In this document: in pieces, positions 1-64,000 of the stretch
How positions within the stretch are numbered: the first letter of the stretch is position 1
Layout of the letters: every line of letters starts with the position of its first letter
NCBI GenBank assembly: GCA_035764725.1
Contig: DASTYT010000051.1
Span: 4,603 to 68,602, forward strand
From: Candidatus Methylomirabilota bacterium
Lineage (GTDB): Bacteria; Methylomirabilota; Methylomirabilia; Rokubacteriales; CSP1-6
Length of the DNA: 64,000 nucleotides
Reading direction: 5' to 3'
Program-made: the position numbers and the translations under genes
The notes under the pieces: generated by a model
What the model was told of the DNA's origin: nothing
What the model saw: only the letters and a program-made list of their open reading frames with translations
The model's database searches: none

Positions 1-56
1 AGGCCTGGCTGGAGCGCAAGGAGCGCGAGAAGGCGCAGCACGCCCCGCCCGCGTAG
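1..56 (+). CDS. 3' end of an upstream CDS (partial, product unknown; C-terminus ...AWLERKEREKAQHAPPA*)
   Basis: Open frame entering the window from the left and ending at TAG ~54-56, immediately before the GTG of the next gene. Too short to assign a family. Confidence 0.3.
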   Translation, partial: AWLERKEREKAQHAPPA

Positions 57-60
57 TCCT

Positions 61-774
61 GTGAACGGCATCCTGATCCTGACGGCCGTCGAGCTCGAGG
101 CCGCGGGGCTGGCGCGGGAGCTCGAGCTTCCCGCCCTCGCCGGTCTGCCATATCGTGCGTTCGGCCGTGGATCCACTCGCATCGTCCCCGTTGGACTGGG
201 CGCCGCGCTTCTGTCCGCGCGCTGGGCCGACGGGCTCGACGGGCTCACCGATCCGCTGGTGATCTCCGCCGGCATCTGCGGCGGCCTCGAACCGCGCCTC
301 GCCCCCGGCGACCTGGTGCTCCCCACGCGGATCCTCGGCGCGGGGGGAGAGACGCTGACCATCTCGGCGTCCGCGCACGCGCGCGCGCTGGCGCTCGCCG
401 GCCCGCGCGCCGAGACGGGTCTCCTCGCCACGTCGGCGGGCGTGCTGGCCACGCCCGGGGACAAGGCCGCGCTCCGCGCCGCCACCGGCGCCGTCGCGGT
501 GGACATGGAGTCGGGGCCAATCGTGGCGGCGGCCCGCGCGGCGCGCGCGCCGGCCCTGGTCGTGCGCGGCGTCTCCGACGACGCCGGATCCTCGGTGCCG
601 GCGGCGCTGAGCGCCTTGGTCTCCCCCGAAGGGCGCGTGCGCGGCGGCCGCGTCCTCTTGCTCGCGCTCACCCAGCCGCAGACGCTGCCGCGCGCGCTCG
701 CGCTCCGGCGGGGCAGCCGCCTGGCCCTCGCCACGGTGGCGCGGGTGCTCGCCGGGCTCGAGGCCGGAGCATGA
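61..774 (+). CDS. Purine/uridine nucleoside phosphorylase-family protein, hopanoid-associated phosphorylase (HpnG-like)
   Basis: 237 aa, GTG start. PNP_UDP_1-type motifs AVDMESGPIV and VVRGVSDDAG. ATGA overlap with the following epimerase. Sits beside an HpnA-like epimerase and a squalene-synthase-family gene. Confidence 0.6.
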   Translation: MNGILILTAVELEAAGLARELELPALAGLPYRAFGRGSTRIVPVGLGAALLSARWADGLDGLTDPLVISAGICGGLEPRLAPGDLVLPTRILGAGGETLTISASAHARALALAGPRAETGLLATSAGVLATPGDKAALRAATGAVAVDMESGPIVAAARAARAPALVVRGVSDDAGSSVPAALSALVSPEGRVRGGRVLLLALTQPQTLPRALALRRGSRLALATVARVLAGLEAGA

Positions 775-1784
775 GGCGCTCCCTCGTGACGGGCGGCACC
801 GGGTTCGTCGGCGCCAATCTCGTCCGCGAGCTCCTGGCCGACGGCGACCGGGTGCGCGTGCTCGCCCGGGCGGGCGGCGACCGCCGCGCCCTCGCGGGCT
901 GCGAGGTGGAGATCGTCGAGGGCGACCTGCTCGATTCCACCTCGGTGCGCCGGGCGGCCGCGGGCATGGAGCGGGTGTATCACGTCGCCGCCGACTACCG
1001 GCTCTGGGCGCCCGATCCGTCCGCGCTCTTTCGCGCCAACGTGAACGGGACCCGCCACGTGCTGGAGGCGGCCGCCCAGGCCGGGGCCAGCCGCATCGTC
1101 TACACGTCGACGGTGGGCGTGCTCGGCATCCCGAAGGACGGCCGGCCCGGCGACGAAGCCACGCCGGTGTCGCTCGCGGACATGGTCGGGCCGTACAAGG
1201 CCTCGAAGTTCGTGGCGGAGGAAGTCGCCCGCGAGCTCGCGGCGCGCGGCGCGCCCATCGTGATCGTGAATCCGTCCGCGCCGATCGGCCCCTGGGACGT
1301 CAAGCCCACGCCGACGGGCCAGATGGTCGTGGACTTCCTCCGCAGGAAGATGGTCGCGTCGTTCGACACCGGCCTCAACATCGCGCACGTCCGGGACGTC
1401 GCGCGCGGTCACATCCTCGCCGCCGAGCGCGGGCGCCTCGGCGAGCGGTACGTGCTCGGTCACGCCAACTTGACGCTGCTGGAGATCTTCAGCGCGCTCG
1501 CCCGGCTCACCGGCCTGCCCGCGCCGCGCTTCCGGGTGCCGTACGCGGTAGCCTGGCTGGCCGCGGCGGGCATGGAAGGCGTGGCGCGGCTGACCGGCCG
1601 CGCGCCCGCGGTGCCGCTCACCGCGGTGCGGATGGCGCGCAAGCGCATGTTCTTCAGCGTGGACAAGGCGGTGCGCGAGCTCGGCCTGCCCCAAACGCCC
1701 GCGGAGCGGGCGCTCGGCGACGCCGTCGACTGGTTCGTGGCGCGGGGCTACGCGGCCCCGCCGCGGGGACGGCGGGCCGCGTGA
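771..1784 (+). CDS. NAD-dependent epimerase/dehydratase, hopanoid-associated sugar epimerase (HpnA-like)
   Basis: 337 aa. N-terminal Rossmann motif VTGGTGFVGANLVREL and catalytic YxxxK (YKASK). Translationally coupled to both neighbours (ATGA / GTGA overlaps). Confidence 0.7.
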   Translation: MRRSLVTGGTGFVGANLVRELLADGDRVRVLARAGGDRRALAGCEVEIVEGDLLDSTSVRRAAAGMERVYHVAADYRLWAPDPSALFRANVNGTRHVLEAAAQAGASRIVYTSTVGVLGIPKDGRPGDEATPVSLADMVGPYKASKFVAEEVARELAARGAPIVIVNPSAPIGPWDVKPTPTGQMVVDFLRRKMVASFDTGLNIAHVRDVARGHILAAERGRLGERYVLGHANLTLLEIFSALARLTGLPAPRFRVPYAVAWLAAAGMEGVARLTGRAPAVPLTAVRMARKRMFFSVDKAVRELGLPQTPAERALGDAVDWFVARGYAAPPRGRRAA

Positions 1785-2662
1785 ACCCGGCCAGGTTCGT
1801 CTCGCGGCTCACGCGCAAGAGCCGGTCGAACTTCTTCTACGCCTTTCTCCTCCTGCCGCGCGCCCAGCGGGAGGCGATCTTCGCCGTCTACGCTTTCTGC
1901 CGCATCGTCGACGACGCGGTCGACGAGGGCGCGGACCGCGGCGCTCAGCGCGCCGAGCTCGCCCGCTGGCGCGAGGAGATCGCGCGGGTGTGGGGCGCCG
2001 GCGACCCCCAGCACCCCGCGGCGCAGCGGCTCCGCGAGGCGGTGCGACGGTTCCCCATCCCGCGAGAGGCGCTGGAGGAGATCATCGCCGGCGTGGAAAT
2101 GGACCTCGACGTCGCCAGCTACGAGACCTTCAAGGATCTCTACCCGTACTGCTATCGCGTGGCCTCCGCGGTGGGGCTCTGCAGCATCGCCATCTTCGGC
2201 TACACCGATCCGCGCGCGCAGGACTATGCCATCAACCTCGGCGTGGCTCTTCAGCTGACGAATATCCTCCGCGACGTTCAGGTCGACGCCCGCATCGGCC
2301 GGGTCTATCTGCCGCAGGAGGATCTGCGGCGCTTCGGCGTGAGCCCGGACGAGCTGCGCCTGGGGCGCTACTCGCCGGCCTTCGAGGCCCTCATGGCCTT
2401 CCAGGCCACGCGCGCCCGCGAGTACTACGCGCGGGCCTGGCGTGGATTTCCCCCGGCGGATCGCCGCTCGCTCTTCGCCGCGGAGATCATGGGCCGGACC
2501 TACTTCGCACTGCTCCAGGCCATCGAAGCGCGCGGCTTCGACGTCTTCGGCGAGCGCGTCACCGTGCCCTCCCGCCGGCGCATCGCCATCGCGCTCGCGT
2601 GCTGGGCGCGCTCCCGCCTGGGCACCCGCGGCCGCCCGCCTCTCGCGCGCCCGGCCCGATAG
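1781..2662 (+). CDS. Squalene/phytoene synthase family protein (HpnC/HpnD-type presqualene-diphosphate/hydroxysqualene synthase size class)
   Basis: 293 aa. Asp-rich motif 1 (YAFCRIVDDAVDE) and second motif (NILRDVQVDARIGRVYLPQEDL) are typical of trans-isoprenyl diphosphate synthase head-to-head enzymes. The length matches HpnC/HpnD rather than a eukaryote-like SQS. Confidence 0.7.
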   Translation: MNPARFVSRLTRKSRSNFFYAFLLLPRAQREAIFAVYAFCRIVDDAVDEGADRGAQRAELARWREEIARVWGAGDPQHPAAQRLREAVRRFPIPREALEEIIAGVEMDLDVASYETFKDLYPYCYRVASAVGLCSIAIFGYTDPRAQDYAINLGVALQLTNILRDVQVDARIGRVYLPQEDLRRFGVSPDELRLGRYSPAFEALMAFQATRAREYYARAWRGFPPADRRSLFAAEIMGRTYFALLQAIEARGFDVFGERVTVPSRRRIAIALACWARSRLGTRGRPPLARPAR

Positions 2663-2673
2663 CCGCCGCGCTC

Positions 2674-3684
2674 ATGAAAGCGTCCGTGCATGTGGGGTCC
2701 GGCCGCCTCGAGCTGCGCGAGTGGCCGGAGCCGCGGGCGGGCGCGGGCGAGCTGATCGTGCGGCTCCGCGGCTGCGGCCTTTGCGGCTCGGACCTCGCCA
2801 AGCTCGCCCGCGGGGCGGCGGCGGCGCCCGCGGTGCTGGGCCACGAGCTGGTGGGCGAGGTCGCGGCGGTCGGGCCGGGCGTGGGTCGCTTTGCGGAGGG
2901 AGACCGTGTGGTCGTCGCGCATCACGTGCCCTGCTTCGCTTGCCACTACTGCCGCCGCGGCAGTCCCTCCATGTGCCGGGAGTTCAAGCGCGTGAACCTC
3001 GACCCGGGCGGGTTCGCCGAGCTCGTGCGCGTGCCCGCGCCCAACGTCGCGCATGCGACGTTCGCCATCGGCGCGACCATGAGCGACGAAACCGCGTCGT
3101 TCACCGAGCCCCTCGCGTGCTGCCTCCGCGCGGTCAAGCGCACCGGTGCCCGCGCGGGCGACACCGTGGTGGTGGTAGGGCTCGGCTCCATCGGCTGTCT
3201 CCTCGCCCAGGGCTTTTGCCTGGCGGGTGCGCGCGTGCTGGGCGCCGATCTCCTCGCCGCGCGACGTCGGCTGGCCGCGGGGCTCGGTGTGGAGGTGTTC
3301 GAGGACGACGCAGCGCTGGATGGCGTCCTCCGCGAGGCCACCGGCGGGCGCGGCGCCGACGTGGTGATGCTTACCGCCGGCGCGGCGACCGCGGTGGCCG
3401 CGGCCGCGGCCCGCGTGCGGGACGGCGGCCACGTCCACTGCTTCGCGGGCGGGGCCGGCGACCTGCTCCCGCTGGCCCTCGACACGCTCTATCACCGCGA
3501 GCTCACGCTCAGCGCCACCTACTCGTCCTCGCCCACCGAGCTGGCCGAGGCCTTCGCGCACCTGGTCAGCGGGCGCGTGATGGTGGACGGTCTCATCACG
3601 CACCGCCTGCCCCTGGCACGACTCGAGGAGGGCGTGGCGCTGATGCGGCGGCAGGAGGCGGTGAAGGTGTACGTGACGCCGTGA
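2674..3684 (+). CDS. Zinc-dependent alcohol dehydrogenase (MDR superfamily)
   Basis: 336 aa. Catalytic Zn motif GHELVGEV, structural-Zn Cys cluster CFACHYCRRGSPSMC, Rossmann VVVVGLGSIG. Internal ATG inside a longer track ORF; located by residue counting from the ORF end. Confidence 0.8.
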   Translation: MKASVHVGSGRLELREWPEPRAGAGELIVRLRGCGLCGSDLAKLARGAAAAPAVLGHELVGEVAAVGPGVGRFAEGDRVVVAHHVPCFACHYCRRGSPSMCREFKRVNLDPGGFAELVRVPAPNVAHATFAIGATMSDETASFTEPLACCLRAVKRTGARAGDTVVVVGLGSIGCLLAQGFCLAGARVLGADLLAARRRLAAGLGVEVFEDDAALDGVLREATGGRGADVVMLTAGAATAVAAAAARVRDGGHVHCFAGGAGDLLPLALDTLYHRELTLSATYSSSPTELAEAFAHLVSGRVMVDGLITHRLPLARLEEGVALMRRQEAVKVYVTP

Positions 3685-3692
3685 CCGCGCGC

Positions 3693-4721
3693 ATGCGCGC
3701 CCAGGTCTTTCACGGGCCGGGCGATCTGCGCTTCGAGGAGGTGCCCGTGCCCGCTCCGGGCGCCGGCGAGATCCTGCTCCGGGTGGAGGCCGCGCTCACC
3801 TGCGGCACGGACGTGAAAACGCTGCGGCGGGGTCACCCCGTGATGATTCCCACCGTGCCCACGGTGTTCGGCCATGAGCTCGCGGGCACCGTGGCCGCGG
3901 TCGGGGCCGGGGTGCGGAGCTGGCGCGAGGGCGACCGTCTGGTGGCCGCGAACTCGGCGCCGTGCGGGGCCTGCCACCTGTGCCGCGCGGGGCGGCCCAA
4001 CCTCTGCGAGGACCTCTTGTTCGTCAACGGCGCCTACGGCGAGATGATCGCGCTGCCGCCGCGCCTGGTGGAGCGGAACGTGGTGCGGATCAGCCCGTCG
4101 CTGTCCGCCGCGCGCGCCGCCTTCGCGGAGCCGCTCGCCTGCGCGGTGCAGGGGATCGACCGCGGGCGCGTGGAAGCCGGGATGACGGTGGCAATCTTCG
4201 GCCCGGGTCCGCTGGGCTGCCTGCTCGCGCTGGTGGCCGCCCAACGCAAGGCGCGGGTGCTCGTGATCGGCAAGAGCGGCTGGCGCCTCGCGCGCGTGCG
4301 CGCGGCGGGCTTTGCCGAATGCGTGGATGCACGCGAGGGCGATGTGATCGAGCAGCTGCGCGCCCGCGCGGGCGGCGACGGCATCCACGTGGCCGTCGAC
4401 GCCACCGGGCGGCCGGAGGTGTGGGAGCTGGCCATGGACGCGGTCGGACGGGGCGGCACCGTGGTCTTCTTCGGCGGCTGCGCGCCGGGGACGCACGTGC
4501 GCGTCGACGCGAGGCGGGCGCACTACGAGGAGCTGACCCTGGCGGGAGCCTTTCACCACACCCCGGAGCTGATCCGCCGTGCGGTCGACCTCCTCGCCAC
4601 CGGCGCCCTGAACCCGGACCCGCTGGTCACCCACACGATGGGGCTGGCCGACGTGCCGCGGGCGCTCGGCCTCATGGGCGATGGCCAGGCACTCAAGGTG
4701 GCCATCGATCCTTCCGTTTGA
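3693..4721 (+). CDS. Zinc-dependent alcohol dehydrogenase (MDR superfamily), second paralog
   Basis: 342 aa. GHELAGTV, Cys cluster CGACHLCRAGRPNLC, Rossmann IFGPGPLGCL. An alternative in-frame GTG lies at 3681. Confidence 0.8.
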   Translation: MRAQVFHGPGDLRFEEVPVPAPGAGEILLRVEAALTCGTDVKTLRRGHPVMIPTVPTVFGHELAGTVAAVGAGVRSWREGDRLVAANSAPCGACHLCRAGRPNLCEDLLFVNGAYGEMIALPPRLVERNVVRISPSLSAARAAFAEPLACAVQGIDRGRVEAGMTVAIFGPGPLGCLLALVAAQRKARVLVIGKSGWRLARVRAAGFAECVDAREGDVIEQLRARAGGDGIHVAVDATGRPEVWELAMDAVGRGGTVVFFGGCAPGTHVRVDARRAHYEELTLAGAFHHTPELIRRAVDLLATGALNPDPLVTHTMGLADVPRALGLMGDGQALKVAIDPSV

Positions 4722-4746
4722 GCGGGGGTCGCCCCTCCGGTATACT
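4718..4746 (+). promoter_or_regulatory. Sigma70-like promoter upstream of ispH (-35 TTGAGC, 17-nt spacer, -10 TATACT)
   Basis: Read directly in the 58-bp ADH2-ispH gap. The -35 overlaps the ADH2 stop codon. AGGAGA RBS lies 5 nt upstream of the ispH ATG. Positions +/-1. Confidence 0.35.
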
Positions 4747-4779
4747 CGCGTGAGTCCTCACATTTACCCAGGAGACCCG

Positions 4780-5778
4780 ATGGCCACCATTCCGCTGCTC
4801 CAGGACATCGTGCTGGCCGGGCCCCGCGGCTTCTGCGCGGGCGTCGACCGGGCGATCGACATCGTCGAGCTGGCCCTGCAGGTGTGCCCGCCGCCGGTCT
4901 ACGTGCGGAAAGAGATCGTGCACAACCGGCACGTCGTGGAGGCCCTGCGGGCCAAGGGCGCGCACTTCGTGGACGAGCTCGACGAGGTACCGGACGATGC
5001 CACCGTGATCTTCAGCGCCCACGGCATCGCGCCGGCGGTGCGCGTGGAGGCGGAGCGGCGCGGGCTCCGCGTGATCGACGCCACCTGTCCCCTCGTGACC
5101 AAGGTGCATCTCGAGGCCGTTCGCTACGCGCGCGAGGGCTACTCGATCATCCTGGTGGGGCATGCCGACCACGATGAGGTGGTGGGGACGACGGGCGAGG
5201 CGCCGGACAAGATCCTGGTGATCGCGCACCCGGACGAGGTCGATCGCCTCGAGGTGCCGGATCCCAGCAAGGTCGCGTTCCTCACCCAGACCACGCTGTC
5301 GGTCGACGACACCCGCGACTGCATCGCCGCGCTGCGCCGCCGCTTCCCCAAGATCGTGGGGCCGTCGAAGGACGACATCTGCTACGCGACCCAGAACCGG
5401 CAGGCTGCGGCCAAGACGGTGGCGAGCGGCGTGGACGTGCTCCTCGTCATCGGCGCGGCGAACAGCTCCAACGCCAACCGCCTCGTCGAGGTCTCGAAGG
5501 GGCTGGGCACGGCGTCCTATCTCATCAACGACAAGAACGACATCCGCCCGGAGTGGCTGGAGGGGGCGACGCGCGTGGGCGTGACCGCCGGTGCCTCGAC
5601 GCCCGAGTTCCTCGTCACCGAGGTGGTGCACGCGCTGCAGGCGATGCGACCGGCCGAGGTGCGCGAGGTGCACGTGGTCGAGGAGGACGTCCGTTTCGGG
5701 CTGCCCAAGGAGCTCGAGGAGATCGCGCGCCAGGCTGGCAAGACCCTGCCCGCCCGGCGCGGCGTCGACGAGGAGTAG
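4780..5778 (+). CDS. ispH: 4-hydroxy-3-methylbut-2-enyl diphosphate reductase (IspH/LytB)
   Basis: 332 aa. N-terminus MATIPLLQDIVLAGPRGFCAGVDRAI is the conserved IspH start with the first Fe-S Cys. AGGAGA RBS present. Confidence 0.85.
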   Translation: MATIPLLQDIVLAGPRGFCAGVDRAIDIVELALQVCPPPVYVRKEIVHNRHVVEALRAKGAHFVDELDEVPDDATVIFSAHGIAPAVRVEAERRGLRVIDATCPLVTKVHLEAVRYAREGYSIILVGHADHDEVVGTTGEAPDKILVIAHPDEVDRLEVPDPSKVAFLTQTTLSVDDTRDCIAALRRRFPKIVGPSKDDICYATQNRQAAAKTVASGVDVLLVIGAANSSNANRLVEVSKGLGTASYLINDKNDIRPEWLEGATRVGVTAGASTPEFLVTEVVHALQAMRPAEVREVHVVEEDVRFGLPKELEEIARQAGKTLPARRGVDEE

Positions 5779-5781
5779 GCC

Positions 5782-6717
5782 ATGCATCTCGTCACGTTCC
5801 GCAAGGGGCGCAGCCAGGGGCGCGTGGGTGCGATCTGGCACGAGGCTGTGATCGATCTGGCCGGGGTGGCCAAGGATCTCGCCGCCCAGCGCAACGAGCC
5901 AGCGCGCGGCCGGGGATTTCCGAAGACCATGCTCGAGCTGGTGGAGGGCGGCGAGACCGCGCTCGCTCGCGCGCGCGAGGCCTTCGAGGCGGGCCAGCGC
6001 CTGGTCGATGCGCAGGGCATCGACGATCTCGCCGCGCGGAAGCTCGCGTACCCCCTCGCCAAGGTGCGTCTCCTCGCGCCGATCATTCCGCCCCGGAACG
6101 TGTTCTGCCTCGGCCGTAACTACGCCGACCATGCCGCCGAGCGCGGCGCCGCCGTGCCCGAGCATCCGGTGTACTTCACCAAGCCGGCCGACTGCGTGAT
6201 CGGGACGGGCGAGCGCGTCACCCATCATGCCGTCACCAAGGAGCTGGACTACGAGGTCGAGCTGACCGCGGTGATCGGCACCGGCGGGCGCGACATCCCG
6301 CGGGGGAACGCGCTCCGCCACGTCTTCGGCTACACGGTGATCAACGACGTGACCGCGCGCGATCTCCAGAAGAAGCACGGCCAGTGGTTCAAGGGGAAGT
6401 CGCTCGACACCTTCTGCCCCATGGGCCCGGTGCTCGTCACCGCCGACGAGATCCCCGATCCGCAGTCCCTCGCGGTGTCGCTGCGGGTGAACGGGCAGGC
6501 GCGTCAGTCCAGCCACACCTCCAAGATGATCTTCCCGGTGGATCAGTGCATCGAGGTGCTCTCGCAGGGCTTTACCTTGGTGCCCGGCGATGTCATCGCC
6601 ACCGGCACCCCCGACGGCGTGGGCGCGGCCACCGGCAACTTCCTCAAGATCGGCGACCGCATGGAGGCGGAGGTCGAACGGATCGGCGTGCTCGCCAACC
6701 GGGTCGCCGCGCCCTAG
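5782..6717 (+). CDS. Fumarylacetoacetate hydrolase (FAH) family protein
   Basis: 311 aa. FAH-fold motifs FCLGRNYADHAAE and a metal-binding Glu/Asp region (ELDYEVELTAVIG). Confidence 0.75.
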   Translation: MHLVTFRKGRSQGRVGAIWHEAVIDLAGVAKDLAAQRNEPARGRGFPKTMLELVEGGETALARAREAFEAGQRLVDAQGIDDLAARKLAYPLAKVRLLAPIIPPRNVFCLGRNYADHAAERGAAVPEHPVYFTKPADCVIGTGERVTHHAVTKELDYEVELTAVIGTGGRDIPRGNALRHVFGYTVINDVTARDLQKKHGQWFKGKSLDTFCPMGPVLVTADEIPDPQSLAVSLRVNGQARQSSHTSKMIFPVDQCIEVLSQGFTLVPGDVIATGTPDGVGAATGNFLKIGDRMEAEVERIGVLANRVAAP

Positions 6718-6842
6718 CGTCGTCGGGCGGCCCCGCGGGCCCCTAGAAGGGTCCGTCGCCGTGTGGTAGCATCCCCGTCACATCAGCCCTCTTCCTTCTT
6801 CGTCGTTCTATCCGTCGTGTCGGAATCAACGGGGAGGCGGAC

Positions 6843-8924
6843 ATGGCGCTCGATATCGCGAAGATCCGCAACATCGGCATGGTCGGCCACGGCGGGGTCG
6901 GCAAGACCTCGCTGGTGGAAGGCATGTTGTTCGTCGCCGGCGCGGTGAACCGGCTGGGCCGCGTCGATGATGGCACCACCACCACCGATTTCGACCCCGA
7001 CGAGATCAAGCGCAAGATCTCGCTGTCCACGTCGGCGGCCTACTGCGATTACAAGGGGCATCGCCTGAATTTCGTCGACACGCCGGGATACGGCGATTTC
7101 ATCTCCGACGCCCGGGCCGGCCTGCGGGCGGTGGGCGGGGCGATCGTGGTGGTGGACGCGGTGGCGGGGGTGCAGGTCCAGACCGAAAAGGTCTGGAAGA
7201 TGGCGAACGACTACGGCCTCCCGCGCATCGTGGTGATCAACAGGATGGACCGGGAGCGGGCCGACTTCTCGCGCGCCCTGGATTCCCTCCAGCGCCGGCT
7301 GAAGGGACGCCTCTGCCCCCTGCAGGTGCCGATCGGAGCGGAGGCGGGATTCCGGGGCGTGGTGGACCTCGTGAAGATGAAGGCGGCGCTCGTCGCCGAC
7401 GGCAAGCCGCGCGAGGCCGAGATACCGGGCGAGGTGATGGACACCGCCAAGGAATGGCGGGAGAAGCTCACCGAGGCCGTCGCGGAGACCGACGACGATC
7501 TCCTCGCCAAATATCTGGAGGAGGGCTCGATCGCCGAGGGCGAGATGCTGGGCGCTCTGCGCAAGGCCATCGCGAGCGGGACGCTCGTGCCCGTGCTCGC
7601 GGCCGCGGCCACGCGTCTCATCGGCATCCAACCCCTCATGGACCTCATCGTGGAAGAATTCCCGTCCCCCGCCGACGCCGGCGCCGTCGAGGGCACCGAC
7701 CTGAAGACCAAAGCCGCGGGCACGCGGGCCGTCGACCCCAAGGCCCCGTTCGCTGCGCTCGTCTTCAAGACCATCTCCGATCCCCACGTAGGCAAGCTCT
7801 CCGTCTTCCGCGTGTACTCGGGGACGCTGCGGTCGGACAGCCAGGTGTTCAACGCCACGCGCGGCACCAGGGAGCGGGTGGGGCACATCGGCTGGCTGCA
7901 GGGCAAGACTCAGAAGGCGATGGACGCGCTGGGCCCGGGCGAGATCGGGGTGGTCGCCAAGCTCAAGGACACGCTGACCGGCGACACGCTCTGCGACGAG
8001 GCCAGCCCCATCGTGCTGTCCGGCATCGCCTTCCCCGAGCCGGCCATCTCCTTCGCCATCCAGCCCAAGTCCCGCGGCGACGAGGACAAGATCTCCACTG
8101 CGCTGCACCGCATGGCCGAGGAAGATCCCACCCTCCACCACCACTTCGATCCCGAGACCAAGCAGCTCCTCGTCTCTGGCATGGGGCAGATGCACGTGGA
8201 GATGGTCGTCGAGCGCATGAAGCGCAAGTACAACGTGGACGTCCTGGTGCTCCCGCCGCGCATCCCGTACAAGGAGACGGTGAAGGGGCGCGCGGAGGTG
8301 CAGGGGAAGTACAAGAAGCAGACGGGCGGGCGCGGGCAGTACGGCGACACCTGGCTCCGGATCGAGCCGCTCACCCGCGGCGGCGGCTTCGAGTTCGTGG
8401 ACGACATCTTCGGGGGCGCCATCCCGCGGAACTTCATCCCCTCGGTGGAGAAGGGCGTGCGGGACTGCATGAAGCGCGGCATCTACGCGGGCTACCCGGT
8501 GGTTGACCTCAAGGTCACGCTCTACGACGGCTCCTATCACGACGTCGACTCCTCCGACATGGCCTTCCAGATCGCGGCGTCGATGGGGCTGCAGAAGGGC
8601 TTCATGGAGGCGCGCCCGATCCTGCTCGAGCCCGTGATGAACGTGGAGGTGACCGCGCCCGCCGACAACGCGGGTGACGTCATCGGCGACATCAACGGCC
8701 GGCGCGGCCGCGTGATCGGCATGGAGCCAGACGGCGAGATCGTCGCGGTGCGGGCGCAGGTGCCGATGGCGGAGATGCTCACCTACGAGTCCACCCTGCG
8801 CTCGATGACGGGCGGCCGCGGCGCCTACTCGATGGAGCCGTCGCACTACGAGGAAGTGCCCGCCCACATCGCGGAGAAGGTGGTCAAGGAAGCCAAGGCC
8901 GAGAAGGAGAAGGCGAGCCACTAG
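6843..8924 (+). CDS. Elongation factor G-like GTPase (EF-G paralog)
   Basis: 693 aa. G1 variant GHGGVGKTS, G3 DTPGYGDF, G4 NRMD, then EF-G domains II-V. Divergent N-terminus (TTTDFDPDEIKRKISL where canonical EF-G has ATMDWMEQE). GGGGAGG RBS. Confidence 0.8.
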   Translation: MALDIAKIRNIGMVGHGGVGKTSLVEGMLFVAGAVNRLGRVDDGTTTTDFDPDEIKRKISLSTSAAYCDYKGHRLNFVDTPGYGDFISDARAGLRAVGGAIVVVDAVAGVQVQTEKVWKMANDYGLPRIVVINRMDRERADFSRALDSLQRRLKGRLCPLQVPIGAEAGFRGVVDLVKMKAALVADGKPREAEIPGEVMDTAKEWREKLTEAVAETDDDLLAKYLEEGSIAEGEMLGALRKAIASGTLVPVLAAAATRLIGIQPLMDLIVEEFPSPADAGAVEGTDLKTKAAGTRAVDPKAPFAALVFKTISDPHVGKLSVFRVYSGTLRSDSQVFNATRGTRERVGHIGWLQGKTQKAMDALGPGEIGVVAKLKDTLTGDTLCDEASPIVLSGIAFPEPAISFAIQPKSRGDEDKISTALHRMAEEDPTLHHHFDPETKQLLVSGMGQMHVEMVVERMKRKYNVDVLVLPPRIPYKETVKGRAEVQGKYKKQTGGRGQYGDTWLRIEPLTRGGGFEFVDDIFGGAIPRNFIPSVEKGVRDCMKRGIYAGYPVVDLKVTLYDGSYHDVDSSDMAFQIAASMGLQKGFMEARPILLEPVMNVEVTAPADNAGDVIGDINGRRGRVIGMEPDGEIVAVRAQVPMAEMLTYESTLRSMTGGRGAYSMEPSHYEEVPAHIAEKVVKEAKAEKEKASH

Positions 8925-8938
8925 CGTCGCCCGCCCGG

Positions 8939-10279
8939 ATGCCGCCCCAGACCCGATACGCCAAGAGCGGTGACGTCAGCATTGCCTATCAGGTCGTCGG
9001 GGAGGGCCCGCGCGACCTGGTGGTGGTGCCGGGCTGGCTCTCGAACGTCGAGGTCTTCTGGGAAGAGCCCTCCGCGGTTCGGTTCTTCGAATCCCTCGCG
9101 CGGTTCTCCCGAGTGATTCTCTTCGACAAGCGCGGCACCGGTCTGTCCGATCGCGTGCCGGACATTCCGGGACTGGAGACCCGGATGGACGATGTCCGGG
9201 CCGTGATGGACGCAGTGGGTTCGGAGCGTGCCGCGCTCTTCGGCTACTCCGAGGGCGGTCCCATGTGCGTGCTCTTCGCCGCGACCTATCCGGACCGCGT
9301 GAGCGCCCTCATCACGCACGGCTCGTACGCGCGCCGGGTCCGATCGAGCGATCACCCGTGGATGCCGGTCCTGGAGGACTGGGAGCGGTTCATCGAGTCC
9401 ACCGTCAAGGGCTGGGGCGGCCCGGTGGGGCTCGCGGAGCGCGCGCCCAGCCGCATGCGTGACGAAGCCTTCGTGCAGTGGTGGTCGCGCTTCACCCGGA
9501 TGAGCGCGAGCCCCGCCTCGAGCGCGCAGGTGCTCCGGATGAACACGCAGATCGACGTCCGCCGCATCCTGTCGAGCGTCCGGGTGCCCACCCTGCTCCT
9601 CCACCCCACCGGCGATCGGGTGGTGCCCGTGGAGGCCAGCCGCTACATGGCCGAGCACATTCCCGGCGCGAAGCTCATCGAGCTGCCGGGGATCGACCAC
9701 CTGCCGTTCGCGGACAACGCCGAGCACGTCCTGCGGGAGATCCGAAGCTTCCTGGGCGAGCTCCCCACCGAGGCCGAGCCCGACCGGGTGCTCGCGACCG
9801 TGGTCTTCGCCGACATCGTGGGCTCGACGGAGCAGGCGGTGGCCCTGGGCGACCGCCGGTGGCGGGAGCTCCTCGGCGGCTTCCACGCGGCGGTCCGGCG
9901 CGAGGTGGGGCGCTTCCGGGGCCGCGAGATCGACTCCGCCGGCGACGGGGTCCTCGCCGCCTTCGACGGGCCCGCCCGCGCGGTGCGCGCAGCGTGCGCG
10001 GTGGGCGAGGCGGTGCGCCCGCTGGGCGTGACGGTGCGCGCCGGCGTGCACACCGGCGAGTGCGAGGTGCTTGGCAACAAGCTAGCCGGCATCGCCGTGC
10101 ACATCGGCGCGCGGGTCGCCTCGGTGGCAGGGCCCGACGAGGTCCTGGTGTCGAGCACTGTCCGCGACCTCGTCGCGGGCTCCGGCCTCGCCTTCGCCGA
10201 CCGGGGGCTGCACACGCTGAAGGGCGTGCCCGGCGACTGGCATCTCTTTGCCGTGGATCGGGGCGTGGCGCGCGTATGA
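8939..10279 (+). CDS. Alpha/beta-hydrolase domain fused to class III adenylate/guanylate cyclase domain (LipJ/Rv1900c-like architecture)
   Basis: 446 aa. N-terminal alpha/beta-hydrolase fold with GYSEGG nucleophile elbow. C-terminal cyclase homology domain (VVFADIVGSTEQ...HTGECEV...HIGARVA). Confidence 0.8.
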   Translation: MPPQTRYAKSGDVSIAYQVVGEGPRDLVVVPGWLSNVEVFWEEPSAVRFFESLARFSRVILFDKRGTGLSDRVPDIPGLETRMDDVRAVMDAVGSERAALFGYSEGGPMCVLFAATYPDRVSALITHGSYARRVRSSDHPWMPVLEDWERFIESTVKGWGGPVGLAERAPSRMRDEAFVQWWSRFTRMSASPASSAQVLRMNTQIDVRRILSSVRVPTLLLHPTGDRVVPVEASRYMAEHIPGAKLIELPGIDHLPFADNAEHVLREIRSFLGELPTEAEPDRVLATVVFADIVGSTEQAVALGDRRWRELLGGFHAAVRREVGRFRGREIDSAGDGVLAAFDGPARAVRAACAVGEAVRPLGVTVRAGVHTGECEVLGNKLAGIAVHIGARVASVAGPDEVLVSSTVRDLVAGSGLAFADRGLHTLKGVPGDWHLFAVDRGVARV

Positions 10280-11511
10280 GCTTCGTCACCCACGTCGAGT
10301 GCACCGTCTGCGGCAAGGCGCACGCGTCGACCCATCTCCTCACCATCTGCGAGGCCTGCGGCCAGATGCTGGCCGTGCGCTACGACCTCCCCGCCGTCGC
10401 GCGCGCCCTCACCAAGGACGCGCTGCGGTCGCGCCCCCCGGGCATGTATCGCTTCCGCGAGCTCTTGCCGCTGGGCGACGACGAGGCGCCGGTCACGCTG
10501 GGCGAGGGCGGCACGCCCGTGCTCGAGCTGCCGCGCCTGGCCGGCCATCTCGGGATGCGCCGGCTGTGGGCGAAGGACGAGGGACAGAATCCCACCGGCT
10601 CGTTCAAGGCCCGCGGGCTGGGCATGGCGATCACCCGCGCCCGCACGCTCGGCGTGAAGGGCCTCATGATCCCCTCCGCGGGCAATGCGGGCGGCGCCGC
10701 CGCGGTGTACGGCGCGCGCGCGGGCGTGCCCGTCGCGGTGGTGGTGCCGCGCGGCACGCCCGAAGCGGCGGTGGCCGAGGCCCTGATCGCGGGCGCCCAC
10801 GTGTTCACGGTGGAAGGCTCCATCGCGACCGCGGGCCGCCTCATCGCGCAAGTGGCCCCGCGCCTCGGCTGGTTCGACCTCGCCACGCTCAAGGAGCCCT
10901 ATCGCCTCGAGGGCAAGAAGACGATGGGCCTCGAGCTGGCCGAGCAGCTCGGCTGGGAGGCCCCCGATGTCCTCATGTATCCGACGGGCGGCGGCACCGG
11001 CCTCGTCGGGATCTGGAAGGCCTATGAGGAGCTGGCGGCGATGGGCTGGATCGGCTCCCCGCAGCCGCGCTTCTTCGCCGTGCAGGCCGAAGGCTGCGCG
11101 CCGGTGGTGAAGGCCTTCGAGGACAAGGCGGAGACCACGTCGATGTGGGAGAACCCCGTCACCCACGCGGCCGGGCTGCGGGTGCCCGGCCCCTTCGCCG
11201 GCCGCCAGATGCTGCGCATCCTGCGCGAGACCGGGGGCGGCGCGCTCGCGGTCAGCGAGGACGAGATCGTGGCGGCGCAGAAGCTCCTCGCGCGCGTCGA
11301 GGGCATCTGGACCGCGCCGGAGGCCGCCGCCGCGCTGGCGGCCCTGATGCGCTTGCGCGCGACCGGTGACGTCGCGCCCGGCGACCGCGTGGTCCTGGTC
11401 CTCACCGGCGCCGGCATCAAGTACGTCCCGCCGCCCCTCCCCGCGGCGATTCACCTCGAGGGTTCCCCCGACGAGGTGCTCGCGACCGTCCGCCGCGCCG
11501 TCGGCGCCTGA
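10276..11511 (+). CDS. thrC: Threonine synthase (PLP-dependent, with N-terminal Cys4 zinc ribbon)
   Basis: 411 aa, ATGA overlap with the upstream cyclase. PLP-lysine motif NPTGSFKARG. N-terminal CTVCGK...CEACGQ. Start located by residue counting. Confidence 0.85.
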   Translation: MSFVTHVECTVCGKAHASTHLLTICEACGQMLAVRYDLPAVARALTKDALRSRPPGMYRFRELLPLGDDEAPVTLGEGGTPVLELPRLAGHLGMRRLWAKDEGQNPTGSFKARGLGMAITRARTLGVKGLMIPSAGNAGGAAAVYGARAGVPVAVVVPRGTPEAAVAEALIAGAHVFTVEGSIATAGRLIAQVAPRLGWFDLATLKEPYRLEGKKTMGLELAEQLGWEAPDVLMYPTGGGTGLVGIWKAYEELAAMGWIGSPQPRFFAVQAEGCAPVVKAFEDKAETTSMWENPVTHAAGLRVPGPFAGRQMLRILRETGGGALAVSEDEIVAAQKLLARVEGIWTAPEAAAALAALMRLRATGDVAPGDRVVLVLTGAGIKYVPPPLPAAIHLEGSPDEVLATVRRAVGA

Positions 11512-11649
11512 GTGGCGCGCGGCCCACCGCATCCGGCCCTCACTCGGCGTGCGCGTTGCGGCGCCGTTCCGTGATAGCGTTGCCGATGGCCGTCGACCAG
11601 CGCGGCTGCGCAGTGCGGAAGGAGCCGAGCCCGGGCGGGGGGAGGACCC

Positions 11650-12915
11650 ATGGGGAAGCTGACGCGACGGACATTCCTCAGGGCGAGCGGCGCGGGCGTG
11701 GTCGGCACGGTGATGGCCGCCGGGCTCGCCGGCTGCGCGTCCACGATGGGCGAGACACAGCCCACGGGCCGCCGCCGGGTCGTGGTGATCGGCGGGGGCT
11801 GGGGCGGCGCCACCGCCGCCAAGTACGTCCGGATGGGTGATCCCCGCATCGACGTGGTGCTCCTCGAGCCGAATCGTCAGTTCATCTCCTGCCCGTTCAG
11901 CAATCTCGTCCTGGCCGGCCTGCGCAACGTCGAGAGCCTGAGCTTCGGCTACGACGGGCTGCGCCGGCGCGGCGTGACGGTGCGCCACGAGGCGGCGCTG
12001 GCCATCGAGCCCGACACCAAGCGCGTGCGACTGGCGAGCGGCTATCTCGCCTATGACCGTCTCATCGTGTCACCCGGCGTCGACTTTCTCTGGGACCAGG
12101 TGGACGGGCTGCCCGCTGCGCGCGACACCGTCCTCCATGCCTGGAAGGCCGGTCCGCAGACGGTGGAGCTGGCGCGGCAGATCCAGTCCATGCCGGACAA
12201 CGGAGTGTTCATTTTGACGGTTCCGCCGGTGGCCTATCGCTGCCCGCCCGGCCCCTACGAGCGCATCTCGATGGTGGCGTGGTACCTCAAGGCGAACAAG
12301 CCGCGCGCCAAGGTCCTGGTGCTCGACGCCAATCCCAACATCGTCTCGAAGACCGCGCTGTTCCGCGAGGCGTGGAAGGCGTACCCCAACATCGAGTACC
12401 GCGCCACCAATCGGGTGATCGCCGTCGATCCGGGCGCGAGGGAAGTGCGGACGGAGTTCGACCGGATCAAGTACGACGTGCTGAACCTGATCCCGCCGCA
12501 GCGCGCCGGGCAGATCGTGGTGGACGCGAACCTCGTGGGCGCCGACAAGCGCTGGTGCGAGGTCAGCCACCTGACGTACGAGTCGGTGAAGGCGCCCGGC
12601 GTGCACGTGGTGGGGGACGCGACCACCGGCCTCCCGGTGCCGAAGTCGGGGAACGTGGCCAACAACATGGGGAAGATTGCCGCGATCGCCGCGGTGTCTC
12701 TCCTCAACGACAAGCCGGCGCCCTCGGTGGCACCGGGCAATACCTGCTACAGCTGGGTGAGCGATCGCGAGGCCATCGCGGTGGTCAATGCGTACAAGAT
12801 CGAGAACGGCAAGGTGGTTCAGATCGAGCAGCGGCTCACCCCGGCGCAGTCCCCCGCGGTGGCGGCGCGCGCGGTCGGCTGGACCCAAAGTATCTGGCAG
12901 GACGTGGTCGGCTAG
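11650..12915 (+). CDS. fccB: Flavocytochrome c sulfide dehydrogenase flavoprotein subunit (FccB/SoxF-like), Tat-exported
   Basis: 421 aa. Twin-arginine signal RRTFLRASGAGVVGTVMAAGLAGCAS. FAD motif RVVVIGGGWGGATAAKYV. A diheme cytochrome c follows. Could alternatively be another periplasmic FAD disulfide oxidoreductase. Confidence 0.7.
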   Translation: MGKLTRRTFLRASGAGVVGTVMAAGLAGCASTMGETQPTGRRRVVVIGGGWGGATAAKYVRMGDPRIDVVLLEPNRQFISCPFSNLVLAGLRNVESLSFGYDGLRRRGVTVRHEAALAIEPDTKRVRLASGYLAYDRLIVSPGVDFLWDQVDGLPAARDTVLHAWKAGPQTVELARQIQSMPDNGVFILTVPPVAYRCPPGPYERISMVAWYLKANKPRAKVLVLDANPNIVSKTALFREAWKAYPNIEYRATNRVIAVDPGAREVRTEFDRIKYDVLNLIPPQRAGQIVVDANLVGADKRWCEVSHLTYESVKAPGVHVVGDATTGLPVPKSGNVANNMGKIAAIAAVSLLNDKPAPSVAPGNTCYSWVSDREAIAVVNAYKIENGKVVQIEQRLTPAQSPAVAARAVGWTQSIWQDVVG

Positions 12916-12932
12916 GCGCCAGGGAGACCAGC

Positions 12933-13547
12933 ATGCCCAGAGTCCACATCGCCGTCGTCGGTGCCGCGCTGCTCGCCGCCGCGAGCGCGCCGGCGCCCGC
13001 TTCCGCGCAGGCCTCCGCGCCCATGCTCTACGAGACCACGACCGCGCGTGTGGTCACGTGCGCCGCCTGCCACGGCGTCAACGGCAACAGCCGGTCCGAC
13101 GCCATGCCCATCATCGCCGGGATGGACGCCGGCTACTTCAAGAAGCAGGTGCAGGCGTACGCCGCCAACGCCCGGCCGTCCCCCGAGATGGGGCCCTACG
13201 CGAAGCAGATCCTCGACATCGGCCTCGATGCGGTGGCGGGCCACTTCGCCGCGCAGCGCATGGAGCCGACGCCGCTCAAGGCCGACGCGGCGGCGGTGGC
13301 GCGGGGGCGCACCGCGTCGGCGCCCTGCGTGGCGTGCCACGGCGCCGACGGCAAGGGCGATTCCGCCAAGGGCACTCCGAGCCTCGCCGGCCAGCCGCCG
13401 GGCTATCTGCGGGATCAGATCGGTCTCTTCCGGCAGGATGCGCGCAACCCGGGCGACACGACGCTCGCCGCGATCAAGGCTCTGATGAAGACGCTGCCGG
13501 AGGCGCAGGACGCCGACCTGGCCGCGTACTACTCGAGCCTGCGCTAG
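12933..13547 (+). CDS. fccA: Diheme c-type cytochrome (FccA/c4-like), secreted
   Basis: 204 aa. Signal peptide. Two CxxCH motifs (CAACHG, CVACHG). Confidence 0.75.
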   Translation: MPRVHIAVVGAALLAAASAPAPASAQASAPMLYETTTARVVTCAACHGVNGNSRSDAMPIIAGMDAGYFKKQVQAYAANARPSPEMGPYAKQILDIGLDAVAGHFAAQRMEPTPLKADAAAVARGRTASAPCVACHGADGKGDSAKGTPSLAGQPPGYLRDQIGLFRQDARNPGDTTLAAIKALMKTLPEAQDADLAAYYSSLR

Positions 13548-13603
13548 CGAACCCCGCGTTCCCGGGTGATTCGTCGCCCGTTTGTCCTGGAGGGGCTCTC
13601 ACC

Positions 13604-14413
13604 GTGCCCGAATGGCTGCTGCTGCTCATCGCCGGCCTGGTGATCGGCGCCTACGGCACCATCATCGGGGCCGGGGGCGGCTTCATCCTGGTGCCGCTGC
13701 TCTTGATCTTCTATCCCAACGAGAGCTCCGAGTCGATCGCCAGCGTGTCGCTGGCGGTTGTGTTCTTCAACGCGCTCTCGGGCACGATCGCCTACGCCCG
13801 GCTCAAGCGCGTCGACTACGGCTCCGGCGTCCTGCTCGCCCTCGCCACCGTGCCCGGCGCCATTCTCGGCGCCCTCACGACCCCGCTGATCCCGCGCCGC
13901 CCCTTCGACCTCATCGTGGGCTGTCTCCTCGTCGCCCTGTCGATCTTTCTGGTCCTCCGCCCGCTCGCCGAGGCGCGTGAGTGGACCGGGCGCTTCCGCA
14001 TGAGCCGCCGCATGATCGATCCCGATGGCACCGTGCAGTCGTGGAGCTATAACCCCGTGCTCGGTGTGGCGGTGAGCGTGGTGATCGGCTTCGTGTCGAG
14101 TCTGCTCGGCATCGGGGGCGGCTTCATCCACGTCCCCGTGATGGTGAATTTCCTCAACTTTCCCGTGCACGTCGCCTCCGCGACCTCCCACTTCACCTTG
14201 ACGGTGATGACGGCGGTGGGCTCGGTGGTGCACCTCCTCACCGGCACCCTCGTGGGCGCGGCGCCGCGGGTCGTGCCGCTCTCCCTCGGCGTGGTGGTCG
14301 GCGCGCAGGTCGGGGCCCGCCTCGCCCAGCGCATGCGCGGCGTCTGGATCATCCGCGCCCTCGTCCTCGCGCTGGCTTTCGTGGGGGCCCGCCTCATCTT
14401 CAAAGCCCTGTAG
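13604..14413 (+). CDS. TauE/SafE family sulfite/sulfonate exporter (DUF81)
   Basis: 269 aa, GTG start behind a GGAGGGG RBS. Duplicated 4-TM halves each carrying a GxGGGF motif (GAGGGFILVPLL and GIGGGFIHVPVM). Confidence 0.75.
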   Translation: MPEWLLLLIAGLVIGAYGTIIGAGGGFILVPLLLIFYPNESSESIASVSLAVVFFNALSGTIAYARLKRVDYGSGVLLALATVPGAILGALTTPLIPRRPFDLIVGCLLVALSIFLVLRPLAEAREWTGRFRMSRRMIDPDGTVQSWSYNPVLGVAVSVVIGFVSSLLGIGGGFIHVPVMVNFLNFPVHVASATSHFTLTVMTAVGSVVHLLTGTLVGAAPRVVPLSLGVVVGAQVGARLAQRMRGVWIIRALVLALAFVGARLIFKAL

Positions 14414-14446
14414 CCGCGCGGCGAACGGAGTAATATCAGTCTCCGC

Positions 14447-15994
14447 ATGCGCTACGGATTCGTCCTCGACCAGCGGAAGTGCATCGGGTGTCACGCCTGC
14501 ACGGTGGCTTGCAAGGAAGAGAACGGCGTCCCCCTCGGCGTCAACCGCACCTGGGTGAAGTACATCGAGAAGGGCACCTTTCCCGACACGCGGCGGTACT
14601 TCGCCGTGCTCCGCTGCAACCATTGTGACGATGCTCCGTGCGTGACGATCTGTCCCACCGTCGCCCTCTATCGCCGGCCCGACGGCATCGTAGACTTCGA
14701 CGGCGCGCGTTGCATCGGCTGCAAATCGTGCATGCAGGCTTGCCCCTACGATGCCCTCTACATCGATCCCGAGACCCAGACCGCGGCCAAGTGTCACTAC
14801 TGCGCCCATCGCGTCGAGGTGGGGCTCGAGCCCGCGTGCGCGATCGTGTGCCCGGTACAGGCCATCGTGGCGGGCGACCTCGACGATCCCGGCACTCCCA
14901 TTGCCCGCCTGGTCGCCTCGCAGCAGGTGCAGGTGCGGAAGCCGGAGCAGGGGACGCAGCCGAAGGTGTTCTACCTCGGCGCCGAGATGTCCGCGCTGGC
15001 GCCCGAGATGCAGCGGCGAGACGGGCAGTACGTGTTCTCCCAGGCTTCCACGATCCCGACGCCCGGCCAGCGCAACCACGCGGTGGCGCCCGCGCCGCCC
15101 GTGCCGGACGACCCCCTCGATCTCCGGGCACTCGCCCGCACCGTCTACGACGTCGCGCACCCCGCGCGGCCCTGGGGCGGCAAGGTGTCCTCCTATCTTT
15201 GGACCAAGTCGGTGTCCGCGGGCGCGATGCTCGTGGCGGGGGTGAGCATGCTGTCCGGACTGGCGTCGGGGAACGTCCTCGCCGGCCGCATCGCGCCCGT
15301 GATCGCGCTCGTGTTCCTCGTGCTGACGACCGCGCTCCTCATTGCGGATCTCAAGCGGCCGGAGCGCTTTCTCTATCTCCTCTTCAAGCCCAACTGGCGC
15401 TCGTGGCTCGTCTGGGGCGGCTGGATCCTGATCGCCTACGGCGGCGGCGTCACGCTCTGGCTGCTCGCCGCGCTCGCCGGGCGCCCGCAGGCCCTGGTGT
15501 GGCTGGCGGTGCCCGTCACCCTGCTCGCCGCCTCGACCGCCGGCTACAGCGCGTTCCTGTTCGGCCAGGCCGAGGGCCGCGATTTCTGGCAGAGCCCACT
15601 GACCCTGCCGCATCTCCTCGTTGCCGCGCTCGCCGCGGGCAGCGCGAGCCTGCTGCTCCCCGCGCTTGCGCTCGGCGGGGGCCCGGGCGCGCCGTGGGGG
15701 CTGCGCCTGGTCCTGCTCGGCTCGCTCATCGCGCTCGCCGTGGTCCTCGAAGCCGAGATCCTCACCCCCCATCCCACCCTCGACGCCGAGCGCGCCGCGC
15801 GGTTCCTCACCCGCGGGCCCCTCGCCGCCCCGCTCTGGGCCGGCGTGGGGGGGGCGGGGATCGTGCTCCCCGTCGCCCTCCTCTTCACGCCGTGGCACGC
15901 CGCGTGGGGGGTGGCGGCCGTGCTGTCCCTCGCCGGGCTCTGGCTCTACGAGGACCTCTGGATACGCGCGGGCCAATCCGTGCCGCTGAGCTGA
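14447..15994 (+). CDS. Fused 4x[4Fe-4S] ferredoxin subunit + NrfD/PsrC-type integral membrane anchor of a Mo-bisPGD oxidoreductase (SoeB-SoeC-like fusion)
   Basis: 515 aa. N-terminal ~200 aa has four Cys clusters (CIGCHACTVAC; CNHCDDAPCVTICP; CIGCKSCMQACP; CHYCAHRV...CAIVCP). C-terminal ~300 aa has 8+ predicted TM helices of the NrfD type. No signal peptide. Confidence 0.75.
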   Translation: MRYGFVLDQRKCIGCHACTVACKEENGVPLGVNRTWVKYIEKGTFPDTRRYFAVLRCNHCDDAPCVTICPTVALYRRPDGIVDFDGARCIGCKSCMQACPYDALYIDPETQTAAKCHYCAHRVEVGLEPACAIVCPVQAIVAGDLDDPGTPIARLVASQQVQVRKPEQGTQPKVFYLGAEMSALAPEMQRRDGQYVFSQASTIPTPGQRNHAVAPAPPVPDDPLDLRALARTVYDVAHPARPWGGKVSSYLWTKSVSAGAMLVAGVSMLSGLASGNVLAGRIAPVIALVFLVLTTALLIADLKRPERFLYLLFKPNWRSWLVWGGWILIAYGGGVTLWLLAALAGRPQALVWLAVPVTLLAASTAGYSAFLFGQAEGRDFWQSPLTLPHLLVAALAAGSASLLLPALALGGGPGAPWGLRLVLLGSLIALAVVLEAEILTPHPTLDAERAARFLTRGPLAAPLWAGVGGAGIVLPVALLFTPWHAAWGVAAVLSLAGLWLYEDLWIRAGQSVPLS

Positions 15995-16003
15995 GGCCGA
16001 CCC

Positions 16004-18832
16004 ATGACCGACCGCGTGACCGAGCCGCTGCATCCCGTCGCCCGCGATCTCCAAGCTCCCGCGGAGGGGCTGCATCGCTATCCGCCCGCTGCGCTCTGGG
16101 ACAACTGGGAGGAGTTCGACCCGCGCGCGTGGCCGCGGCGGGTGAAGCGGCAGTACTCGCTCATCCCGACGATCTGCTTCAATTGCGAGGCGGCGTGCGG
16201 GCTGCTCGCCTACGTGGACCAGCGCACGCTCAAGATCCAGAAGTTCGAGGGGAACCCCGCGCATCCCGGCAGCCGCGGCCGCAACTGCGCCAAGGGCCCG
16301 GCCACCCTCAACCAGGTGACGGATCCGGAGCGCATCCTCTATCCCCTCCGCCGGGCGGGCGCGCGCGGCGAGGGAACGTGGGAGCGCGTCACCTGGGACG
16401 AGGCTCTCGATGACATCGCGAGCCGCATCCGCAAGGCGCTGGTCGAGAAGCGTCCGACCGAGGTGATGTATCACCTGGGGCGCCCCGGCCACGAGCTCGT
16501 CTATCTGCAGCGGATCTTCCACGCGTGGGGTATCGACGGCCACAACAGCCACACCAATGTCTGCTCGGCGTCGGCGCGCGCAGGCTATGCCTTCTGGCAC
16601 GGGCTCGACCGGCCCTCGCCGGATCACGCCAAGGCGCGCGTGATCCTGCTGCTCTCCTCCCATCTCGAGGCCGGCCACTACTTCAATCCCCATGCGCAGC
16701 GCATCACCGAGGGCAAGCAGGCGGGCGCCAAGGTGTGCGTCGTGGACACGCGCCTGAGCAACACCGCCTCGATGGCGGACTGGTGGCTCTCCCCGTGGCC
16801 GGGCACCGAGGCCGCTCTGCTCCTCGCCATGTGCCACGTGCTCCTGCGCGAGGGCACGTGGGACCGCGACTTCGTCCGCCGCTGGGTGAACTGGGGGGAG
16901 TACCTGCGCGAGGAGCGTCCGGGCACGCCGGTGACGTTCGAGGCCTTCGAGACCGCACTGGTCGATCTCTACGCCGACTACACGCCGGAGTTTGCGGAGC
17001 GCGAGTCGGGCGTGCCCGCCGCGCGCATCGAGGAGATCGCGCGGGAGATCGGGCGCGCCGGCGGCGCGCTGTCCACGCACGTGTGGCGCAATGCCGCGGC
17101 GGGCAACCTGTGGGGCTGGGAGGTCGCGCGCGCCCTCGAGCTCCTGGTCGTCCTCGCTGGCGCGGTGGCCACGCCCGGCGGCACCGCGCCGTCGGGCTTC
17201 CACAAGGCGGTGCCCGCGCCGCCCATGATGCCGCCGCCCGGGAAGGTGTGGAGCGAGCTGCTCATGCCGCGCGAGTACCCGCTCGCCTTCTTCGAGATGA
17301 GCTTCCTCCTGCCCCATCTGCTCCGAGAGAATCGGGGCAAGCTCGCGATGTACTTCACGCGCGTGTACAACCCGGTGTGGACCAACCCCGATGGGATGTC
17401 GTGGATCGAGATGCTCACCGACGAGGCCAAGATCGAGCGCCACGCCTGCCTCACGCCGATCTGGAGCGAGACCGCGCACTTCGCGGACTACGTCCTCCCG
17501 ATGGGCCACGCCTCCGAGCGCCACGATCTCATGAGTCAGGAGACGCACGCCGCGCGCTGGATCGGCTTCCGCCAGCCCGTGCTGCGGGTGGCGCTCGAGA
17601 AGCAGGGGAAGCGCTTCGACTGGACGTGGCAGGCGCACGAGGCGGCCGGGCTCGGCCAGGTGTGGGAGGAGGACGAGTTCTGGATCGAGCTGTCCTGGCG
17701 GATCGATCCCGACGGCGCCCTCGGGATCCGCAAGTACTTCGAGTCCCCGTACCGCCCGGGGCAGAAGCTCACCATCGAGGAGTTCTACCGCTGGATCTTC
17801 GAGCACAGCGTGCCCGGCCTGCCCGCCGCCGCGCAGAAGGAAGGCCTGACCCCGCTCGCCTACATGCGGAAGTACGGCGCCTTCCTCGTGGAGGGCGGCG
17901 TGTACGCGTCGCACGAGAAGCCGCTGTCCGCCGCGGAGCGCGAGGGGGCGACGGTGGATCCCGTCACCAGCGTGGTGGCCAAGGGTGGCGCGGCCGTCGG
18001 CGTCGAGGTGGACGGGCGCGCCGCCGCGGGCTTTCCCACGCCCTCGCGCAAGCTCGAGTTCTACTCGAAGACGCTGAAAGACTGGAAGTGGCCCGAGCAC
18101 GCGGTGCCGACGTACGCGCGGAGCCATGTCCACTGGTCGCAGATCGACCGCGCTAAGGGCGAGATGCTGCTGCTGCCGACCTTCCGGCTGCCCACGCTCG
18201 TCCACTCGCGCTCGGGCAATGCGAAGTGGCTGTACGAGATCTCCCACAGTAACCCCCTGTGGCTGCACCCGGAGGACGCCGCGCGCCTCGGGGTGAAGAC
18301 GGGCGAGCTCCTCCGGATCGAGACGGAGATCGGCCACTTCGTGGACCGCGTGTGGGTGACGGAGTCCATCCGGCCCGGCGTGATCGCGTGCTCGCATCAC
18401 ATCGGGCGGTGGCGGCTCCACGAGTCGACCGGCGGCGAGCGCTGGTCGACCGCGCTGGTGGATCTCACGCGTGAGGCGCCGGGGCATTGGCGCATGCGCC
18501 ACGTCCACGGCATCCGTCCGTTCGCCAGCGCGGATCCCGACTCCGAGCGCGTGTGGTGGGAGGACGCGGGCGTGCACCAGAATTTGACGTTCCCCGTGCA
18601 TCCCGACCCGGTGAGCGGCCAGCACTGCTGGCATCAGAAGGTCCGCGCGGTGCGTCCGGGGCCGGACGACCGCTACGGCGACGTCTTCGTGGACACCAAC
18701 CGCTCGCAGGAGGTCTTCCGCCACTGGCTCGCGATGACGCGGCCGGCGCCGGGCCCCGGCGGCCTCCGCCGCCCGCTCTGGCTGCCCCGCGCCTTCAAGC
18801 CCGACGCGTCCGCGTATAAGCTGGAGGGGTGA
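16004..18832 (+). CDS. Molybdopterin (Mo-bisPGD) oxidoreductase catalytic subunit lacking a Tat signal, candidate sulfite dehydrogenase SoeA-like
   Basis: 942 aa. N-terminal FeS0 Cys motif CFNCEAACGL...C. No RRxFLK motif. Follows the FeS/NrfD fusion with a 10-nt gap. The Soe assignment is inferred from architecture and neighbours. Confidence 0.7.
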   Translation: MTDRVTEPLHPVARDLQAPAEGLHRYPPAALWDNWEEFDPRAWPRRVKRQYSLIPTICFNCEAACGLLAYVDQRTLKIQKFEGNPAHPGSRGRNCAKGPATLNQVTDPERILYPLRRAGARGEGTWERVTWDEALDDIASRIRKALVEKRPTEVMYHLGRPGHELVYLQRIFHAWGIDGHNSHTNVCSASARAGYAFWHGLDRPSPDHAKARVILLLSSHLEAGHYFNPHAQRITEGKQAGAKVCVVDTRLSNTASMADWWLSPWPGTEAALLLAMCHVLLREGTWDRDFVRRWVNWGEYLREERPGTPVTFEAFETALVDLYADYTPEFAERESGVPAARIEEIAREIGRAGGALSTHVWRNAAAGNLWGWEVARALELLVVLAGAVATPGGTAPSGFHKAVPAPPMMPPPGKVWSELLMPREYPLAFFEMSFLLPHLLRENRGKLAMYFTRVYNPVWTNPDGMSWIEMLTDEAKIERHACLTPIWSETAHFADYVLPMGHASERHDLMSQETHAARWIGFRQPVLRVALEKQGKRFDWTWQAHEAAGLGQVWEEDEFWIELSWRIDPDGALGIRKYFESPYRPGQKLTIEEFYRWIFEHSVPGLPAAAQKEGLTPLAYMRKYGAFLVEGGVYASHEKPLSAAEREGATVDPVTSVVAKGGAAVGVEVDGRAAAGFPTPSRKLEFYSKTLKDWKWPEHAVPTYARSHVHWSQIDRAKGEMLLLPTFRLPTLVHSRSGNAKWLYEISHSNPLWLHPEDAARLGVKTGELLRIETEIGHFVDRVWVTESIRPGVIACSHHIGRWRLHESTGGERWSTALVDLTREAPGHWRMRHVHGIRPFASADPDSERVWWEDAGVHQNLTFPVHPDPVSGQHCWHQKVRAVRPGPDDRYGDVFVDTNRSQEVFRHWLAMTRPAPGPGGLRRPLWLPRAFKPDASAYKLEG

Positions 18833-19422
18833 TGGCTCGCCTCCGCGTCCTCCGCCGCCGTCTCGCGTGGCGGTTCCTGCTCCTGGTCGCGCTTGTCGCG
18901 GCCGTCCTCGTCGGCGCGCCCGGCGCCGGGGACTCCGCCGAGCCGTCGGCCGAGGTGTTGTCCGCCCTCGAGTTGGCGCCGCTCCCGCGCGCGGCCGCGC
19001 CCGCCTTCACCCTCGCCGATCTCGACGGCCGCGCGCAGTCGCTCGCGAGCCTGCGAGGTCAGACGGTGTTGATCTACTTCTGGGCGACCTGGTGCCCCTA
19101 CTGCCAGAAGGAGCTCCCCACCACCGTGCAGGAGCTGGCGCGCCGCTATCGCGACCGGCGGCTCGTCGTGCTCGCGGTCAACCTGGAGGAAGGGCGGGAC
19201 AAGGTGCGTGCGTGGGTGAAGAAGCACGGCATCTCCGTCCCGGTGCTCCTGGACGGCAACGGTGAGGTCAGCGGCGACTACCGCGTGACCGCCACGCCCA
19301 CCGCGGTGCTCGTGGACCGCGATGGCCGCACCGTCGCCCGCGCGGTGGGCACCCGTTCCTGGACGTCAGACCGTGCCCGCCCCCTGTGGGACGCCCTGCT
19401 CCCGCCCGCGCAGACTCGCTAG
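18832..19422 (+). CDS. TlpA/ResA-like periplasmic thiol:disulfide oxidoreductase (thioredoxin fold)
   Basis: ~196 aa. N-terminal membrane anchor and WCPYC active site. Overlaps the Mo-subunit stop (GTGATGG; a GTG at 18829 is an alternative start). Confidence 0.75.
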   Translation: MARLRVLRRRLAWRFLLLVALVAAVLVGAPGAGDSAEPSAEVLSALELAPLPRAAAPAFTLADLDGRAQSLASLRGQTVLIYFWATWCPYCQKELPTTVQELARRYRDRRLVVLAVNLEEGRDKVRAWVKKHGISVPVLLDGNGEVSGDYRVTATPTAVLVDRDGRTVARAVGTRSWTSDRARPLWDALLPPAQTR

Positions 19423-19439
19423 GAGTGCGGCGTGCGAGA

Positions 19440-20273
19440 CTAGTCGATGCCGAAGTCGAACATGCGGCCGCTCGCAGTCGCACCGCTCAGGACGACGAAG
19501 CCATACTCGCCGGGCGCGAGCGGGCTTGCGGGCGTGATGCGGTAAAAGCCATTGGCTTCGCGCTCGCTCTTCACCGCGATCCGGTCCTCATTGCGCACGC
19601 CGTGGCGGATCGTGCCGCCGCCCGGGAAGAAGCCGCCGCTGCCCATCTTGAGGTTCCGGTCATTCTTGGTGTCGCCGGGCTTCAGCTTGACGAGCAGGGC
19701 CTCCGTCGGCGCGTAGTAGCTGTAGAACTGCGGCTGCTTCTCCGTGATGCGGGCCTCGGCCTTGCGCCCGCCCAGCACCACCTCGCTCTTCTGCGAGAAG
19801 AAGGCCACGTTGGTCTCGATCTCGATCACCTGGGGCTGCAGCTCCACGTATTTCGAGCCGTTGAGATAGTAGATCGAGTCGCGGGGCAGATTGGGCGCGG
19901 CCCCGCCGGCGCTGGAGCGCGCGGCGGATGACACCGCCGCCGGCGGCGCGCTCTGCGGGGTGCCCGCCGGCGAAGTCGGCGCGGCCGGTGCCGGGGCCGC
20001 CGCGGTGGCGCCCCCCGCCTTGGGCGCGCTCACCATGGCCTCGATGATCTTGTCGGAAACGCCCGCCTTCTTCAGATTCAGGAGCGCGTTGGTGCTCGTG
20101 TCGAAGTTGGCCGGGCCGGAGCGCACGCGCGCGAGCACGACCGCTTCGCTGAGCCCGCCCTTCACCATGGAGATGATCGACTCGTTGGTGAGCGTCTCCT
20201 GGGCGGCGGCGGTCAGGGGCATCACCGCGATCACGAGCAGGACGGCGACGACGAGGCGAGCGAGACTCCTCAT
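19440..20273 (-). CDS. Secreted hypothetical protein (signal peptide, Ala/Pro-rich linker)
   Basis: 277 aa from MRSLARLVVAVLLVIAVMPLTAAAQE. AGGAGGG RBS 5 nt upstream. No recognisable catalytic motif. Convergent with tlpA, 17-nt gap. Confidence 0.55.
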   Translation of the reverse strand: MRSLARLVVAVLLVIAVMPLTAAAQETLTNESIISMVKGGLSEAVVLARVRSGPANFDTSTNALLNLKKAGVSDKIIEAMVSAPKAGGATAAAPAPAAPTSPAGTPQSAPPAAVSSAARSSAGGAAPNLPRDSIYYLNGSKYVELQPQVIEIETNVAFFSQKSEVVLGGRKAEARITEKQPQFYSYYAPTEALLVKLKPGDTKNDRNLKMGSGGFFPGGGTIRHGVRNEDRIAVKSEREANGFYRITPASPLAPGEYGFVVLSGATASGRMFDFGID

Positions 20274-20316
20274 GGGATTCCCTCCTGCGGCATCAAAGCA
20301 TTCGCCCCCGCGACAA

Positions 20317-20354
20317 GTCAAGGCGCAGCCCCGGGGCAGGCACGTCGCCTTGAC
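20317..20354. promoter_or_regulatory. Nested palindrome GTCAAGGCG-N20-CGCCTTGAC with central GCCCCGGGGC: candidate operator in the divergent promoter region
   Basis: Perfect 9-bp inverted repeats with a perfect 10-bp palindrome in the spacer. The downstream arm overlaps a TTGACC -35-like hexamer. Lies in the 200-bp gap between the minus-strand secreted-protein gene and aconitase. Confidence 0.35.
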
Positions 20355-20400
20355 CTCTCCGGGGCCGACATGTTAGCGTAACGGCGAGATTTTTGACCGG

Positions 20401-20431
20401 TCGCCTCCCATCCGAAACGGGCGGGAGGCGA
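20401..20431 (+). promoter_or_regulatory. 5'UTR stem-loop of the aconitase mRNA (TCGCCTCCC-N13-GGGAGGCGA)
   Basis: 9-bp perfect stem, 13-nt loop, ~45 nt upstream of the aconitase ATG. The stem contains a GGGAGG sequence identical to the real RBS further downstream. Confidence 0.35.
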
Positions 20432-20472
20432 TACGTCTGTGTAGCCCCGGAAGCGAGCGAGGGAGGCCCACC

Positions 20473-22719
20473 ATGGCGGCAGACCAGATCAAGCGACTCT
20501 ACGAATCCATGCCCGCCAAGCTGGACCGGGCTCGCACGCGCTTCGGACGCGCGCTCACCCTCGCCGAGAAGATCCTCGTCGCGCACGCCGACGATTTCGA
20601 CAAGCAGGAGTGGAGCCGCGGCAAGGCCCAGCTCCGCCTGCGTGTGGACCGCGTGTCGCTACAGGACGCCACGGGCCAGATGGCGCTGCTCCAGTTCATG
20701 CAGGCGGGGAAGAAGCAGGTGGCGGTGCCGTCCACCGTGCACTGCGACCACCTCATCCGCGCGCAGACCGGGGCGCGCGAGGACATGGAGCGGGCGATCT
20801 CGGAGAACCGCGAGGTGTACGAGTTTCTCCATTCCGCCTCCAGGAAGTACGGGATTGGGTTCTGGAAGCCGGGCGCGGGGATCATCCACCAGGTGGTTCT
20901 GGAGAACTACGCGTTCCCCGGCGGGCTCATGATCGGCGCCGACTCGCACACGCCCAACGCGGGCGGCCTCGGCATGGCCGCGATCGGCGTGGGCGGGGCG
21001 GACTGCGGTGAGGCGATGGCGGGGCTCGCGTGGGAGGTGCTCGATCCCAAGCTCGTGGGCGTGCGGCTCACCGGGAAGTTCTCGGGCTGGACCTCCGCGA
21101 AGGACGTCATCACCTACCTCTGCGGGCTCCTCACCGTGAAGGGCGGCACCAACAAGATCATCGAGTACTTCGGTCCCGGCGCGGAGTCGATCAGCGCCAC
21201 TGGCAAGGGCACCATCTGCAACATGGGCGCGGAGCTCGGCGCCACCACCTCGCTCTTCCACTTCGACGACCGCATGGCCGCCTATCTCCGCGCGACGGAC
21301 CGGGCCGACCAGGCCGCGCTCGCGGAGGCGCACCGGGCGCATCTCGTCGCCGATCCCGAGGTGCTCGCCGACCCGAAGAAGTACTACGACGAGGTCGTCG
21401 AGGTGAACCTCTCCGAGCTCGAGCCTCACATCGTCGGCCCGCACTCGCCCGACCGCGCGCGGCCCGTCAGCAAGCTCGCCGCCGAGGTGAAGAAGGAGGG
21501 CTGGCCCGCCCAGATCAAGGCCGCCCTCATCGGCTCCTGCACCAACTCCTCCTACGAGGACATGCGACGCGCCGCCCACATCGCCACCCAGGCTCTCAAG
21601 GCCGGGCTCAAGGCGAAGACCCCCTTCCTCGTGACGCCGGGGTCGGAGCGCATCTACCAGACCATCAAGCGCGACGGCATCATGGATACCTTCCAGCAGA
21701 TCGGGGGCACCGTGCTCGCCAACGCGTGCGGCCCCTGCATCGGCCAGTGGAAGCGGTCGGACGTGAGCGCGACCGAGACCAACACCATCGTGTCGTCGTT
21801 CAACCGCAACTTCCCCGGGCGCAACGACGGCAGCGCGAGCACGCTGTCGTTCCTCACCAGCCCGGAGATCGTGACCGCGCTGGCCTTCGCGGGGTCGCTC
21901 GAGTTCGATCCCGTCAACGGCACCATCCCCGGTCCCGACGGGCGGGCGTTCCGCTTCACCGCGCCCGAGGGCGAGGAGCTGCCCGCCCGCGGCTTCGCCA
22001 AAGGCGAGGAGGGCTTCGAGGCGCCGGCGGCGAGCGGCGATGCGGTGCAGGTCGTGATCCCACCGGGGAGCGAGCGGCTCCAGCTCCTCCAGCCCTTCCC
22101 GCGGTGGGACGGCAAGGACTTCACCGAGCTCCCGATCCTCGTCAAGACCAAGGGCAAGACGACCACCGACCACATCTCGCCCGCCGGCGCGTGGCTCCGC
22201 TTCCGCGGGCACCTCGACAAGATCAGCGACAACATGTTCCTGGGCGCGGTCAATGCCTTCACCGGCGAAGCGGGGAAGGGCGTGAACCCCCTCACCGGCG
22301 AGGCGGGCAAGACCTTCACCCAGAACGCGCGCGATCTCAAGGCGCGCGGGATCTCCTGGATGGTGATCGGAGACGAGAACTACGGCGAGGGGTCGAGCCG
22401 CGAGCACGCGGCGATGTCGCCCCGCTACCTCGGCGCCAAGGTCGTCATCGTCCGGAGCTTCGCGCGCATCCACGAGACCAATCTCAAGAAGCAGGGCATC
22501 CTGCCCCTGACCTTCAGCGACCCCAAGGACTACGACCTCTTCGACCGGGCCGATCGCGTGAGCGTGCGCGGGCTCGCCGCGCTGATGCCGGGCCAGCCGG
22601 TGGAGGTGGTCATTCACAAGGCGGGTGGCGAGACCGTCACCATCAAGTGCAACCACACCTTGACCGACGAGCAGATCGGCTGGTTCAAGGCAGGCTCGGC
22701 GCTCAACGCGCTCACCTAA
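20473..22719 (+). CDS. Aconitate hydratase (mitochondrial-type, ~750-aa class)
   Basis: 748 aa. Fe-S ligand motifs [11 protein letters not shown] and [10 protein letters not shown]. The length is mAcn-like rather than AcnA/AcnB (~870-890 aa). GGAGG RBS. Confidence 0.85.
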
Positions 22720-22735
22720 CTTCGAGGAGACCTCA

Positions 22736-24927
<2,192 letters not shown>

Positions 24928-24947
24928 GAGCGCCCCCCGCCTTGTCC

Positions 24948-25790
24948 ATGCGTCCCATCCACGTCTCGGCGATTACCGACGCGGTGAAGAAGCTCTGCAT
25001 GGAGGCGAACTACGACCTGGAGCCGGACGTGCTCCGCGCCTTCGACCGCGCGCTGGGGGTCGAGCGCTCACCCGCCGGCCGCCAGGTGCTGCAGATCCTC
25101 AAGGACAACGCCGAGCTCGCCCGGACGAAGAAGATCCCGTACTGCCAGGACACCGGCTTCGTGGTCTGCTTCGCGGAGGTCGGCCAGGACGTGCACGTGG
25201 AGGGCGGTCTCCTCGCCGACGCGATCAACGCGGGGATCCGCGCTGGCTATACCGAGGGCTATCTGCGCGCCTCGATCGTGCGCTCGCCCTTCGACCGCGT
25301 GAACACCGCCGACAACACGCCCGGGGTCATCCACACCGAGCTCACGGCGGGCGCGAATCTCCGCATCCAGATCATGGCCAAGGGCGGCGGCTGCGAGAAC
25401 CGGTCGAAGTACAAGATGCTCACGCCGGCCGAGGGCATCGAGGGCGCCAAGGCCTGGGTGCTCGAGTGCATCAAGACGGCGGGGCCCGACGCGTGCCCGC
25501 CCCTCATCGCCGGCGTCGGCATCGGGGGCACATTCGAGAAGGCGGCAATCCTGTCCAAGAAGGCGCTGTTCCGCGAGCTGGGCTCGCCGAATCCCGATCC
25601 CGCCGCGGATGCCCTTGAGAAGGAGCTGCTCGAGCGGGCCAATCGCCTCGGCATCGGCCCCCAGGGCTACGGCGGCGACACCACCGCGCTCGGCATCCAC
25701 ATCCTGACCTATCCCTGCCACATCACGAGCCTTCCGGTGGCCGTCACTATCGAATGCCACGCCCACCGCCACAAGGAAGCCGTCCTGTGA
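24948..25790 (+). CDS. Class I fumarate hydratase / L(+)-tartrate dehydratase, alpha (N-terminal, Fe-S) subunit
   Basis: ~280 aa. KKIPYCQDTGF and further Cys ligands. Two-subunit FumA-type. A TTG at 24942 is an alternative start. Confidence 0.8.
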   Translation: MRPIHVSAITDAVKKLCMEANYDLEPDVLRAFDRALGVERSPAGRQVLQILKDNAELARTKKIPYCQDTGFVVCFAEVGQDVHVEGGLLADAINAGIRAGYTEGYLRASIVRSPFDRVNTADNTPGVIHTELTAGANLRIQIMAKGGGCENRSKYKMLTPAEGIEGAKAWVLECIKTAGPDACPPLIAGVGIGGTFEKAAILSKKALFRELGSPNPDPAADALEKELLERANRLGIGPQGYGGDTTALGIHILTYPCHITSLPVAVTIECHAHRHKEAVL

Positions 25791-26359
25791 TCAAGACGGC
25801 GGCGGACGGGATCAAGGACGTGACGCCGCCGCTGAGCGACGCCGACGTCGAATCGCTCACCGCAGGGGACCGCGTCCGCATCACCGGCACCCTGTACACG
25901 GCGCGGGACGCCGCCCACGGCCGCCTCTCGCCGCTGGTGGAGGCGGGCCGGCCGCTCCCCATCGACGTGAAGGGCCAGATCATCTACTACACGGGCCCCT
26001 CGCCGGCGCGGCCGGGGGATGTGGTGGGCTCCGTGGGGCCCACCACGGGGGGCCGCATGGACACGTTCACTCCCGGTCTCCTCGCCCTCGGGCTCAAGGG
26101 CACGATCGGGAAGGGGGCGCGCTCGCAGCCGGTGAAGGACGCCCTCGCCCGGCACAAGGGCGTGTACTTCGGCGCCATCGGGGGCGCCGGCGCGGTGCTC
26201 TCGCGCTTCGTGAAGAAGCTCGAGGTGGTGGCCTACGAGGACCTCGGCACGGAGGCCATCCGTTGCCTCGAGGTGGAAGGCTTCCCCGCCATCGTGATCA
26301 ACGACTGCCACGGCGGCGATCTCTACCAGGACGGCGTCAAGCAGTACGCACGCGACTAG
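25787..26359 (+). CDS. Class I fumarate hydratase, beta (C-terminal) subunit
   Basis: ~190 aa. Swivel-domain-like GTLYTARDAAHGRL...GAIGGAGAVLS. The GTG overlaps the alpha stop (GTGA). An in-frame ATG at 25754 is an alternative start. Confidence 0.7.
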   Translation: MIKTAADGIKDVTPPLSDADVESLTAGDRVRITGTLYTARDAAHGRLSPLVEAGRPLPIDVKGQIIYYTGPSPARPGDVVGSVGPTTGGRMDTFTPGLLALGLKGTIGKGARSQPVKDALARHKGVYFGAIGGAGAVLSRFVKKLEVVAYEDLGTEAIRCLEVEGFPAIVINDCHGGDLYQDGVKQYARD

Positions 26360-26375
26360 AGAAAGGGCTCGACGT

Positions 26376-27176
26376 ATGCCAGACGGGTTGTTGGGGAATC
26401 AACGTGGTGAAGTGGCCCTGCCGCGCGCGACCCTCCGCACCGACACGTGGTGGCTCCTGCCCGTCACCGTGGTGGTGGTGCTGGGGAGCTTCATCGTCTA
26501 CTCGACGTGGGCGGCTTTCCAGAACGCTCACTACTTCGTGGCGCCCTATCTCTCGCCGTTCTACTCCCCATGCATCTCCACGTCCTGCCTGCATTCGACA
26601 TTCGGCTTCGGGCTTCCCGACATCCACATGCCGATCATCGGGCTCGTGTCGCCGGCCTTCCTGATCCTGTGGGGACCCGGCCTCTTCCGGCTGACCTGTT
26701 ACTACTACCGTAAGGCCTACTACCGCTCGTTCTGGCTCTCGCCGCCCGCCTGCGCGGTGCCTGACGCCCACCGGCGCTACACCGGGGAGACGCGCTTCCC
26801 CCTCATCCTGCAGACCCTGCATCGCTACGCGTGGTACGTCGCGGTGGTGTTCATCGCGCTCCTCACGTGGGACGCCCTCCTCGCCTTCCGCTTCAAGGAT
26901 GGCTTCGGGATCGGGGTGGGGACGCTCGTGATGTGGGTGAACGTCATCTTCCTGGCCGCCTACACCTTCTCGTGCCACTCCTGCCGGCACGTCTGCGGCG
27001 GCCACGTGAGCTCGTTCCACAAGGCGCCCGCCCGACTCGCCGTGTGGCGCTTCATCACGACAATCAACGAGCGCCACCCGCTCTTCGCGTGGCTCTCCCT
27101 CTTCAGCGTGGGACTGACCGATCTCTACATCCGGCTCGTGTCCATGGGCGTCATCCACGACGTGAGGATCCTGTGA
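26376..27176 (+). CDS. Succinate dehydrogenase/fumarate reductase membrane anchor (single large subunit, type B/mycobacterial Sdh1-like gene order)
   Basis: 266 aa, ~6 TM helices, several His and a Cys-rich stretch (FSCHSCRHVCGGH). Directly precedes sdhA/sdhB with ATGA/TAATG overlaps. Confidence 0.6.
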   Translation: MPDGLLGNQRGEVALPRATLRTDTWWLLPVTVVVVLGSFIVYSTWAAFQNAHYFVAPYLSPFYSPCISTSCLHSTFGFGLPDIHMPIIGLVSPAFLILWGPGLFRLTCYYYRKAYYRSFWLSPPACAVPDAHRRYTGETRFPLILQTLHRYAWYVAVVFIALLTWDALLAFRFKDGFGIGVGTLVMWVNVIFLAAYTFSCHSCRHVCGGHVSSFHKAPARLAVWRFITTINERHPLFAWLSLFSVGLTDLYIRLVSMGVIHDVRIL

Positions 27177-28972
27177 TGGAGAATTTCAAGTCCTTCGAGT
27201 ACGACGTTCTCGTGATCGGCGCGGGGGGCGCGGGGCTGCGCGCGGCCATCGAGGCCCACGACAAGGGCGTCAAGACCGCGCTCATCTGCAAGTCCCTCCT
27301 CGGCAAGGCCCACACCGTGATGGCGGAGGGCGGCATGGCCGCCGCCATGGGCAATGTCTGGAAGGAGGACAACTGGCAGGTGCACTTCCGCGACACCATG
27401 CGGGGCGGCAAGCTCCTGAACAACTGGCGTATGGCCGAGCTCCACGCCAAGGAATCCCCCGACCGCGTGCTGGAGCTGGAGGAGTGGGGCGCGCTGTTCG
27501 ACCGCACCAAGGACGGCCTCATCTCCCAGCGCGACTTCGGTGGCCACCGCTACGCGCGGCTCGCCCACGTGGGTGACCGCACCGGGCTCGAGCTGATCCG
27601 CACGCTCCAGCAGCGGGCGGTGGCGCTGGGCATCGACGTCCACATGGAAGTGAACGTCCAGCGCCTCATCAAGGACGGCGACCGCGTGGCGGGGGCGGTG
27701 GGCTACTACCGAGCCAGCGGCGAGCTCGCGGTGTTCCGGAGCAAGGCGGTCGTCCTCGCCACCGGCGGCGTGGGCAAGGCGTGGAAGTACACCTCGAACT
27801 CGTGGGAGTGCACCGGCGACGGCATGACGCTGGCCCTCGATGCCGGCGCGGAGCTGATCGACATGGAGTGCATCCAGTTCCATCCCACCGGGATGGTCTG
27901 GCCGCCCTCGGTGCGAGGGATCCTCGTGACGGAAGGCGTGCGGGGCGACGGCGGCACCCTCAAGAACACCGAGGGGACGCGCTTCATGTTCAACTACATC
28001 CCCGAGTTCTTCAAGAGCGAGACCGCGGACAACGAAAAGGAAGCGGATGCCTGGTACGAGGACAAGAAGAACAATCGGCGCACGCCCGACCTCCTGCCGC
28101 GCGACGAGGTCGCTCGCGCCATCAACTCCGAGGTGAAGGCGGGGCGGGGGACGCCGCACGGCGGCGTGCTCCTCGACATCGCCAGCCGCCGTCCCGCCGA
28201 CTACATCCGCAAGCGCCTGCCGTCCATGTACCACCAGTTCAAGGAGCTGGCGGGCGTGGACATCACCAAGGACGCCATGGAAGTCGGCCCCACCTGCCAC
28301 TACATCATGGGCGGCGTGCGCGTGGAGGCGGAGACCGCAGCCACCCGCGTCCCCGGTCTCTACGCCGCCGGTGAAGTGGCGGGCGGTCTCCACGGCGCCA
28401 ATCGCCTCGGCGGCAACTCGCTCTCCGACCTCGTGGTGTTCGGCCGGCGCGCCGGTCTCGCCGCCGCCGAGTACGCGAAGGGGCTCAAGACGGCGCCTGC
28501 CCTCGATGCGGCGCAGGCGGACGCGGCGGTGCGCTCGCTGCTGTCGCCCTTCGATAGCAAGGGCAACGAGAACCCCTACGCCATCCACTCCGATCTCCAG
28601 GAGTGCATGCAGACGCTCGTCGGCATCATCCGCACCGAGGGCGAGCTGCGGAAGGCGCTCGAGGAGATCGCGGTGCTCAAGCAGCGGCTGGCGCGCGTGC
28701 GCGTGGAAGGCGGCCGCGCCTTCAATCCCGGCTGGCATCTCGCGCTGGATCTCCACTCGATGCTGTCGGTGTCCGAGGCGGTCACCCTCGGCGCCCTCGA
28801 GCGGAAAGAGAGCCGTGGGGGGCACACCCGCGACGATTATCCGTTCACCGACGAGCGCTTCGGCACCCTCAACGTGGTAATCCGCCGCTCCGCCGGCGCC
28901 TTGGGCGTGTCGATCGAGCCCATTCCCCCCCTGCCGCCCGAGCTCAAGGCGCTCCTCGGAGAGAAGAAGTAA
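27176..28972 (+). CDS. sdhA: Succinate dehydrogenase/fumarate reductase flavoprotein subunit
   Basis: 598 aa. FAD motif YDVLVIGAGGAGLRAA, HPTG, covalent-FAD His region. Start by residue counting inside a longer track ORF. Confidence 0.9.
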   Translation: MENFKSFEYDVLVIGAGGAGLRAAIEAHDKGVKTALICKSLLGKAHTVMAEGGMAAAMGNVWKEDNWQVHFRDTMRGGKLLNNWRMAELHAKESPDRVLELEEWGALFDRTKDGLISQRDFGGHRYARLAHVGDRTGLELIRTLQQRAVALGIDVHMEVNVQRLIKDGDRVAGAVGYYRASGELAVFRSKAVVLATGGVGKAWKYTSNSWECTGDGMTLALDAGAELIDMECIQFHPTGMVWPPSVRGILVTEGVRGDGGTLKNTEGTRFMFNYIPEFFKSETADNEKEADAWYEDKKNNRRTPDLLPRDEVARAINSEVKAGRGTPHGGVLLDIASRRPADYIRKRLPSMYHQFKELAGVDITKDAMEVGPTCHYIMGGVRVEAETAATRVPGLYAAGEVAGGLHGANRLGGNSLSDLVVFGRRAGLAAAEYAKGLKTAPALDAAQADAAVRSLLSPFDSKGNENPYAIHSDLQECMQTLVGIIRTEGELRKALEEIAVLKQRLARVRVEGGRAFNPGWHLALDLHSMLSVSEAVTLGALERKESRGGHTRDDYPFTDERFGTLNVVIRRSAGALGVSIEPIPPLPPELKALLGEKK

Positions 28973-29721
28973 TGGCCGCGACCACGGTGACGATGAAGGT
29001 CTGGCGGGGCGACGCCAAGGGCGGCGCCTTCCGCGAGTACCAGGTGCCCTCACAGGAGGGCATGGTGGTGCTGGACGTGATCCACACGCTGCAGGCCACC
29101 CAGGCGGGGGATCTCGCCTGCCGCTGGAACTGCAAGGCGGGCAAGTGCGGCTCGTGCAGCGCGGAGATCAACGGCAAGCCGCGCCTCATGTGCATGACCC
29201 GCATGGACACGTTCCAGCCCGGCGAGACCATCACCGTCGCGCCCATCAAGACGTTCCCGCTCTACCGTGACCTCGCCACCGACGTCTCGTTCAACTACGA
29301 GCGGGCCAAGGAGATCCCCGCGTTCAAGCCGGGCCCCAAGGAAGCCGACGGCACCCGGCGCATGTGGCAGGAAGACGTGGAGCGCAGCCAGGAGTTCCGC
29401 AAGTGCATCGAGTGCTTCCTGTGTCAGAACGTCTGCCACGTGATCCGCGACCATCCCGAGAACACGCCGCACTTCGCGGGCCCGCGCTTCCTCATGCGCA
29501 TCGCCGAGCTGGAGATGCACCCGCTGGACACCAACGACCGGCTGGAGCTGGCCCAGTCGAAGGCCGGGCTCGGGTTCTGTAACATCACCAAGTGCTGCAC
29601 CGAGGTCTGCCCCGAGCACATCCACATCACGGACAACGCGCTCATCCCTCTCAAGGAGCGCGTGATCAGCGAGAAGTACGATCCGCTGTTCTGGCTCGCC
29701 CGGAAGCTCAAGGGCAAGTAA
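28972..29721 (+). CDS. sdhB: Succinate dehydrogenase/fumarate reductase iron-sulfur subunit
   Basis: 250 aa. [2Fe-2S] motif [13 protein letters not shown] and [4Fe-4S]/[3Fe-4S] motifs [11 protein letters not shown] and CTEVCP. Confidence 0.9.
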
Positions 29722-29729
29722 CCAAGCCT

Positions 29730-30899
29730 TTGAAAATCCACGAGTATCAGGGCAAGGCGATCCTGCGAGAGTTCGGTGTCCCGGTGCCCAACGGGGACGT
29801 CGCGGACACGCCGGCGCAGGCCCGCGCGATCGCCCAGCGTCTGGGCGGCAAGGTCGTGGTCAAGGCGCAGATCCACGCGGGCGGGCGCGGCAAGGGTGGC
29901 GGCGTGAAGCTCGCCGACGATCCCGCGGCCGCGGAGGCGGCCGCCACGCAGATCCTCGGCATGATGCTGAAGACGCCCCAGACCGGCCCCGAGGGTATCA
30001 AGGTGCTCAAGGTCCTGATCGAGGAGGCTTCGCCCATCGAGCGCGAGCTCTACCTCTCGATCACGCTCGACCGCGGGCGAGGGCAGCACGTGGTGATGGC
30101 GTCCCAATCGGGCGGCATGGACATCGAGGAGGTCGCGGCCAGACATCCGGAGAAGATGATCCGTGAATCGGCCGATCCCGCGCTGGGGCTACAGGCCTTT
30201 CAGGCGCGTACCCTCGCCTACGGCCTGGGCCTGGCCGGTGAGCAGTTCAAGGCCGGGGTGACCCTGATCCTCAATGTCTTCCGCGCCTATCTCGAGAAGG
30301 ACTGCTCGCTGGCGGAGATCAATCCACTCGTCGTGACGGGGGATGGGAGGGTGCTGGCGCTCGACGCCAAGCTCAACTTCGACGACAACGCCCTCTATCG
30401 CCACAAGGACGTGGTGGCCCTCCGCGACGTCAACGAGGAGACGCCGCTCGACGTCGAGGCATCCAAGTACAGCCTCAACTACATCAAGCTGGACGGCAAT
30501 GTCGGCTGCATGGTGAATGGCGCGGGGCTGGCCATGGCCACCATGGACATCATCAAGCTCGCGGGCGGCGAGCCGGCCAACTTCCTCGACGTGGGGGGCG
30601 GCGCCTCCCCCGAGCAGATCGAGAATGCCTTCCGCATCCTCTCTTCCGATCCGAGCGTGAAGGCCGTCTTCATCAACGTCTTCGGAGGCATTCTGAGAGT
30701 CGACCGGCTCGCGGAGGGCATCATCGCCGCGGTGAAGAAGCTCGGGCTGAAGCTCCCGGTGGTCCTGCGCGCGGAAGGGACCAACGTGGAGCAGGGCAAG
30801 AAGATGCTGGCCGAGTCCGGCCTCGCGCTCGTCATGGCCGACGACATGGGCGAGGGTGCGAAGAAGGTGGTCGCGCTGGCTCGCGGCGCCGCGCGATGA
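29730..30899 (+). CDS. sucC: Succinyl-CoA synthetase beta subunit (ATP-grasp)
   Basis: 390 aa from a TTG start ([20 protein letters not shown] = canonical SucC N-terminus). ATGA overlap with sucD. Confidence 0.85.
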
Positions 30900-31771
30900 G
30901 CATTCTCGTCGACCGGAACACGAAGGTCCTCGTGCAGGGCATCACCGGCAAGGAAGGCGCCTTCCACGCCGCCCGCTGCAAGGAGTACGGCACCCAGATC
31001 ATGGGGGGCGTGACGCCGGGCAAGGGCGGCACCACCCACGAGGGCTTCGCGGTCTGGAACACGGTGGAGGACGCGGTCAAGGCCACCGGTGCGGACTGCG
31101 CGCTGATCTTCGTCCCGCCTCCCGCCGCCGCGGACGCGATCATGGAGGCGGCGGATGCCGGCATGCCGCTGATCGTGTGCATCACCGAGGGCGTGCCGGT
31201 GGCCGACATGGTGCGCGTGAAGGCGTTCCTCGCCCGGACCTCCAGCCGGCTGATCGGCCCCAATTGCCCGGGGCTCATCACGCCGGGCCAGGCCAAGATC
31301 GGCATCATGCCCGGCCACATCCACAAGGCGGGTCACGTGGGCGTCGTCTCGCGGAGCGGCACGCTGACCTACGAGGTCGTGCACCAGCTGACGCAACGTG
31401 GGCTCGGGCAATCGTCCTGCGTGGGGATCGGGGGCGATCCCGTCAACGGCACCACCTTCATCGACGTGCTGAAGCTCTTCCAGGCCGATCCCGACACCAC
31501 GTCGATCATGATGATCGGCGAGATCGGGGGCACCGCGGAGGAGGAGGCGGCCGCCTTCATCAAGCAGTACGTCACCAAGCCGGTCGTCGGCTTCATCTGC
31601 GGCCAGACCGCACCGCCGGGCCGCCGCATGGGCCACGCGGGCGCGATCATCGCGGGCGGCAAGGGGACCGCCGCCGAGAAGATGAAGGCGATGGAAACCG
31701 CCGGCATCACCACCGTCAAGAGTCCCGCCGACATGGGCGCCACCGTCGCACGCGTGCTCGGCAAGGGCTAG
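30896..31771 (+). CDS. sucD: Succinyl-CoA synthetase alpha subunit
   Basis: 291 aa. CoA-binding N-terminus and phospho-His loop [13 protein letters not shown]. Confidence 0.9.
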
Positions 31772-31778
31772 GGGAGTC

Positions 31779-32204
31779 ATGGCCATCGAGCGGACCCTCA
31801 CCATCATCAAGCCCGACGCGGTCGCGCGGAACGCGATCGGCCAGATCATCGCGCGCTTCGAGGCGGCCGGCCTCAAGGTGCTCGGCGCCAAGTTCGTGCG
31901 CCTGTCGCCCGATCAGGCGGCCGGCTTCTACGCCGTGCACAAGGCGCGGCCGTTCTTCGCGAGCCTCTGCGCGTTCATGACCCAGGGCCCGGTGATGCCC
32001 ATGGTGCTGGAGGGCGAGGGCGCCATCGCCAAGCTGCGCGACATCATGGGCGCCACCGACCCCGCCAAGGCCGCGCCGGGGACGATCCGCCGCGACTTCG
32101 CCTCCTCGATCGAGGCCAACGCCGTGCACGGGTCGGACTCGCCCGAATCCGCGGCCTTCGAGATCGAGTACTTCTTCGGCCCCCACGAGATCCACACGCG
32201 ATAG
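31779..32204 (+). CDS. ndk: Nucleoside diphosphate kinase
   Basis: 141 aa. [12 protein letters not shown] and active-site [17 protein letters not shown]. Confidence 0.9.
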
Positions 32205-32263
32205 AGACGTGGGCCCGGGTCGACGACGAGTTCTTTCCCGCCATCCTCGGCACACGACAGCGG

Positions 32264-32740
32264 GTGATCGCGGGCGTGGTCGGGATCGGCCTGGGCGTGG
32301 TGGCACCCTTCCTCCTCTCCGTCGCGGTGGTGGCCGCCACCGGCGATCTCCTCTTCACGATCTTCCCGCTGCCGTTCCTCGGCCTGGTCTGGGCGCTCCA
32401 ATCGATGGCGCCTGCCGGCTACACGCTGGAGCGCCGCGGTCTCCGACTCGAGCGCCGCTGGCTCGCCCGACGGCTCCCCTACGCGGCCATCACCGCCGCC
32501 GACCGCACGCCGCGGCCCATCGGCGGTTTCCTCGCCCTCGGCCTCAATGCGCTGTTCGGCTCGCACGGGCTCCGCTGGAACCGGCGGACGGGGCTCCACT
32601 ACCTCGCCATCACCAACACGCGCGACCTCGTCTACCTCCACACCCGCCGCGGCCTCGTGGTGATCTCCCCGAGCCGCCCGGACGAGTTCGTGGCCGCGCT
32701 CTCCGCCCGCCTCGGCAGGCGAGGGGAGGATTCGCCGTGA
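32264..32740 (+). CDS. Membrane protein with bacterial PH (bPH_2-like) domain, hypothetical
   Basis: 158 aa, GTG start. Two N-terminal TM helices followed by a ~100-aa soluble domain. High GC3. Confidence 0.5.
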   Translation: MIAGVVGIGLGVVAPFLLSVAVVAATGDLLFTIFPLPFLGLVWALQSMAPAGYTLERRGLRLERRWLARRLPYAAITAADRTPRPIGGFLALGLNALFGSHGLRWNRRTGLHYLAITNTRDLVYLHTRRGLVVISPSRPDEFVAALSARLGRRGEDSP

Positions 32741-33660
32741 CGAGCCGCATCCCGCTCGCCGTCTCGATCCCGCAGACGTTCCCTTCAGGCCCGATCGATC
32801 CCGAGCGCATCCGCCGGTATCTCGCCCGCGCCGAGGCCCTCGGCTTCACTGGCGCCTGGGTGGTCGAGCAGGTGGTGGGCACGATCCCGAGTCTCGAGCC
32901 CATCGAGCTGCTCACCTTTGCCGCCGCGGCCACGCGCCGGCTACGCGTCGGGGCGGCGGTGCTGTTGACCGCGCTGCGGACGCCGCTTCACACCGCCAAG
33001 AGCCTCGCCACGCTCGATCAGCTCTCGGGCGGACGACTCGACGTCGGCGTGGGCCTGGGCGGCCAGCCTGCGGTCTATCCCGCCTTCGGGCTCTCCGCCG
33101 AGCGTCGCGCCGCGCGCTTCGCGGAGGGGGTGACGCTCATGAAGCGCCTCTGGACCGAGCCCCGCGTGACATTCGACGGCGAGTTCTACCGGCTCAAGGA
33201 TCTGCCCATGGAGCCCAAGCCGCGCCAGCGTCCGCATCCACCGATCTGGTTCGGAGCGCATCACCCGGACGCGCTCCGGCGCGCCGTCGCTCTCGGCGAC
33301 GCGTTCATGGGCGCGGGCTCGGCCTCCACCGCGACGTTCGCCTCCGAGGTGGCGCAGCTGCGGCGCACGCTGGAGGAGGCGCGCCGCGACCCCGCGACGT
33401 TCCCTGTGGCCAAGCGCGTCTACATCGCCGTGGACGATGACCGCGCGCGGGCGGCCCGCCGCCTCACCGAGTGGTTCGGCGGCTTCTATCACCGGCCCCA
33501 GCTCGCCGAGGAGGTCTCGGTGTGGGGCTCGGCCGAGCAGTGCGCGGAGGGGCTCCGGGCGGTGGTGGCGGCGGGGGCCGGCATGCTCATGCTCAACCCC
33601 GTCTTCGACGACGAGGAGCAGCTCGAGCGCTTCGCCGCGGAGCTGGCGCCCCGGCTCTAG
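32737..33660 (+). CDS. LLM-class (luciferase-like) flavin/F420-dependent oxidoreductase
   Basis: 308 aa, GTG start with GAGGGGAGGA RBS. TIM-barrel LLM features (GFTGAWVVEQ..., GGRLDVGVGLG). Confidence 0.7.
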   Translation: MTSRIPLAVSIPQTFPSGPIDPERIRRYLARAEALGFTGAWVVEQVVGTIPSLEPIELLTFAAAATRRLRVGAAVLLTALRTPLHTAKSLATLDQLSGGRLDVGVGLGGQPAVYPAFGLSAERRAARFAEGVTLMKRLWTEPRVTFDGEFYRLKDLPMEPKPRQRPHPPIWFGAHHPDALRRAVALGDAFMGAGSASTATFASEVAQLRRTLEEARRDPATFPVAKRVYIAVDDDRARAARRLTEWFGGFYHRPQLAEEVSVWGSAEQCAEGLRAVVAAGAGMLMLNPVFDDEEQLERFAAELAPRL

Positions 33661-33664
33661 CGGC

Positions 33665-34447
33665 GTGAAGGTCATCGTCGACCGGCTCGGCAAGATCTAT
33701 CGCGACCGTCGCGGCCATGCGGTGACCGCGCTCGAGGACGTCACATTCACCGCCGAGCCCGAAGAGTTCCTCGCCATCCTCGGTCCCTCGGGCTGCGGGA
33801 AGTCGACCCTGCTCGGCGCCATCGCCGGGCTCCTGCCGGCCTCCTCCGGCGGCATCTTCTTCGAGGGCGCGCGGCGGTCGGGGCAGCCGCTCACCGCCAC
33901 CGTCTTCCAGGAGTTCGCGCTCTTTCCCTGGCGCACGGCGCGCGCCAACGTCGAGCTTGGGCTGGAAGAGCTGGGGCTGCCCGCGGCGGAACGGGCCACG
34001 CGGGCGCGGCGCTACATCGACCAGATGGGCCTCGGCGGCTTCGAGGACCGCTACCCGCATCAGCTCTCGGGGGGCATGCGGCAGCGCGTGGGCATCGCGC
34101 GCGCGCTCGTAGTGGATCCCGCGGTCTTGCTCATGGACGAGCCCTTCTCCGCGCTCGACGCGCAGACGCGCACCCTCATGATGGAGGAGCTGCTGGCGAT
34201 CTGGGAGCGCGCCCGCACCACGATCGTCTACATCACCCATAACATCCAGGAAGCGGTGTTCATGGCCGATCGCGTCCTCGTCCTCTCACGCCGGCCCGGC
34301 CGCGTGCTCGCGAGCGTGCCGGTGGCCTTGCCGCGCCCGCGCACCGAGGCCATGCTGGGCGATCCAGCCTTCGTGGCCACCGCCGACCGCATCTGGAGCC
34401 TCATCCGCTCGCAGGCCGAGGCCGCGCTCGTCGAGGGGCGGGCATGA
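33665..34447 (+). CDS. ABC transporter ATP-binding protein (NitT/TauT nitrate/sulfonate/bicarbonate family)
   Basis: ~260 aa, GTG start. Walker A GPSGCGKST, signature LSGGMRQRVGIARAL, Walker B LLMDEPFSALD. Confidence 0.8.
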   Translation: MKVIVDRLGKIYRDRRGHAVTALEDVTFTAEPEEFLAILGPSGCGKSTLLGAIAGLLPASSGGIFFEGARRSGQPLTATVFQEFALFPWRTARANVELGLEELGLPAAERATRARRYIDQMGLGGFEDRYPHQLSGGMRQRVGIARALVVDPAVLLMDEPFSALDAQTRTLMMEELLAIWERARTTIVYITHNIQEAVFMADRVLVLSRRPGRVLASVPVALPRPRTEAMLGDPAFVATADRIWSLIRSQAEAALVEGRA

Positions 34448-35256
34448 GCGTCTCGCGCGCGGCGGTGTCCCGCGTGCCGGTCGAGGACCGCACGCGCTTC
34501 CTCGTGCGCCGGCATCACCCGGCGCTGCGGGTCGCCGCGCTGGTCGGCGTGGTCGTGCTCTGGGAGCTCCTGTGCCGGGCGGGCTGGGTGCCCGCTCTCT
34601 TCCTGCCGTCGCCGCTCGGCGTCCTCCGGGAGGGGCGCGACATGCTCGTGTCGGGCGAGCTCCTCGTCCACCTGGCCGCGAGCCTCAAGCGCCTGCTCCT
34701 GGGCTTCGTCATCGGCAGCGCCGCGGGGATCGCGGTGGGCATCGTCGTCGGCGTGTTCTCGGTGGCGGAGGCGGTGGGGACGCCCCTCATCGCCGCGACC
34801 TTCCCCATTCCCAAGATCGCGCTCCTGCCGCTCCTCATCCTCTGGCTCGGCATCGGCGAGCCGTCGAAGGTCGCGGTGATCGCGCTCGGCGTGTTCTTCC
34901 CGCTCGCCCTCAACACCTACGCGGGGGCACGGCAGGTCGATCCCGTGCTGGTGCGCGCGGCCGTCGCCTTCGGTGCGGGGCGCTGGAGCATGATCCGCAA
35001 GGTGATCGTGCCGTCCACGCTCCCGATGGTCTTCGCGGGCCTCAAGCTGGGGGCGGGCACGGCGCTACTCCTGCTCGTGGCCGCGGAGATGATCGCGGTG
35101 GAGTCCGGGATCGGCTTCCTGATCCTGAACGCGGCCAATCTCATGGCCACGACCAAGCTCATGGTCGGCATCGTGCTGCTCTCGGCCCTGGGCGTGCTAT
35201 CGCACGGGGGCCTGGTGGCGCTGGAGCGCTTGGTCCTGCCCTGGCGCGAGGGGTGA
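34444..35256 (+). CDS. ABC transporter permease (NitT/TauT family, BPD_transp_1)
   Basis: 270 aa, 6 TM helices. Coupled to the ATPase by an ATGA overlap. Confidence 0.8.
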   Translation: MSVSRAAVSRVPVEDRTRFLVRRHHPALRVAALVGVVVLWELLCRAGWVPALFLPSPLGVLREGRDMLVSGELLVHLAASLKRLLLGFVIGSAAGIAVGIVVGVFSVAEAVGTPLIAATFPIPKIALLPLLILWLGIGEPSKVAVIALGVFFPLALNTYAGARQVDPVLVRAAVAFGAGRWSMIRKVIVPSTLPMVFAGLKLGAGTALLLLVAAEMIAVESGIGFLILNAANLMATTKLMVGIVLLSALGVLSHGGLVALERLVLPWREG

Positions 35257-35273
35257 GCAGTCGGCCGGCGCGA

Positions 35274-35411
35274 TCAGACCAGGTTGCCGACCTTCAGCAA
35301 CATCCACACGCCGATCGCGATCGCGAGCCAGACCGCCGCACCCATGGTGATGCCGAGCGCCAGGCCCCGGGCCGCGTCGAACCTTCGATCCCTCTGCGAA
35401 GAGGCGTGCAT
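35274..35411 (-). CDS. Unannotated small membrane protein (45 aa; MHASSQRDRRFDAARGLALGITMGAAVWLAIAIGVWMLLKVGNLV)
   Basis: Not in the ORF track (too short). ~91% GC at codon position 3 (41/45 codons), versus many A/T-ending codons in the overlapping +strand 78-aa track ORF. AAGGTGG RBS 2 nt upstream. Charged N-terminus plus one TM helix. Antisense in the permease-SBP gap. Confidence 0.45.
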   Translation of the reverse strand: MHASSQRDRRFDAARGLALGITMGAAVWLAIAIGVWMLLKVGNLV

Positions 35412-35557
35412 GACCACCTTAGAGAGCAATACTGAGACCAGGGATGCAAGTGGCCGATTCAGCAGGAGAAAGGCGTTATCATTCCTCTATAGTGCCGAGA
35501 AGCACCCGCTCGCCCTGTAATCTCTTCCGACAGGCGGGTCGTGATAGCCTACCCGCC

Positions 35558-36586
35558 ATGACTCGACTCCTGACTCCCCTCGCGGCCGCGCTGCTGATGA
35601 CCGCCTTCTTTCTTGCCCCGATGGCGACCGAGGCTCAGACCAAGGTCAAGGTCGGTGTGCTCAAGCTCACGTCCTCGGCTCCCATCTTCGTCGGCGTGGA
35701 GAAGGGATTCTTCAAGGAGTTCGGCGTCGAGCCCGAGCTGGTCTATTTCCAGGCCGCCGTCCCGATCGCCACCGCGCTGGCCGCCGGCCAGATCGAGGTC
35801 GGCGCCACCGGCCTCACCGCCGCCCTCTACAACATCGTGCTGCAGGGCGAAAAGCTGTGGATCGTGGCCGACAAGGGGCGCGAGTGGCCGGGCTTTCCGC
35901 TGGTGGGCATCATGGTGCAGAAGGAGCTGTGGGACGCCGGCACGCTGCGGTCGATCCGCGATCTCAAGGGCCGCAGCATCGGCGTGACCCAGCTCGGCTC
36001 CACGTTTCACTTCCAGATCGGCAACATTCTCGAGAAGGAAGGCCTCGCGCTCTCCGACGTGCGTATCGTGCCGCTGCAGGCGATACCGGCGACGGTGGAG
36101 GCGCTCAAGGGCAAGCAGGTGGACGCGATCCTTGTGCCGCAGCCCTTTCCCGGCGCGGCCGAGGCGGCCGGCTTCGGCAAGATTCTCGCCTGGGCCGGTG
36201 ATCTCTATCCGTGGCAGATCGCGGCGGTCTTCTACTCGAAGGGCTTCGCGGCGGATCGGTCCCGGGCGGTGGCCTTCATGAAGGGGTACGCCAAGGCTTC
36301 CCGCTACTACTTCGACGCGGCCCTCGTCCAGAAGGACGGCAAGGTCGTGCCCGGCACGGCATACGAGGAGGTCGTGGACATCACCGCGCGCTACACGGGG
36401 GCCAAGCCCGAGGTGATCAAGCTCGGCCTCCCGTACCAGGACCGCAACGGCCGCCTCCTCGTCCCCGACATCGAGAAGCAGATCGCGTGGTGGGTCAAGC
36501 ACGGCTTCATGAAGGAGGCGCTGCCCGTCAAGGACGTCATAGATCCCTCTTTCCTGGAAGAGGCGCTCAAGCAGCTGGGCGGGTGA
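35558..36586 (+). CDS. ABC transporter substrate-binding protein (NitT/TauT family, NMT1/SsuA-like), secreted
   Basis: 342 aa from MTRLLTPLAAALLMTAFFLAPMATEA (signal peptide). Periplasmic-binding-protein type 2 fold. Preceded by an AT-richer ~150-bp promoter region. Confidence 0.8.
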   Translation: MTRLLTPLAAALLMTAFFLAPMATEAQTKVKVGVLKLTSSAPIFVGVEKGFFKEFGVEPELVYFQAAVPIATALAAGQIEVGATGLTAALYNIVLQGEKLWIVADKGREWPGFPLVGIMVQKELWDAGTLRSIRDLKGRSIGVTQLGSTFHFQIGNILEKEGLALSDVRIVPLQAIPATVEALKGKQVDAILVPQPFPGAAEAAGFGKILAWAGDLYPWQIAAVFYSKGFAADRSRAVAFMKGYAKASRYYFDAALVQKDGKVVPGTAYEEVVDITARYTGAKPEVIKLGLPYQDRNGRLLVPDIEKQIAWWVKHGFMKEALPVKDVIDPSFLEEALKQLGG

Positions 36587-36643
36587 GCGGCGCCGCGACC
36601 TCGCGTTGCCGCGTCCGTATCCCCCTGCTATGATTCTCGGGTT

Positions 36644-38146
36644 GTGATTTCGCCCTTCAAGAAAGTCCTCATCGCCAACCGCGGCGAGATCGCGGTGCGC
36701 GTCATCCGGGCCTGCCGCGAGCTCGGCATCGCCACCGTCGCCGTCTACTCGGAGGCGGACCGCGAGTCGCTCCACGTGCTCATGGCCGACGAGGCCGTCG
36801 CCATCGGGCCGCCGGCGCCCGCCGAGAGCTACCTGGCGATCGACCGCGTCGTGGCGGCCGCGCGCGCGACGGGCGCCGACGCCGTGCACCCGGGCTACGG
36901 TTTCCTCGCCGAGAACGCGGCCTTCGCGGAGGCCTGCGTCGGCGCCGGCCTCGTCTTCATCGGGCCGCCGCCGTCCGCCATCCGCGCCATGGGCGACAAG
37001 GTGGCGGCCCGGCGCACGGCGAATCGCCTGGGTGTGCCGGTGGTGCCGGGCACCGAGACGCCCGTCACCGACGACGCGGAAGCCGCGCGTGTCGCCGCCA
37101 CCGTGGGCTATCCCGTCATGATCAAGGCGGCGATGGGCGGGGGCGGGAAGGGCATGCGCCTCGTGCGCGCCGCCGGCGAGCTCGCGGGCGCCCTCCGCGC
37201 CGCCCGCAGCGAGGCGGGCGGCGCCTTCGGCGACTCCTCCGTGTACATCGAGCGCTACGTCGAGGAGCCGCGCCACATCGAGATCCAGGTGCTCGCGGAC
37301 GCGCACGGCACCGTGCTCCACCTCGGCGAGCGCGAGTGCTCCATCCAGCGGCGGCACCAGAAGCTCGTGGAGGAATCGCCTTCGCCCTTCGTGAGCGCCG
37401 AGATGCGCCGGCAGATGGGCGAGGCCGCCTGCCGGCTCGCCGCCGCGGTGGGCTACGTCAACGCCGGGACGGTGGAGTTCCTGGTCGACCGGCAAGGCGC
37501 CTTCTACTTCCTCGAGATGAACACGCGGCTCCAGGTCGAGCACCCCGTGACCGAGCTGGTGACCGGACGCGATCTCGTGAAGGAGCAGCTCCGCATCGCC
37601 GCCGGCGAGAAGCTCGCCTTCGGCCAGGACGACGTGACGTGGCGGGGCTGGGCCATCGAGTGCCGCATCAACGCGGAGGATCCGCTCGCGGGCTTCGTGC
37701 CGTCGCCCGGCCGCATCGCCGGCCTGCGTGTCCCCGGCGGTCCGTGGGTGCGCGACGACTCCGGCGTGTACGCGGGCGCCACCGTGCCCCGCTTTTACGA
37801 CACGCTCATGGCCAAGCTCATCGTGTGGGGCCCCGATCGCGAGGCCGCCATCGCGCGCATGCGCCGCGCGCTGAGCGAGTACCGCATCACCGGCGTGCGC
37901 AGCACCATTCCCGTGCTCGAGCGCATCATGGCCGACGGCGAGTTCGTCGCGGGCCGTCTCCACACCGGCTTCATGGAGCGGCTGCTCGGGGCCGGGATCG
38001 GGGGCGGCGCCGGCCGCCGCCGCCTCGCGCTGGTGGCCGCGACGCTCGCCGCCTACGAGCAGGGGGAGCGCCGCGCGCCCGCGCCGCCCTCGACAATGCC
38101 GAGCGTCTGGACACAGAGCGGCCGCTCGTGGACCCGCCCGCGATGA
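36644..38146 (+). CDS. accC: Biotin carboxylase (acetyl-/acyl-CoA carboxylase AccC-type) with ~50-aa C-terminal extension
   Basis: 500 aa, GTG start. [20 protein letters not shown]-grasp and BC C-terminal domains (HTGFMERLL), then a high-GC3 Ala/Pro-rich tail. Confidence 0.85.
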
Positions 38147-38640
38147 AGTTCGAGGCCGAGCTCGACGGCGCGCTGAGCCCCGTGGAGGTGGAGGGCGAGG
38201 CCGGACGCTATCGCGTGCGCCTGGACGGCCAGACGCTGGAGGTCGACGCGCGGCGCGTCGGGGAGGGGCTCTGGTCCCTGGTGCTCGGCGGGGAATCCAT
38301 GGTCGCGGAGATCAGCGACGAGGACGGGGTGTCGGTGGTGCGCGTGGACGGCGAGATCTACCGCATCCGGGTCGAGGAGGAGTCGCGCTACCTCATCCGG
38401 ACGCGCGGCGGCACCGCCGCCGGCCGTGGCCAGGTCCTCAAGGCCCCGATGCCGGGCCGGGTGGTGCTCATCGAGGTCGCGGTGGGCCAGCGAGTGCAGA
38501 AGGGGGACGGCCTTGTAATCCTCGAGGCGATGAAGATGGAGAACGAGTTCCGCGCCTCGGGGGAAGGGACGGTGAAGGAGATCCGCGTCCAGGCCGGTCA
38601 AGCCGTGAACCCCGGCGACGTGCTGCTGGTGATCGAGTAG
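38143..38640 (+). CDS. Biotin carboxyl carrier / biotinyl-domain protein
   Basis: 165 aa. C-terminal biotinyl domain with EAMKMENE around the biotinylated Lys. ATGA overlap with accC. No carboxyltransferase gene adjacent. Confidence 0.75.
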
Positions 38641-38642
38641 GC

Positions 38643-39380
38643 ATGGCGGCGGCCATCGAGTTCGCGGGCGTCAACAAGTGGTTCGGGCCGCTGCACGTCC
38701 TCGCCGACGTCACCCTCGACGTGGCGGCGGGTGAGGTGATCGTGGTCTGCGGCCCGTCCGGCTCGGGCAAGAGCACCCTCATCCGCTGCGTCAACCGCCT
38801 CGAGCCCATCCAGGGCGGCGCGATCAAGGTGCACGGCAAGTCCATCACCGCCTCGGACGTCAACCTCTCGCGCCTGCGTGCCGAGGTGGGGATGGTGTTC
38901 CAGTCCTTCAACCTGTTCCCGCACATGACGGTGCTCGAGAACGTCACACTGGCCCCCGTGAAGGTGAAGGGGCTCGCGACCGCCGAGGCCGAGAAGATCG
39001 CGCGCGGCCTTCTCGAGCGGGTGCACATTCCCGACAAGGCCGACAAGTATCCGGCCAATCTCTCCGGCGGCCAGCAGCAGCGGGTGGCCATCGCGCGCGC
39101 CCTTGCGATGCAGCCCCGCATCATGCTGTTCGACGAGCCCACCTCGGCGCTGGACCCCGAGATGATCAACGAGGTGCTCGAGGTCATGACGGATCTCGCG
39201 AAGGACGGCATGACCATGATGGTGGTGACGCACGAGATGGGCTTCGCCCGCCGCGTCGCGCACCGCGTGGTCTTCATGGACGCCGGCCGCGTCGTCGAGG
39301 TCCAGACTCCCGAGACGTTCTTCGCCGCGCCGCGCTCGGAGCGCGCGAAGGACTTTCTGTCCAAGATCCTGTCCCACTAG
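38643..39380 (+). CDS. Polar amino-acid ABC transporter ATP-binding protein (GlnQ/HisP family)
   Basis: 245 aa. Walker [26 protein letters not shown], Walker [12 protein letters not shown]. Confidence 0.9.
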
Positions 39381-39404
39381 CTCCGCCCCGCAAGGAGGCC
39401 CTGC

Positions 39405-40271
39405 ATGAAGCGTGTCATTGGATTCATCACCGCCGTCGCCCTGCTCGCCGCCGGGGTCGCCCCGGTGACCGCGCAGCAGCTGACCGGCACCCTCGAGAAG
39501 ATCAGCCAGTCCGGCGTACTCACCATCGGCACCCGCACCGGCTCGCCGCCCTTCGCGTACGTCAACGCCAAGAACGAGTGGGTCGGCTTCTCCATCGATC
39601 TCGTCGAGGAGCTGGTGAAGCCCGCGATCGAGAGGAAGATCGGCAAGCCCATCAAGGTCGAGAAGAAGGAATCCACCCCGCCCACCCGCATTCCCCTCCT
39701 CACGTCGAACGCGGTGGATCTCATCGCGGGGACCATGACGGACACGCGGACGCGGCGGGAGAGCGTGGACTTCTCCATCACGTTCTTCGTGACGGGCGCC
39801 CAGTTCCTCGTGAAGAAGGGGAGCCCGATCAAGGGCATCCAGAACATCGACGGCAAGCGCATCGCCGCCCAGCAGGGCTCGACGAACGCCCGCATCATCC
39901 GCGAGAAGGCGCCCAAGGCGCAGCTCCGCGAGTTCCCCGACCAGCCCGCCGCCTTCCAGGCGCTCCTCCAGGGGCAGGTCGACGCGTACACCAACGACGG
40001 CATCCAGCTCGCCGGCCTGAAGTCCAAGGCGCCGAATCCGGCGCAGTGGGACATCGTCGGCGACTTCTTCTCCTACGAGCCCTACGGGATGGCCCTGCGG
40101 AAGGGTGACGCCGACTTCCGCGCGGTGGTGAACGCCGGCCTCATGGAGGGGATCGAATCCGGCAAGTACTTCGAGATCTACGACAAGTGGTTCGGCGCCA
40201 AGGGCGAATTGCCGTACCCCATGAGCGCCGCTGTCCGGTCCTTCATGATCTACCAGGTCGTCCCGAAATAG
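39405..40271 (+). CDS. Polar amino-acid ABC transporter substrate-binding protein (PBP2 family), secreted
   Basis: 288 aa. Signal peptide, AAGGAGG RBS, lysine-arginine-ornithine/glutamine-binding-protein-like fold. Confidence 0.85.
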   Translation: MKRVIGFITAVALLAAGVAPVTAQQLTGTLEKISQSGVLTIGTRTGSPPFAYVNAKNEWVGFSIDLVEELVKPAIERKIGKPIKVEKKESTPPTRIPLLTSNAVDLIAGTMTDTRTRRESVDFSITFFVTGAQFLVKKGSPIKGIQNIDGKRIAAQQGSTNARIIREKAPKAQLREFPDQPAAFQALLQGQVDAYTNDGIQLAGLKSKAPNPAQWDIVGDFFSYEPYGMALRKGDADFRAVVNAGLMEGIESGKYFEIYDKWFGAKGELPYPMSAAVRSFMIYQVVPK

Positions 40272-40297
40272 AAGGCGTTCGAGCCACGCGACGGGAA

Positions 40298-40375
40298 GCG
40301 GGGTCGGGGCCGGGGGCATGCTCGCGGCGCAATGCTTCACTGAGCGAGCGAGCGTGCCTCCGGTCCCGGCCCCGC
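40298..40375 (+). promoter_or_regulatory. Intercistronic RNA stem-loop (19-bp stem with 3 G:U pairs, structured 40-nt loop) between the SBP and permease genes
   Basis: 5' arm GCGGGGTCGGGGCCGGGGG pairs with 3' arm CCTCCGGTCCCGGCCCCGC. The loop contains a GCTCGC/GCGAGC sub-helix. No U-tract follows. Sits in the 135-nt SBP-permease gap. Confidence 0.4.
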
Positions 40376-40406
40376 GTGCTTTCACGAGCGTGATGGATCA
40401 ACGGCC

Positions 40407-41132
40407 GTGAACTATCGATTCGACTGGTCGGTGCTGTGGACGGGGCAGTCCGGCCAGTGGCTGCTCTCCGGGCTCATCACCACGCTCGAGCTGTCGCTCT
40501 GCGCGTGGGTGCTGGCGATGGTGCTCGGGATTGTCTCGGGGGCGATGCGCACTGTGCCGTATCGGGCGCTTCGGGGCATCGCGACGTTCTACGTGGAGTT
40601 CTTCCGGAACGTCCCGTTGCTGGTGTGGATGTTCTTCTGGTACTTCGCGGTGCCGCCGCTGCTCCCCGAGGTGGTGCGGGAGTGGCTGTTCGGGCACGGG
40701 CTCGAGTTCTGGGCGGCGGTGTGCGCGCTGGGCGTGTACAGCGGCGCGCGCTTCTCCGAGGTGCTGCGCTCGGGCATCCAGTCGATCCCGCGCACGCAGC
40801 TCGAGGCCTCGGTGGCCTCCGGGCTCACCGTGGTGCAGGCGTATCGTTACGTGATCCTCCCCATCGCGCTGCGGCTCATCATTCCTCCCGGCACGAACGA
40901 GTCCCTGAACCTCCTCAAGAACTCCTCGGTCGCGCTGACCATCAGCGTGGCCGAGCTGACCTTCCAGACCCGCCAGATCGAGACCTATACCGCGAAGGCC
41001 ATCGAGGCTCTCACCGCCGGCACCGTGATCTACCTCGTCCTCTGTCTCTCGCTCTCCGCCCTCATGGGCTGGGTCGAGCGGCGGACCGCGATTCCCGGGC
41101 TGATCGCGGGCGGGAGGCGGCGGCGCGCATGA
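40407..41132 (+). CDS. Polar amino-acid ABC transporter permease (HisQ/GlnP family)
   Basis: 241 aa, GTG start. BPD_transp_1 EAA-like loop. Confidence 0.85.
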   Translation: MNYRFDWSVLWTGQSGQWLLSGLITTLELSLCAWVLAMVLGIVSGAMRTVPYRALRGIATFYVEFFRNVPLLVWMFFWYFAVPPLLPEVVREWLFGHGLEFWAAVCALGVYSGARFSEVLRSGIQSIPRTQLEASVASGLTVVQAYRYVILPIALRLIIPPGTNESLNLLKNSSVALTISVAELTFQTRQIETYTAKAIEALTAGTVIYLVLCLSLSALMGWVERRTAIPGLIAGGRRRRA

Positions 41133-41809
41133 GCCTCGATCTCGGCGTCATCTGGCGGAACCTCGACTTCCTGCTCGTCCAGGGCTTCCTGGGCTTCGGC
41201 GCCTTCGTGGGCGGCACGGTACGGCTGGCCATTCCCTCCATCGTCCTGGGTTTCCTCCTCGGCGTCTTCGTCGGGCTGGCCCGCCTGTCGCCGCGCGCCT
41301 GGGTCCGCATCCCCGCCACGATCTACGTCGAGTTCTTCCGCGGCGTCCCCCTCGTCATGGTGATCTTCTGGATCTGGTTCATCCTCCCCATCCTGCTCAA
41401 GACCAAGATCCCCGAGTTCGGCGTGGCGCTGACCGCCTTCGTGATCTTCGAGGCGGCGTACCTCGGCGAGATCGTGCGCGCGGGCATCCAGTCGGTGGCG
41501 CGCGGGCAGGTGGAGGCGGCGACCGCGCTGGGCCTGCGCCCCGGCGGCACCATGCGCTTCGTGGTGCTGCCGCAGGCCCTCAAGAACATGATTCCCTCTC
41601 TGGTCACCCAGTTCATCGTGCTGTTCAAGGACACCTCGCTGGCGTCCATCATCGGCTTCATGGACCTGACCAAGGCCGCCCAGGTCGTGAACAATCGCGA
41701 GATCCGCCCCTTCGAGCTCTACCTCTTCATTGCCGTCGTCTACTGGATCTGCACCTACTCGATGTCTCGCTACGCCCGCGCGTTGGAGAAGAGGCTCGGC
41801 CCTGCCTGA
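41129..41809 (+). CDS. Polar amino-acid ABC transporter permease, second subunit (HisM-like)
   Basis: 226 aa. ATGA overlap with the first permease. Start by residue counting from the ORF end. Confidence 0.85.
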   Translation: MSLDLGVIWRNLDFLLVQGFLGFGAFVGGTVRLAIPSIVLGFLLGVFVGLARLSPRAWVRIPATIYVEFFRGVPLVMVIFWIWFILPILLKTKIPEFGVALTAFVIFEAAYLGEIVRAGIQSVARGQVEAATALGLRPGGTMRFVVLPQALKNMIPSLVTQFIVLFKDTSLASIIGFMDLTKAAQVVNNREIRPFELYLFIAVVYWICTYSMSRYARALEKRLGPA

Positions 41810-42626
41810 GACCGTCCTGCCCTCCGGCGTCCGGCTGCACTGGCGCGAGGCGGGCGATCCGAGCCGGCCGCCGCTCGTGTGGATCCACGGGGGCTCCGTC
41901 GAGGAGTCCTCGGTGATGCTGCCCGACGTGGAGCCCTTCCTCGGCCGGGTGCGGGCGCTCCTCCCGGACACACGCGGCCACGGCCGGTCCAGCAAGTTCG
42001 AGCGCCCGGAGGACTACACCTATGCCCGCAAGGCCGAGGATCTCGGCCCCTGGCTGGACGCGCTCGGCGTGGGGCCGGCGGTGTGGGGCGGCGCCTCGAT
42101 GGGGGCGGCGCTGTCGCTCTGGATGGCCGTTCACGAGCCGGCGCGCGTCCGCGGCGTGATCTCGATCAGCGGCCCCCCCTACGAGCCCCCGCCCGAGGAC
42201 AAGGCCTGGTGGGCGGCCCACCGGCCCCTGGTCGCGGCGGGACGCTTCGACGAGTACTTCGACGCCAACCTGCGCCTGCGCATGGGCGAGGCGGCCCTCG
42301 CGCGGCTCAAGGCACGGCCCGCCCGCTACGCCGAGCTCACCGGCGTGCTCCGGCAGCACTCGGTGGCGTCGCTGCTCGCGCTCCTCGACGAGACCTACTC
42401 GCGCGGCGAGTGGCTGGCCGACTGCGCGCGGATCCGATGCCCCGTCCAGATCATCGCGGGCGCGGACGACCGCTTTCCCACCGTGGCGATGTCGGAACGG
42501 CTCGCTGACACCATCCCCGGCGCTCGTCTGCACGCGGTCGCGGGCGGGCCGCACTTTCCCAATCGCACCCATCGCGCCGAGGTACAAGGCGTGATGGACG
42601 CCTTCTTCCGCTCCCTCGGCATCTAG
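41730..42626 (+). CDS. Alpha/beta-fold hydrolase (start uncertain)
   Basis: Alpha/beta-hydrolase core LVWIHGG...GASMGAALSLW (GxSxG nucleophile) ...IAGADD. The only upstream in-frame ATG (41730) overlaps the permease gene by 80 nt. The next in-frame start (GTG ~41877) would truncate strand 1. Confidence 0.55.
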   Translation: MPSSTGSAPTRCLATPARWRRGSALPETVLPSGVRLHWREAGDPSRPPLVWIHGGSVEESSVMLPDVEPFLGRVRALLPDTRGHGRSSKFERPEDYTYARKAEDLGPWLDALGVGPAVWGGASMGAALSLWMAVHEPARVRGVISISGPPYEPPPEDKAWWAAHRPLVAAGRFDEYFDANLRLRMGEAALARLKARPARYAELTGVLRQHSVASLLALLDETYSRGEWLADCARIRCPVQIIAGADDRFPTVAMSERLADTIPGARLHAVAGGPHFPNRTHRAEVQGVMDAFFRSLGI

Positions 42627-42712
42627 GGCGCCGCCGCGGCGTCCCCCTGTTCTTGCGACCCCCAGACCCGCGTGCTACGCTCACGCGCCATGTGGACCCG
42701 CGAGGGCGCACG

Positions 42713-43045
42713 ATGAGCCGGCTGGCGCGCTGGCAGACCTGGGTGATCGTGGCCGCTGCGCTCGCGGTGCTCCTCGCGGTGGAGGACCTGTTCTTGTTCG
42801 AGCGCAATCGTACGCTCCAGGTGCAGGTCGCCAATCGTCAGGCCTTCCTGCAGCGCGCGAGTCAGCTCGAGGTCCTGCACCGCGAGCTCGTGAACGCCAT
42901 TGCCACGCTGGCCGCGCGCAACAACGACGCCGCCCTTCGCGCGGTCCTCGAGCAGGCGCCCGCGCCGAGCGCGCCGTCCCCAGGGCCGTCCGCGCCGTCG
43001 CCCGCGCCGTCCGTCCCCGCGCCCGCCGCGGGCAGCGGGCGCTGA
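42713..43045 (+). CDS. Hypothetical single-pass membrane protein with coiled-coil region and Ala/Pro/Ser-rich C-terminal repeats
   Basis: 110 aa from MSRLARWQTWVIVAAALAVLLAV. High GC3. C-terminus APAPSAPSPGPSAPSPAPSVPAPAAG. Confidence 0.5.
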   Translation: MSRLARWQTWVIVAAALAVLLAVEDLFLFERNRTLQVQVANRQAFLQRASQLEVLHRELVNAIATLAARNNDAALRAVLEQAPAPSAPSPGPSAPSPAPSVPAPAAGSGR

Positions 43046-43054
43046 GCGCCACCC

Positions 43055-43432
43055 ATGACCTCCGACGAGCTGCTCCTCGAGACCGAGCCTCCCGCGCCGC
43101 GGCCGGCGGCGCCTCCGAGCCCCTGGGCCGCGGTGGTGCTCCTCGTGCTCGCCATGCTGATCTGGTTCGGCTACCAGGCCTGGAATCTCCAGCGCGAGTA
43201 CCAGAACCTCCAGGGGATCCATGCCGGCCAGGAAGGGCCTCTCGAGCAGGCGCGGCGCCGCCAGGCGCAGCTCGAGACCACCGCGCGCCGGGTCTACGCG
43301 CTGTCCCAGCAGGGAAACCCGAGCGCCACCCTGATCGTCCAGGAGCTCGCTCGGCGCGGCGTCAACTTCGCCCCCGGCACACCGCCGACCGCCCCGTCGA
43401 CGCCCGACGCGCCCGCCACCCCGATGAAATAG
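43055..43432 (+). CDS. Hypothetical single-pass membrane protein (Pro-rich N-terminus, TM helix, Gln/Arg-rich helix)
   Basis: 125 aa. 9-nt gap after the previous small gene. TM segment WAAVVLLVLAMLIWFGY. Convergent with the minus-strand coxL-like gene. Confidence 0.5.
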   Translation: MTSDELLLETEPPAPRPAAPPSPWAAVVLLVLAMLIWFGYQAWNLQREYQNLQGIHAGQEGPLEQARRRQAQLETTARRVYALSQQGNPSATLIVQELARRGVNFAPGTPPTAPSTPDAPATPMK

Positions 43433-43442
43433 CGGCGAACGC

Positions 43443-45701
43443 TCAGCTCCCTCGCGTCGCCGCCTCGATCGCGGCGCGCACCCGCGCAGGTGTCACCGGC
43501 AGGGCGGTGAGGCTCACGCCGAGGCCGCGGAGGGCGTCGCACACCGCATTCGCGATGGCCGCGCCGAGCCCGGGATTGCCGCATTCCCCCACGCCGCGGA
43601 GGCCGAGCGGATTCGTGTGCGCGGGGATCTCCTGGTAGAAGGCGTCGATGAGGGGCACGTCGGTCGTGAGCGGCAGCGCGTAGTCGAGCAGGGTGCCGGT
43701 GAGGAGCTGGCCGTCGGCATCGTACTCGAGGCTCTCCAGCATGGCGTTGCCGAGGCCGAACGCCGCGCCCCCCGCGAGCTGGGCCTCGATCAGCGCGGGA
43801 TTCACCGCACGGCCGACGTCGGCGCCCACCACGATCCTGCGCAGCGTGATCTGCCCGGTCTCGGCGTCCACCTCCACGATCACGGCCACGCCGCAGCCGG
43901 CATAGGTGAGCTTGGGCACGGTGAACGAGGCGCCGGCGGCGAGGGGTCCGGCGGCCGCCAGCTCGTCGAGGCCCACGCGCCGGCCGCGCGCGGAGCAGGC
44001 GCCGGCGGCGTAGACGACCTCCTCCGCGGGCACGCGCAGGACGACGGCGGCGCGCGTGCGAGCCTCTTCCAGCAGCTTGCCCGCCGCCATGTGCGCCGCG
44101 TTACCGGCGGTGACAGTGGCGCGCGAGCCATAGGTGCCCACACCGCTCTCCACGGCGGCGGTATCGGGATGGCGAACCACGAAGCGGTCCGCGGGCAGGC
44201 CGAGGGCCGAACCCAGGATCTGCGCGAGCGCGGTCTCGAGGCCGGGCCCCATGGACGAGGCGCCGGTGTCCACCGTGAATCGCCCGTCCGGCCGGGCTTC
44301 CACGCGCGCGGTCTCGAAGGGGCCGAGCCCCGTCTTTTCCACGTACATGGCGAGCCCGATGCCGAGCTGTTTCGGTGCCGCCGCCTGGACGGCGCGCGCG
44401 CCCGCGTAGTCGAGCCGATCGAGCAGCCGCTCGAAGAGGGCGGGGAAGTCGCCGGAGTCGTAGACCGTCTTCACTCCGAACGAGACGGTGCCGCAGTCCC
44501 ACGGCATCTCGTCCGATCGAACGAGGTTTCTTCGCCGGATGTCGGCGGGATCGAGGCCGAGCCGGGCCGCCGCAGCATCGAGGAGCCGCTCGCGCGCGAA
44601 GTTGCACTCCGGGCGGCCGGGCGAGCGGAGCGTGCCCACCGGCGTCTTGTTGGTCACCACACTCCAGAGATCGCAGGCGTAGTCGGGCATGCGGTAGGGG
44701 CCGGGCAGGAGGGCCGCGCCAAATTCGGCCGGCACCAGCGCGGCGGTGCGCACGTAGGCGCCGATGTCGGCGCGGATCACGACCCGCACGCCCTGGATGC
44801 GCCCGTCCCGGTCGAAACCCATCTCGAGCTCGTAGACGACCTCGCGAGCGTGATTGGCCGCCATCAGGTTCTCGCGCCGCTCTTCGATCCAGCGCACCGG
44901 CCGGCCGACGCGCAGGGCCGCGAGCGGGATCAGGATGTCCTCGGGGTAGAGCTCGCCGCGCACACCGAAGCCCCCGCCCACATCCACCTCGGTGAGGCGG
45001 AGGGCGCCCGGCGGCAGTCCGAAGATCGGGGCGAGGATGCCGCGATTGATGTGGATGCACTTGGTCGACCCGAGGAGATGCAGCTCGCCGCCGCTCGCCG
45101 CGGGCGGTACCGCCACCAGCCCGCGCGTCTCCAGCGCGGCCGCCGTCTGGCGGGGATGCGTGAAGCGCTCGCGGAGCACGAGGTGGGCGCGGGCGAGGGC
45201 GCTGTCGGTGTCGCCCACCCGCATCCGGATGAGGGCGACGTTGTTCGAGTCGGTGCCGGCGAAGAGCCGCGGCGCCCCGGGCGCGAGGGCGACGTCCACC
45301 GACGCCGCCACGGGCAGGGGCGCGTACTCGACGCCGATCACCTCCAGCGCATCCTCGGCGAGATAGCGGGTGTCGGCCAGCACCACCGCCACCGGCTCGC
45401 CGACGTAGCGGACCACCTCGCGCGCGATCGCCGGCTGCAGATAGCGCGTGGCGCCGTCGGGCACCGGCACGCGGTTGGGGATGACGGCGGCGGCGGGCAC
45501 GTCGGCGGCGGTGAGCACGACGCGGACGCCGGGCAGGGCCAGCGCCCGCCGCGCGTCGACGCTCACGAGCCGTGCATGCGCGTGGCGCGAGCGGAGCACC
45601 GCGGCCTCGAGCGCGCCCTCGGGGCGCACGTCCGCCACGAAGCGGCCGCGGCCGGTGAGGAGTGGCTCCGCGCCGAGCCGGGTGAGGGACGCGCCGATCA
45701 T
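43443..45701 (-). CDS. Xanthine dehydrogenase/CoxL-family molybdopterin-binding large subunit, orphan (no adjacent FAD or 2Fe-2S subunit genes)
   Basis: 752 aa. N-terminal Ald_Xan_dh_C domain (LTGRGRFVADV..., HAHARLVSVD) and MoCo-binding domains. Active-site loop GTLRSPGRPE instead of form I VAYRCSFR or form II AYRGAGR. Confidence 0.8.
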   Translation of the reverse strand: MIGASLTRLGAEPLLTGRGRFVADVRPEGALEAAVLRSRHAHARLVSVDARRALALPGVRVVLTAADVPAAAVIPNRVPVPDGATRYLQPAIAREVVRYVGEPVAVVLADTRYLAEDALEVIGVEYAPLPVAASVDVALAPGAPRLFAGTDSNNVALIRMRVGDTDSALARAHLVLRERFTHPRQTAAALETRGLVAVPPAASGGELHLLGSTKCIHINRGILAPIFGLPPGALRLTEVDVGGGFGVRGELYPEDILIPLAALRVGRPVRWIEERRENLMAANHAREVVYELEMGFDRDGRIQGVRVVIRADIGAYVRTAALVPAEFGAALLPGPYRMPDYACDLWSVVTNKTPVGTLRSPGRPECNFARERLLDAAAARLGLDPADIRRRNLVRSDEMPWDCGTVSFGVKTVYDSGDFPALFERLLDRLDYAGARAVQAAAPKQLGIGLAMYVEKTGLGPFETARVEARPDGRFTVDTGASSMGPGLETALAQILGSALGLPADRFVVRHPDTAAVESGVGTYGSRATVTAGNAAHMAAGKLLEEARTRAAVVLRVPAEEVVYAAGACSARGRRVGLDELAAAGPLAAGASFTVPKLTYAGCGVAVIVEVDAETGQITLRRIVVGADVGRAVNPALIEAQLAGGAAFGLGNAMLESLEYDADGQLLTGTLLDYALPLTTDVPLIDAFYQEIPAHTNPLGLRGVGECGNPGLGAAIANAVCDALRGLGVSLTALPVTPARVRAAIEAATRGS

Positions 45702-45859
45702 ACGCGGGCGGCCGGAGCGGGGAGGGAGCGGCGCGTCACCGGCGGATCATAGCCCGCGTTCGCCGGCACGATCAACCCCGCGAGCCTTGACAGGTCACGG
45801 GCCGTTTGTTACTTGTGTTTCGCCTACATGCCGAGCCTCTCGCCCCGGAGGACCAGCGG

Positions 45860-46273
45860 ATGACCCTCTTCAAGGCTTTCAATCACGTCTCCATTACCGT
45901 GACCGATCTCGCGAAGGCCAAGGAGTTCTACGGCGGGCTGCTCGGATTCAAGGAGATTCCGCGGCCGGCGTTCAACTTTCCCGGGGTCTGGTACGGCATC
46001 GGAGGGGATCTCTCGCTTCACATCATCGTCAACGAGGCGCTCGTGCGGCCGCCGGTCGAGCGCGCCTCGTTCGAGGGCCGATATCCGCACTTCGCCCTGT
46101 GGACGGACGACTGCGACGCGACGGCCGAGCAGCTCACCGCCACCGGCATCCACGTCCATGACCTCGTGTCCACGCCCACCGGGCTCCGCCAGCTCTTCGT
46201 GAAAGATCCCGACGGCAACATGCTGGAGTTCATCGGTCCCACCAAGGCGTCGCGCGTACGCCGCATGGAGTAG
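45860..46273 (+). CDS. VOC (glyoxalase/bleomycin-resistance/extradiol-dioxygenase) family protein
   Basis: 137 aa from MTLFKAFNHVSITVTDLAKAKEFY. GGAGG RBS 7 nt upstream. A TTGACA -35-like hexamer lies ~70 nt upstream. Confidence 0.7.
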   Translation: MTLFKAFNHVSITVTDLAKAKEFYGGLLGFKEIPRPAFNFPGVWYGIGGDLSLHIIVNEALVRPPVERASFEGRYPHFALWTDDCDATAEQLTATGIHVHDLVSTPTGLRQLFVKDPDGNMLEFIGPTKASRVRRME

Positions 46274-46308
46274 CGGTTCCCACACCCGCGACACAAAAGG
46301 AGACGACG

Positions 46309-47544
46309 ATGAAGTCGATGACCCGCCGCAGCTTCCTGGCCGCCAGCGGTGCCGCCGCCGGCATGGCGGCGACCCAGGGATTCTTCCCCGCCGTACTCCG
46401 CGCGCAGAGCGATCCCATCCGGATCGGTTGCCCCCTCCCGCTCACCGGCCCCTTCGCCGCGCTCGCCGCCGACATGCAGCGCGGCGCTCAGCTCGCCCAG
46501 GATGAGATCAATGCCAAGGGCGGCGTGATGGGCCGCAAGGTCGAGGTGCTGTTCCGCGACGACCAGCTCAAGCCCGCGGTAGGCGCCCAGCGCACGAAGG
46601 AGCTGATCGAGAACGAGAAGGTGCAGTTCGTGGTGGGCGGCCTCGCCGCGCACGTGCAGATGGCCATCAACGAGCAGACCAAGAAGTCCAAGGTGCTGTT
46701 CATCTCCACCAGCCAGTCCGACGAGATCAGCGCCAAGCCGGACACCAGCAACATCACCTTCCACGAGGCGCTCAATCCCACGATTACCTCGCGGGTGATG
46801 GGCAAGTGGACGTGCGACAACCTCGGCAAGAAGTGGTGGATCATCTACGCCGACTACGCCTGGGGCAAGCAGAACAACCAGGTGCTCACCGACACGCTCA
46901 AGGCCAACGGCGGCACCCTGCTCGGCTCCACGCCGTACCCGCTGGGGAGCGCGGAGTTCTCCGCGCATCTCCCGAAGATCCAGGCGGCCAAGCCCGACGT
47001 GCTCATGTCGGTGACCCCGGGTGCGGACAACATCGCGTTCCTCAAGCAAGCGCGGAGCTTCGGGATGGACAAGCAGATGAAGCTCGCCCAGCCGCTGCTG
47101 TGGATTTCCTATCTCAAGGAGGGTGGCCCCGAGCTCTACCAGGACGTGCACGGCGCGCTCAACTGGTATTGGGAGCTGCAGGAGACGATCCCGACGGCCA
47201 GGAAGTTCGTCGAGGCGTCCATGAAGAAGTTCAACATGCCGCCCGGCGACTACGGCGCGTACTCGTACTCCGGCGTCCTGGAAGTCGCGCGCGGGGTGGA
47301 GCTGGCCAAGTCCACGGACTCCTTCGCGGTGGCCGACGCCCTGCGGAAGAGTCCCACCTACGACCACTTCAAGGGCAAGCAGTGGTGGCGGGCGTGCGAC
47401 AACAAGTCCTTCCAGGACATGTGGATCGTGAAGGGGCGCGGCCCCGGTAAGACCAAGGGCGAGTGGGGCCTCGCCGACATCGTGGCTCGCGTGCCGGCCG
47501 ACGAGAAGTACGATCGCACCTGCGCCGAGAAGGGGTTCGCATGA
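46309..47544 (+). CDS. Branched-chain amino-acid ABC transporter substrate-binding protein (LivK/LivJ-like, PBP1), Tat/Sec signal
   Basis: 411 aa. Signal MKSMTRRSFLAASGAAAGMAATQGF. Leu/Ile/Val-binding-protein fold. AAAGGAGA RBS. Confidence 0.8.
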   Translation: MKSMTRRSFLAASGAAAGMAATQGFFPAVLRAQSDPIRIGCPLPLTGPFAALAADMQRGAQLAQDEINAKGGVMGRKVEVLFRDDQLKPAVGAQRTKELIENEKVQFVVGGLAAHVQMAINEQTKKSKVLFISTSQSDEISAKPDTSNITFHEALNPTITSRVMGKWTCDNLGKKWWIIYADYAWGKQNNQVLTDTLKANGGTLLGSTPYPLGSAEFSAHLPKIQAAKPDVLMSVTPGADNIAFLKQARSFGMDKQMKLAQPLLWISYLKEGGPELYQDVHGALNWYWELQETIPTARKFVEASMKKFNMPPGDYGAYSYSGVLEVARGVELAKSTDSFAVADALRKSPTYDHFKGKQWWRACDNKSFQDMWIVKGRGPGKTKGEWGLADIVARVPADEKYDRTCAEKGFA

Positions 47545-47654
47545 AGTGGATTGGCGAGGCGCAGCCGAAGGCGAGCCGAGCGGATATGGTAGTGGGTGCC
47601 GAGCGGAGCGAGGGCGGCGAGGCGCAGCCGAAGGCGAGCCGAGCGGATACGTAG
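47541..47654 (+). CDS. Small ORF (37 codons) between livK and livH carrying an internal exact 34-bp tandem duplication (peptide repeat GEAQPKASRAD x2)
   Basis: ATG overlaps the livK stop (ATGA). The TAG lies 3 nt before the livH ATG. ~80% GC3. Coding status uncertain. Confidence 0.3.
   Translation: MKWIGEAQPKASRADMVVGAERSEGGEAQPKASRADT
47553..47649. repeat. Two exact copies of the 34-bp direct repeat GGCGAGGCGCAGCCGAAGGCGAGCCGAGCGGATA, period 63 bp (29-bp spacer)
   Basis: Seen directly in the livK-livH intergenic region (copies at 47553-47586 and 47616-47649). Only two copies. Confidence 0.8.
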
Positions 47655-47656
47655 AC

Positions 47657-48532
47657 ATGGATTTGGCCGCCATCCTGCCCCAGGTGTTCACCGGGCTCGT
47701 GCTGGGGATGATCTTCGTGCTGCTCGCGATCGGGCTCTCCCTGATCTTCGGGCTCATGACGGTGGTGAACTTCGCCCACGGCTCGCTCTACATGCTGGGC
47801 GCGTACTTCACGGTGTTCCTGCTCGCGTACACCCGGAGCTTCTGGGTGGCGCTGGTGGTGGCGCCGATCCTGGTGGGGGTTCTCGGGTTCGCGATCGAGC
47901 GGCTGCTCATCCGGCGGCTCTACGGTCGCGGGCCCGACGACCCCCTGCTGCTCACCTTCGGGCTCTCGCTGGTGCTCATCGAGACGGCCAAGCTCATCTG
48001 GGGGAAGATCGGGCTCACCCTCGATCCGCCGCGCGCGCTGGCCGGCGCGGTCGACCTCGGCTTCATGGCATTTCCCGTCTATCGCCTCTTCGTCATCGCG
48101 GTCACCATCGTCGTGCTCATCGGTCTCTGGGCGTTCGTGAACCGCACCAACGTGGGCCTGATCATCCGTGCCGGCTCGCGCGATCCGCTGATGGTGCGGG
48201 CCCTGGGCGTGGATCTCAATCGGATCTGGCTGCTCGTGTTCGGCGTCGGCTGCGGCCTGGCCGGACTCGCGGGCGCCCTTGCCGGCCCCATGCGGGGCGC
48301 CTACGCCGACATGGGCGTGACGATGATCATCGAGTCGTTCGTGGTGGTGGTGGTGGGCGGCATGGGCAGCCTGCTGGGCGCGGTGGTGGCGGGCATCATG
48401 ATGGGGCAGGTGGTGGGCATCACGACCCTCTTCGCCCCCAAGCTCGCCGAGATCATGGTCTTCGTCGTGATGGCGGTGGTCCTGCTGATCCGGCCCAGCG
48501 GCATCTTCGGCGAGGCCGGACTCGCGGAGTAG
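47657..48532 (+). CDS. livH: Branched-chain amino-acid ABC transporter permease LivH
   Basis: 291 aa from MDLAAILPQVFTGLVLGMIFVLLAIGLSLIFG (conserved LivH N-terminus). Confidence 0.85.
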   Translation: MDLAAILPQVFTGLVLGMIFVLLAIGLSLIFGLMTVVNFAHGSLYMLGAYFTVFLLAYTRSFWVALVVAPILVGVLGFAIERLLIRRLYGRGPDDPLLLTFGLSLVLIETAKLIWGKIGLTLDPPRALAGAVDLGFMAFPVYRLFVIAVTIVVLIGLWAFVNRTNVGLIIRAGSRDPLMVRALGVDLNRIWLLVFGVGCGLAGLAGALAGPMRGAYADMGVTMIIESFVVVVVGGMGSLLGAVVAGIMMGQVVGITTLFAPKLAEIMVFVVMAVVLLIRPSGIFGEAGLAE

Positions 48533-48536
48533 GCCG

Positions 48537-49493
48537 GTGCGGACTGTCACGAGATGGGTGGCGCGCCACCCGGTCTTCGCCTTCGCCCTCGTCTTCGCGG
48601 TCTTTCCGTTCGTCGTCCCCTACAAGGCCCTCGCGGCGCAGGTGCTGATCTTCGGGCTCCTCGCCATGGGCTTCAACCTGCTCTACGGCTACACCGGGCT
48701 CCTGTCCTTCGGCCACGCCGCGTACTACGGGCTCGGCGCGTATGGCACCGGGCTCGTCCTCGCCAAGACGAAGCTCGGCTCGCTGTGGCTGGGCGTGCTC
48801 GCGGGCCCACTGCTCGCGATGGTCGGGGGCGCCCTGATCGGCTTCTTCTGCCTGCGCCGGCGCGGCATCTACTTCGCCATGCTCACACTGGCCTTCGCGC
48901 AGCTGCTCTACTTCGTAGCCTTCCACCTCGCCGATCTCACCGGCGGCGATGACGGGCTGCGCGGCATCCCTCAGCTGCCGCTCCGGCTCCTCGGGTGGAC
49001 GATTCCATTGGAATCGACCCTTGCCTTCTATTACTTCGCCTACGTGCTGGTAGTGCTGGCGGTGGCCGCGCTCAAGCGCATCCTCGACTCGCCCTTCGGC
49101 ACCGTGCTCCAGGCCATTCGCGAGAATCCCGATCGCGCCGCCGCCTGCGGCTACGACGTGAACCGCATCAAGCATCTCTCGTTCGTGTTCTCGGCGACCT
49201 TCGCGGGGCTCGCGGGCGGGCTTGACGCGCTCCGCCTCGCGGTGGTGCCGGTCGAGTCGCTGTACTGGACCACCTCGGGCCAGGTGGTCATCATGACGCT
49301 CTTGGGCGGGGCGGGGACGTTCTTCGGGCCCTTCGTGGGCGCGGGCACTTACCTCGTGCTGGAAGACCGCCTGAGCGTCTTCACCGAGTCGTGGCCCCTC
49401 GTCATCGGCCTCATCTTCATGGCGTTCGTCCTGTTCCTGCCCAAGGGCATCTGGGGCACGCTGGTCGGACGCCTTCCCATTGGGAGGATCTGA
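48537..49493 (+). CDS. livM: Branched-chain amino-acid ABC transporter permease LivM
   Basis: 318 aa. LivM-type motifs (GYTGLLSFGHAAYYGLGAY). No ATPase genes follow. Confidence 0.85.
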   Translation: MRTVTRWVARHPVFAFALVFAVFPFVVPYKALAAQVLIFGLLAMGFNLLYGYTGLLSFGHAAYYGLGAYGTGLVLAKTKLGSLWLGVLAGPLLAMVGGALIGFFCLRRRGIYFAMLTLAFAQLLYFVAFHLADLTGGDDGLRGIPQLPLRLLGWTIPLESTLAFYYFAYVLVVLAVAALKRILDSPFGTVLQAIRENPDRAAACGYDVNRIKHLSFVFSATFAGLAGGLDALRLAVVPVESLYWTTSGQVVIMTLLGGAGTFFGPFVGAGTYLVLEDRLSVFTESWPLVIGLIFMAFVLFLPKGIWGTLVGRLPIGRI

Positions 49494-49494
49494 C

Positions 49495-49962
49495 ATGGCG
49501 ATCAAGGTGCTCGAGCTCCACCATCACGGCATTCGCGTCCGCCCGGAGAAGGCCGATGAGGTGAAGGCGTTCTACGAGGACGTGCTGGGTCTCAGCGCCG
49601 ATCCGGGCCGGCCGAACATTCCCGGCATCCCCGGCTACTGGATGGACTGCGGCAACGACACGCAGATCCACATCATGGGCTGCGAGGGGATGTCACGCTA
49701 CGCCCAGGGCAGCCCCGACAAGGATCCCACGCGCCTGCACGTCGCCCTCGCCATCCCCGACATCCAGGAGGCCAAGAAGGAGCTGGACCGGCTGGGCGTG
49801 AAGTACTGGACCATCAAGTCGGTGGTGGGCCCGGAGCTGGAGCAGATCTTCATGGACGACCCCAACGGCAACCTGGTCGAGCTCCATCAGATCGGCACCT
49901 GCCGATGCAAACAGTCGTCGCGCCCGTATCGAGTGACGCCGCCGGCCAGCATGGCCGGCTAG
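49495..49962 (+). CDS. VOC family protein (glyoxalase-like)
   Basis: 155 aa from MAIKVLELHHHGIRV. GGGAGG RBS. His/Glu metal ligands. Confidence 0.65.
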   Translation: MAIKVLELHHHGIRVRPEKADEVKAFYEDVLGLSADPGRPNIPGIPGYWMDCGNDTQIHIMGCEGMSRYAQGSPDKDPTRLHVALAIPDIQEAKKELDRLGVKYWTIKSVVGPELEQIFMDDPNGNLVELHQIGTCRCKQSSRPYRVTPPASMAG

Positions 49963-49965
49963 GTC

Positions 49966-51150
49966 ATGGCGGTTTCGGACAGCCAGACGGCCTACGTCGA
50001 GCGCATCGACGAGGTCACGCGGACGCGCATCGCGCCGCGGGCGGCCGCGTACGACCGCGAGGGCAAGAACCCCGTCGAGAGCTGGCGGGATCTCTGGCGG
50101 GCGGGTTTCCTCGCCGCCGCCGTGCCCGCCGCCTACGGCGGGCGCGGGCTCGACATGGGGACCTACATCGCCTGCCTCCGCGCCATCGCGCGCGGCTGCG
50201 CCAATACCGCCATGACCGTGCACATGCACTCCACGGTCATGCGCTTCATCGACGCCCTCTGCACCGACGCACAGAAGCGCCGGTACTACGCGGAGGTGGT
50301 GGACCACGGCAAGCTCTTCGGCTCCTGGGGTAGCGAGCCGGCGGTGAGCCTCTCGCGCACGTTCCAGATCGAGACGGTGGTGCGCCGCCGCGACGGCGGC
50401 TACGTGGTGGATGGTCTCAAGCACTTCTGCACCATGGCGCTCGGCGCCTCCTACTACATGGTCTGGTGCGCGCTCGACGGCGAGGCCGACATGTCGAAGG
50501 CGCTGATCCAGGTGCTGGTCCCGGCGGACAGCCCGGGCATCCACACCGACGGCAAGTGGGACACCCTCGGCATGCGGGCGACCTTCAGCCCGAGCGTGGA
50601 GCTCCGCGACGTGCGGGTGACGCCGGAGGCCCTCATGGGCGAGCCGGGCAATGCGCTCAAGGTCGGCGTCGTCGAGAGCTTTGCGTTGGGCTATGCCGCG
50701 GTGTACGTGGCGCTGGCCGAGGCGGCGCTCGCCTTCGCCATCGAGGCGGTGAAGAAGCGAGTGGTCAAGCCGGAGAACATCCCAGTGGCCCACGATCCCG
50801 CGGTCCAGCGTCACATCGGGGAGTTGGAGGCGCGTCTCCACGCGGTGCTGCTGGTGCTCGGGGATGCCGCTGCTCGCTGGGACAAAGCCGACATGCTCCA
50901 GCGGGGGCTCCTCGCCAATCGCGCCAAGCTCCTCGCGACCGAGGTGGGGCTGGCCGTGACCGGCCACGCCATCCAGACCGTGGGCGGCCGGGCCGCCTAC
51001 AAGGAATTTCCGGTGGAGCGCGCCTTCCGCGATCTCCGCACCGCGACCCTCATGCCGCCCACCATGGACCGGATGATGGAGGCCATCGGCAAGGCCGCGC
51101 TCGGCCTCGAGGCGGCGATGTTCCGCGTGGGCGGCGCGCCGAGCGCCTGA
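49966..51150 (+). CDS. Acyl-CoA dehydrogenase family protein
   Basis: 394 aa. ACAD N-terminal, middle and C-terminal domains (YGGRGLD..., GSWGSEP..., catalytic Glu region near the C-terminus). Confidence 0.8.
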   Translation: MAVSDSQTAYVERIDEVTRTRIAPRAAAYDREGKNPVESWRDLWRAGFLAAAVPAAYGGRGLDMGTYIACLRAIARGCANTAMTVHMHSTVMRFIDALCTDAQKRRYYAEVVDHGKLFGSWGSEPAVSLSRTFQIETVVRRRDGGYVVDGLKHFCTMALGASYYMVWCALDGEADMSKALIQVLVPADSPGIHTDGKWDTLGMRATFSPSVELRDVRVTPEALMGEPGNALKVGVVESFALGYAAVYVALAEAALAFAIEAVKKRVVKPENIPVAHDPAVQRHIGELEARLHAVLLVLGDAAARWDKADMLQRGLLANRAKLLATEVGLAVTGHAIQTVGGRAAYKEFPVERAFRDLRTATLMPPTMDRMMEAIGKAALGLEAAMFRVGGAPSA

Positions 51151-51155
51151 GCGGC

Positions 51156-52043
51156 ATGGGCGCAGTCGGCTTCGTGGGCCTCGGCGCCATGGGCACACCC
51201 ATGGCGAGGCGTCTCCTCGCCGCCGGGCACACCGTGACCGGGTACAACCGCACGCGGGCCAAGGCGGAGGCGCTGGTCCCGCTGGGCCTGCGCGTGGCCG
51301 GCTCCCCGCGCGAGGCCGCCGCGGCGGGCGACGCGGTGCTCAGCATGGTGACGGACTCGGAGGCCCTGCGCCGCATCGCCGAAGGCCCCGACGGCATCCT
51401 CGCCGGGCTCAAGCCGGGCGCGGTGTGGGCGGACATGAGCACGGTGAGCCCCGCCGTGTCGCGCGCGATGGGCGCGGAGGTGGCCGCGCGCGGCGCCGCG
51501 TTCCTCGACGCGCCGGTCTCGGGCAGCGCCGTCACCGTGGAGCAGGGGAAGCTCGCCTACCTCGTGGGCGGCGACACCGCCGCACTGGAGCGAGTGCGCC
51601 CCTATCTCCTCGCCATCGGCGCCACCATCACCCACATGGGCGCGCTGGGCATGGCGGTCACCATGAAGGTCGCGCTCAATCTCGGCATCGGCGTGCAGCT
51701 CACCGCCTACGCCGAGACGGTGCTCCTCGCCGAGAAGGCGGGCATCAGCCGCGAGCGCGCCGTGGAGGCCTTCGCCCGGAGCGTGCTCGCCTCGCCGATG
51801 CTTCAGTACCGGAGCACGTTCGTGCTCGCCTCGCCCGCCGAGCCCCTGTTCGACTGCGTGATGATGCAGAAGGATCTCGGCCTCGCGCTGGAGCTGGGGC
51901 ACGCGGCGGGCGTGCCGCTGCCCACCACCGCCATCGTCCACGAGCTGCTGACGGCTGCGCGGGCGCTCGGGCTCGGTGACCGCGACTGCGCGGCGGTGTT
52001 CGACGTGCTCGCGCGTCTCTCCGGCCAGCCGGGAAGCGTGTAG
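51156..52043 (+). CDS. NAD(P)-dependent 3-hydroxyisobutyrate/6-phosphogluconate-dehydrogenase-like oxidoreductase
   Basis: 295 aa. VGFVGLGAMGTPMARRLL Rossmann motif and HIBADH-family catalytic Lys region. Start by residue counting. Confidence 0.8.
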   Translation: MGAVGFVGLGAMGTPMARRLLAAGHTVTGYNRTRAKAEALVPLGLRVAGSPREAAAAGDAVLSMVTDSEALRRIAEGPDGILAGLKPGAVWADMSTVSPAVSRAMGAEVAARGAAFLDAPVSGSAVTVEQGKLAYLVGGDTAALERVRPYLLAIGATITHMGALGMAVTMKVALNLGIGVQLTAYAETVLLAEKAGISRERAVEAFARSVLASPMLQYRSTFVLASPAEPLFDCVMMQKDLGLALELGHAAGVPLPTTAIVHELLTAARALGLGDRDCAAVFDVLARLSGQPGSV

Positions 52044-52182
52044 TGCAGCGGCGTGTAGGACGCCGCCCTCGCTTCGCTCGGGAACCCATCATGTATCCGC
52101 TCGCCTCGCCTGCGGCTGCGGCTCGCCCATCTTCCTCCTCAAGCTCTTCCTGACGCCCACGCTGATCGCCTCGGCGAGCCTC

Positions 52183-52896
52183 GTGGGGCGGCGCTGGGGG
52201 CAGGGAGTGGGCGGGGTGATCGTGGCACTGCCTCTCACCTCGGGGCCCGTGGCCTTCTTCCTCGTGCTCGAGCACGGGCCGGCCTTCGCGGCGGGCGCGG
52301 CGCTGGGCTCGATGGCCGGCGCGCTCGCCCAGGGCGTCTTCTGCCTGGCCTACGCGGCGCTCGCCGCCCGCGGCTGGCCGCTCGCCTTCGCCGGCGGCAC
52401 GGCCGCGTTCGCGCTGGCGGGGCTCGTGCTGCAACGCCTCGCGCTGCGGCTCGGGACCCTCACCATCGTGGTCGCGGTGGGGCTGGTGCTCGCTCTCCTC
52501 GCGATGCCGCACGGCGAGGAGACGCGCCGCCCGGGCCCGCCACCGCGATGGGACATTCCCGCGCGGATGATCGTGGCGACGGTGCTCGTGCTCTCGCTCA
52601 CCGCCGCCGCCACGACCCTGGGGCCTCGCCTCAGCGGTCTCCTCGCGACGTTTCCGGTCTACGCCGGCATTCTCGCGGTATTCGCCCACGCCCAGGACGG
52701 CCCCGGCCCCGCGACGCGGGCGCTGCGGGGGCTCCTCGCCGGGCTCTTCAGCTTCGCCGCCTTCTTCGTGGTGATCGCCGCCCTGATCGAGCGGCTCGGT
52801 ATCGTGCCGGCCTTCGCCGCCGCATTCGTCACCACGCTCGCGCTCCAGGCGCTCGCCCTGGTGGTGATCCACGACCCGCCCACGGTGGCTGCCTAG
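52183..52896 (+). CDS. Hypothetical polytopic membrane protein (start uncertain)
   Basis: ~237 aa, 6-7 TM helices, high GC3. No ATG in the N-terminal region; the GTG at 52183 is the first plausible start. The real start may lie within 52044-52190. Confidence 0.4.
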   Translation: MGRRWGQGVGGVIVALPLTSGPVAFFLVLEHGPAFAAGAALGSMAGALAQGVFCLAYAALAARGWPLAFAGGTAAFALAGLVLQRLALRLGTLTIVVAVGLVLALLAMPHGEETRRPGPPPRWDIPARMIVATVLVLSLTAAATTLGPRLSGLLATFPVYAGILAVFAHAQDGPGPATRALRGLLAGLFSFAAFFVVIAALIERLGIVPAFAAAFVTTLALQALALVVIHDPPTVAA

Positions 52897-52899
52897 GCC

Positions 52900-53220
52900 T
52901 CAGCGGGCTGGATCGGCGGTCCCCGGCGCGCGCACCGCGACGCCATTGACCACACGCTGCACGCCGCCCACGCTCGCGGCGACGGTGCCGGCCCGCTCCC
53001 TCTCTTCGTCCGACCGGACGTCGCCGGAGAGGTACACGACCGCGCGCCGGCTCACCACGCCCAGCCGGGTGAGGTTCGCATCGGTCTCTGCGACCAGGCG
53101 GGCCTTCACCTCGCTCTCGATCCTGGCGTCCGTCCAGGGGCTCATGGTGGCGCAGGCCCCGAGAAGGAGAGCCACAGCGACGATCAGCGAGGCAATGAGG
53201 CGGCCGCGCATCGGCGTCAC
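52900..53220 (-). CDS. BON-domain lipoprotein
   Basis: 106 aa. Lipobox LLLGAC. BON-like region (VKARLVAETD..., VYLSGDVRSDEERERA...VQRVVNGVAV). Confidence 0.65.
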   Translation of the reverse strand: MTPMRGRLIASLIVAVALLLGACATMSPWTDARIESEVKARLVAETDANLTRLGVVSRRAVVYLSGDVRSDEERERAGTVAASVGGVQRVVNGVAVRAPGTADPAR

Positions 53221-56200
53221 TTCGAGCGCTCCCCGAGACCGAACGGCTCCAGGAGCCGGCGAATGGGGCTCGGCCGCGACGGCGCATCCGGCTCGAGCAG
53301 GGTCACGCGCACCTGGCCGGCGACCTCATCCCCATCCGTTGCCGGCTCGGCTCGGAGCCGTCCACCGTCGGCGCCCGCCTTCTCGATGCCCTTCTTGACC
53401 GCTTCCACACGCTTGGCGGCCAGCGTGGCAGGCTTCGTGCCGTCGAGCGCGGCGCGATCCGCCGCGGAGACCACGGGGACGAGCGCGAGCCGGACGTCCG
53501 GCACCTGCTCGAGGAACGTGGCCAGTCGCGTCACCTGCTCGTGAGCCTCTGGCGCCAGGACGGCGGAGCCCGCCGCGAACGGGACGGGGTTCACATCCAC
53601 CTGCTGAATCATCGAGTCGCTGCCCGTCCGGACCCGGCCGATCCAGCTGAGCGGTGCCGTGACGGTCTTGACGGCGACGTTGCGCAGCGTGCTCCAGAGC
53701 GCGTTCCTCATGTCGAAGTGTGGATCGTTCAACCGGCCGTCCACGGGCAAGGACACCCGGATGTCGCCGTGGCGATCCTTCATCAGGGCGACGATCGTAC
53801 CGAGAGGCAGGCCGATGCGCGCCTGTGCCTCGTCCGAGCCGGACACGCGGGCCACCTCGAGGCGCCGTATCAGAATCTCGGTCTTGGCGTCGAGCGCGTT
53901 GCCGTCGACATGGCAGCTGACGGTGGCGCTCAGGGAGCCGGAGCGTGCCTCCCACGCGACCTGCTGGAGCAGATAGGAGTTCGTCCGCGGCACCGCGAAG
54001 TCGTGCAGCTCGGCGCCGAGGTCGAGGCGGAGCGGCCCGCCCAGCGACCCCACGCGGCCGTTGACGACCAGGCGTGCATCGCCTCCCACACGTCCGACCA
54101 GCTCGACACGGGCCGGCCGCGCCGCCGGGTCGGTGGAAAGCCCCTCGACCCGGCCGTTCAGTGCGTACGTGTCCAGCGCGAACGGAGGCGCCACGCGCTG
54201 ATCGACGGTGCGAGCGCCGCCGTTCTCGACGGCTATACGACGAATCGTGAGGCGCAGCGGCTCCTCGTCGGACGACGTCGATACGTCCGACGGCGCGCCG
54301 GCGCGGCCGCTCCGGCGCGGGGCGAGCAGCGTCTTGAGCGACAGCTCCCCCTGGCGATCGCGCTCCAGCAGCACCCACGGGCGTTGCAGCGCGGCATCAC
54401 GGATGGTCACGCGGCGGGGCCAGTCGACGTCGACCCCCTCCGCCCGGGCTCGATCGACGCGGAGAAGGGTGCGCTCGCCGTCACGGACGTCGAGCCCCGC
54501 GGCCCCCGCCTCGCCGCGCGCCGTCACCCGTCTCGGCTCGCCCGTTCCCATGGCCACCGCGAGATCGAAGTCGACGCGGCCTCGGATTCGCGCGGGGATG
54601 TCCGCATATGCCAGATACGGGCCGACCTCCGTGCCTTGCGCCCGCGCGCGCCCCTCGATGGTGACCGGATCGAGCGCCACGCGTCCGTCGAACCCGAGCT
54701 GGCCGCCGCCGGGCGGTTGCCCCTGCACGCGTATTCCGAGCGGACCCTGGAAGGGCCAGGTCACCCCGGTGACACGAGCGGTGAGATCTGCGAGCTCGAG
54801 CGCGACAACGGGTTGAACGCTCTGATCGCGCCACGCCACGCGTCCGTCCTGCACGAGGATCTCGCCCACCGCGAGGGCGATCGAGGCCGCGTCACCCTTC
54901 CCCTCGCTCTTGCCGGGCGCGCCCGGGGTGGCCGGCGCCCCTGGCAGTACGAGCTGTCCCTCGCGATCCCGTTGGAGCGCGACGCGGGGTCCCGCGACGA
55001 TCAGCCGTCGTGCGGCGAGGTGGGGCCAGTCCGCCTCGATATCGCGCGCCTCGATCCGGCGCGCCCTCCCGAGCTCCATCGTCCCATCGGCGACGCCGAG
55101 CTGGCTCACGGCAACGTACCCCTTGACATGGCGCGGCACCGCCGGAGCCAGCGGCTCGTCGATGTGCAGGTCGGCCTCCGCGAATCCCTCGACGCGCATG
55201 GAGCCAGGCACCAGTCTCGCCCACGGGCGGAGATCGACGCGCGCGAGCTGAAGGCGCAGCTGGCTCGCCGCCGGGGGCGGGCTCAGGCTTCCACCCAGAC
55301 GAAGCGTGCCACCGCCGGGAACGCTGCTGCGAATGTCGAGGCGACCGGGCCGCACCACCGGCCAGGTCACATCGCCCAGGCTCGCCTGAAGCGTCGTCTG
55401 CTGGAAGCGGCCGCGGCCGCTCGGGGTGGGATCCTTCACGCTCGCCTCGCCCGCCACCTCGAGGCCGCCGATCTCGAGCTGATCCTCGCGGTACCGGAGG
55501 TCTCGGAACTCCGTGGTGAGACGAGGCACCACGACGGAGGGATCTTGCTCGCCGCGTCGCAGCAGCGCCACGTCCTCGATCCGGCTCGTCCCGTTCGCGT
55601 GCACGCCCTCCCGTGCGTCCAGGCGGACCCGCACCGTGGAGGTGGCGCGTCCCCGCTCCAGCACGAGCGCCGCGTCGGGCGGAACATAGAGGCGCGCCAG
55701 CGAGAGATCGAGATTCGAGGTCTCCACGACCGCCTCGAGGTGAATCGGGTAGAGGCGCACGTCGCGTAGCTCGAGCGAGGCCGGCGCGCCCACGGTCACC
55801 GAGCGCGCGATGGCCCGGCCATCGTTGCGACGGGTGGAGAGGTTGTGGCCCTCGATCTCGATCTGCTCCGATGTCCAGGTCCGCGGCTCGGCCAGCGCCC
55901 GGTCCTCGAGGGCGGCGCGGCTCGCCGTGACGACGAGGTGATCCACCGTCACGTCCAGGAATCGGCGGCTCGACGAAGGCCCCTCGAAGAGATCCGCGAT
56001 GTTGAACCCGTCGGCGAGCCGCACGATGCGCACCGCCGAGCCCTCGATCCGCGCTTCGCGGAGCCACAGGTGACCCCGGAGAAGGGCCCAGGGACGGAGG
56101 CGGAGCTCGACACGATTGACGTCGACGAAGGGTGAGACGCCGTCCCGGTCCTGCATGCTGAGGCCGCGGACGACGATGCTGGCCCGGAACGGATCGAGCT

Positions 56201-56375
56201 GGACAGCCTCGACGCGCACGGGCCGATGGGAGATCGCATGGATCCGCGCAATCAAGAGGTGTCGAAACAAGACGGGCGATGCGTAGGCAGCCGCCAGCAT
56301 CAGCAGTGCCAAGACGACGCCCGTGACGACGAGCCACCGAACAGACCTCGAAGATCGCGCTGGCATCCACCGCAT
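53217..56375 (-). CDS. AsmA/DUF748-like giant envelope protein with N-terminal TM anchor and C-terminal OmpA-like domain
   Basis: ~1052 aa from MRWMPARSSRSVRWLVVTGVVLALLMLAAAYA (TM). Long beta-rich repeat-like body. C-terminal ~110 aa resembles an OmpA_C peptidoglycan-binding domain (FAAGSAVLAPEAHEQVTRLATFLEQVPDVRLALV...AAKRVEAVKKGIEKAG). ATGA-like 4-nt overlap with the BON gene. Confidence 0.6.
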   Translation of the reverse strand: MRWMPARSSRSVRWLVVTGVVLALLMLAAAYASPVLFRHLLIARIHAISHRPVRVEAVQLDPFRASIVVRGLSMQDRDGVSPFVDVNRVELRLRPWALLRGHLWLREARIEGSAVRIVRLADGFNIADLFEGPSSSRRFLDVTVDHLVVTASRAALEDRALAEPRTWTSEQIEIEGHNLSTRRNDGRAIARSVTVGAPASLELRDVRLYPIHLEAVVETSNLDLSLARLYVPPDAALVLERGRATSTVRVRLDAREGVHANGTSRIEDVALLRRGEQDPSVVVPRLTTEFRDLRYREDQLEIGGLEVAGEASVKDPTPSGRGRFQQTTLQASLGDVTWPVVRPGRLDIRSSVPGGGTLRLGGSLSPPPAASQLRLQLARVDLRPWARLVPGSMRVEGFAEADLHIDEPLAPAVPRHVKGYVAVSQLGVADGTMELGRARRIEARDIEADWPHLAARRLIVAGPRVALQRDREGQLVLPGAPATPGAPGKSEGKGDAASIALAVGEILVQDGRVAWRDQSVQPVVALELADLTARVTGVTWPFQGPLGIRVQGQPPGGGQLGFDGRVALDPVTIEGRARAQGTEVGPYLAYADIPARIRGRVDFDLAVAMGTGEPRRVTARGEAGAAGLDVRDGERTLLRVDRARAEGVDVDWPRRVTIRDAALQRPWVLLERDRQGELSLKTLLAPRRSGRAGAPSDVSTSSDEEPLRLTIRRIAVENGGARTVDQRVAPPFALDTYALNGRVEGLSTDPAARPARVELVGRVGGDARLVVNGRVGSLGGPLRLDLGAELHDFAVPRTNSYLLQQVAWEARSGSLSATVSCHVDGNALDAKTEILIRRLEVARVSGSDEAQARIGLPLGTIVALMKDRHGDIRVSLPVDGRLNDPHFDMRNALWSTLRNVAVKTVTAPLSWIGRVRTGSDSMIQQVDVNPVPFAAGSAVLAPEAHEQVTRLATFLEQVPDVRLALVPVVSAADRAALDGTKPATLAAKRVEAVKKGIEKAGADGGRLRAEPATDGDEVAGQVRVTLLEPDAPSRPSPIRRLLEPFGLGERSK

Positions 56376-56544
56376 GTGACGGATGTTGACGCATCGGCCG
56401 TGCCACTCCCGCAGGACCCGAATCGCGACTCGACGGTGCCTTTCGTGACGAACGGACGACGCACGCGGGAGGCGAACGGGTACGATCTGCCGGGACCTGT
56501 CAAAAAGTACCCGGTGGACGGCATCGCCGCCCACCGCCGCGAGG

Positions 56545-56724
56545 CTAGGCCTCGTATTCCCGGCTGACCTCGACGGCGGTCTCGCCGTCGTCGTCGATCA
56601 CGAGGGCGATGACGTTCGGCCGGCAGCACACCGCACAGTCCTCGGTGAAGCGCTGCCGCCGTCCGCCGCTGGGATCGACGTCGAGGTGGTTCTCCTCGCC
56701 GCAGAAGGCGCAGGTGTAGGTCAC
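56545..56724 (-). CDS. Unannotated CPxCG-related zinc-ribbon protein (59 aa; VTYTCAFCGEENHLDVDPSGGRRQRFTEDCAVCCRPNVIALVIDDDGETAVEVSREYEA)
   Basis: Not in the ORF track (<60 aa). GTG start 13 nt after the livF stop. Motif CxxCGE...DCxVCCRP...DDDGE matches the small Cys-rich CPXCG family. High GC3. Confidence 0.55.
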   Translation of the reverse strand: MTYTCAFCGEENHLDVDPSGGRRQRFTEDCAVCCRPNVIALVIDDDGETAVEVSREYEA

Positions 56725-56737
56725 GTTCGGCGCCGGG

Positions 56738-57453
<716 letters not shown>

Positions 57454-57457
<4 letters not shown>

Positions 57458-58200
57458 CGGGTCGACCCGAGATAGGTCTGCTGCACGAGCGTGTTGGCTC
57501 GGATCTCGGCGGGCGAGCCCTCGGCCAGGACCTGCCCCTGGTGCAGCACGGTGATGCGGTCGGAGATGTTCATGACGACCTTCATCTTGTGCTCGACCAG
57601 GATGACGGTGCGGCCGTCGGCGATCTTCCGGATGAGGCGGATGGTCTCGTCGGTCTCCTCCGGGCTCATCCCCGCGGTGGGCTCGTCGAGAAGGAGCAGC
57701 GAGGGCTCGGTGGCCAGCGCGATCCCGAGCTCCAGGTGGCGCTTCTCCCCGTGCGAGAGCTGGGCGGCGGTGAGCATGCGCTTCTCCCACAGCGCGACTT
57801 CGTGGAGGATGGCCTCCGCCCGCTCCCGCACCCCGTCGAGCGACGAGGCGCGCGCCCAGAAGTTGAACGAGTGGCGGTAGGATTGCACGGCCACCCGGAC
57901 GTTCTCGAGCACGGAGAGATGGGGGAACACGTTGGTGATCTGGTAGGACTTCGAGACGCCGAGGCGGGACACGCGATGCTGGGGCATCCCGGTGACGTCC
58001 TGGCCCTTGAAGCGGATGCGGCCGCTGCTCGGCACCATCTCGCCGGAGATCAGCCGGAAGAAGGTGGTCTTGCCCGCGCCGTTGGGACCGATGATGGCGC
58101 GGAGCTCGCCGGGCGCCACCGCGAAGTCCACCGCATTGACGGCGGTGAGGCTGCCGAAGCTGCGGGTGAGCTTGCTCGTCTCGAGAATCAACTCGGCCAT
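57454..58200 (-). CDS. livG: Branched-chain amino-acid ABC transporter ATP-binding protein LivG
   Basis: 248 aa from MAELILETSKLTRSFG. Walker A GPNGAGKTT, LSHGEKRHLELGIAL, LivG-specific insertion. Confidence 0.85.
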
Positions 58201-58271
58201 GTGGCGGCGGGGCGTAACATAGCAGCCCGTTTTTCCAGGTGTCAAGGTAGACTTCCCGCGGACTTGGCCCG

Positions 58272-59132
58272 ATGAAACCGGCGCCCTTCGCGTATTGCCG
58301 TCCCGCCACGCTCGACGAGGCGCTCGAGTCGCTCGCGCGGCTCGGCCCCGAGGCCCGCGTGCTCGCCGGCGGGCAGAGCCTGGTCCCCGCGCTCAACATG
58401 CGCCTCGCCCAGCCCTCCGCCCTCGTCGACATCAACCGCGTGCCCGGGCTGGACGGGATCCGCCTGGCGCCCGAGGGCCTCGTGATCGGCGCTCTCGCGC
58501 GCCAGGAGGCGGTGCTGCGCTCGCCGCTCGTCGCGCAGCATGCTCAGCTGATCGCCCAGGCCATGCCCCACGTCGCGCACCTCGCGCTGCGGACGCGCGG
58601 CACCTTCGGGGGCAGCCTGGCCCTCGGCGATCCCGCCGCCGAGCTGCCGGCCTGCGCGGTGGCGCTGGACGCCATCCTCCGCGTGGCGCGACGGGCCGGC
58701 GAGCGCGAGATTCCCGCCGCGCGCTTCTTTCGCGGCATCTACGCGACCGCGCTCGAGCCCGGCGAGATCCTGACCGCCGCGGTGTTTCCGACGCGGGCGG
58801 CGGCGTGGCGCTTCCACTTCGACGAGCTGGCGCGGCGCCACGGCGACTACGCCCTCGTCGCCCTCGCCGCCGCCGCGCGTGTCGACGGCGGCGCGATCGC
58901 GGAGGCGCGGCTCGTCTTCGCGGGGGTGGGGCTCACGCCGGTGCGGGCGACGCGCGGCGAGGCGGTCCTGGCGGGCCGACACCCGGACGCGGCCACGCTC
59001 GCCGAGGCTGGGCGCGCGCTCGATGCCGACCTCGATCCGCCGAGCGACGTGCACGCCAGCGCGGCCCTACGTCGCCACCTCGCCCGGGTGCTGATGGCGC
59101 GCGCGCTGGCCGCCCTCGTGACGGGCGCGTAA
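58272..59132 (+). CDS. Xanthine dehydrogenase/CO-dehydrogenase-family FAD-binding medium subunit (CoxM-like)
   Basis: 286 aa. FAD_binding_5 motifs (VLAGGQSLVPALNMR, GTFGGSLA) and CO_deh_flav_C. Confidence 0.85.
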   Translation: MKPAPFAYCRPATLDEALESLARLGPEARVLAGGQSLVPALNMRLAQPSALVDINRVPGLDGIRLAPEGLVIGALARQEAVLRSPLVAQHAQLIAQAMPHVAHLALRTRGTFGGSLALGDPAAELPACAVALDAILRVARRAGEREIPAARFFRGIYATALEPGEILTAAVFPTRAAAWRFHFDELARRHGDYALVALAAAARVDGGAIAEARLVFAGVGLTPVRATRGEAVLAGRHPDAATLAEAGRALDADLDPPSDVHASAALRRHLARVLMARALAALVTGA

Positions 59133-59136
59133 GGCG

Positions 59137-59631
59137 ATGGACGCCCGCCACGAGGTCGAGATCGCGCTCATCGTCAACGGCGTCGCCGTCCGCCGGCGGG
59201 TGGAGGCGCGCAAGAGCCTCGTCGACTTCCTCAGGGAGGACCTCGAGCTGACCGGGTCGCATGTGGGCTGTGAGCACGGTGTCTGCGGCGCCTGCACGCT
59301 GCGGGTGGACGGGGCCCTCGCGCGCGGCTGCCTCATGCTGGCTGCGCAGTGCGACGGCAGCCGGGTGGAGACCATCGAGGGCGTGGCCGCCTCCGGCGAG
59401 ATCGCGGATCTGCAGCGCGCCTTCGCCGAGGCCAACGCGCTCCAGTGCGGCTTCTGCACGCCGGCCATGCTCCTCACCGCGGACGCCCTCCTGCGCGACG
59501 ATCCCGCCCTCGACGCGGCGTCGGCGCGCCGCGGCCTGTCGGGCAACTACTGCCGCTGCACCGGCTACCACGCCATCGTGGAAGCCGTCCTCACCGCCGC
59601 TCGCGTGCGCCGGGAAGCCTCGCATGGCTGA
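59137..59631 (+). CDS. (2Fe-2S)-binding small subunit of a molybdenum hydroxylase (CoxS-like)
   Basis: 164 aa. Plant-type ferredoxin motif CEHGVCGACT and second cluster motif CGFCTPAM...CRCTGY. Confidence 0.9.
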   Translation: MDARHEVEIALIVNGVAVRRRVEARKSLVDFLREDLELTGSHVGCEHGVCGACTLRVDGALARGCLMLAAQCDGSRVETIEGVAASGEIADLQRAFAEANALQCGFCTPAMLLTADALLRDDPALDAASARRGLSGNYCRCTGYHAIVEAVLTAARVRREASHG

Positions 59632-62002
59632 CGCGCCCGCGCGCATCCCCGAGGGCGAGAGCTACATCGGCCGCAGCATCGTGCGCCCGCAGGCGGCGCG
59701 CCTCCTGGCCGGGCGGGGGCAGTTCACCGACGATCTCCACCTCCCGCGCATGCTCCACGCGGCCTTCCTGCGCTGCCCGCACGCCCACGCCCGCGTGGTG
59801 TCCCTGGACGCGCGCGCCGCCGCGTCGCTCGCGGGTGTCGTGCGGGTGATTGCGGGCGACGAGATGGCGAGCGTCTGCGCGGGCTGGGTGGGTACCCTGG
59901 CGCACTTCCAGGGCATGAAGTCGGCGCGCCAGCATCCGCTCGCCCGCGGGCGCGCGACCTGGCAGGGGGAACCGGTGGCGGCGGTGGTGGCGGAGAGCCG
60001 TGCGCTCGCCGAGGACGGGGTGGCGCGCCTCGCGGTCGAGTGGGCTCCGCTGCCCGCGGTCACCGACGCCGAGAGGGCGCTGGCCCCGGAGACGCCGGTG
60101 ATCCATCCGGAGCTCGGCGACAACCTCGCGTTCTCCCTCGAGCTCGAGTCCGGCGATCCCGACGGCGCCTTCGCGGGCGCCGATCACGTGTACCGCGACA
60201 CCTTCTGGATGGGCCGCCACACCGGCGTCACGCTGGAGCCGCGGGCCATCCTCGCCGACTTCGATCCCACCGAGCGCCGGCTCACCGTGTATCACTCGTT
60301 CCAGGCGCCGAACATGATGCAGGACATCCTCGCCCGCCATCTCGCGCTGCCCGAGGAGAACGTACGGGTGATCTGCAAGGACGTGGGCGGCTCCTTCGGC
60401 ATCAAGGTCCACATCTATCCCGACGAGATGGCGACCTGCGCCCTGGCGGTGCTGCTGGGCCGGCCGGTCAAGTTCGTCGCCGACCGCCTCGAGTCGTTCC
60501 AGTCGGACATTCACGCGCGGGATCATCGCGTCACCGCCGAGGTGGCGGTGCGGCGCGACGGTACCATCCTCGGCATGCGGGTCGACGATCTCACCGGCAT
60601 CGGCCCCTACTCGGTGTACCCGCGGACCAGCGCGGTGGAGGGGAACCAGACGGTGAGGCTCACGCCGGGCGTCTACCGCTTCCGCAACTACGCGGCCCGG
60701 CTGCGCGTGGTCTTCCAGAACAAGACGCCGATGTGCCAGTACCGCGCGGTGGGTCACCCGGTCGCCTTCGCGGTCATGGAGGGCATGGTGGATCGCGTGG
60801 CGCGGGAGCTGGGGCTCGATCCCGTGGAGGTGCGGCGGCGGAACTACGTCACGGCGGAGATGTACCCCTACACGTCGCAGACCGGCTACTTCTTCGAGCG
60901 CCTGTCCCACGAGGAGTGCCTCGACCGCCTGCTCGCGCTCGCGAGCTATCGCGCGCTCTGCGCCGAGCGCGACGCCTTGCGCGCCCGCGGCGTCTACCGC
61001 GGTCTGGGCCTCTGCGCCTTCATCGAGCTGACCACCCCCGGGCCCGCCTTCTACGGCGTGGGCGGGGCCCGCATCTCCTCACAGGACGGCTGCACGCTGA
61101 AGCTCGAGCCCAGCGGCGCGGTGACCTGCACCACCGGCGTCACCGAGCAGGGGCAGGGAACCGACGCCATGCTCGCGCAGGTGGTCGCGACCGCGGTGGG
61201 CGTGCCGATCGAGCGCGTGCGCGTGCTCACCGGCGACACCCTCGTGTCGCCATACGGCGGCGGGACGTGGGCCTCGCGGGGCGCCGGGATCGGCGGCGAG
61301 GCGGCGCTCCAGTCGGGCAAGGCGCTCAAGGCGAACATCCTCCGCGTCGCCGGCGCCATGCTCCAGTGCGAGCCCGACGACCTGGACCTCCGCCGCGGCA
61401 AGGTGGTCGACGCGGCCAGCGGCGAGGTGCGCTTCGATCTCGCCGAGCTGGGGCGGGTCGCCTACTTCCGGCCCGATACCCTGCCCAAGGATTTCCAGGC
61501 CGAGCTGACGGTGACCCGGCACTACGTGCCGCGCCACCAGGGCTTCGCCTTCACCAACGGCATCCAGCTCTCGCACGTCGAGGTCGACGTCGCCACCGGC
61601 TTCGTGCGGCTGCTGGGCCACTGGGTGGTCGAGGACTGCGGCCGCATCATCAACCCGCGGCTCGTCGACGAGCAGCTCCGCGGCGCCATCGTGCAGGGCA
61701 TCGGCGCCGCGCTCTTCGAGCACTGCGTGTACGACGACGCCGGCCAGCTCCTCACCGGGACCATGGCCGACTATCTCGTGCCCATGGCCGCCGAGATGCC
61801 GGACATCGTGGTGGGGCACGTCGAGACGCCGACCGCGTTCGCCGAGGGCGGGTTCAAGGGCGCGGGAGAAGCGGGCACGGCGGGCGCGCCGGGCGCGGTG
61901 CTCAATGCAGTCAACGACGCGCTCGCGCCGCTCGGCGCGCGGGTCACGCGCCAGCCCATCACGCCGGAGGTCGTGCTGCGCGCGCTGGGAACCCTCGCAT
62001 AA
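59624..62002 (+). CDS. Xanthine dehydrogenase/CoxL-family molybdopterin-binding large subunit (coxMSL gene order, non-canonical active-site loop)
   Basis: 792 aa. 8-nt overlap with the small subunit. Loop MCQYRAVGHP aligns where form I has VAYRCSFR and form II AYRGAGR, so it is neither a bona fide CO dehydrogenase nor a classical XDH. Start by residue counting. Confidence 0.85.
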   Translation: MADAPARIPEGESYIGRSIVRPQAARLLAGRGQFTDDLHLPRMLHAAFLRCPHAHARVVSLDARAAASLAGVVRVIAGDEMASVCAGWVGTLAHFQGMKSARQHPLARGRATWQGEPVAAVVAESRALAEDGVARLAVEWAPLPAVTDAERALAPETPVIHPELGDNLAFSLELESGDPDGAFAGADHVYRDTFWMGRHTGVTLEPRAILADFDPTERRLTVYHSFQAPNMMQDILARHLALPEENVRVICKDVGGSFGIKVHIYPDEMATCALAVLLGRPVKFVADRLESFQSDIHARDHRVTAEVAVRRDGTILGMRVDDLTGIGPYSVYPRTSAVEGNQTVRLTPGVYRFRNYAARLRVVFQNKTPMCQYRAVGHPVAFAVMEGMVDRVARELGLDPVEVRRRNYVTAEMYPYTSQTGYFFERLSHEECLDRLLALASYRALCAERDALRARGVYRGLGLCAFIELTTPGPAFYGVGGARISSQDGCTLKLEPSGAVTCTTGVTEQGQGTDAMLAQVVATAVGVPIERVRVLTGDTLVSPYGGGTWASRGAGIGGEAALQSGKALKANILRVAGAMLQCEPDDLDLRRGKVVDAASGEVRFDLAELGRVAYFRPDTLPKDFQAELTVTRHYVPRHQGFAFTNGIQLSHVEVDVATGFVRLLGHWVVEDCGRIINPRLVDEQLRGAIVQGIGAALFEHCVYDDAGQLLTGTMADYLVPMAAEMPDIVVGHVETPTAFAEGGFKGAGEAGTAGAPGAVLNAVNDALAPLGARVTRQPITPEVVLRALGTLA

Positions 62003-62039
62003 CTTGACACGCGCCCGGCGCGGCCCCGATAGTGCGGAC

Positions 62040-63203
62040 ATGGCGGGGCCAGCGCCGCAGGGGCCGGGAGGCCAGCCCTCGTTCTTCCGCAAGCCGCCCG
62101 AGCCATCCTCCTCCGGATCCGCGCCGCCGGCGCCGTCCGTCGTGACGCCTCCGCCGCCCGCGCCGCCGTCCGGAATCACGCCGCCCCCGCCGCCGCCTCC
62201 GGTGATCGTGCCGCCGCCGCCTGCGCCGCGGCCCAGCGAGCCGCCGCCTCCGTTCGCGGGGGGCGAGACGCATCGCTTCGTCTTCCACGGACGGGGCGGG
62301 TCGCTGTTCGGCATTCACATCGTCAACGTGCTCCTGACCATCGCCACCCTCGGCGTCTACTATTTCTGGGGCAAGACGCGGGTGCGGAAGTACGTCTGGG
62401 GGCAGTCGGAGATCGCGGGCGATCGGTTCGCCTATCACGGCACGGGGCGCGAGCTCTTCCTCGGCTTCCTGAAGGCCATGCTCTTCTTCTTGCTGCCGCT
62501 CTACCTCCTGTACCTCCTGCGAGCGTTCGCCCCCTGGGTGGCCCTCAAGGTGGTGGCGACGGTCCTCAGCTCCATCATCGCGACCGTGTTCCTGCCCCTC
62601 GCCATCGTGGGCGCGCGCCGCTACCGGCTGAGCCGCAGCTCCTGGCGCGGCATCCGCTTCTCGTTCCGCGGCTCGGCGTGGGAGTTCGTCAAGTTCTTCA
62701 TCGTCAACACGCTGCTCGTCTCGCTCACGCTGGGCCTCTGGTACCCGGTGCTCGACGTGGGCCGTCACGCCTTCCTCACCCGTCACTCGTGGTTCGGCAA
62801 CCGCAAGTTCGACTTCGACGGCACGAGCGGAGGACTCTTCGGCCGCTTCGTGCTCAGCCTCGTCCTGACCCCCTTGACGCTGGGGCTCTGCTGGTTCTGG
62901 TATCTCGCGCGCAGGCGTCGCTACTTCTGGGAGCACACCACGTTCGGCGCCGCACGCTTCCGTAACACCACGCGCGGCGGTCCCCTTCTATGGCTGATGC
63001 TCGGGAATTTCATTCTGCTCATCGTCACGCTGGGGCTCGGCTGGCCGTGGGCCCAGGTGCGGTCGGCGCGCTTCCTGGCGCGCAACCTCTCCCTGGTGGG
63101 AGCGCTCGACCTCGACACGATCCAGCAGGACGCGCGCGCTGCCTCGACCACCGGCGAGGGTCTCGCCGGTCTGCTCGACGTCGGCACCCTCGACCTCGGC
63201 TAG
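62040..63203 (+). CDS. DUF898 (YjgN-like) family inner-membrane protein with Pro-rich N-terminal region
   Basis: 387 aa. N-terminal PPPPAPPSGITPPPPPPPV tract, then DUF898 signature (RFVFHGRGGSLFGIHIVN...YFWGKT; repeated half with RFSFRGSAWEF). Confidence 0.65.
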   Translation: MAGPAPQGPGGQPSFFRKPPEPSSSGSAPPAPSVVTPPPPAPPSGITPPPPPPPVIVPPPPAPRPSEPPPPFAGGETHRFVFHGRGGSLFGIHIVNVLLTIATLGVYYFWGKTRVRKYVWGQSEIAGDRFAYHGTGRELFLGFLKAMLFFLLPLYLLYLLRAFAPWVALKVVATVLSSIIATVFLPLAIVGARRYRLSRSSWRGIRFSFRGSAWEFVKFFIVNTLLVSLTLGLWYPVLDVGRHAFLTRHSWFGNRKFDFDGTSGGLFGRFVLSLVLTPLTLGLCWFWYLARRRRYFWEHTTFGAARFRNTTRGGPLLWLMLGNFILLIVTLGLGWPWAQVRSARFLARNLSLVGALDLDTIQQDARAASTTGEGLAGLLDVGTLDLG

Positions 63204-63219
63204 GTCGAGTCTCCTCGGC

Positions 63220-64000
63220 ATGCGCACGGACTGGACCGGCCACTATCTCGACGGGCGCGCGCCGGTGCGCCGCCCCGCGCGGGTGCACCTCACGCGCACC
63301 GGGATCGAGATCGTGCCCGAGGGCGGCGCCACCGCGTTCTGGCCCTACGCCGAGGTGCGGCAGACGCAGGGCTGGCATGTCGGCGAAGAGGTACGGCTCG
63401 AGCGGGGGAGCGACCTGCCAGAGTCGATCGTCATCGCCGATTCCGCCTTCCTCGAGGACCTGCGCGAGATCGCCCAGGCGCCGGGGCGGCGCTTCCACGA
63501 TCCGCGCCGTCGCGGGCGGCGAGTGGCCTACACGGTTGCGGCCGCGGTGGCCATCGTGGCCATCTGCGCCGGCCTCTATCTCTGGGGCATTCCCGCCGCC
63601 GCGAGCGTGGTGGCGGCACGGGTGCCCGTCGCGTGGGAGCAGGATCTCGGCCGCTCGGTGATCGACAGCATGGTCCCGAAGGAGAAGGTCTGCCGCGAGC
63701 CGGACGGCCAGCGGGCGCTCGAGTCGCTGCTGGCCACCCTGGTCGCCGCCGGGCCGCCGTCACCTTACACGTTCCGCATTCAGGTGGTCGACACGAAGAC
63801 CGTGAACGCCTTCGCGGCGCCCGGCGGCTACATCGTCGTGCTGCGCGGGCTCATCGACGAGGCGCGCAGCCCCGAGGAGCTCGCGGGGGTGCTCGCCCAC
63901 GAGATGCAGCACGTGCTGCAGCGTCACTCCACCAAGGCCCTCGTGCAGCATCTCTCGACGGGCCTCCTCATCACCGCGCTCACCGGGGACGTGAGCGGCG
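63220..64000 (+). CDS. M48-family zinc metallopeptidase (partial, 3' end beyond window)
   Basis: HExxH motif HEMQHV. TM helix VAYTVAAAVAIVAICAGLYLWGI. M48 peptidases frequently neighbour DUF898 genes. Confidence 0.65.
   Translation, partial: MRTDWTGHYLDGRAPVRRPARVHLTRTGIEIVPEGGATAFWPYAEVRQTQGWHVGEEVRLERGSDLPESIVIADSAFLEDLREIAQAPGRRFHDPRRRGRRVAYTVAAAVAIVAICAGLYLWGIPAAASVVAARVPVAWEQDLGRSVIDSMVPKEKVCREPDGQRALESLLATLVAAGPPSPYTFRIQVVDTKTVNAFAAPGGYIVVLRGLIDEARSPEELAGVLAHEMQHVLQRHSTKALVQHLSTGLLITALTGDVSG

Follow-up and report, generated by a model that had tools for sequence, protein, structure and literature searches.

A PF14255 (CPXCG) small gene next to livF in a Candidatus Methylomirabilota genome

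The 64,000-nucleotide stretch of DNA analyzed here (the window) carries, just downstream of a livF-type gene, a 59-codon frame with the cysteine spacing of a small zinc-ribbon protein. This locus raises two questions: whether the frame is a gene at all in DNA of 70.5% GC, and whether its position behind a pair of ABC transporter ATPase genes says anything about its function.

Coding evidence and family membership

The frame lies on the minus strand and runs from a GTG start at 56724..56722, 13 nt after the livF stop (TAG, 56740..56738), to a TAG stop at 56547..56545, with 59 codons between. These positions and the translation, V/MTYTCAFCGEENHLDVDPSGGRRQRFTEDCAVCCRPNVIALVIDDDGETAVEVSREYEA, agree exactly with the initial annotation, which had also remarked on a very high GC3. 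The GC content at codon positions 1, 2, and 3 is 0.68, 0.46, and 0.93, respectively, which is the same pattern as in the real genes of the window and unlike that of shadow ORFs. At about 70% GC, ORFs of 40 aa or more are abundant (51 overlap the 7 kb from 53000 to 60000), and therefore a bare 59-codon ORF is no evidence of a gene. Conservation of the frame in relatives, the lack of which had been named as grounds for refutation, proved coding-like. When the window ORF was compared by the Nei-Gojobori method with ungapped homologous ORFs from the loci fetched for the survey described below, dN/dS was 0.15-0.3 for the closest relatives, and none of the 45 pairs listed exceeded 0.53. In addition, a word-indexed search returned 395 close homologues, nearly all of 59-62 aa, and the GTG start is supported because the homologues begin at the same M/V-T-Y position. 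The frame is thus a real gene under purifying selection, and it is the only PF14255-type gene in the window. A chance ORF in high-GC DNA has next to no prospect of being the right explanation: the window abounds in ORFs of this length, but the reading is refuted by the full-length Pfam match described below, the coding GC pattern, dN/dS values well below 1, and the numbers of homologues and cluster representatives.

Along its full length, the small protein matches Pfam PF14255 with 67.8 bits (gathering cutoff 25.2; E 7.6e-19), residues 3-53 aligning with positions 1-51 of the 52-position model. This family is named Cys_rich_CPXG and, in newer releases, Zn_ribbon_21. An exhaustive profile search matched 1676 representatives of 50%-identity clusters, and both the earlier claim of membership in a widespread CPXCG family and the HMM search proposed as its check were borne out. 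Among 52 diverse members, C5, C8, C30, C33, and P36 are invariant, while G9, D17, G21, Q24, E28, D29, and C34 show 90% conservation or more. The small protein has all of these residues and the cysteine framework C-x2-C ... C-x2-C-C-x-P. Its first knuckle reads CAFCG, not a literal CPxCG; CAFCG is found throughout the clade of the window gene and in many members outside it, and across PF14255 the "P" column holds A, P, G, E, and other residues. Judged from these alignments, the literal CPxCG does not define the family despite its name, and the label "CPxCG-type" given initially holds for the family but not for the actual motif.

Like most homologues, which are 59-62 aa long with PF14255 as their sole domain, the 59-aa protein stands alone. 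It is similar to the family in its invariant residues, size of about 60 aa, stand-alone architecture, and acidic charge, with no essential differences; the livF gene order is peculiar to this lineage. The gene had been described as unannotated, which holds just for the earlier ORF track, where the impression arose because of an ORF-length cutoff. The protein is identical to GenBank HEU5189829.1, which already bears the family name, and the same gene was called by gene callers on 10 public contigs. By sequence identity, it is an already known, ordinary, named member of PF14255. It is therefore of little discovery value, its sole oddity, the coupling to livF, appearing to be a recent local rearrangement, but it offers a clean case of a real small gene missed through a length cutoff.

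A 59-aa member of the same cluster, P0280 (JGI), is named "ABC-type glutathione transport system ATPase component"; this name is probably an annotation artifact of a chance likeness of SGGRRQR...DD to the ABC signature and Walker B. A PADLOC scan gave no result, a PHROGs search returned nothing significant, and Rfam and tRNA scans of the whole window found none. A literature search found no paper on the function of PF14255, the matches to "CPXCG" being haloarchaeal zinc fingers, NblD, and annotation tables.

The livG-livF neighborhood

The two genes upstream of the small gene (Table 1) code for LivG/UrtD-type and LivF/UrtE-type ABC ATPases by Pfam and NCBIfam, as the initial annotation had it. 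The ABC_tran domain and the branched-chain C-terminal motif were both found in this pair, which places it in the HAAT family (LivG/LivF, UrtD/UrtE); the NCBIfam scores, being below the equivalog cutoffs, do not specify a substrate.

Table 1. Features of the window in the vicinity of the small gene.
Feature	Coordinates	Strand	Remarks
CPXCG / Zn_ribbon_21 (PF14255) gene, 59 aa	56545..56724	-	GTG start, TAG stop; net charge -8, pI 4.2
LivF/UrtE-type ABC ATPase, 239 aa	56738..57457	-	Pfam ABC_tran; best NCBIfam UrtE, LivF, both below equivalog cutoffs
LivG/UrtD-type ABC ATPase, 248 aa	57454..58200	-	ABC_tran + BCA_ABC_TP_C; best NCBIfam UrtD, LivG
Sigma-70-like promoter match	58216..58245	-	TTGACA-18-TATGTT with TG; consensus match only; upstream of livG
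Terminator-like element	56502..56536	-	11-bp GC-rich hairpin 56536..56512, then GGTAC + TTTTT
Conserved intergenic block	56479..56503	-	TTGACAGGTCCCGGCAGATCGTACC
DUF748/AsmA-like gene, 1052 aa	53217..56375	-	169 nt downstream of small gene
BON-domain gene	52900..53220	-	Downstream of DUF748 gene
CoxM/S/L-like dehydrogenase operon	58272..62002	+	Divergent from livG over 71-bp gap
DUF898 gene	~62202..63203		After CoxM/S/L-like operon
Second molybdopterin large-subunit gene	43443..45701	-	Xanthine dehydrogenase/CO dehydrogenase family
Liv-type substrate-binding protein + two BPD_transp_2 permeases	46309..49493	+	Own ATPase gene absent
Operon including the binding protein and permeases	46309..52896	+	No ATPase genes
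p229, 229 aa	52207..52896	+	No Pfam or NCBIfam match

The 3' end of livG overlaps the livF start by 4 nt. The promoter-like match, which sits in the gap between livG and the coxM-like gene, is the only one in 2.6 kb, where shuffled sequence would be expected to give 0.1. The only terminator-like element begins 8 nt past the small-gene stop, and the 53-nt stretch containing its hairpin (56547..56495) has a minimum free energy of -24.1 kcal/mol. The 13-nt gap between livF and the small gene contains no obvious Shine-Dalgarno sequence and is kept in one other species (locus L013). To judge by these signals, the small gene probably closes a livG-livF-CPXCG transcription unit. Selection for co-expression would fit the conservation of the junction in two species-level lineages (dS 0.31). 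The co-transcription with livG-livF proposed initially thus fits the spacing and the promoter-like and terminator-like sites, but the coupling is a property neither of the family nor of the closest relatives.

The terminator-like hairpin is partly conserved and degraded in L013, and for this reason read-through into the DUF748 gene is possible. The conserved intergenic block, which overlaps the T-run of the terminator-like element, is shared with L013 (TTGGACCGGTCCCGGCAGATCATACC), unlike the hairpin just upstream, and might serve the DUF748 gene as a promoter or operator. On the other side of the divergent gap, the CoxM/S/L-like operon combines a gene for a molybdopterin large subunit of the xanthine dehydrogenase/CO dehydrogenase family with genes for FAD and 2Fe-2S subunits. 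The second molybdopterin large-subunit gene of this family in the window is separate from it.

The ATPase pair had been regarded as detached from its permeases. This holds only in part: about 7 kb from livG and livF, the opposite strand encodes a binding protein and two permeases that lack an ATPase of their own. We infer that these permeases are the probable membrane partners of LivG and LivF, and the ATPases are not orphans. The operon to which the permease genes belong also codes for a glyoxalase, an acyl-CoA dehydrogenase, a 3-hydroxyacid dehydrogenase, and p229. It is conserved as a block in relatives, where it forms a syntenic anchor beside the small gene. All close relatives retain p229, and its gene runs convergently to the small gene in them; in the loci of TetR type, the 3' ends of the two genes overlap by 4-23 nt.

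Gene order in relatives

The arrangement livG-livF-small gene was examined in relatives, as had been suggested, in 160 loci over two scans (80 genome loci and 80 more diverse metagenome loci). The same chromosomal spot was recognized by its anchor, the convergent operon binding protein-LivH-LivM-glyoxalase-ACAD-dehydrogenase-p229. The arrangement was shared by L013 only, the one locus among the 160 fetched with a livF-type gene directly upstream of the small gene.

Three gene orders were found at this spot. In the window and L013, whose small proteins are ~90% identical by count and 88% by tblastn (dS 0.31), a divergent coxM is followed by co-oriented livG, livF, CPXCG, DUF748, and BON genes. 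On the contigs with P0271 (52 of 58 residues identical), a TetR gene precedes the CPXCG, DUF748, and BON genes in the same orientation; the last two were seen in L175 only, and L176 and L177 stop just beyond the small gene. On the contigs with P0274, P0007, and others (79-86% identical), the TetR gene is followed by a CPXCG gene that is directly convergent with p229. In the second and third orders, the TetR stop overlaps the small-gene start by 4 nt. Proteins that are 86-90% identical, including members of the same 90% cluster, are encoded at the same locus behind a TetR-family gene. The DUF748 and BON genes vary among close relatives: L005 and L172 lack them, and in the window, L013, and L175 they separate the small gene from p229.

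Farther afield, the upstream neighbors in the 80 genome loci belonged to 70 Pfam families, among them SDR (14, mostly divergent), MR_MLE (9), FKBP (6, divergent), Dus (3), and TetR (3), and the downstream neighbors to 79 families, among them RF-1 (8) and RimK-like (4). The 80 metagenome loci yielded 113 neighbors and 127 families, the commonest being cyanobacterial radical SAM (7) and SDR (5), and ABC_tran is absent from the 25 neighbor families listed for these loci. Across these loci, PF14255 has no conserved gene partner. Because gene orders vary at the same spot and across the surveyed loci, the adjacency to livF reads as a recent, lineage-specific change of gene order that says nothing reliable on function.

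At 68-75% identity, the order MR_MLE-CPXCG-ArfB was found in 9 of the 80 genome loci. A conserved partnership with ArfB was rejected, since all but one of these loci are labelled as Rokubacteria or Methylomirabilota, which points to clade synteny. In addition, RF-1 is absent from the 25 neighbor families listed for the diverse metagenome set. In the Rokubacteria loci L009 (6001..6605), L019, L021, L024, L026, L028, L037, L040, L063, and L073, the small gene abuts an RF-1-domain gene of ~140 aa (an ArfB-like ribosome rescue factor) with a 4-nt overlap or a short gap, often with an MR_MLE gene upstream. The cyanobacterial members (L084, L085, L088, L157) and the cyanobacterial metagenome loci L107, L111, L122, and L125 show another, phylum-specific arrangement, in which the CPXCG gene lies between a radical SAM gene (~545 aa) and an SRPBCC/polyketide-cyclase-like gene. 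The same radical-SAM-CPXCG-SRPBCC arrangement is present in Tolypothrix (PMC9679502). L013, L017, L024, and L025 are Rokubacteria-like in sequence and synteny, but their MAG labels read Verrucomicrobiia, Nitrosocosmicus, Actinomycetota, or Acidoferrum; the source assemblies were probably binned or labelled wrongly.

Predicted fold and possible functions

The AF2 model of the small protein, built from a 21-sequence alignment, has a mean pLDDT of 85.6 and is all-beta with five strands, the two cysteine knuckles being placed in a beta-rich fold. Sequence and profile searches of the PDB found no related solved structure, only single zinc-knuckle matches (E at least 0.005) to rubredoxins, Rpo12, LysW, and C2H2 fingers, and a Foldseek search of the model against the PDB gave nothing below E 0.37. 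Because the PDB, Foldseek, and LysW comparisons yield knuckle-level matches at most, the predicted fold would be that of a generic small zinc ribbon with a three-stranded sheet, in which the resemblance to LysW is a lead and not membership. The charge of the small protein is typical, the mean for 60 PF14255 representatives of 55-75 aa being -7.9. The C-terminus of the family is mostly acidic and often aromatic (EYEA, EYEG, EFEG, AELE), and the last residue in the 60 representatives is E in 20, G in 15, and A in 8; the small protein ends in EYEA.

We consider it likely that the locus holds a real 59-aa gene for a cytoplasmic, acidic PF14255 zinc-ribbon protein at the 3' end of a livG-livF unit, and that its adjacency to livF is incidental. 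The sequence signals suggest that livG, livF, and CPXCG would be transcribed together, with CPXCG as the 3'-terminal gene. Since the 13-nt gap has no obvious Shine-Dalgarno sequence, translation would probably occur by coupling to, or re-initiation after, livF. Because literature and PDB searches found no experiment or solved structure for any PF14255 member, we infer zinc binding and protein binding indirectly. By family chemistry, C5, C8, C30, and C33 may hold one Zn2+; a plain Zn(Cys)4 site does not account for C34, the fifth near-invariant cysteine. Given its strong negative charge, the folded module would bind a protein partner rather than nucleic acid. Its functional surface would probably comprise the near-invariant loop D-x-S-G-G-x-x-Q and the knuckle E-D-C-x-V-C-C-R-P, and the acidic C-terminus may also be part of the partner-binding module. 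As a large family (1676 clusters at 50% identity) that is consistently acidic and has five conserved cysteines, PF14255 is a fair target for first biochemistry, on which the window offers no special handle.

Several other functions were weighed against this reading. One is a factor responsive to nitrogen limitation that is expressed together with nitrogen-scavenging transporters. The only expression datum found for the family comes from Shewanella oneidensis, where nitrogen starvation raises SO_2297, which bears the same PGAP family name, from 3.4 to 39.4 FPKM (PMC11014242). As one low-count RNA-seq value from a distant relative, it offers a weak lead. The small gene also rides on a Liv/Urt-type ATPase operon, and nitrogen starvation induces the cyanobacterial phycobilisome-degradation factor NblD, likewise small and bearing a zinc knuckle of CPxCG type (PMC7865187). 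However, the likeness to NblD is at the motif level, and the published cysteine positions (9, 12 ... 48) and predicted helix of NblD (PMC7865187) do not fit PF14255. Most neighborhoods of the family are unrelated to nitrogen, and we regard this function as unlikely.

The small protein might instead be a dedicated accessory or regulatory subunit of LivG/LivF, for example one that gates ATPase dimerization, in which case the operon link would be functional. Consistent with this, the tight junction is conserved in L013, the promoter-like and terminator-like sites bracket just these three genes, and SGGRRQR...LVIDDD weakly resembles the ABC signature and Walker B, with NCBIfam OppD/GsiA matches at E 0.025-0.2 and a PDB match to Rv1281c at E 0.28. 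Such a role is nevertheless quite unlikely, as the 86-90% identical orthologues at the same locus come after a TetR gene and L013 alone of the 160 loci has livF directly upstream. A comparison of the family profile with the LivF of the window by hhalign gave 0.5% probability. Mimicry of the ABC signature (residues 18-54 against LSGGQ-Walker B) was rejected as a chance likeness on this value and a BLASTP E of 0.09 against LivF. It is also decidedly improbable that a PF14255 protein was recruited as a co-expressed LivG/LivF accessory at this locus or that the family as a whole is a LysW-like adaptor for nitrogen limitation. If true, either would be the first function assigned to this family, which comprises over 1600 sequence clusters.

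A rubredoxin-like Fe(Cys)4 electron carrier for the nearby oxidoreductases (CoxMSL-like, acyl-CoA dehydrogenase) is very unlikely. The protein is small and acidic with a CxxCG knuckle, redox enzyme genes lie nearby, and the PDB profile search matches rubredoxin knuckles at E 0.009-0.5. However, these matches are confined to 12-19 residues in a single knuckle, the other knuckle reads C-x-V-C-C-R-P and not CPxCG, the neighbors across the surveyed loci are not consistently redox enzymes, and a Pfam search of the small protein gave no rubredoxin match.

Extremely doubtful is a LysW-like carrier, in which an ATP-grasp ligase would attach a substrate to the acidic C-terminal tail of a zinc-ribbon globule. 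The tail is indeed acidic and aromatic, E-Y-E being invariant and the final A nearly so in the clade, and in L046, L048, L049, L055, and L096 the small gene adjoins a RimK/LysX-like ATP-grasp gene. However, that gene runs convergently rather than co-oriented, with an NlpC/P60 gene after it; owing to this arrangement, it was rejected as a lead. No ATP-grasp or lysine/arginine biosynthesis gene lies near the window gene. LysW (PDB 3vpb_F, 3wwl_A) has an EDWGE-type tail ending in Glu and a LysX/ArgX ligase in the same operon, whereas the small protein ends in Ala, at a position that varies across PF14255, and its gene has no co-oriented LysX-type ligase. The hhalign probability of the family profile against LysW was 9.6% over 11 knuckle columns, the Foldseek search of the PDB did not recover LysW, and a Pfam search of the small protein gave no LysW match.

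Further small proteins resemble the window protein to a limited extent. The sarcosine oxidase delta subunit SoxD (PDB 1vrq_D) is 17% identical to it; the small protein has no SoxD Pfam match, and soxABG genes are absent near the small gene. The haloarchaeal CPxCG micro-proteins Brz and HVO_2753 are likewise small with a CPxCG-type zinc knuckle (PMC2253796). This likeness is at the level of the motif, the HVO_2753-like PDB chains matching the PF14255 profile at E 2.5.
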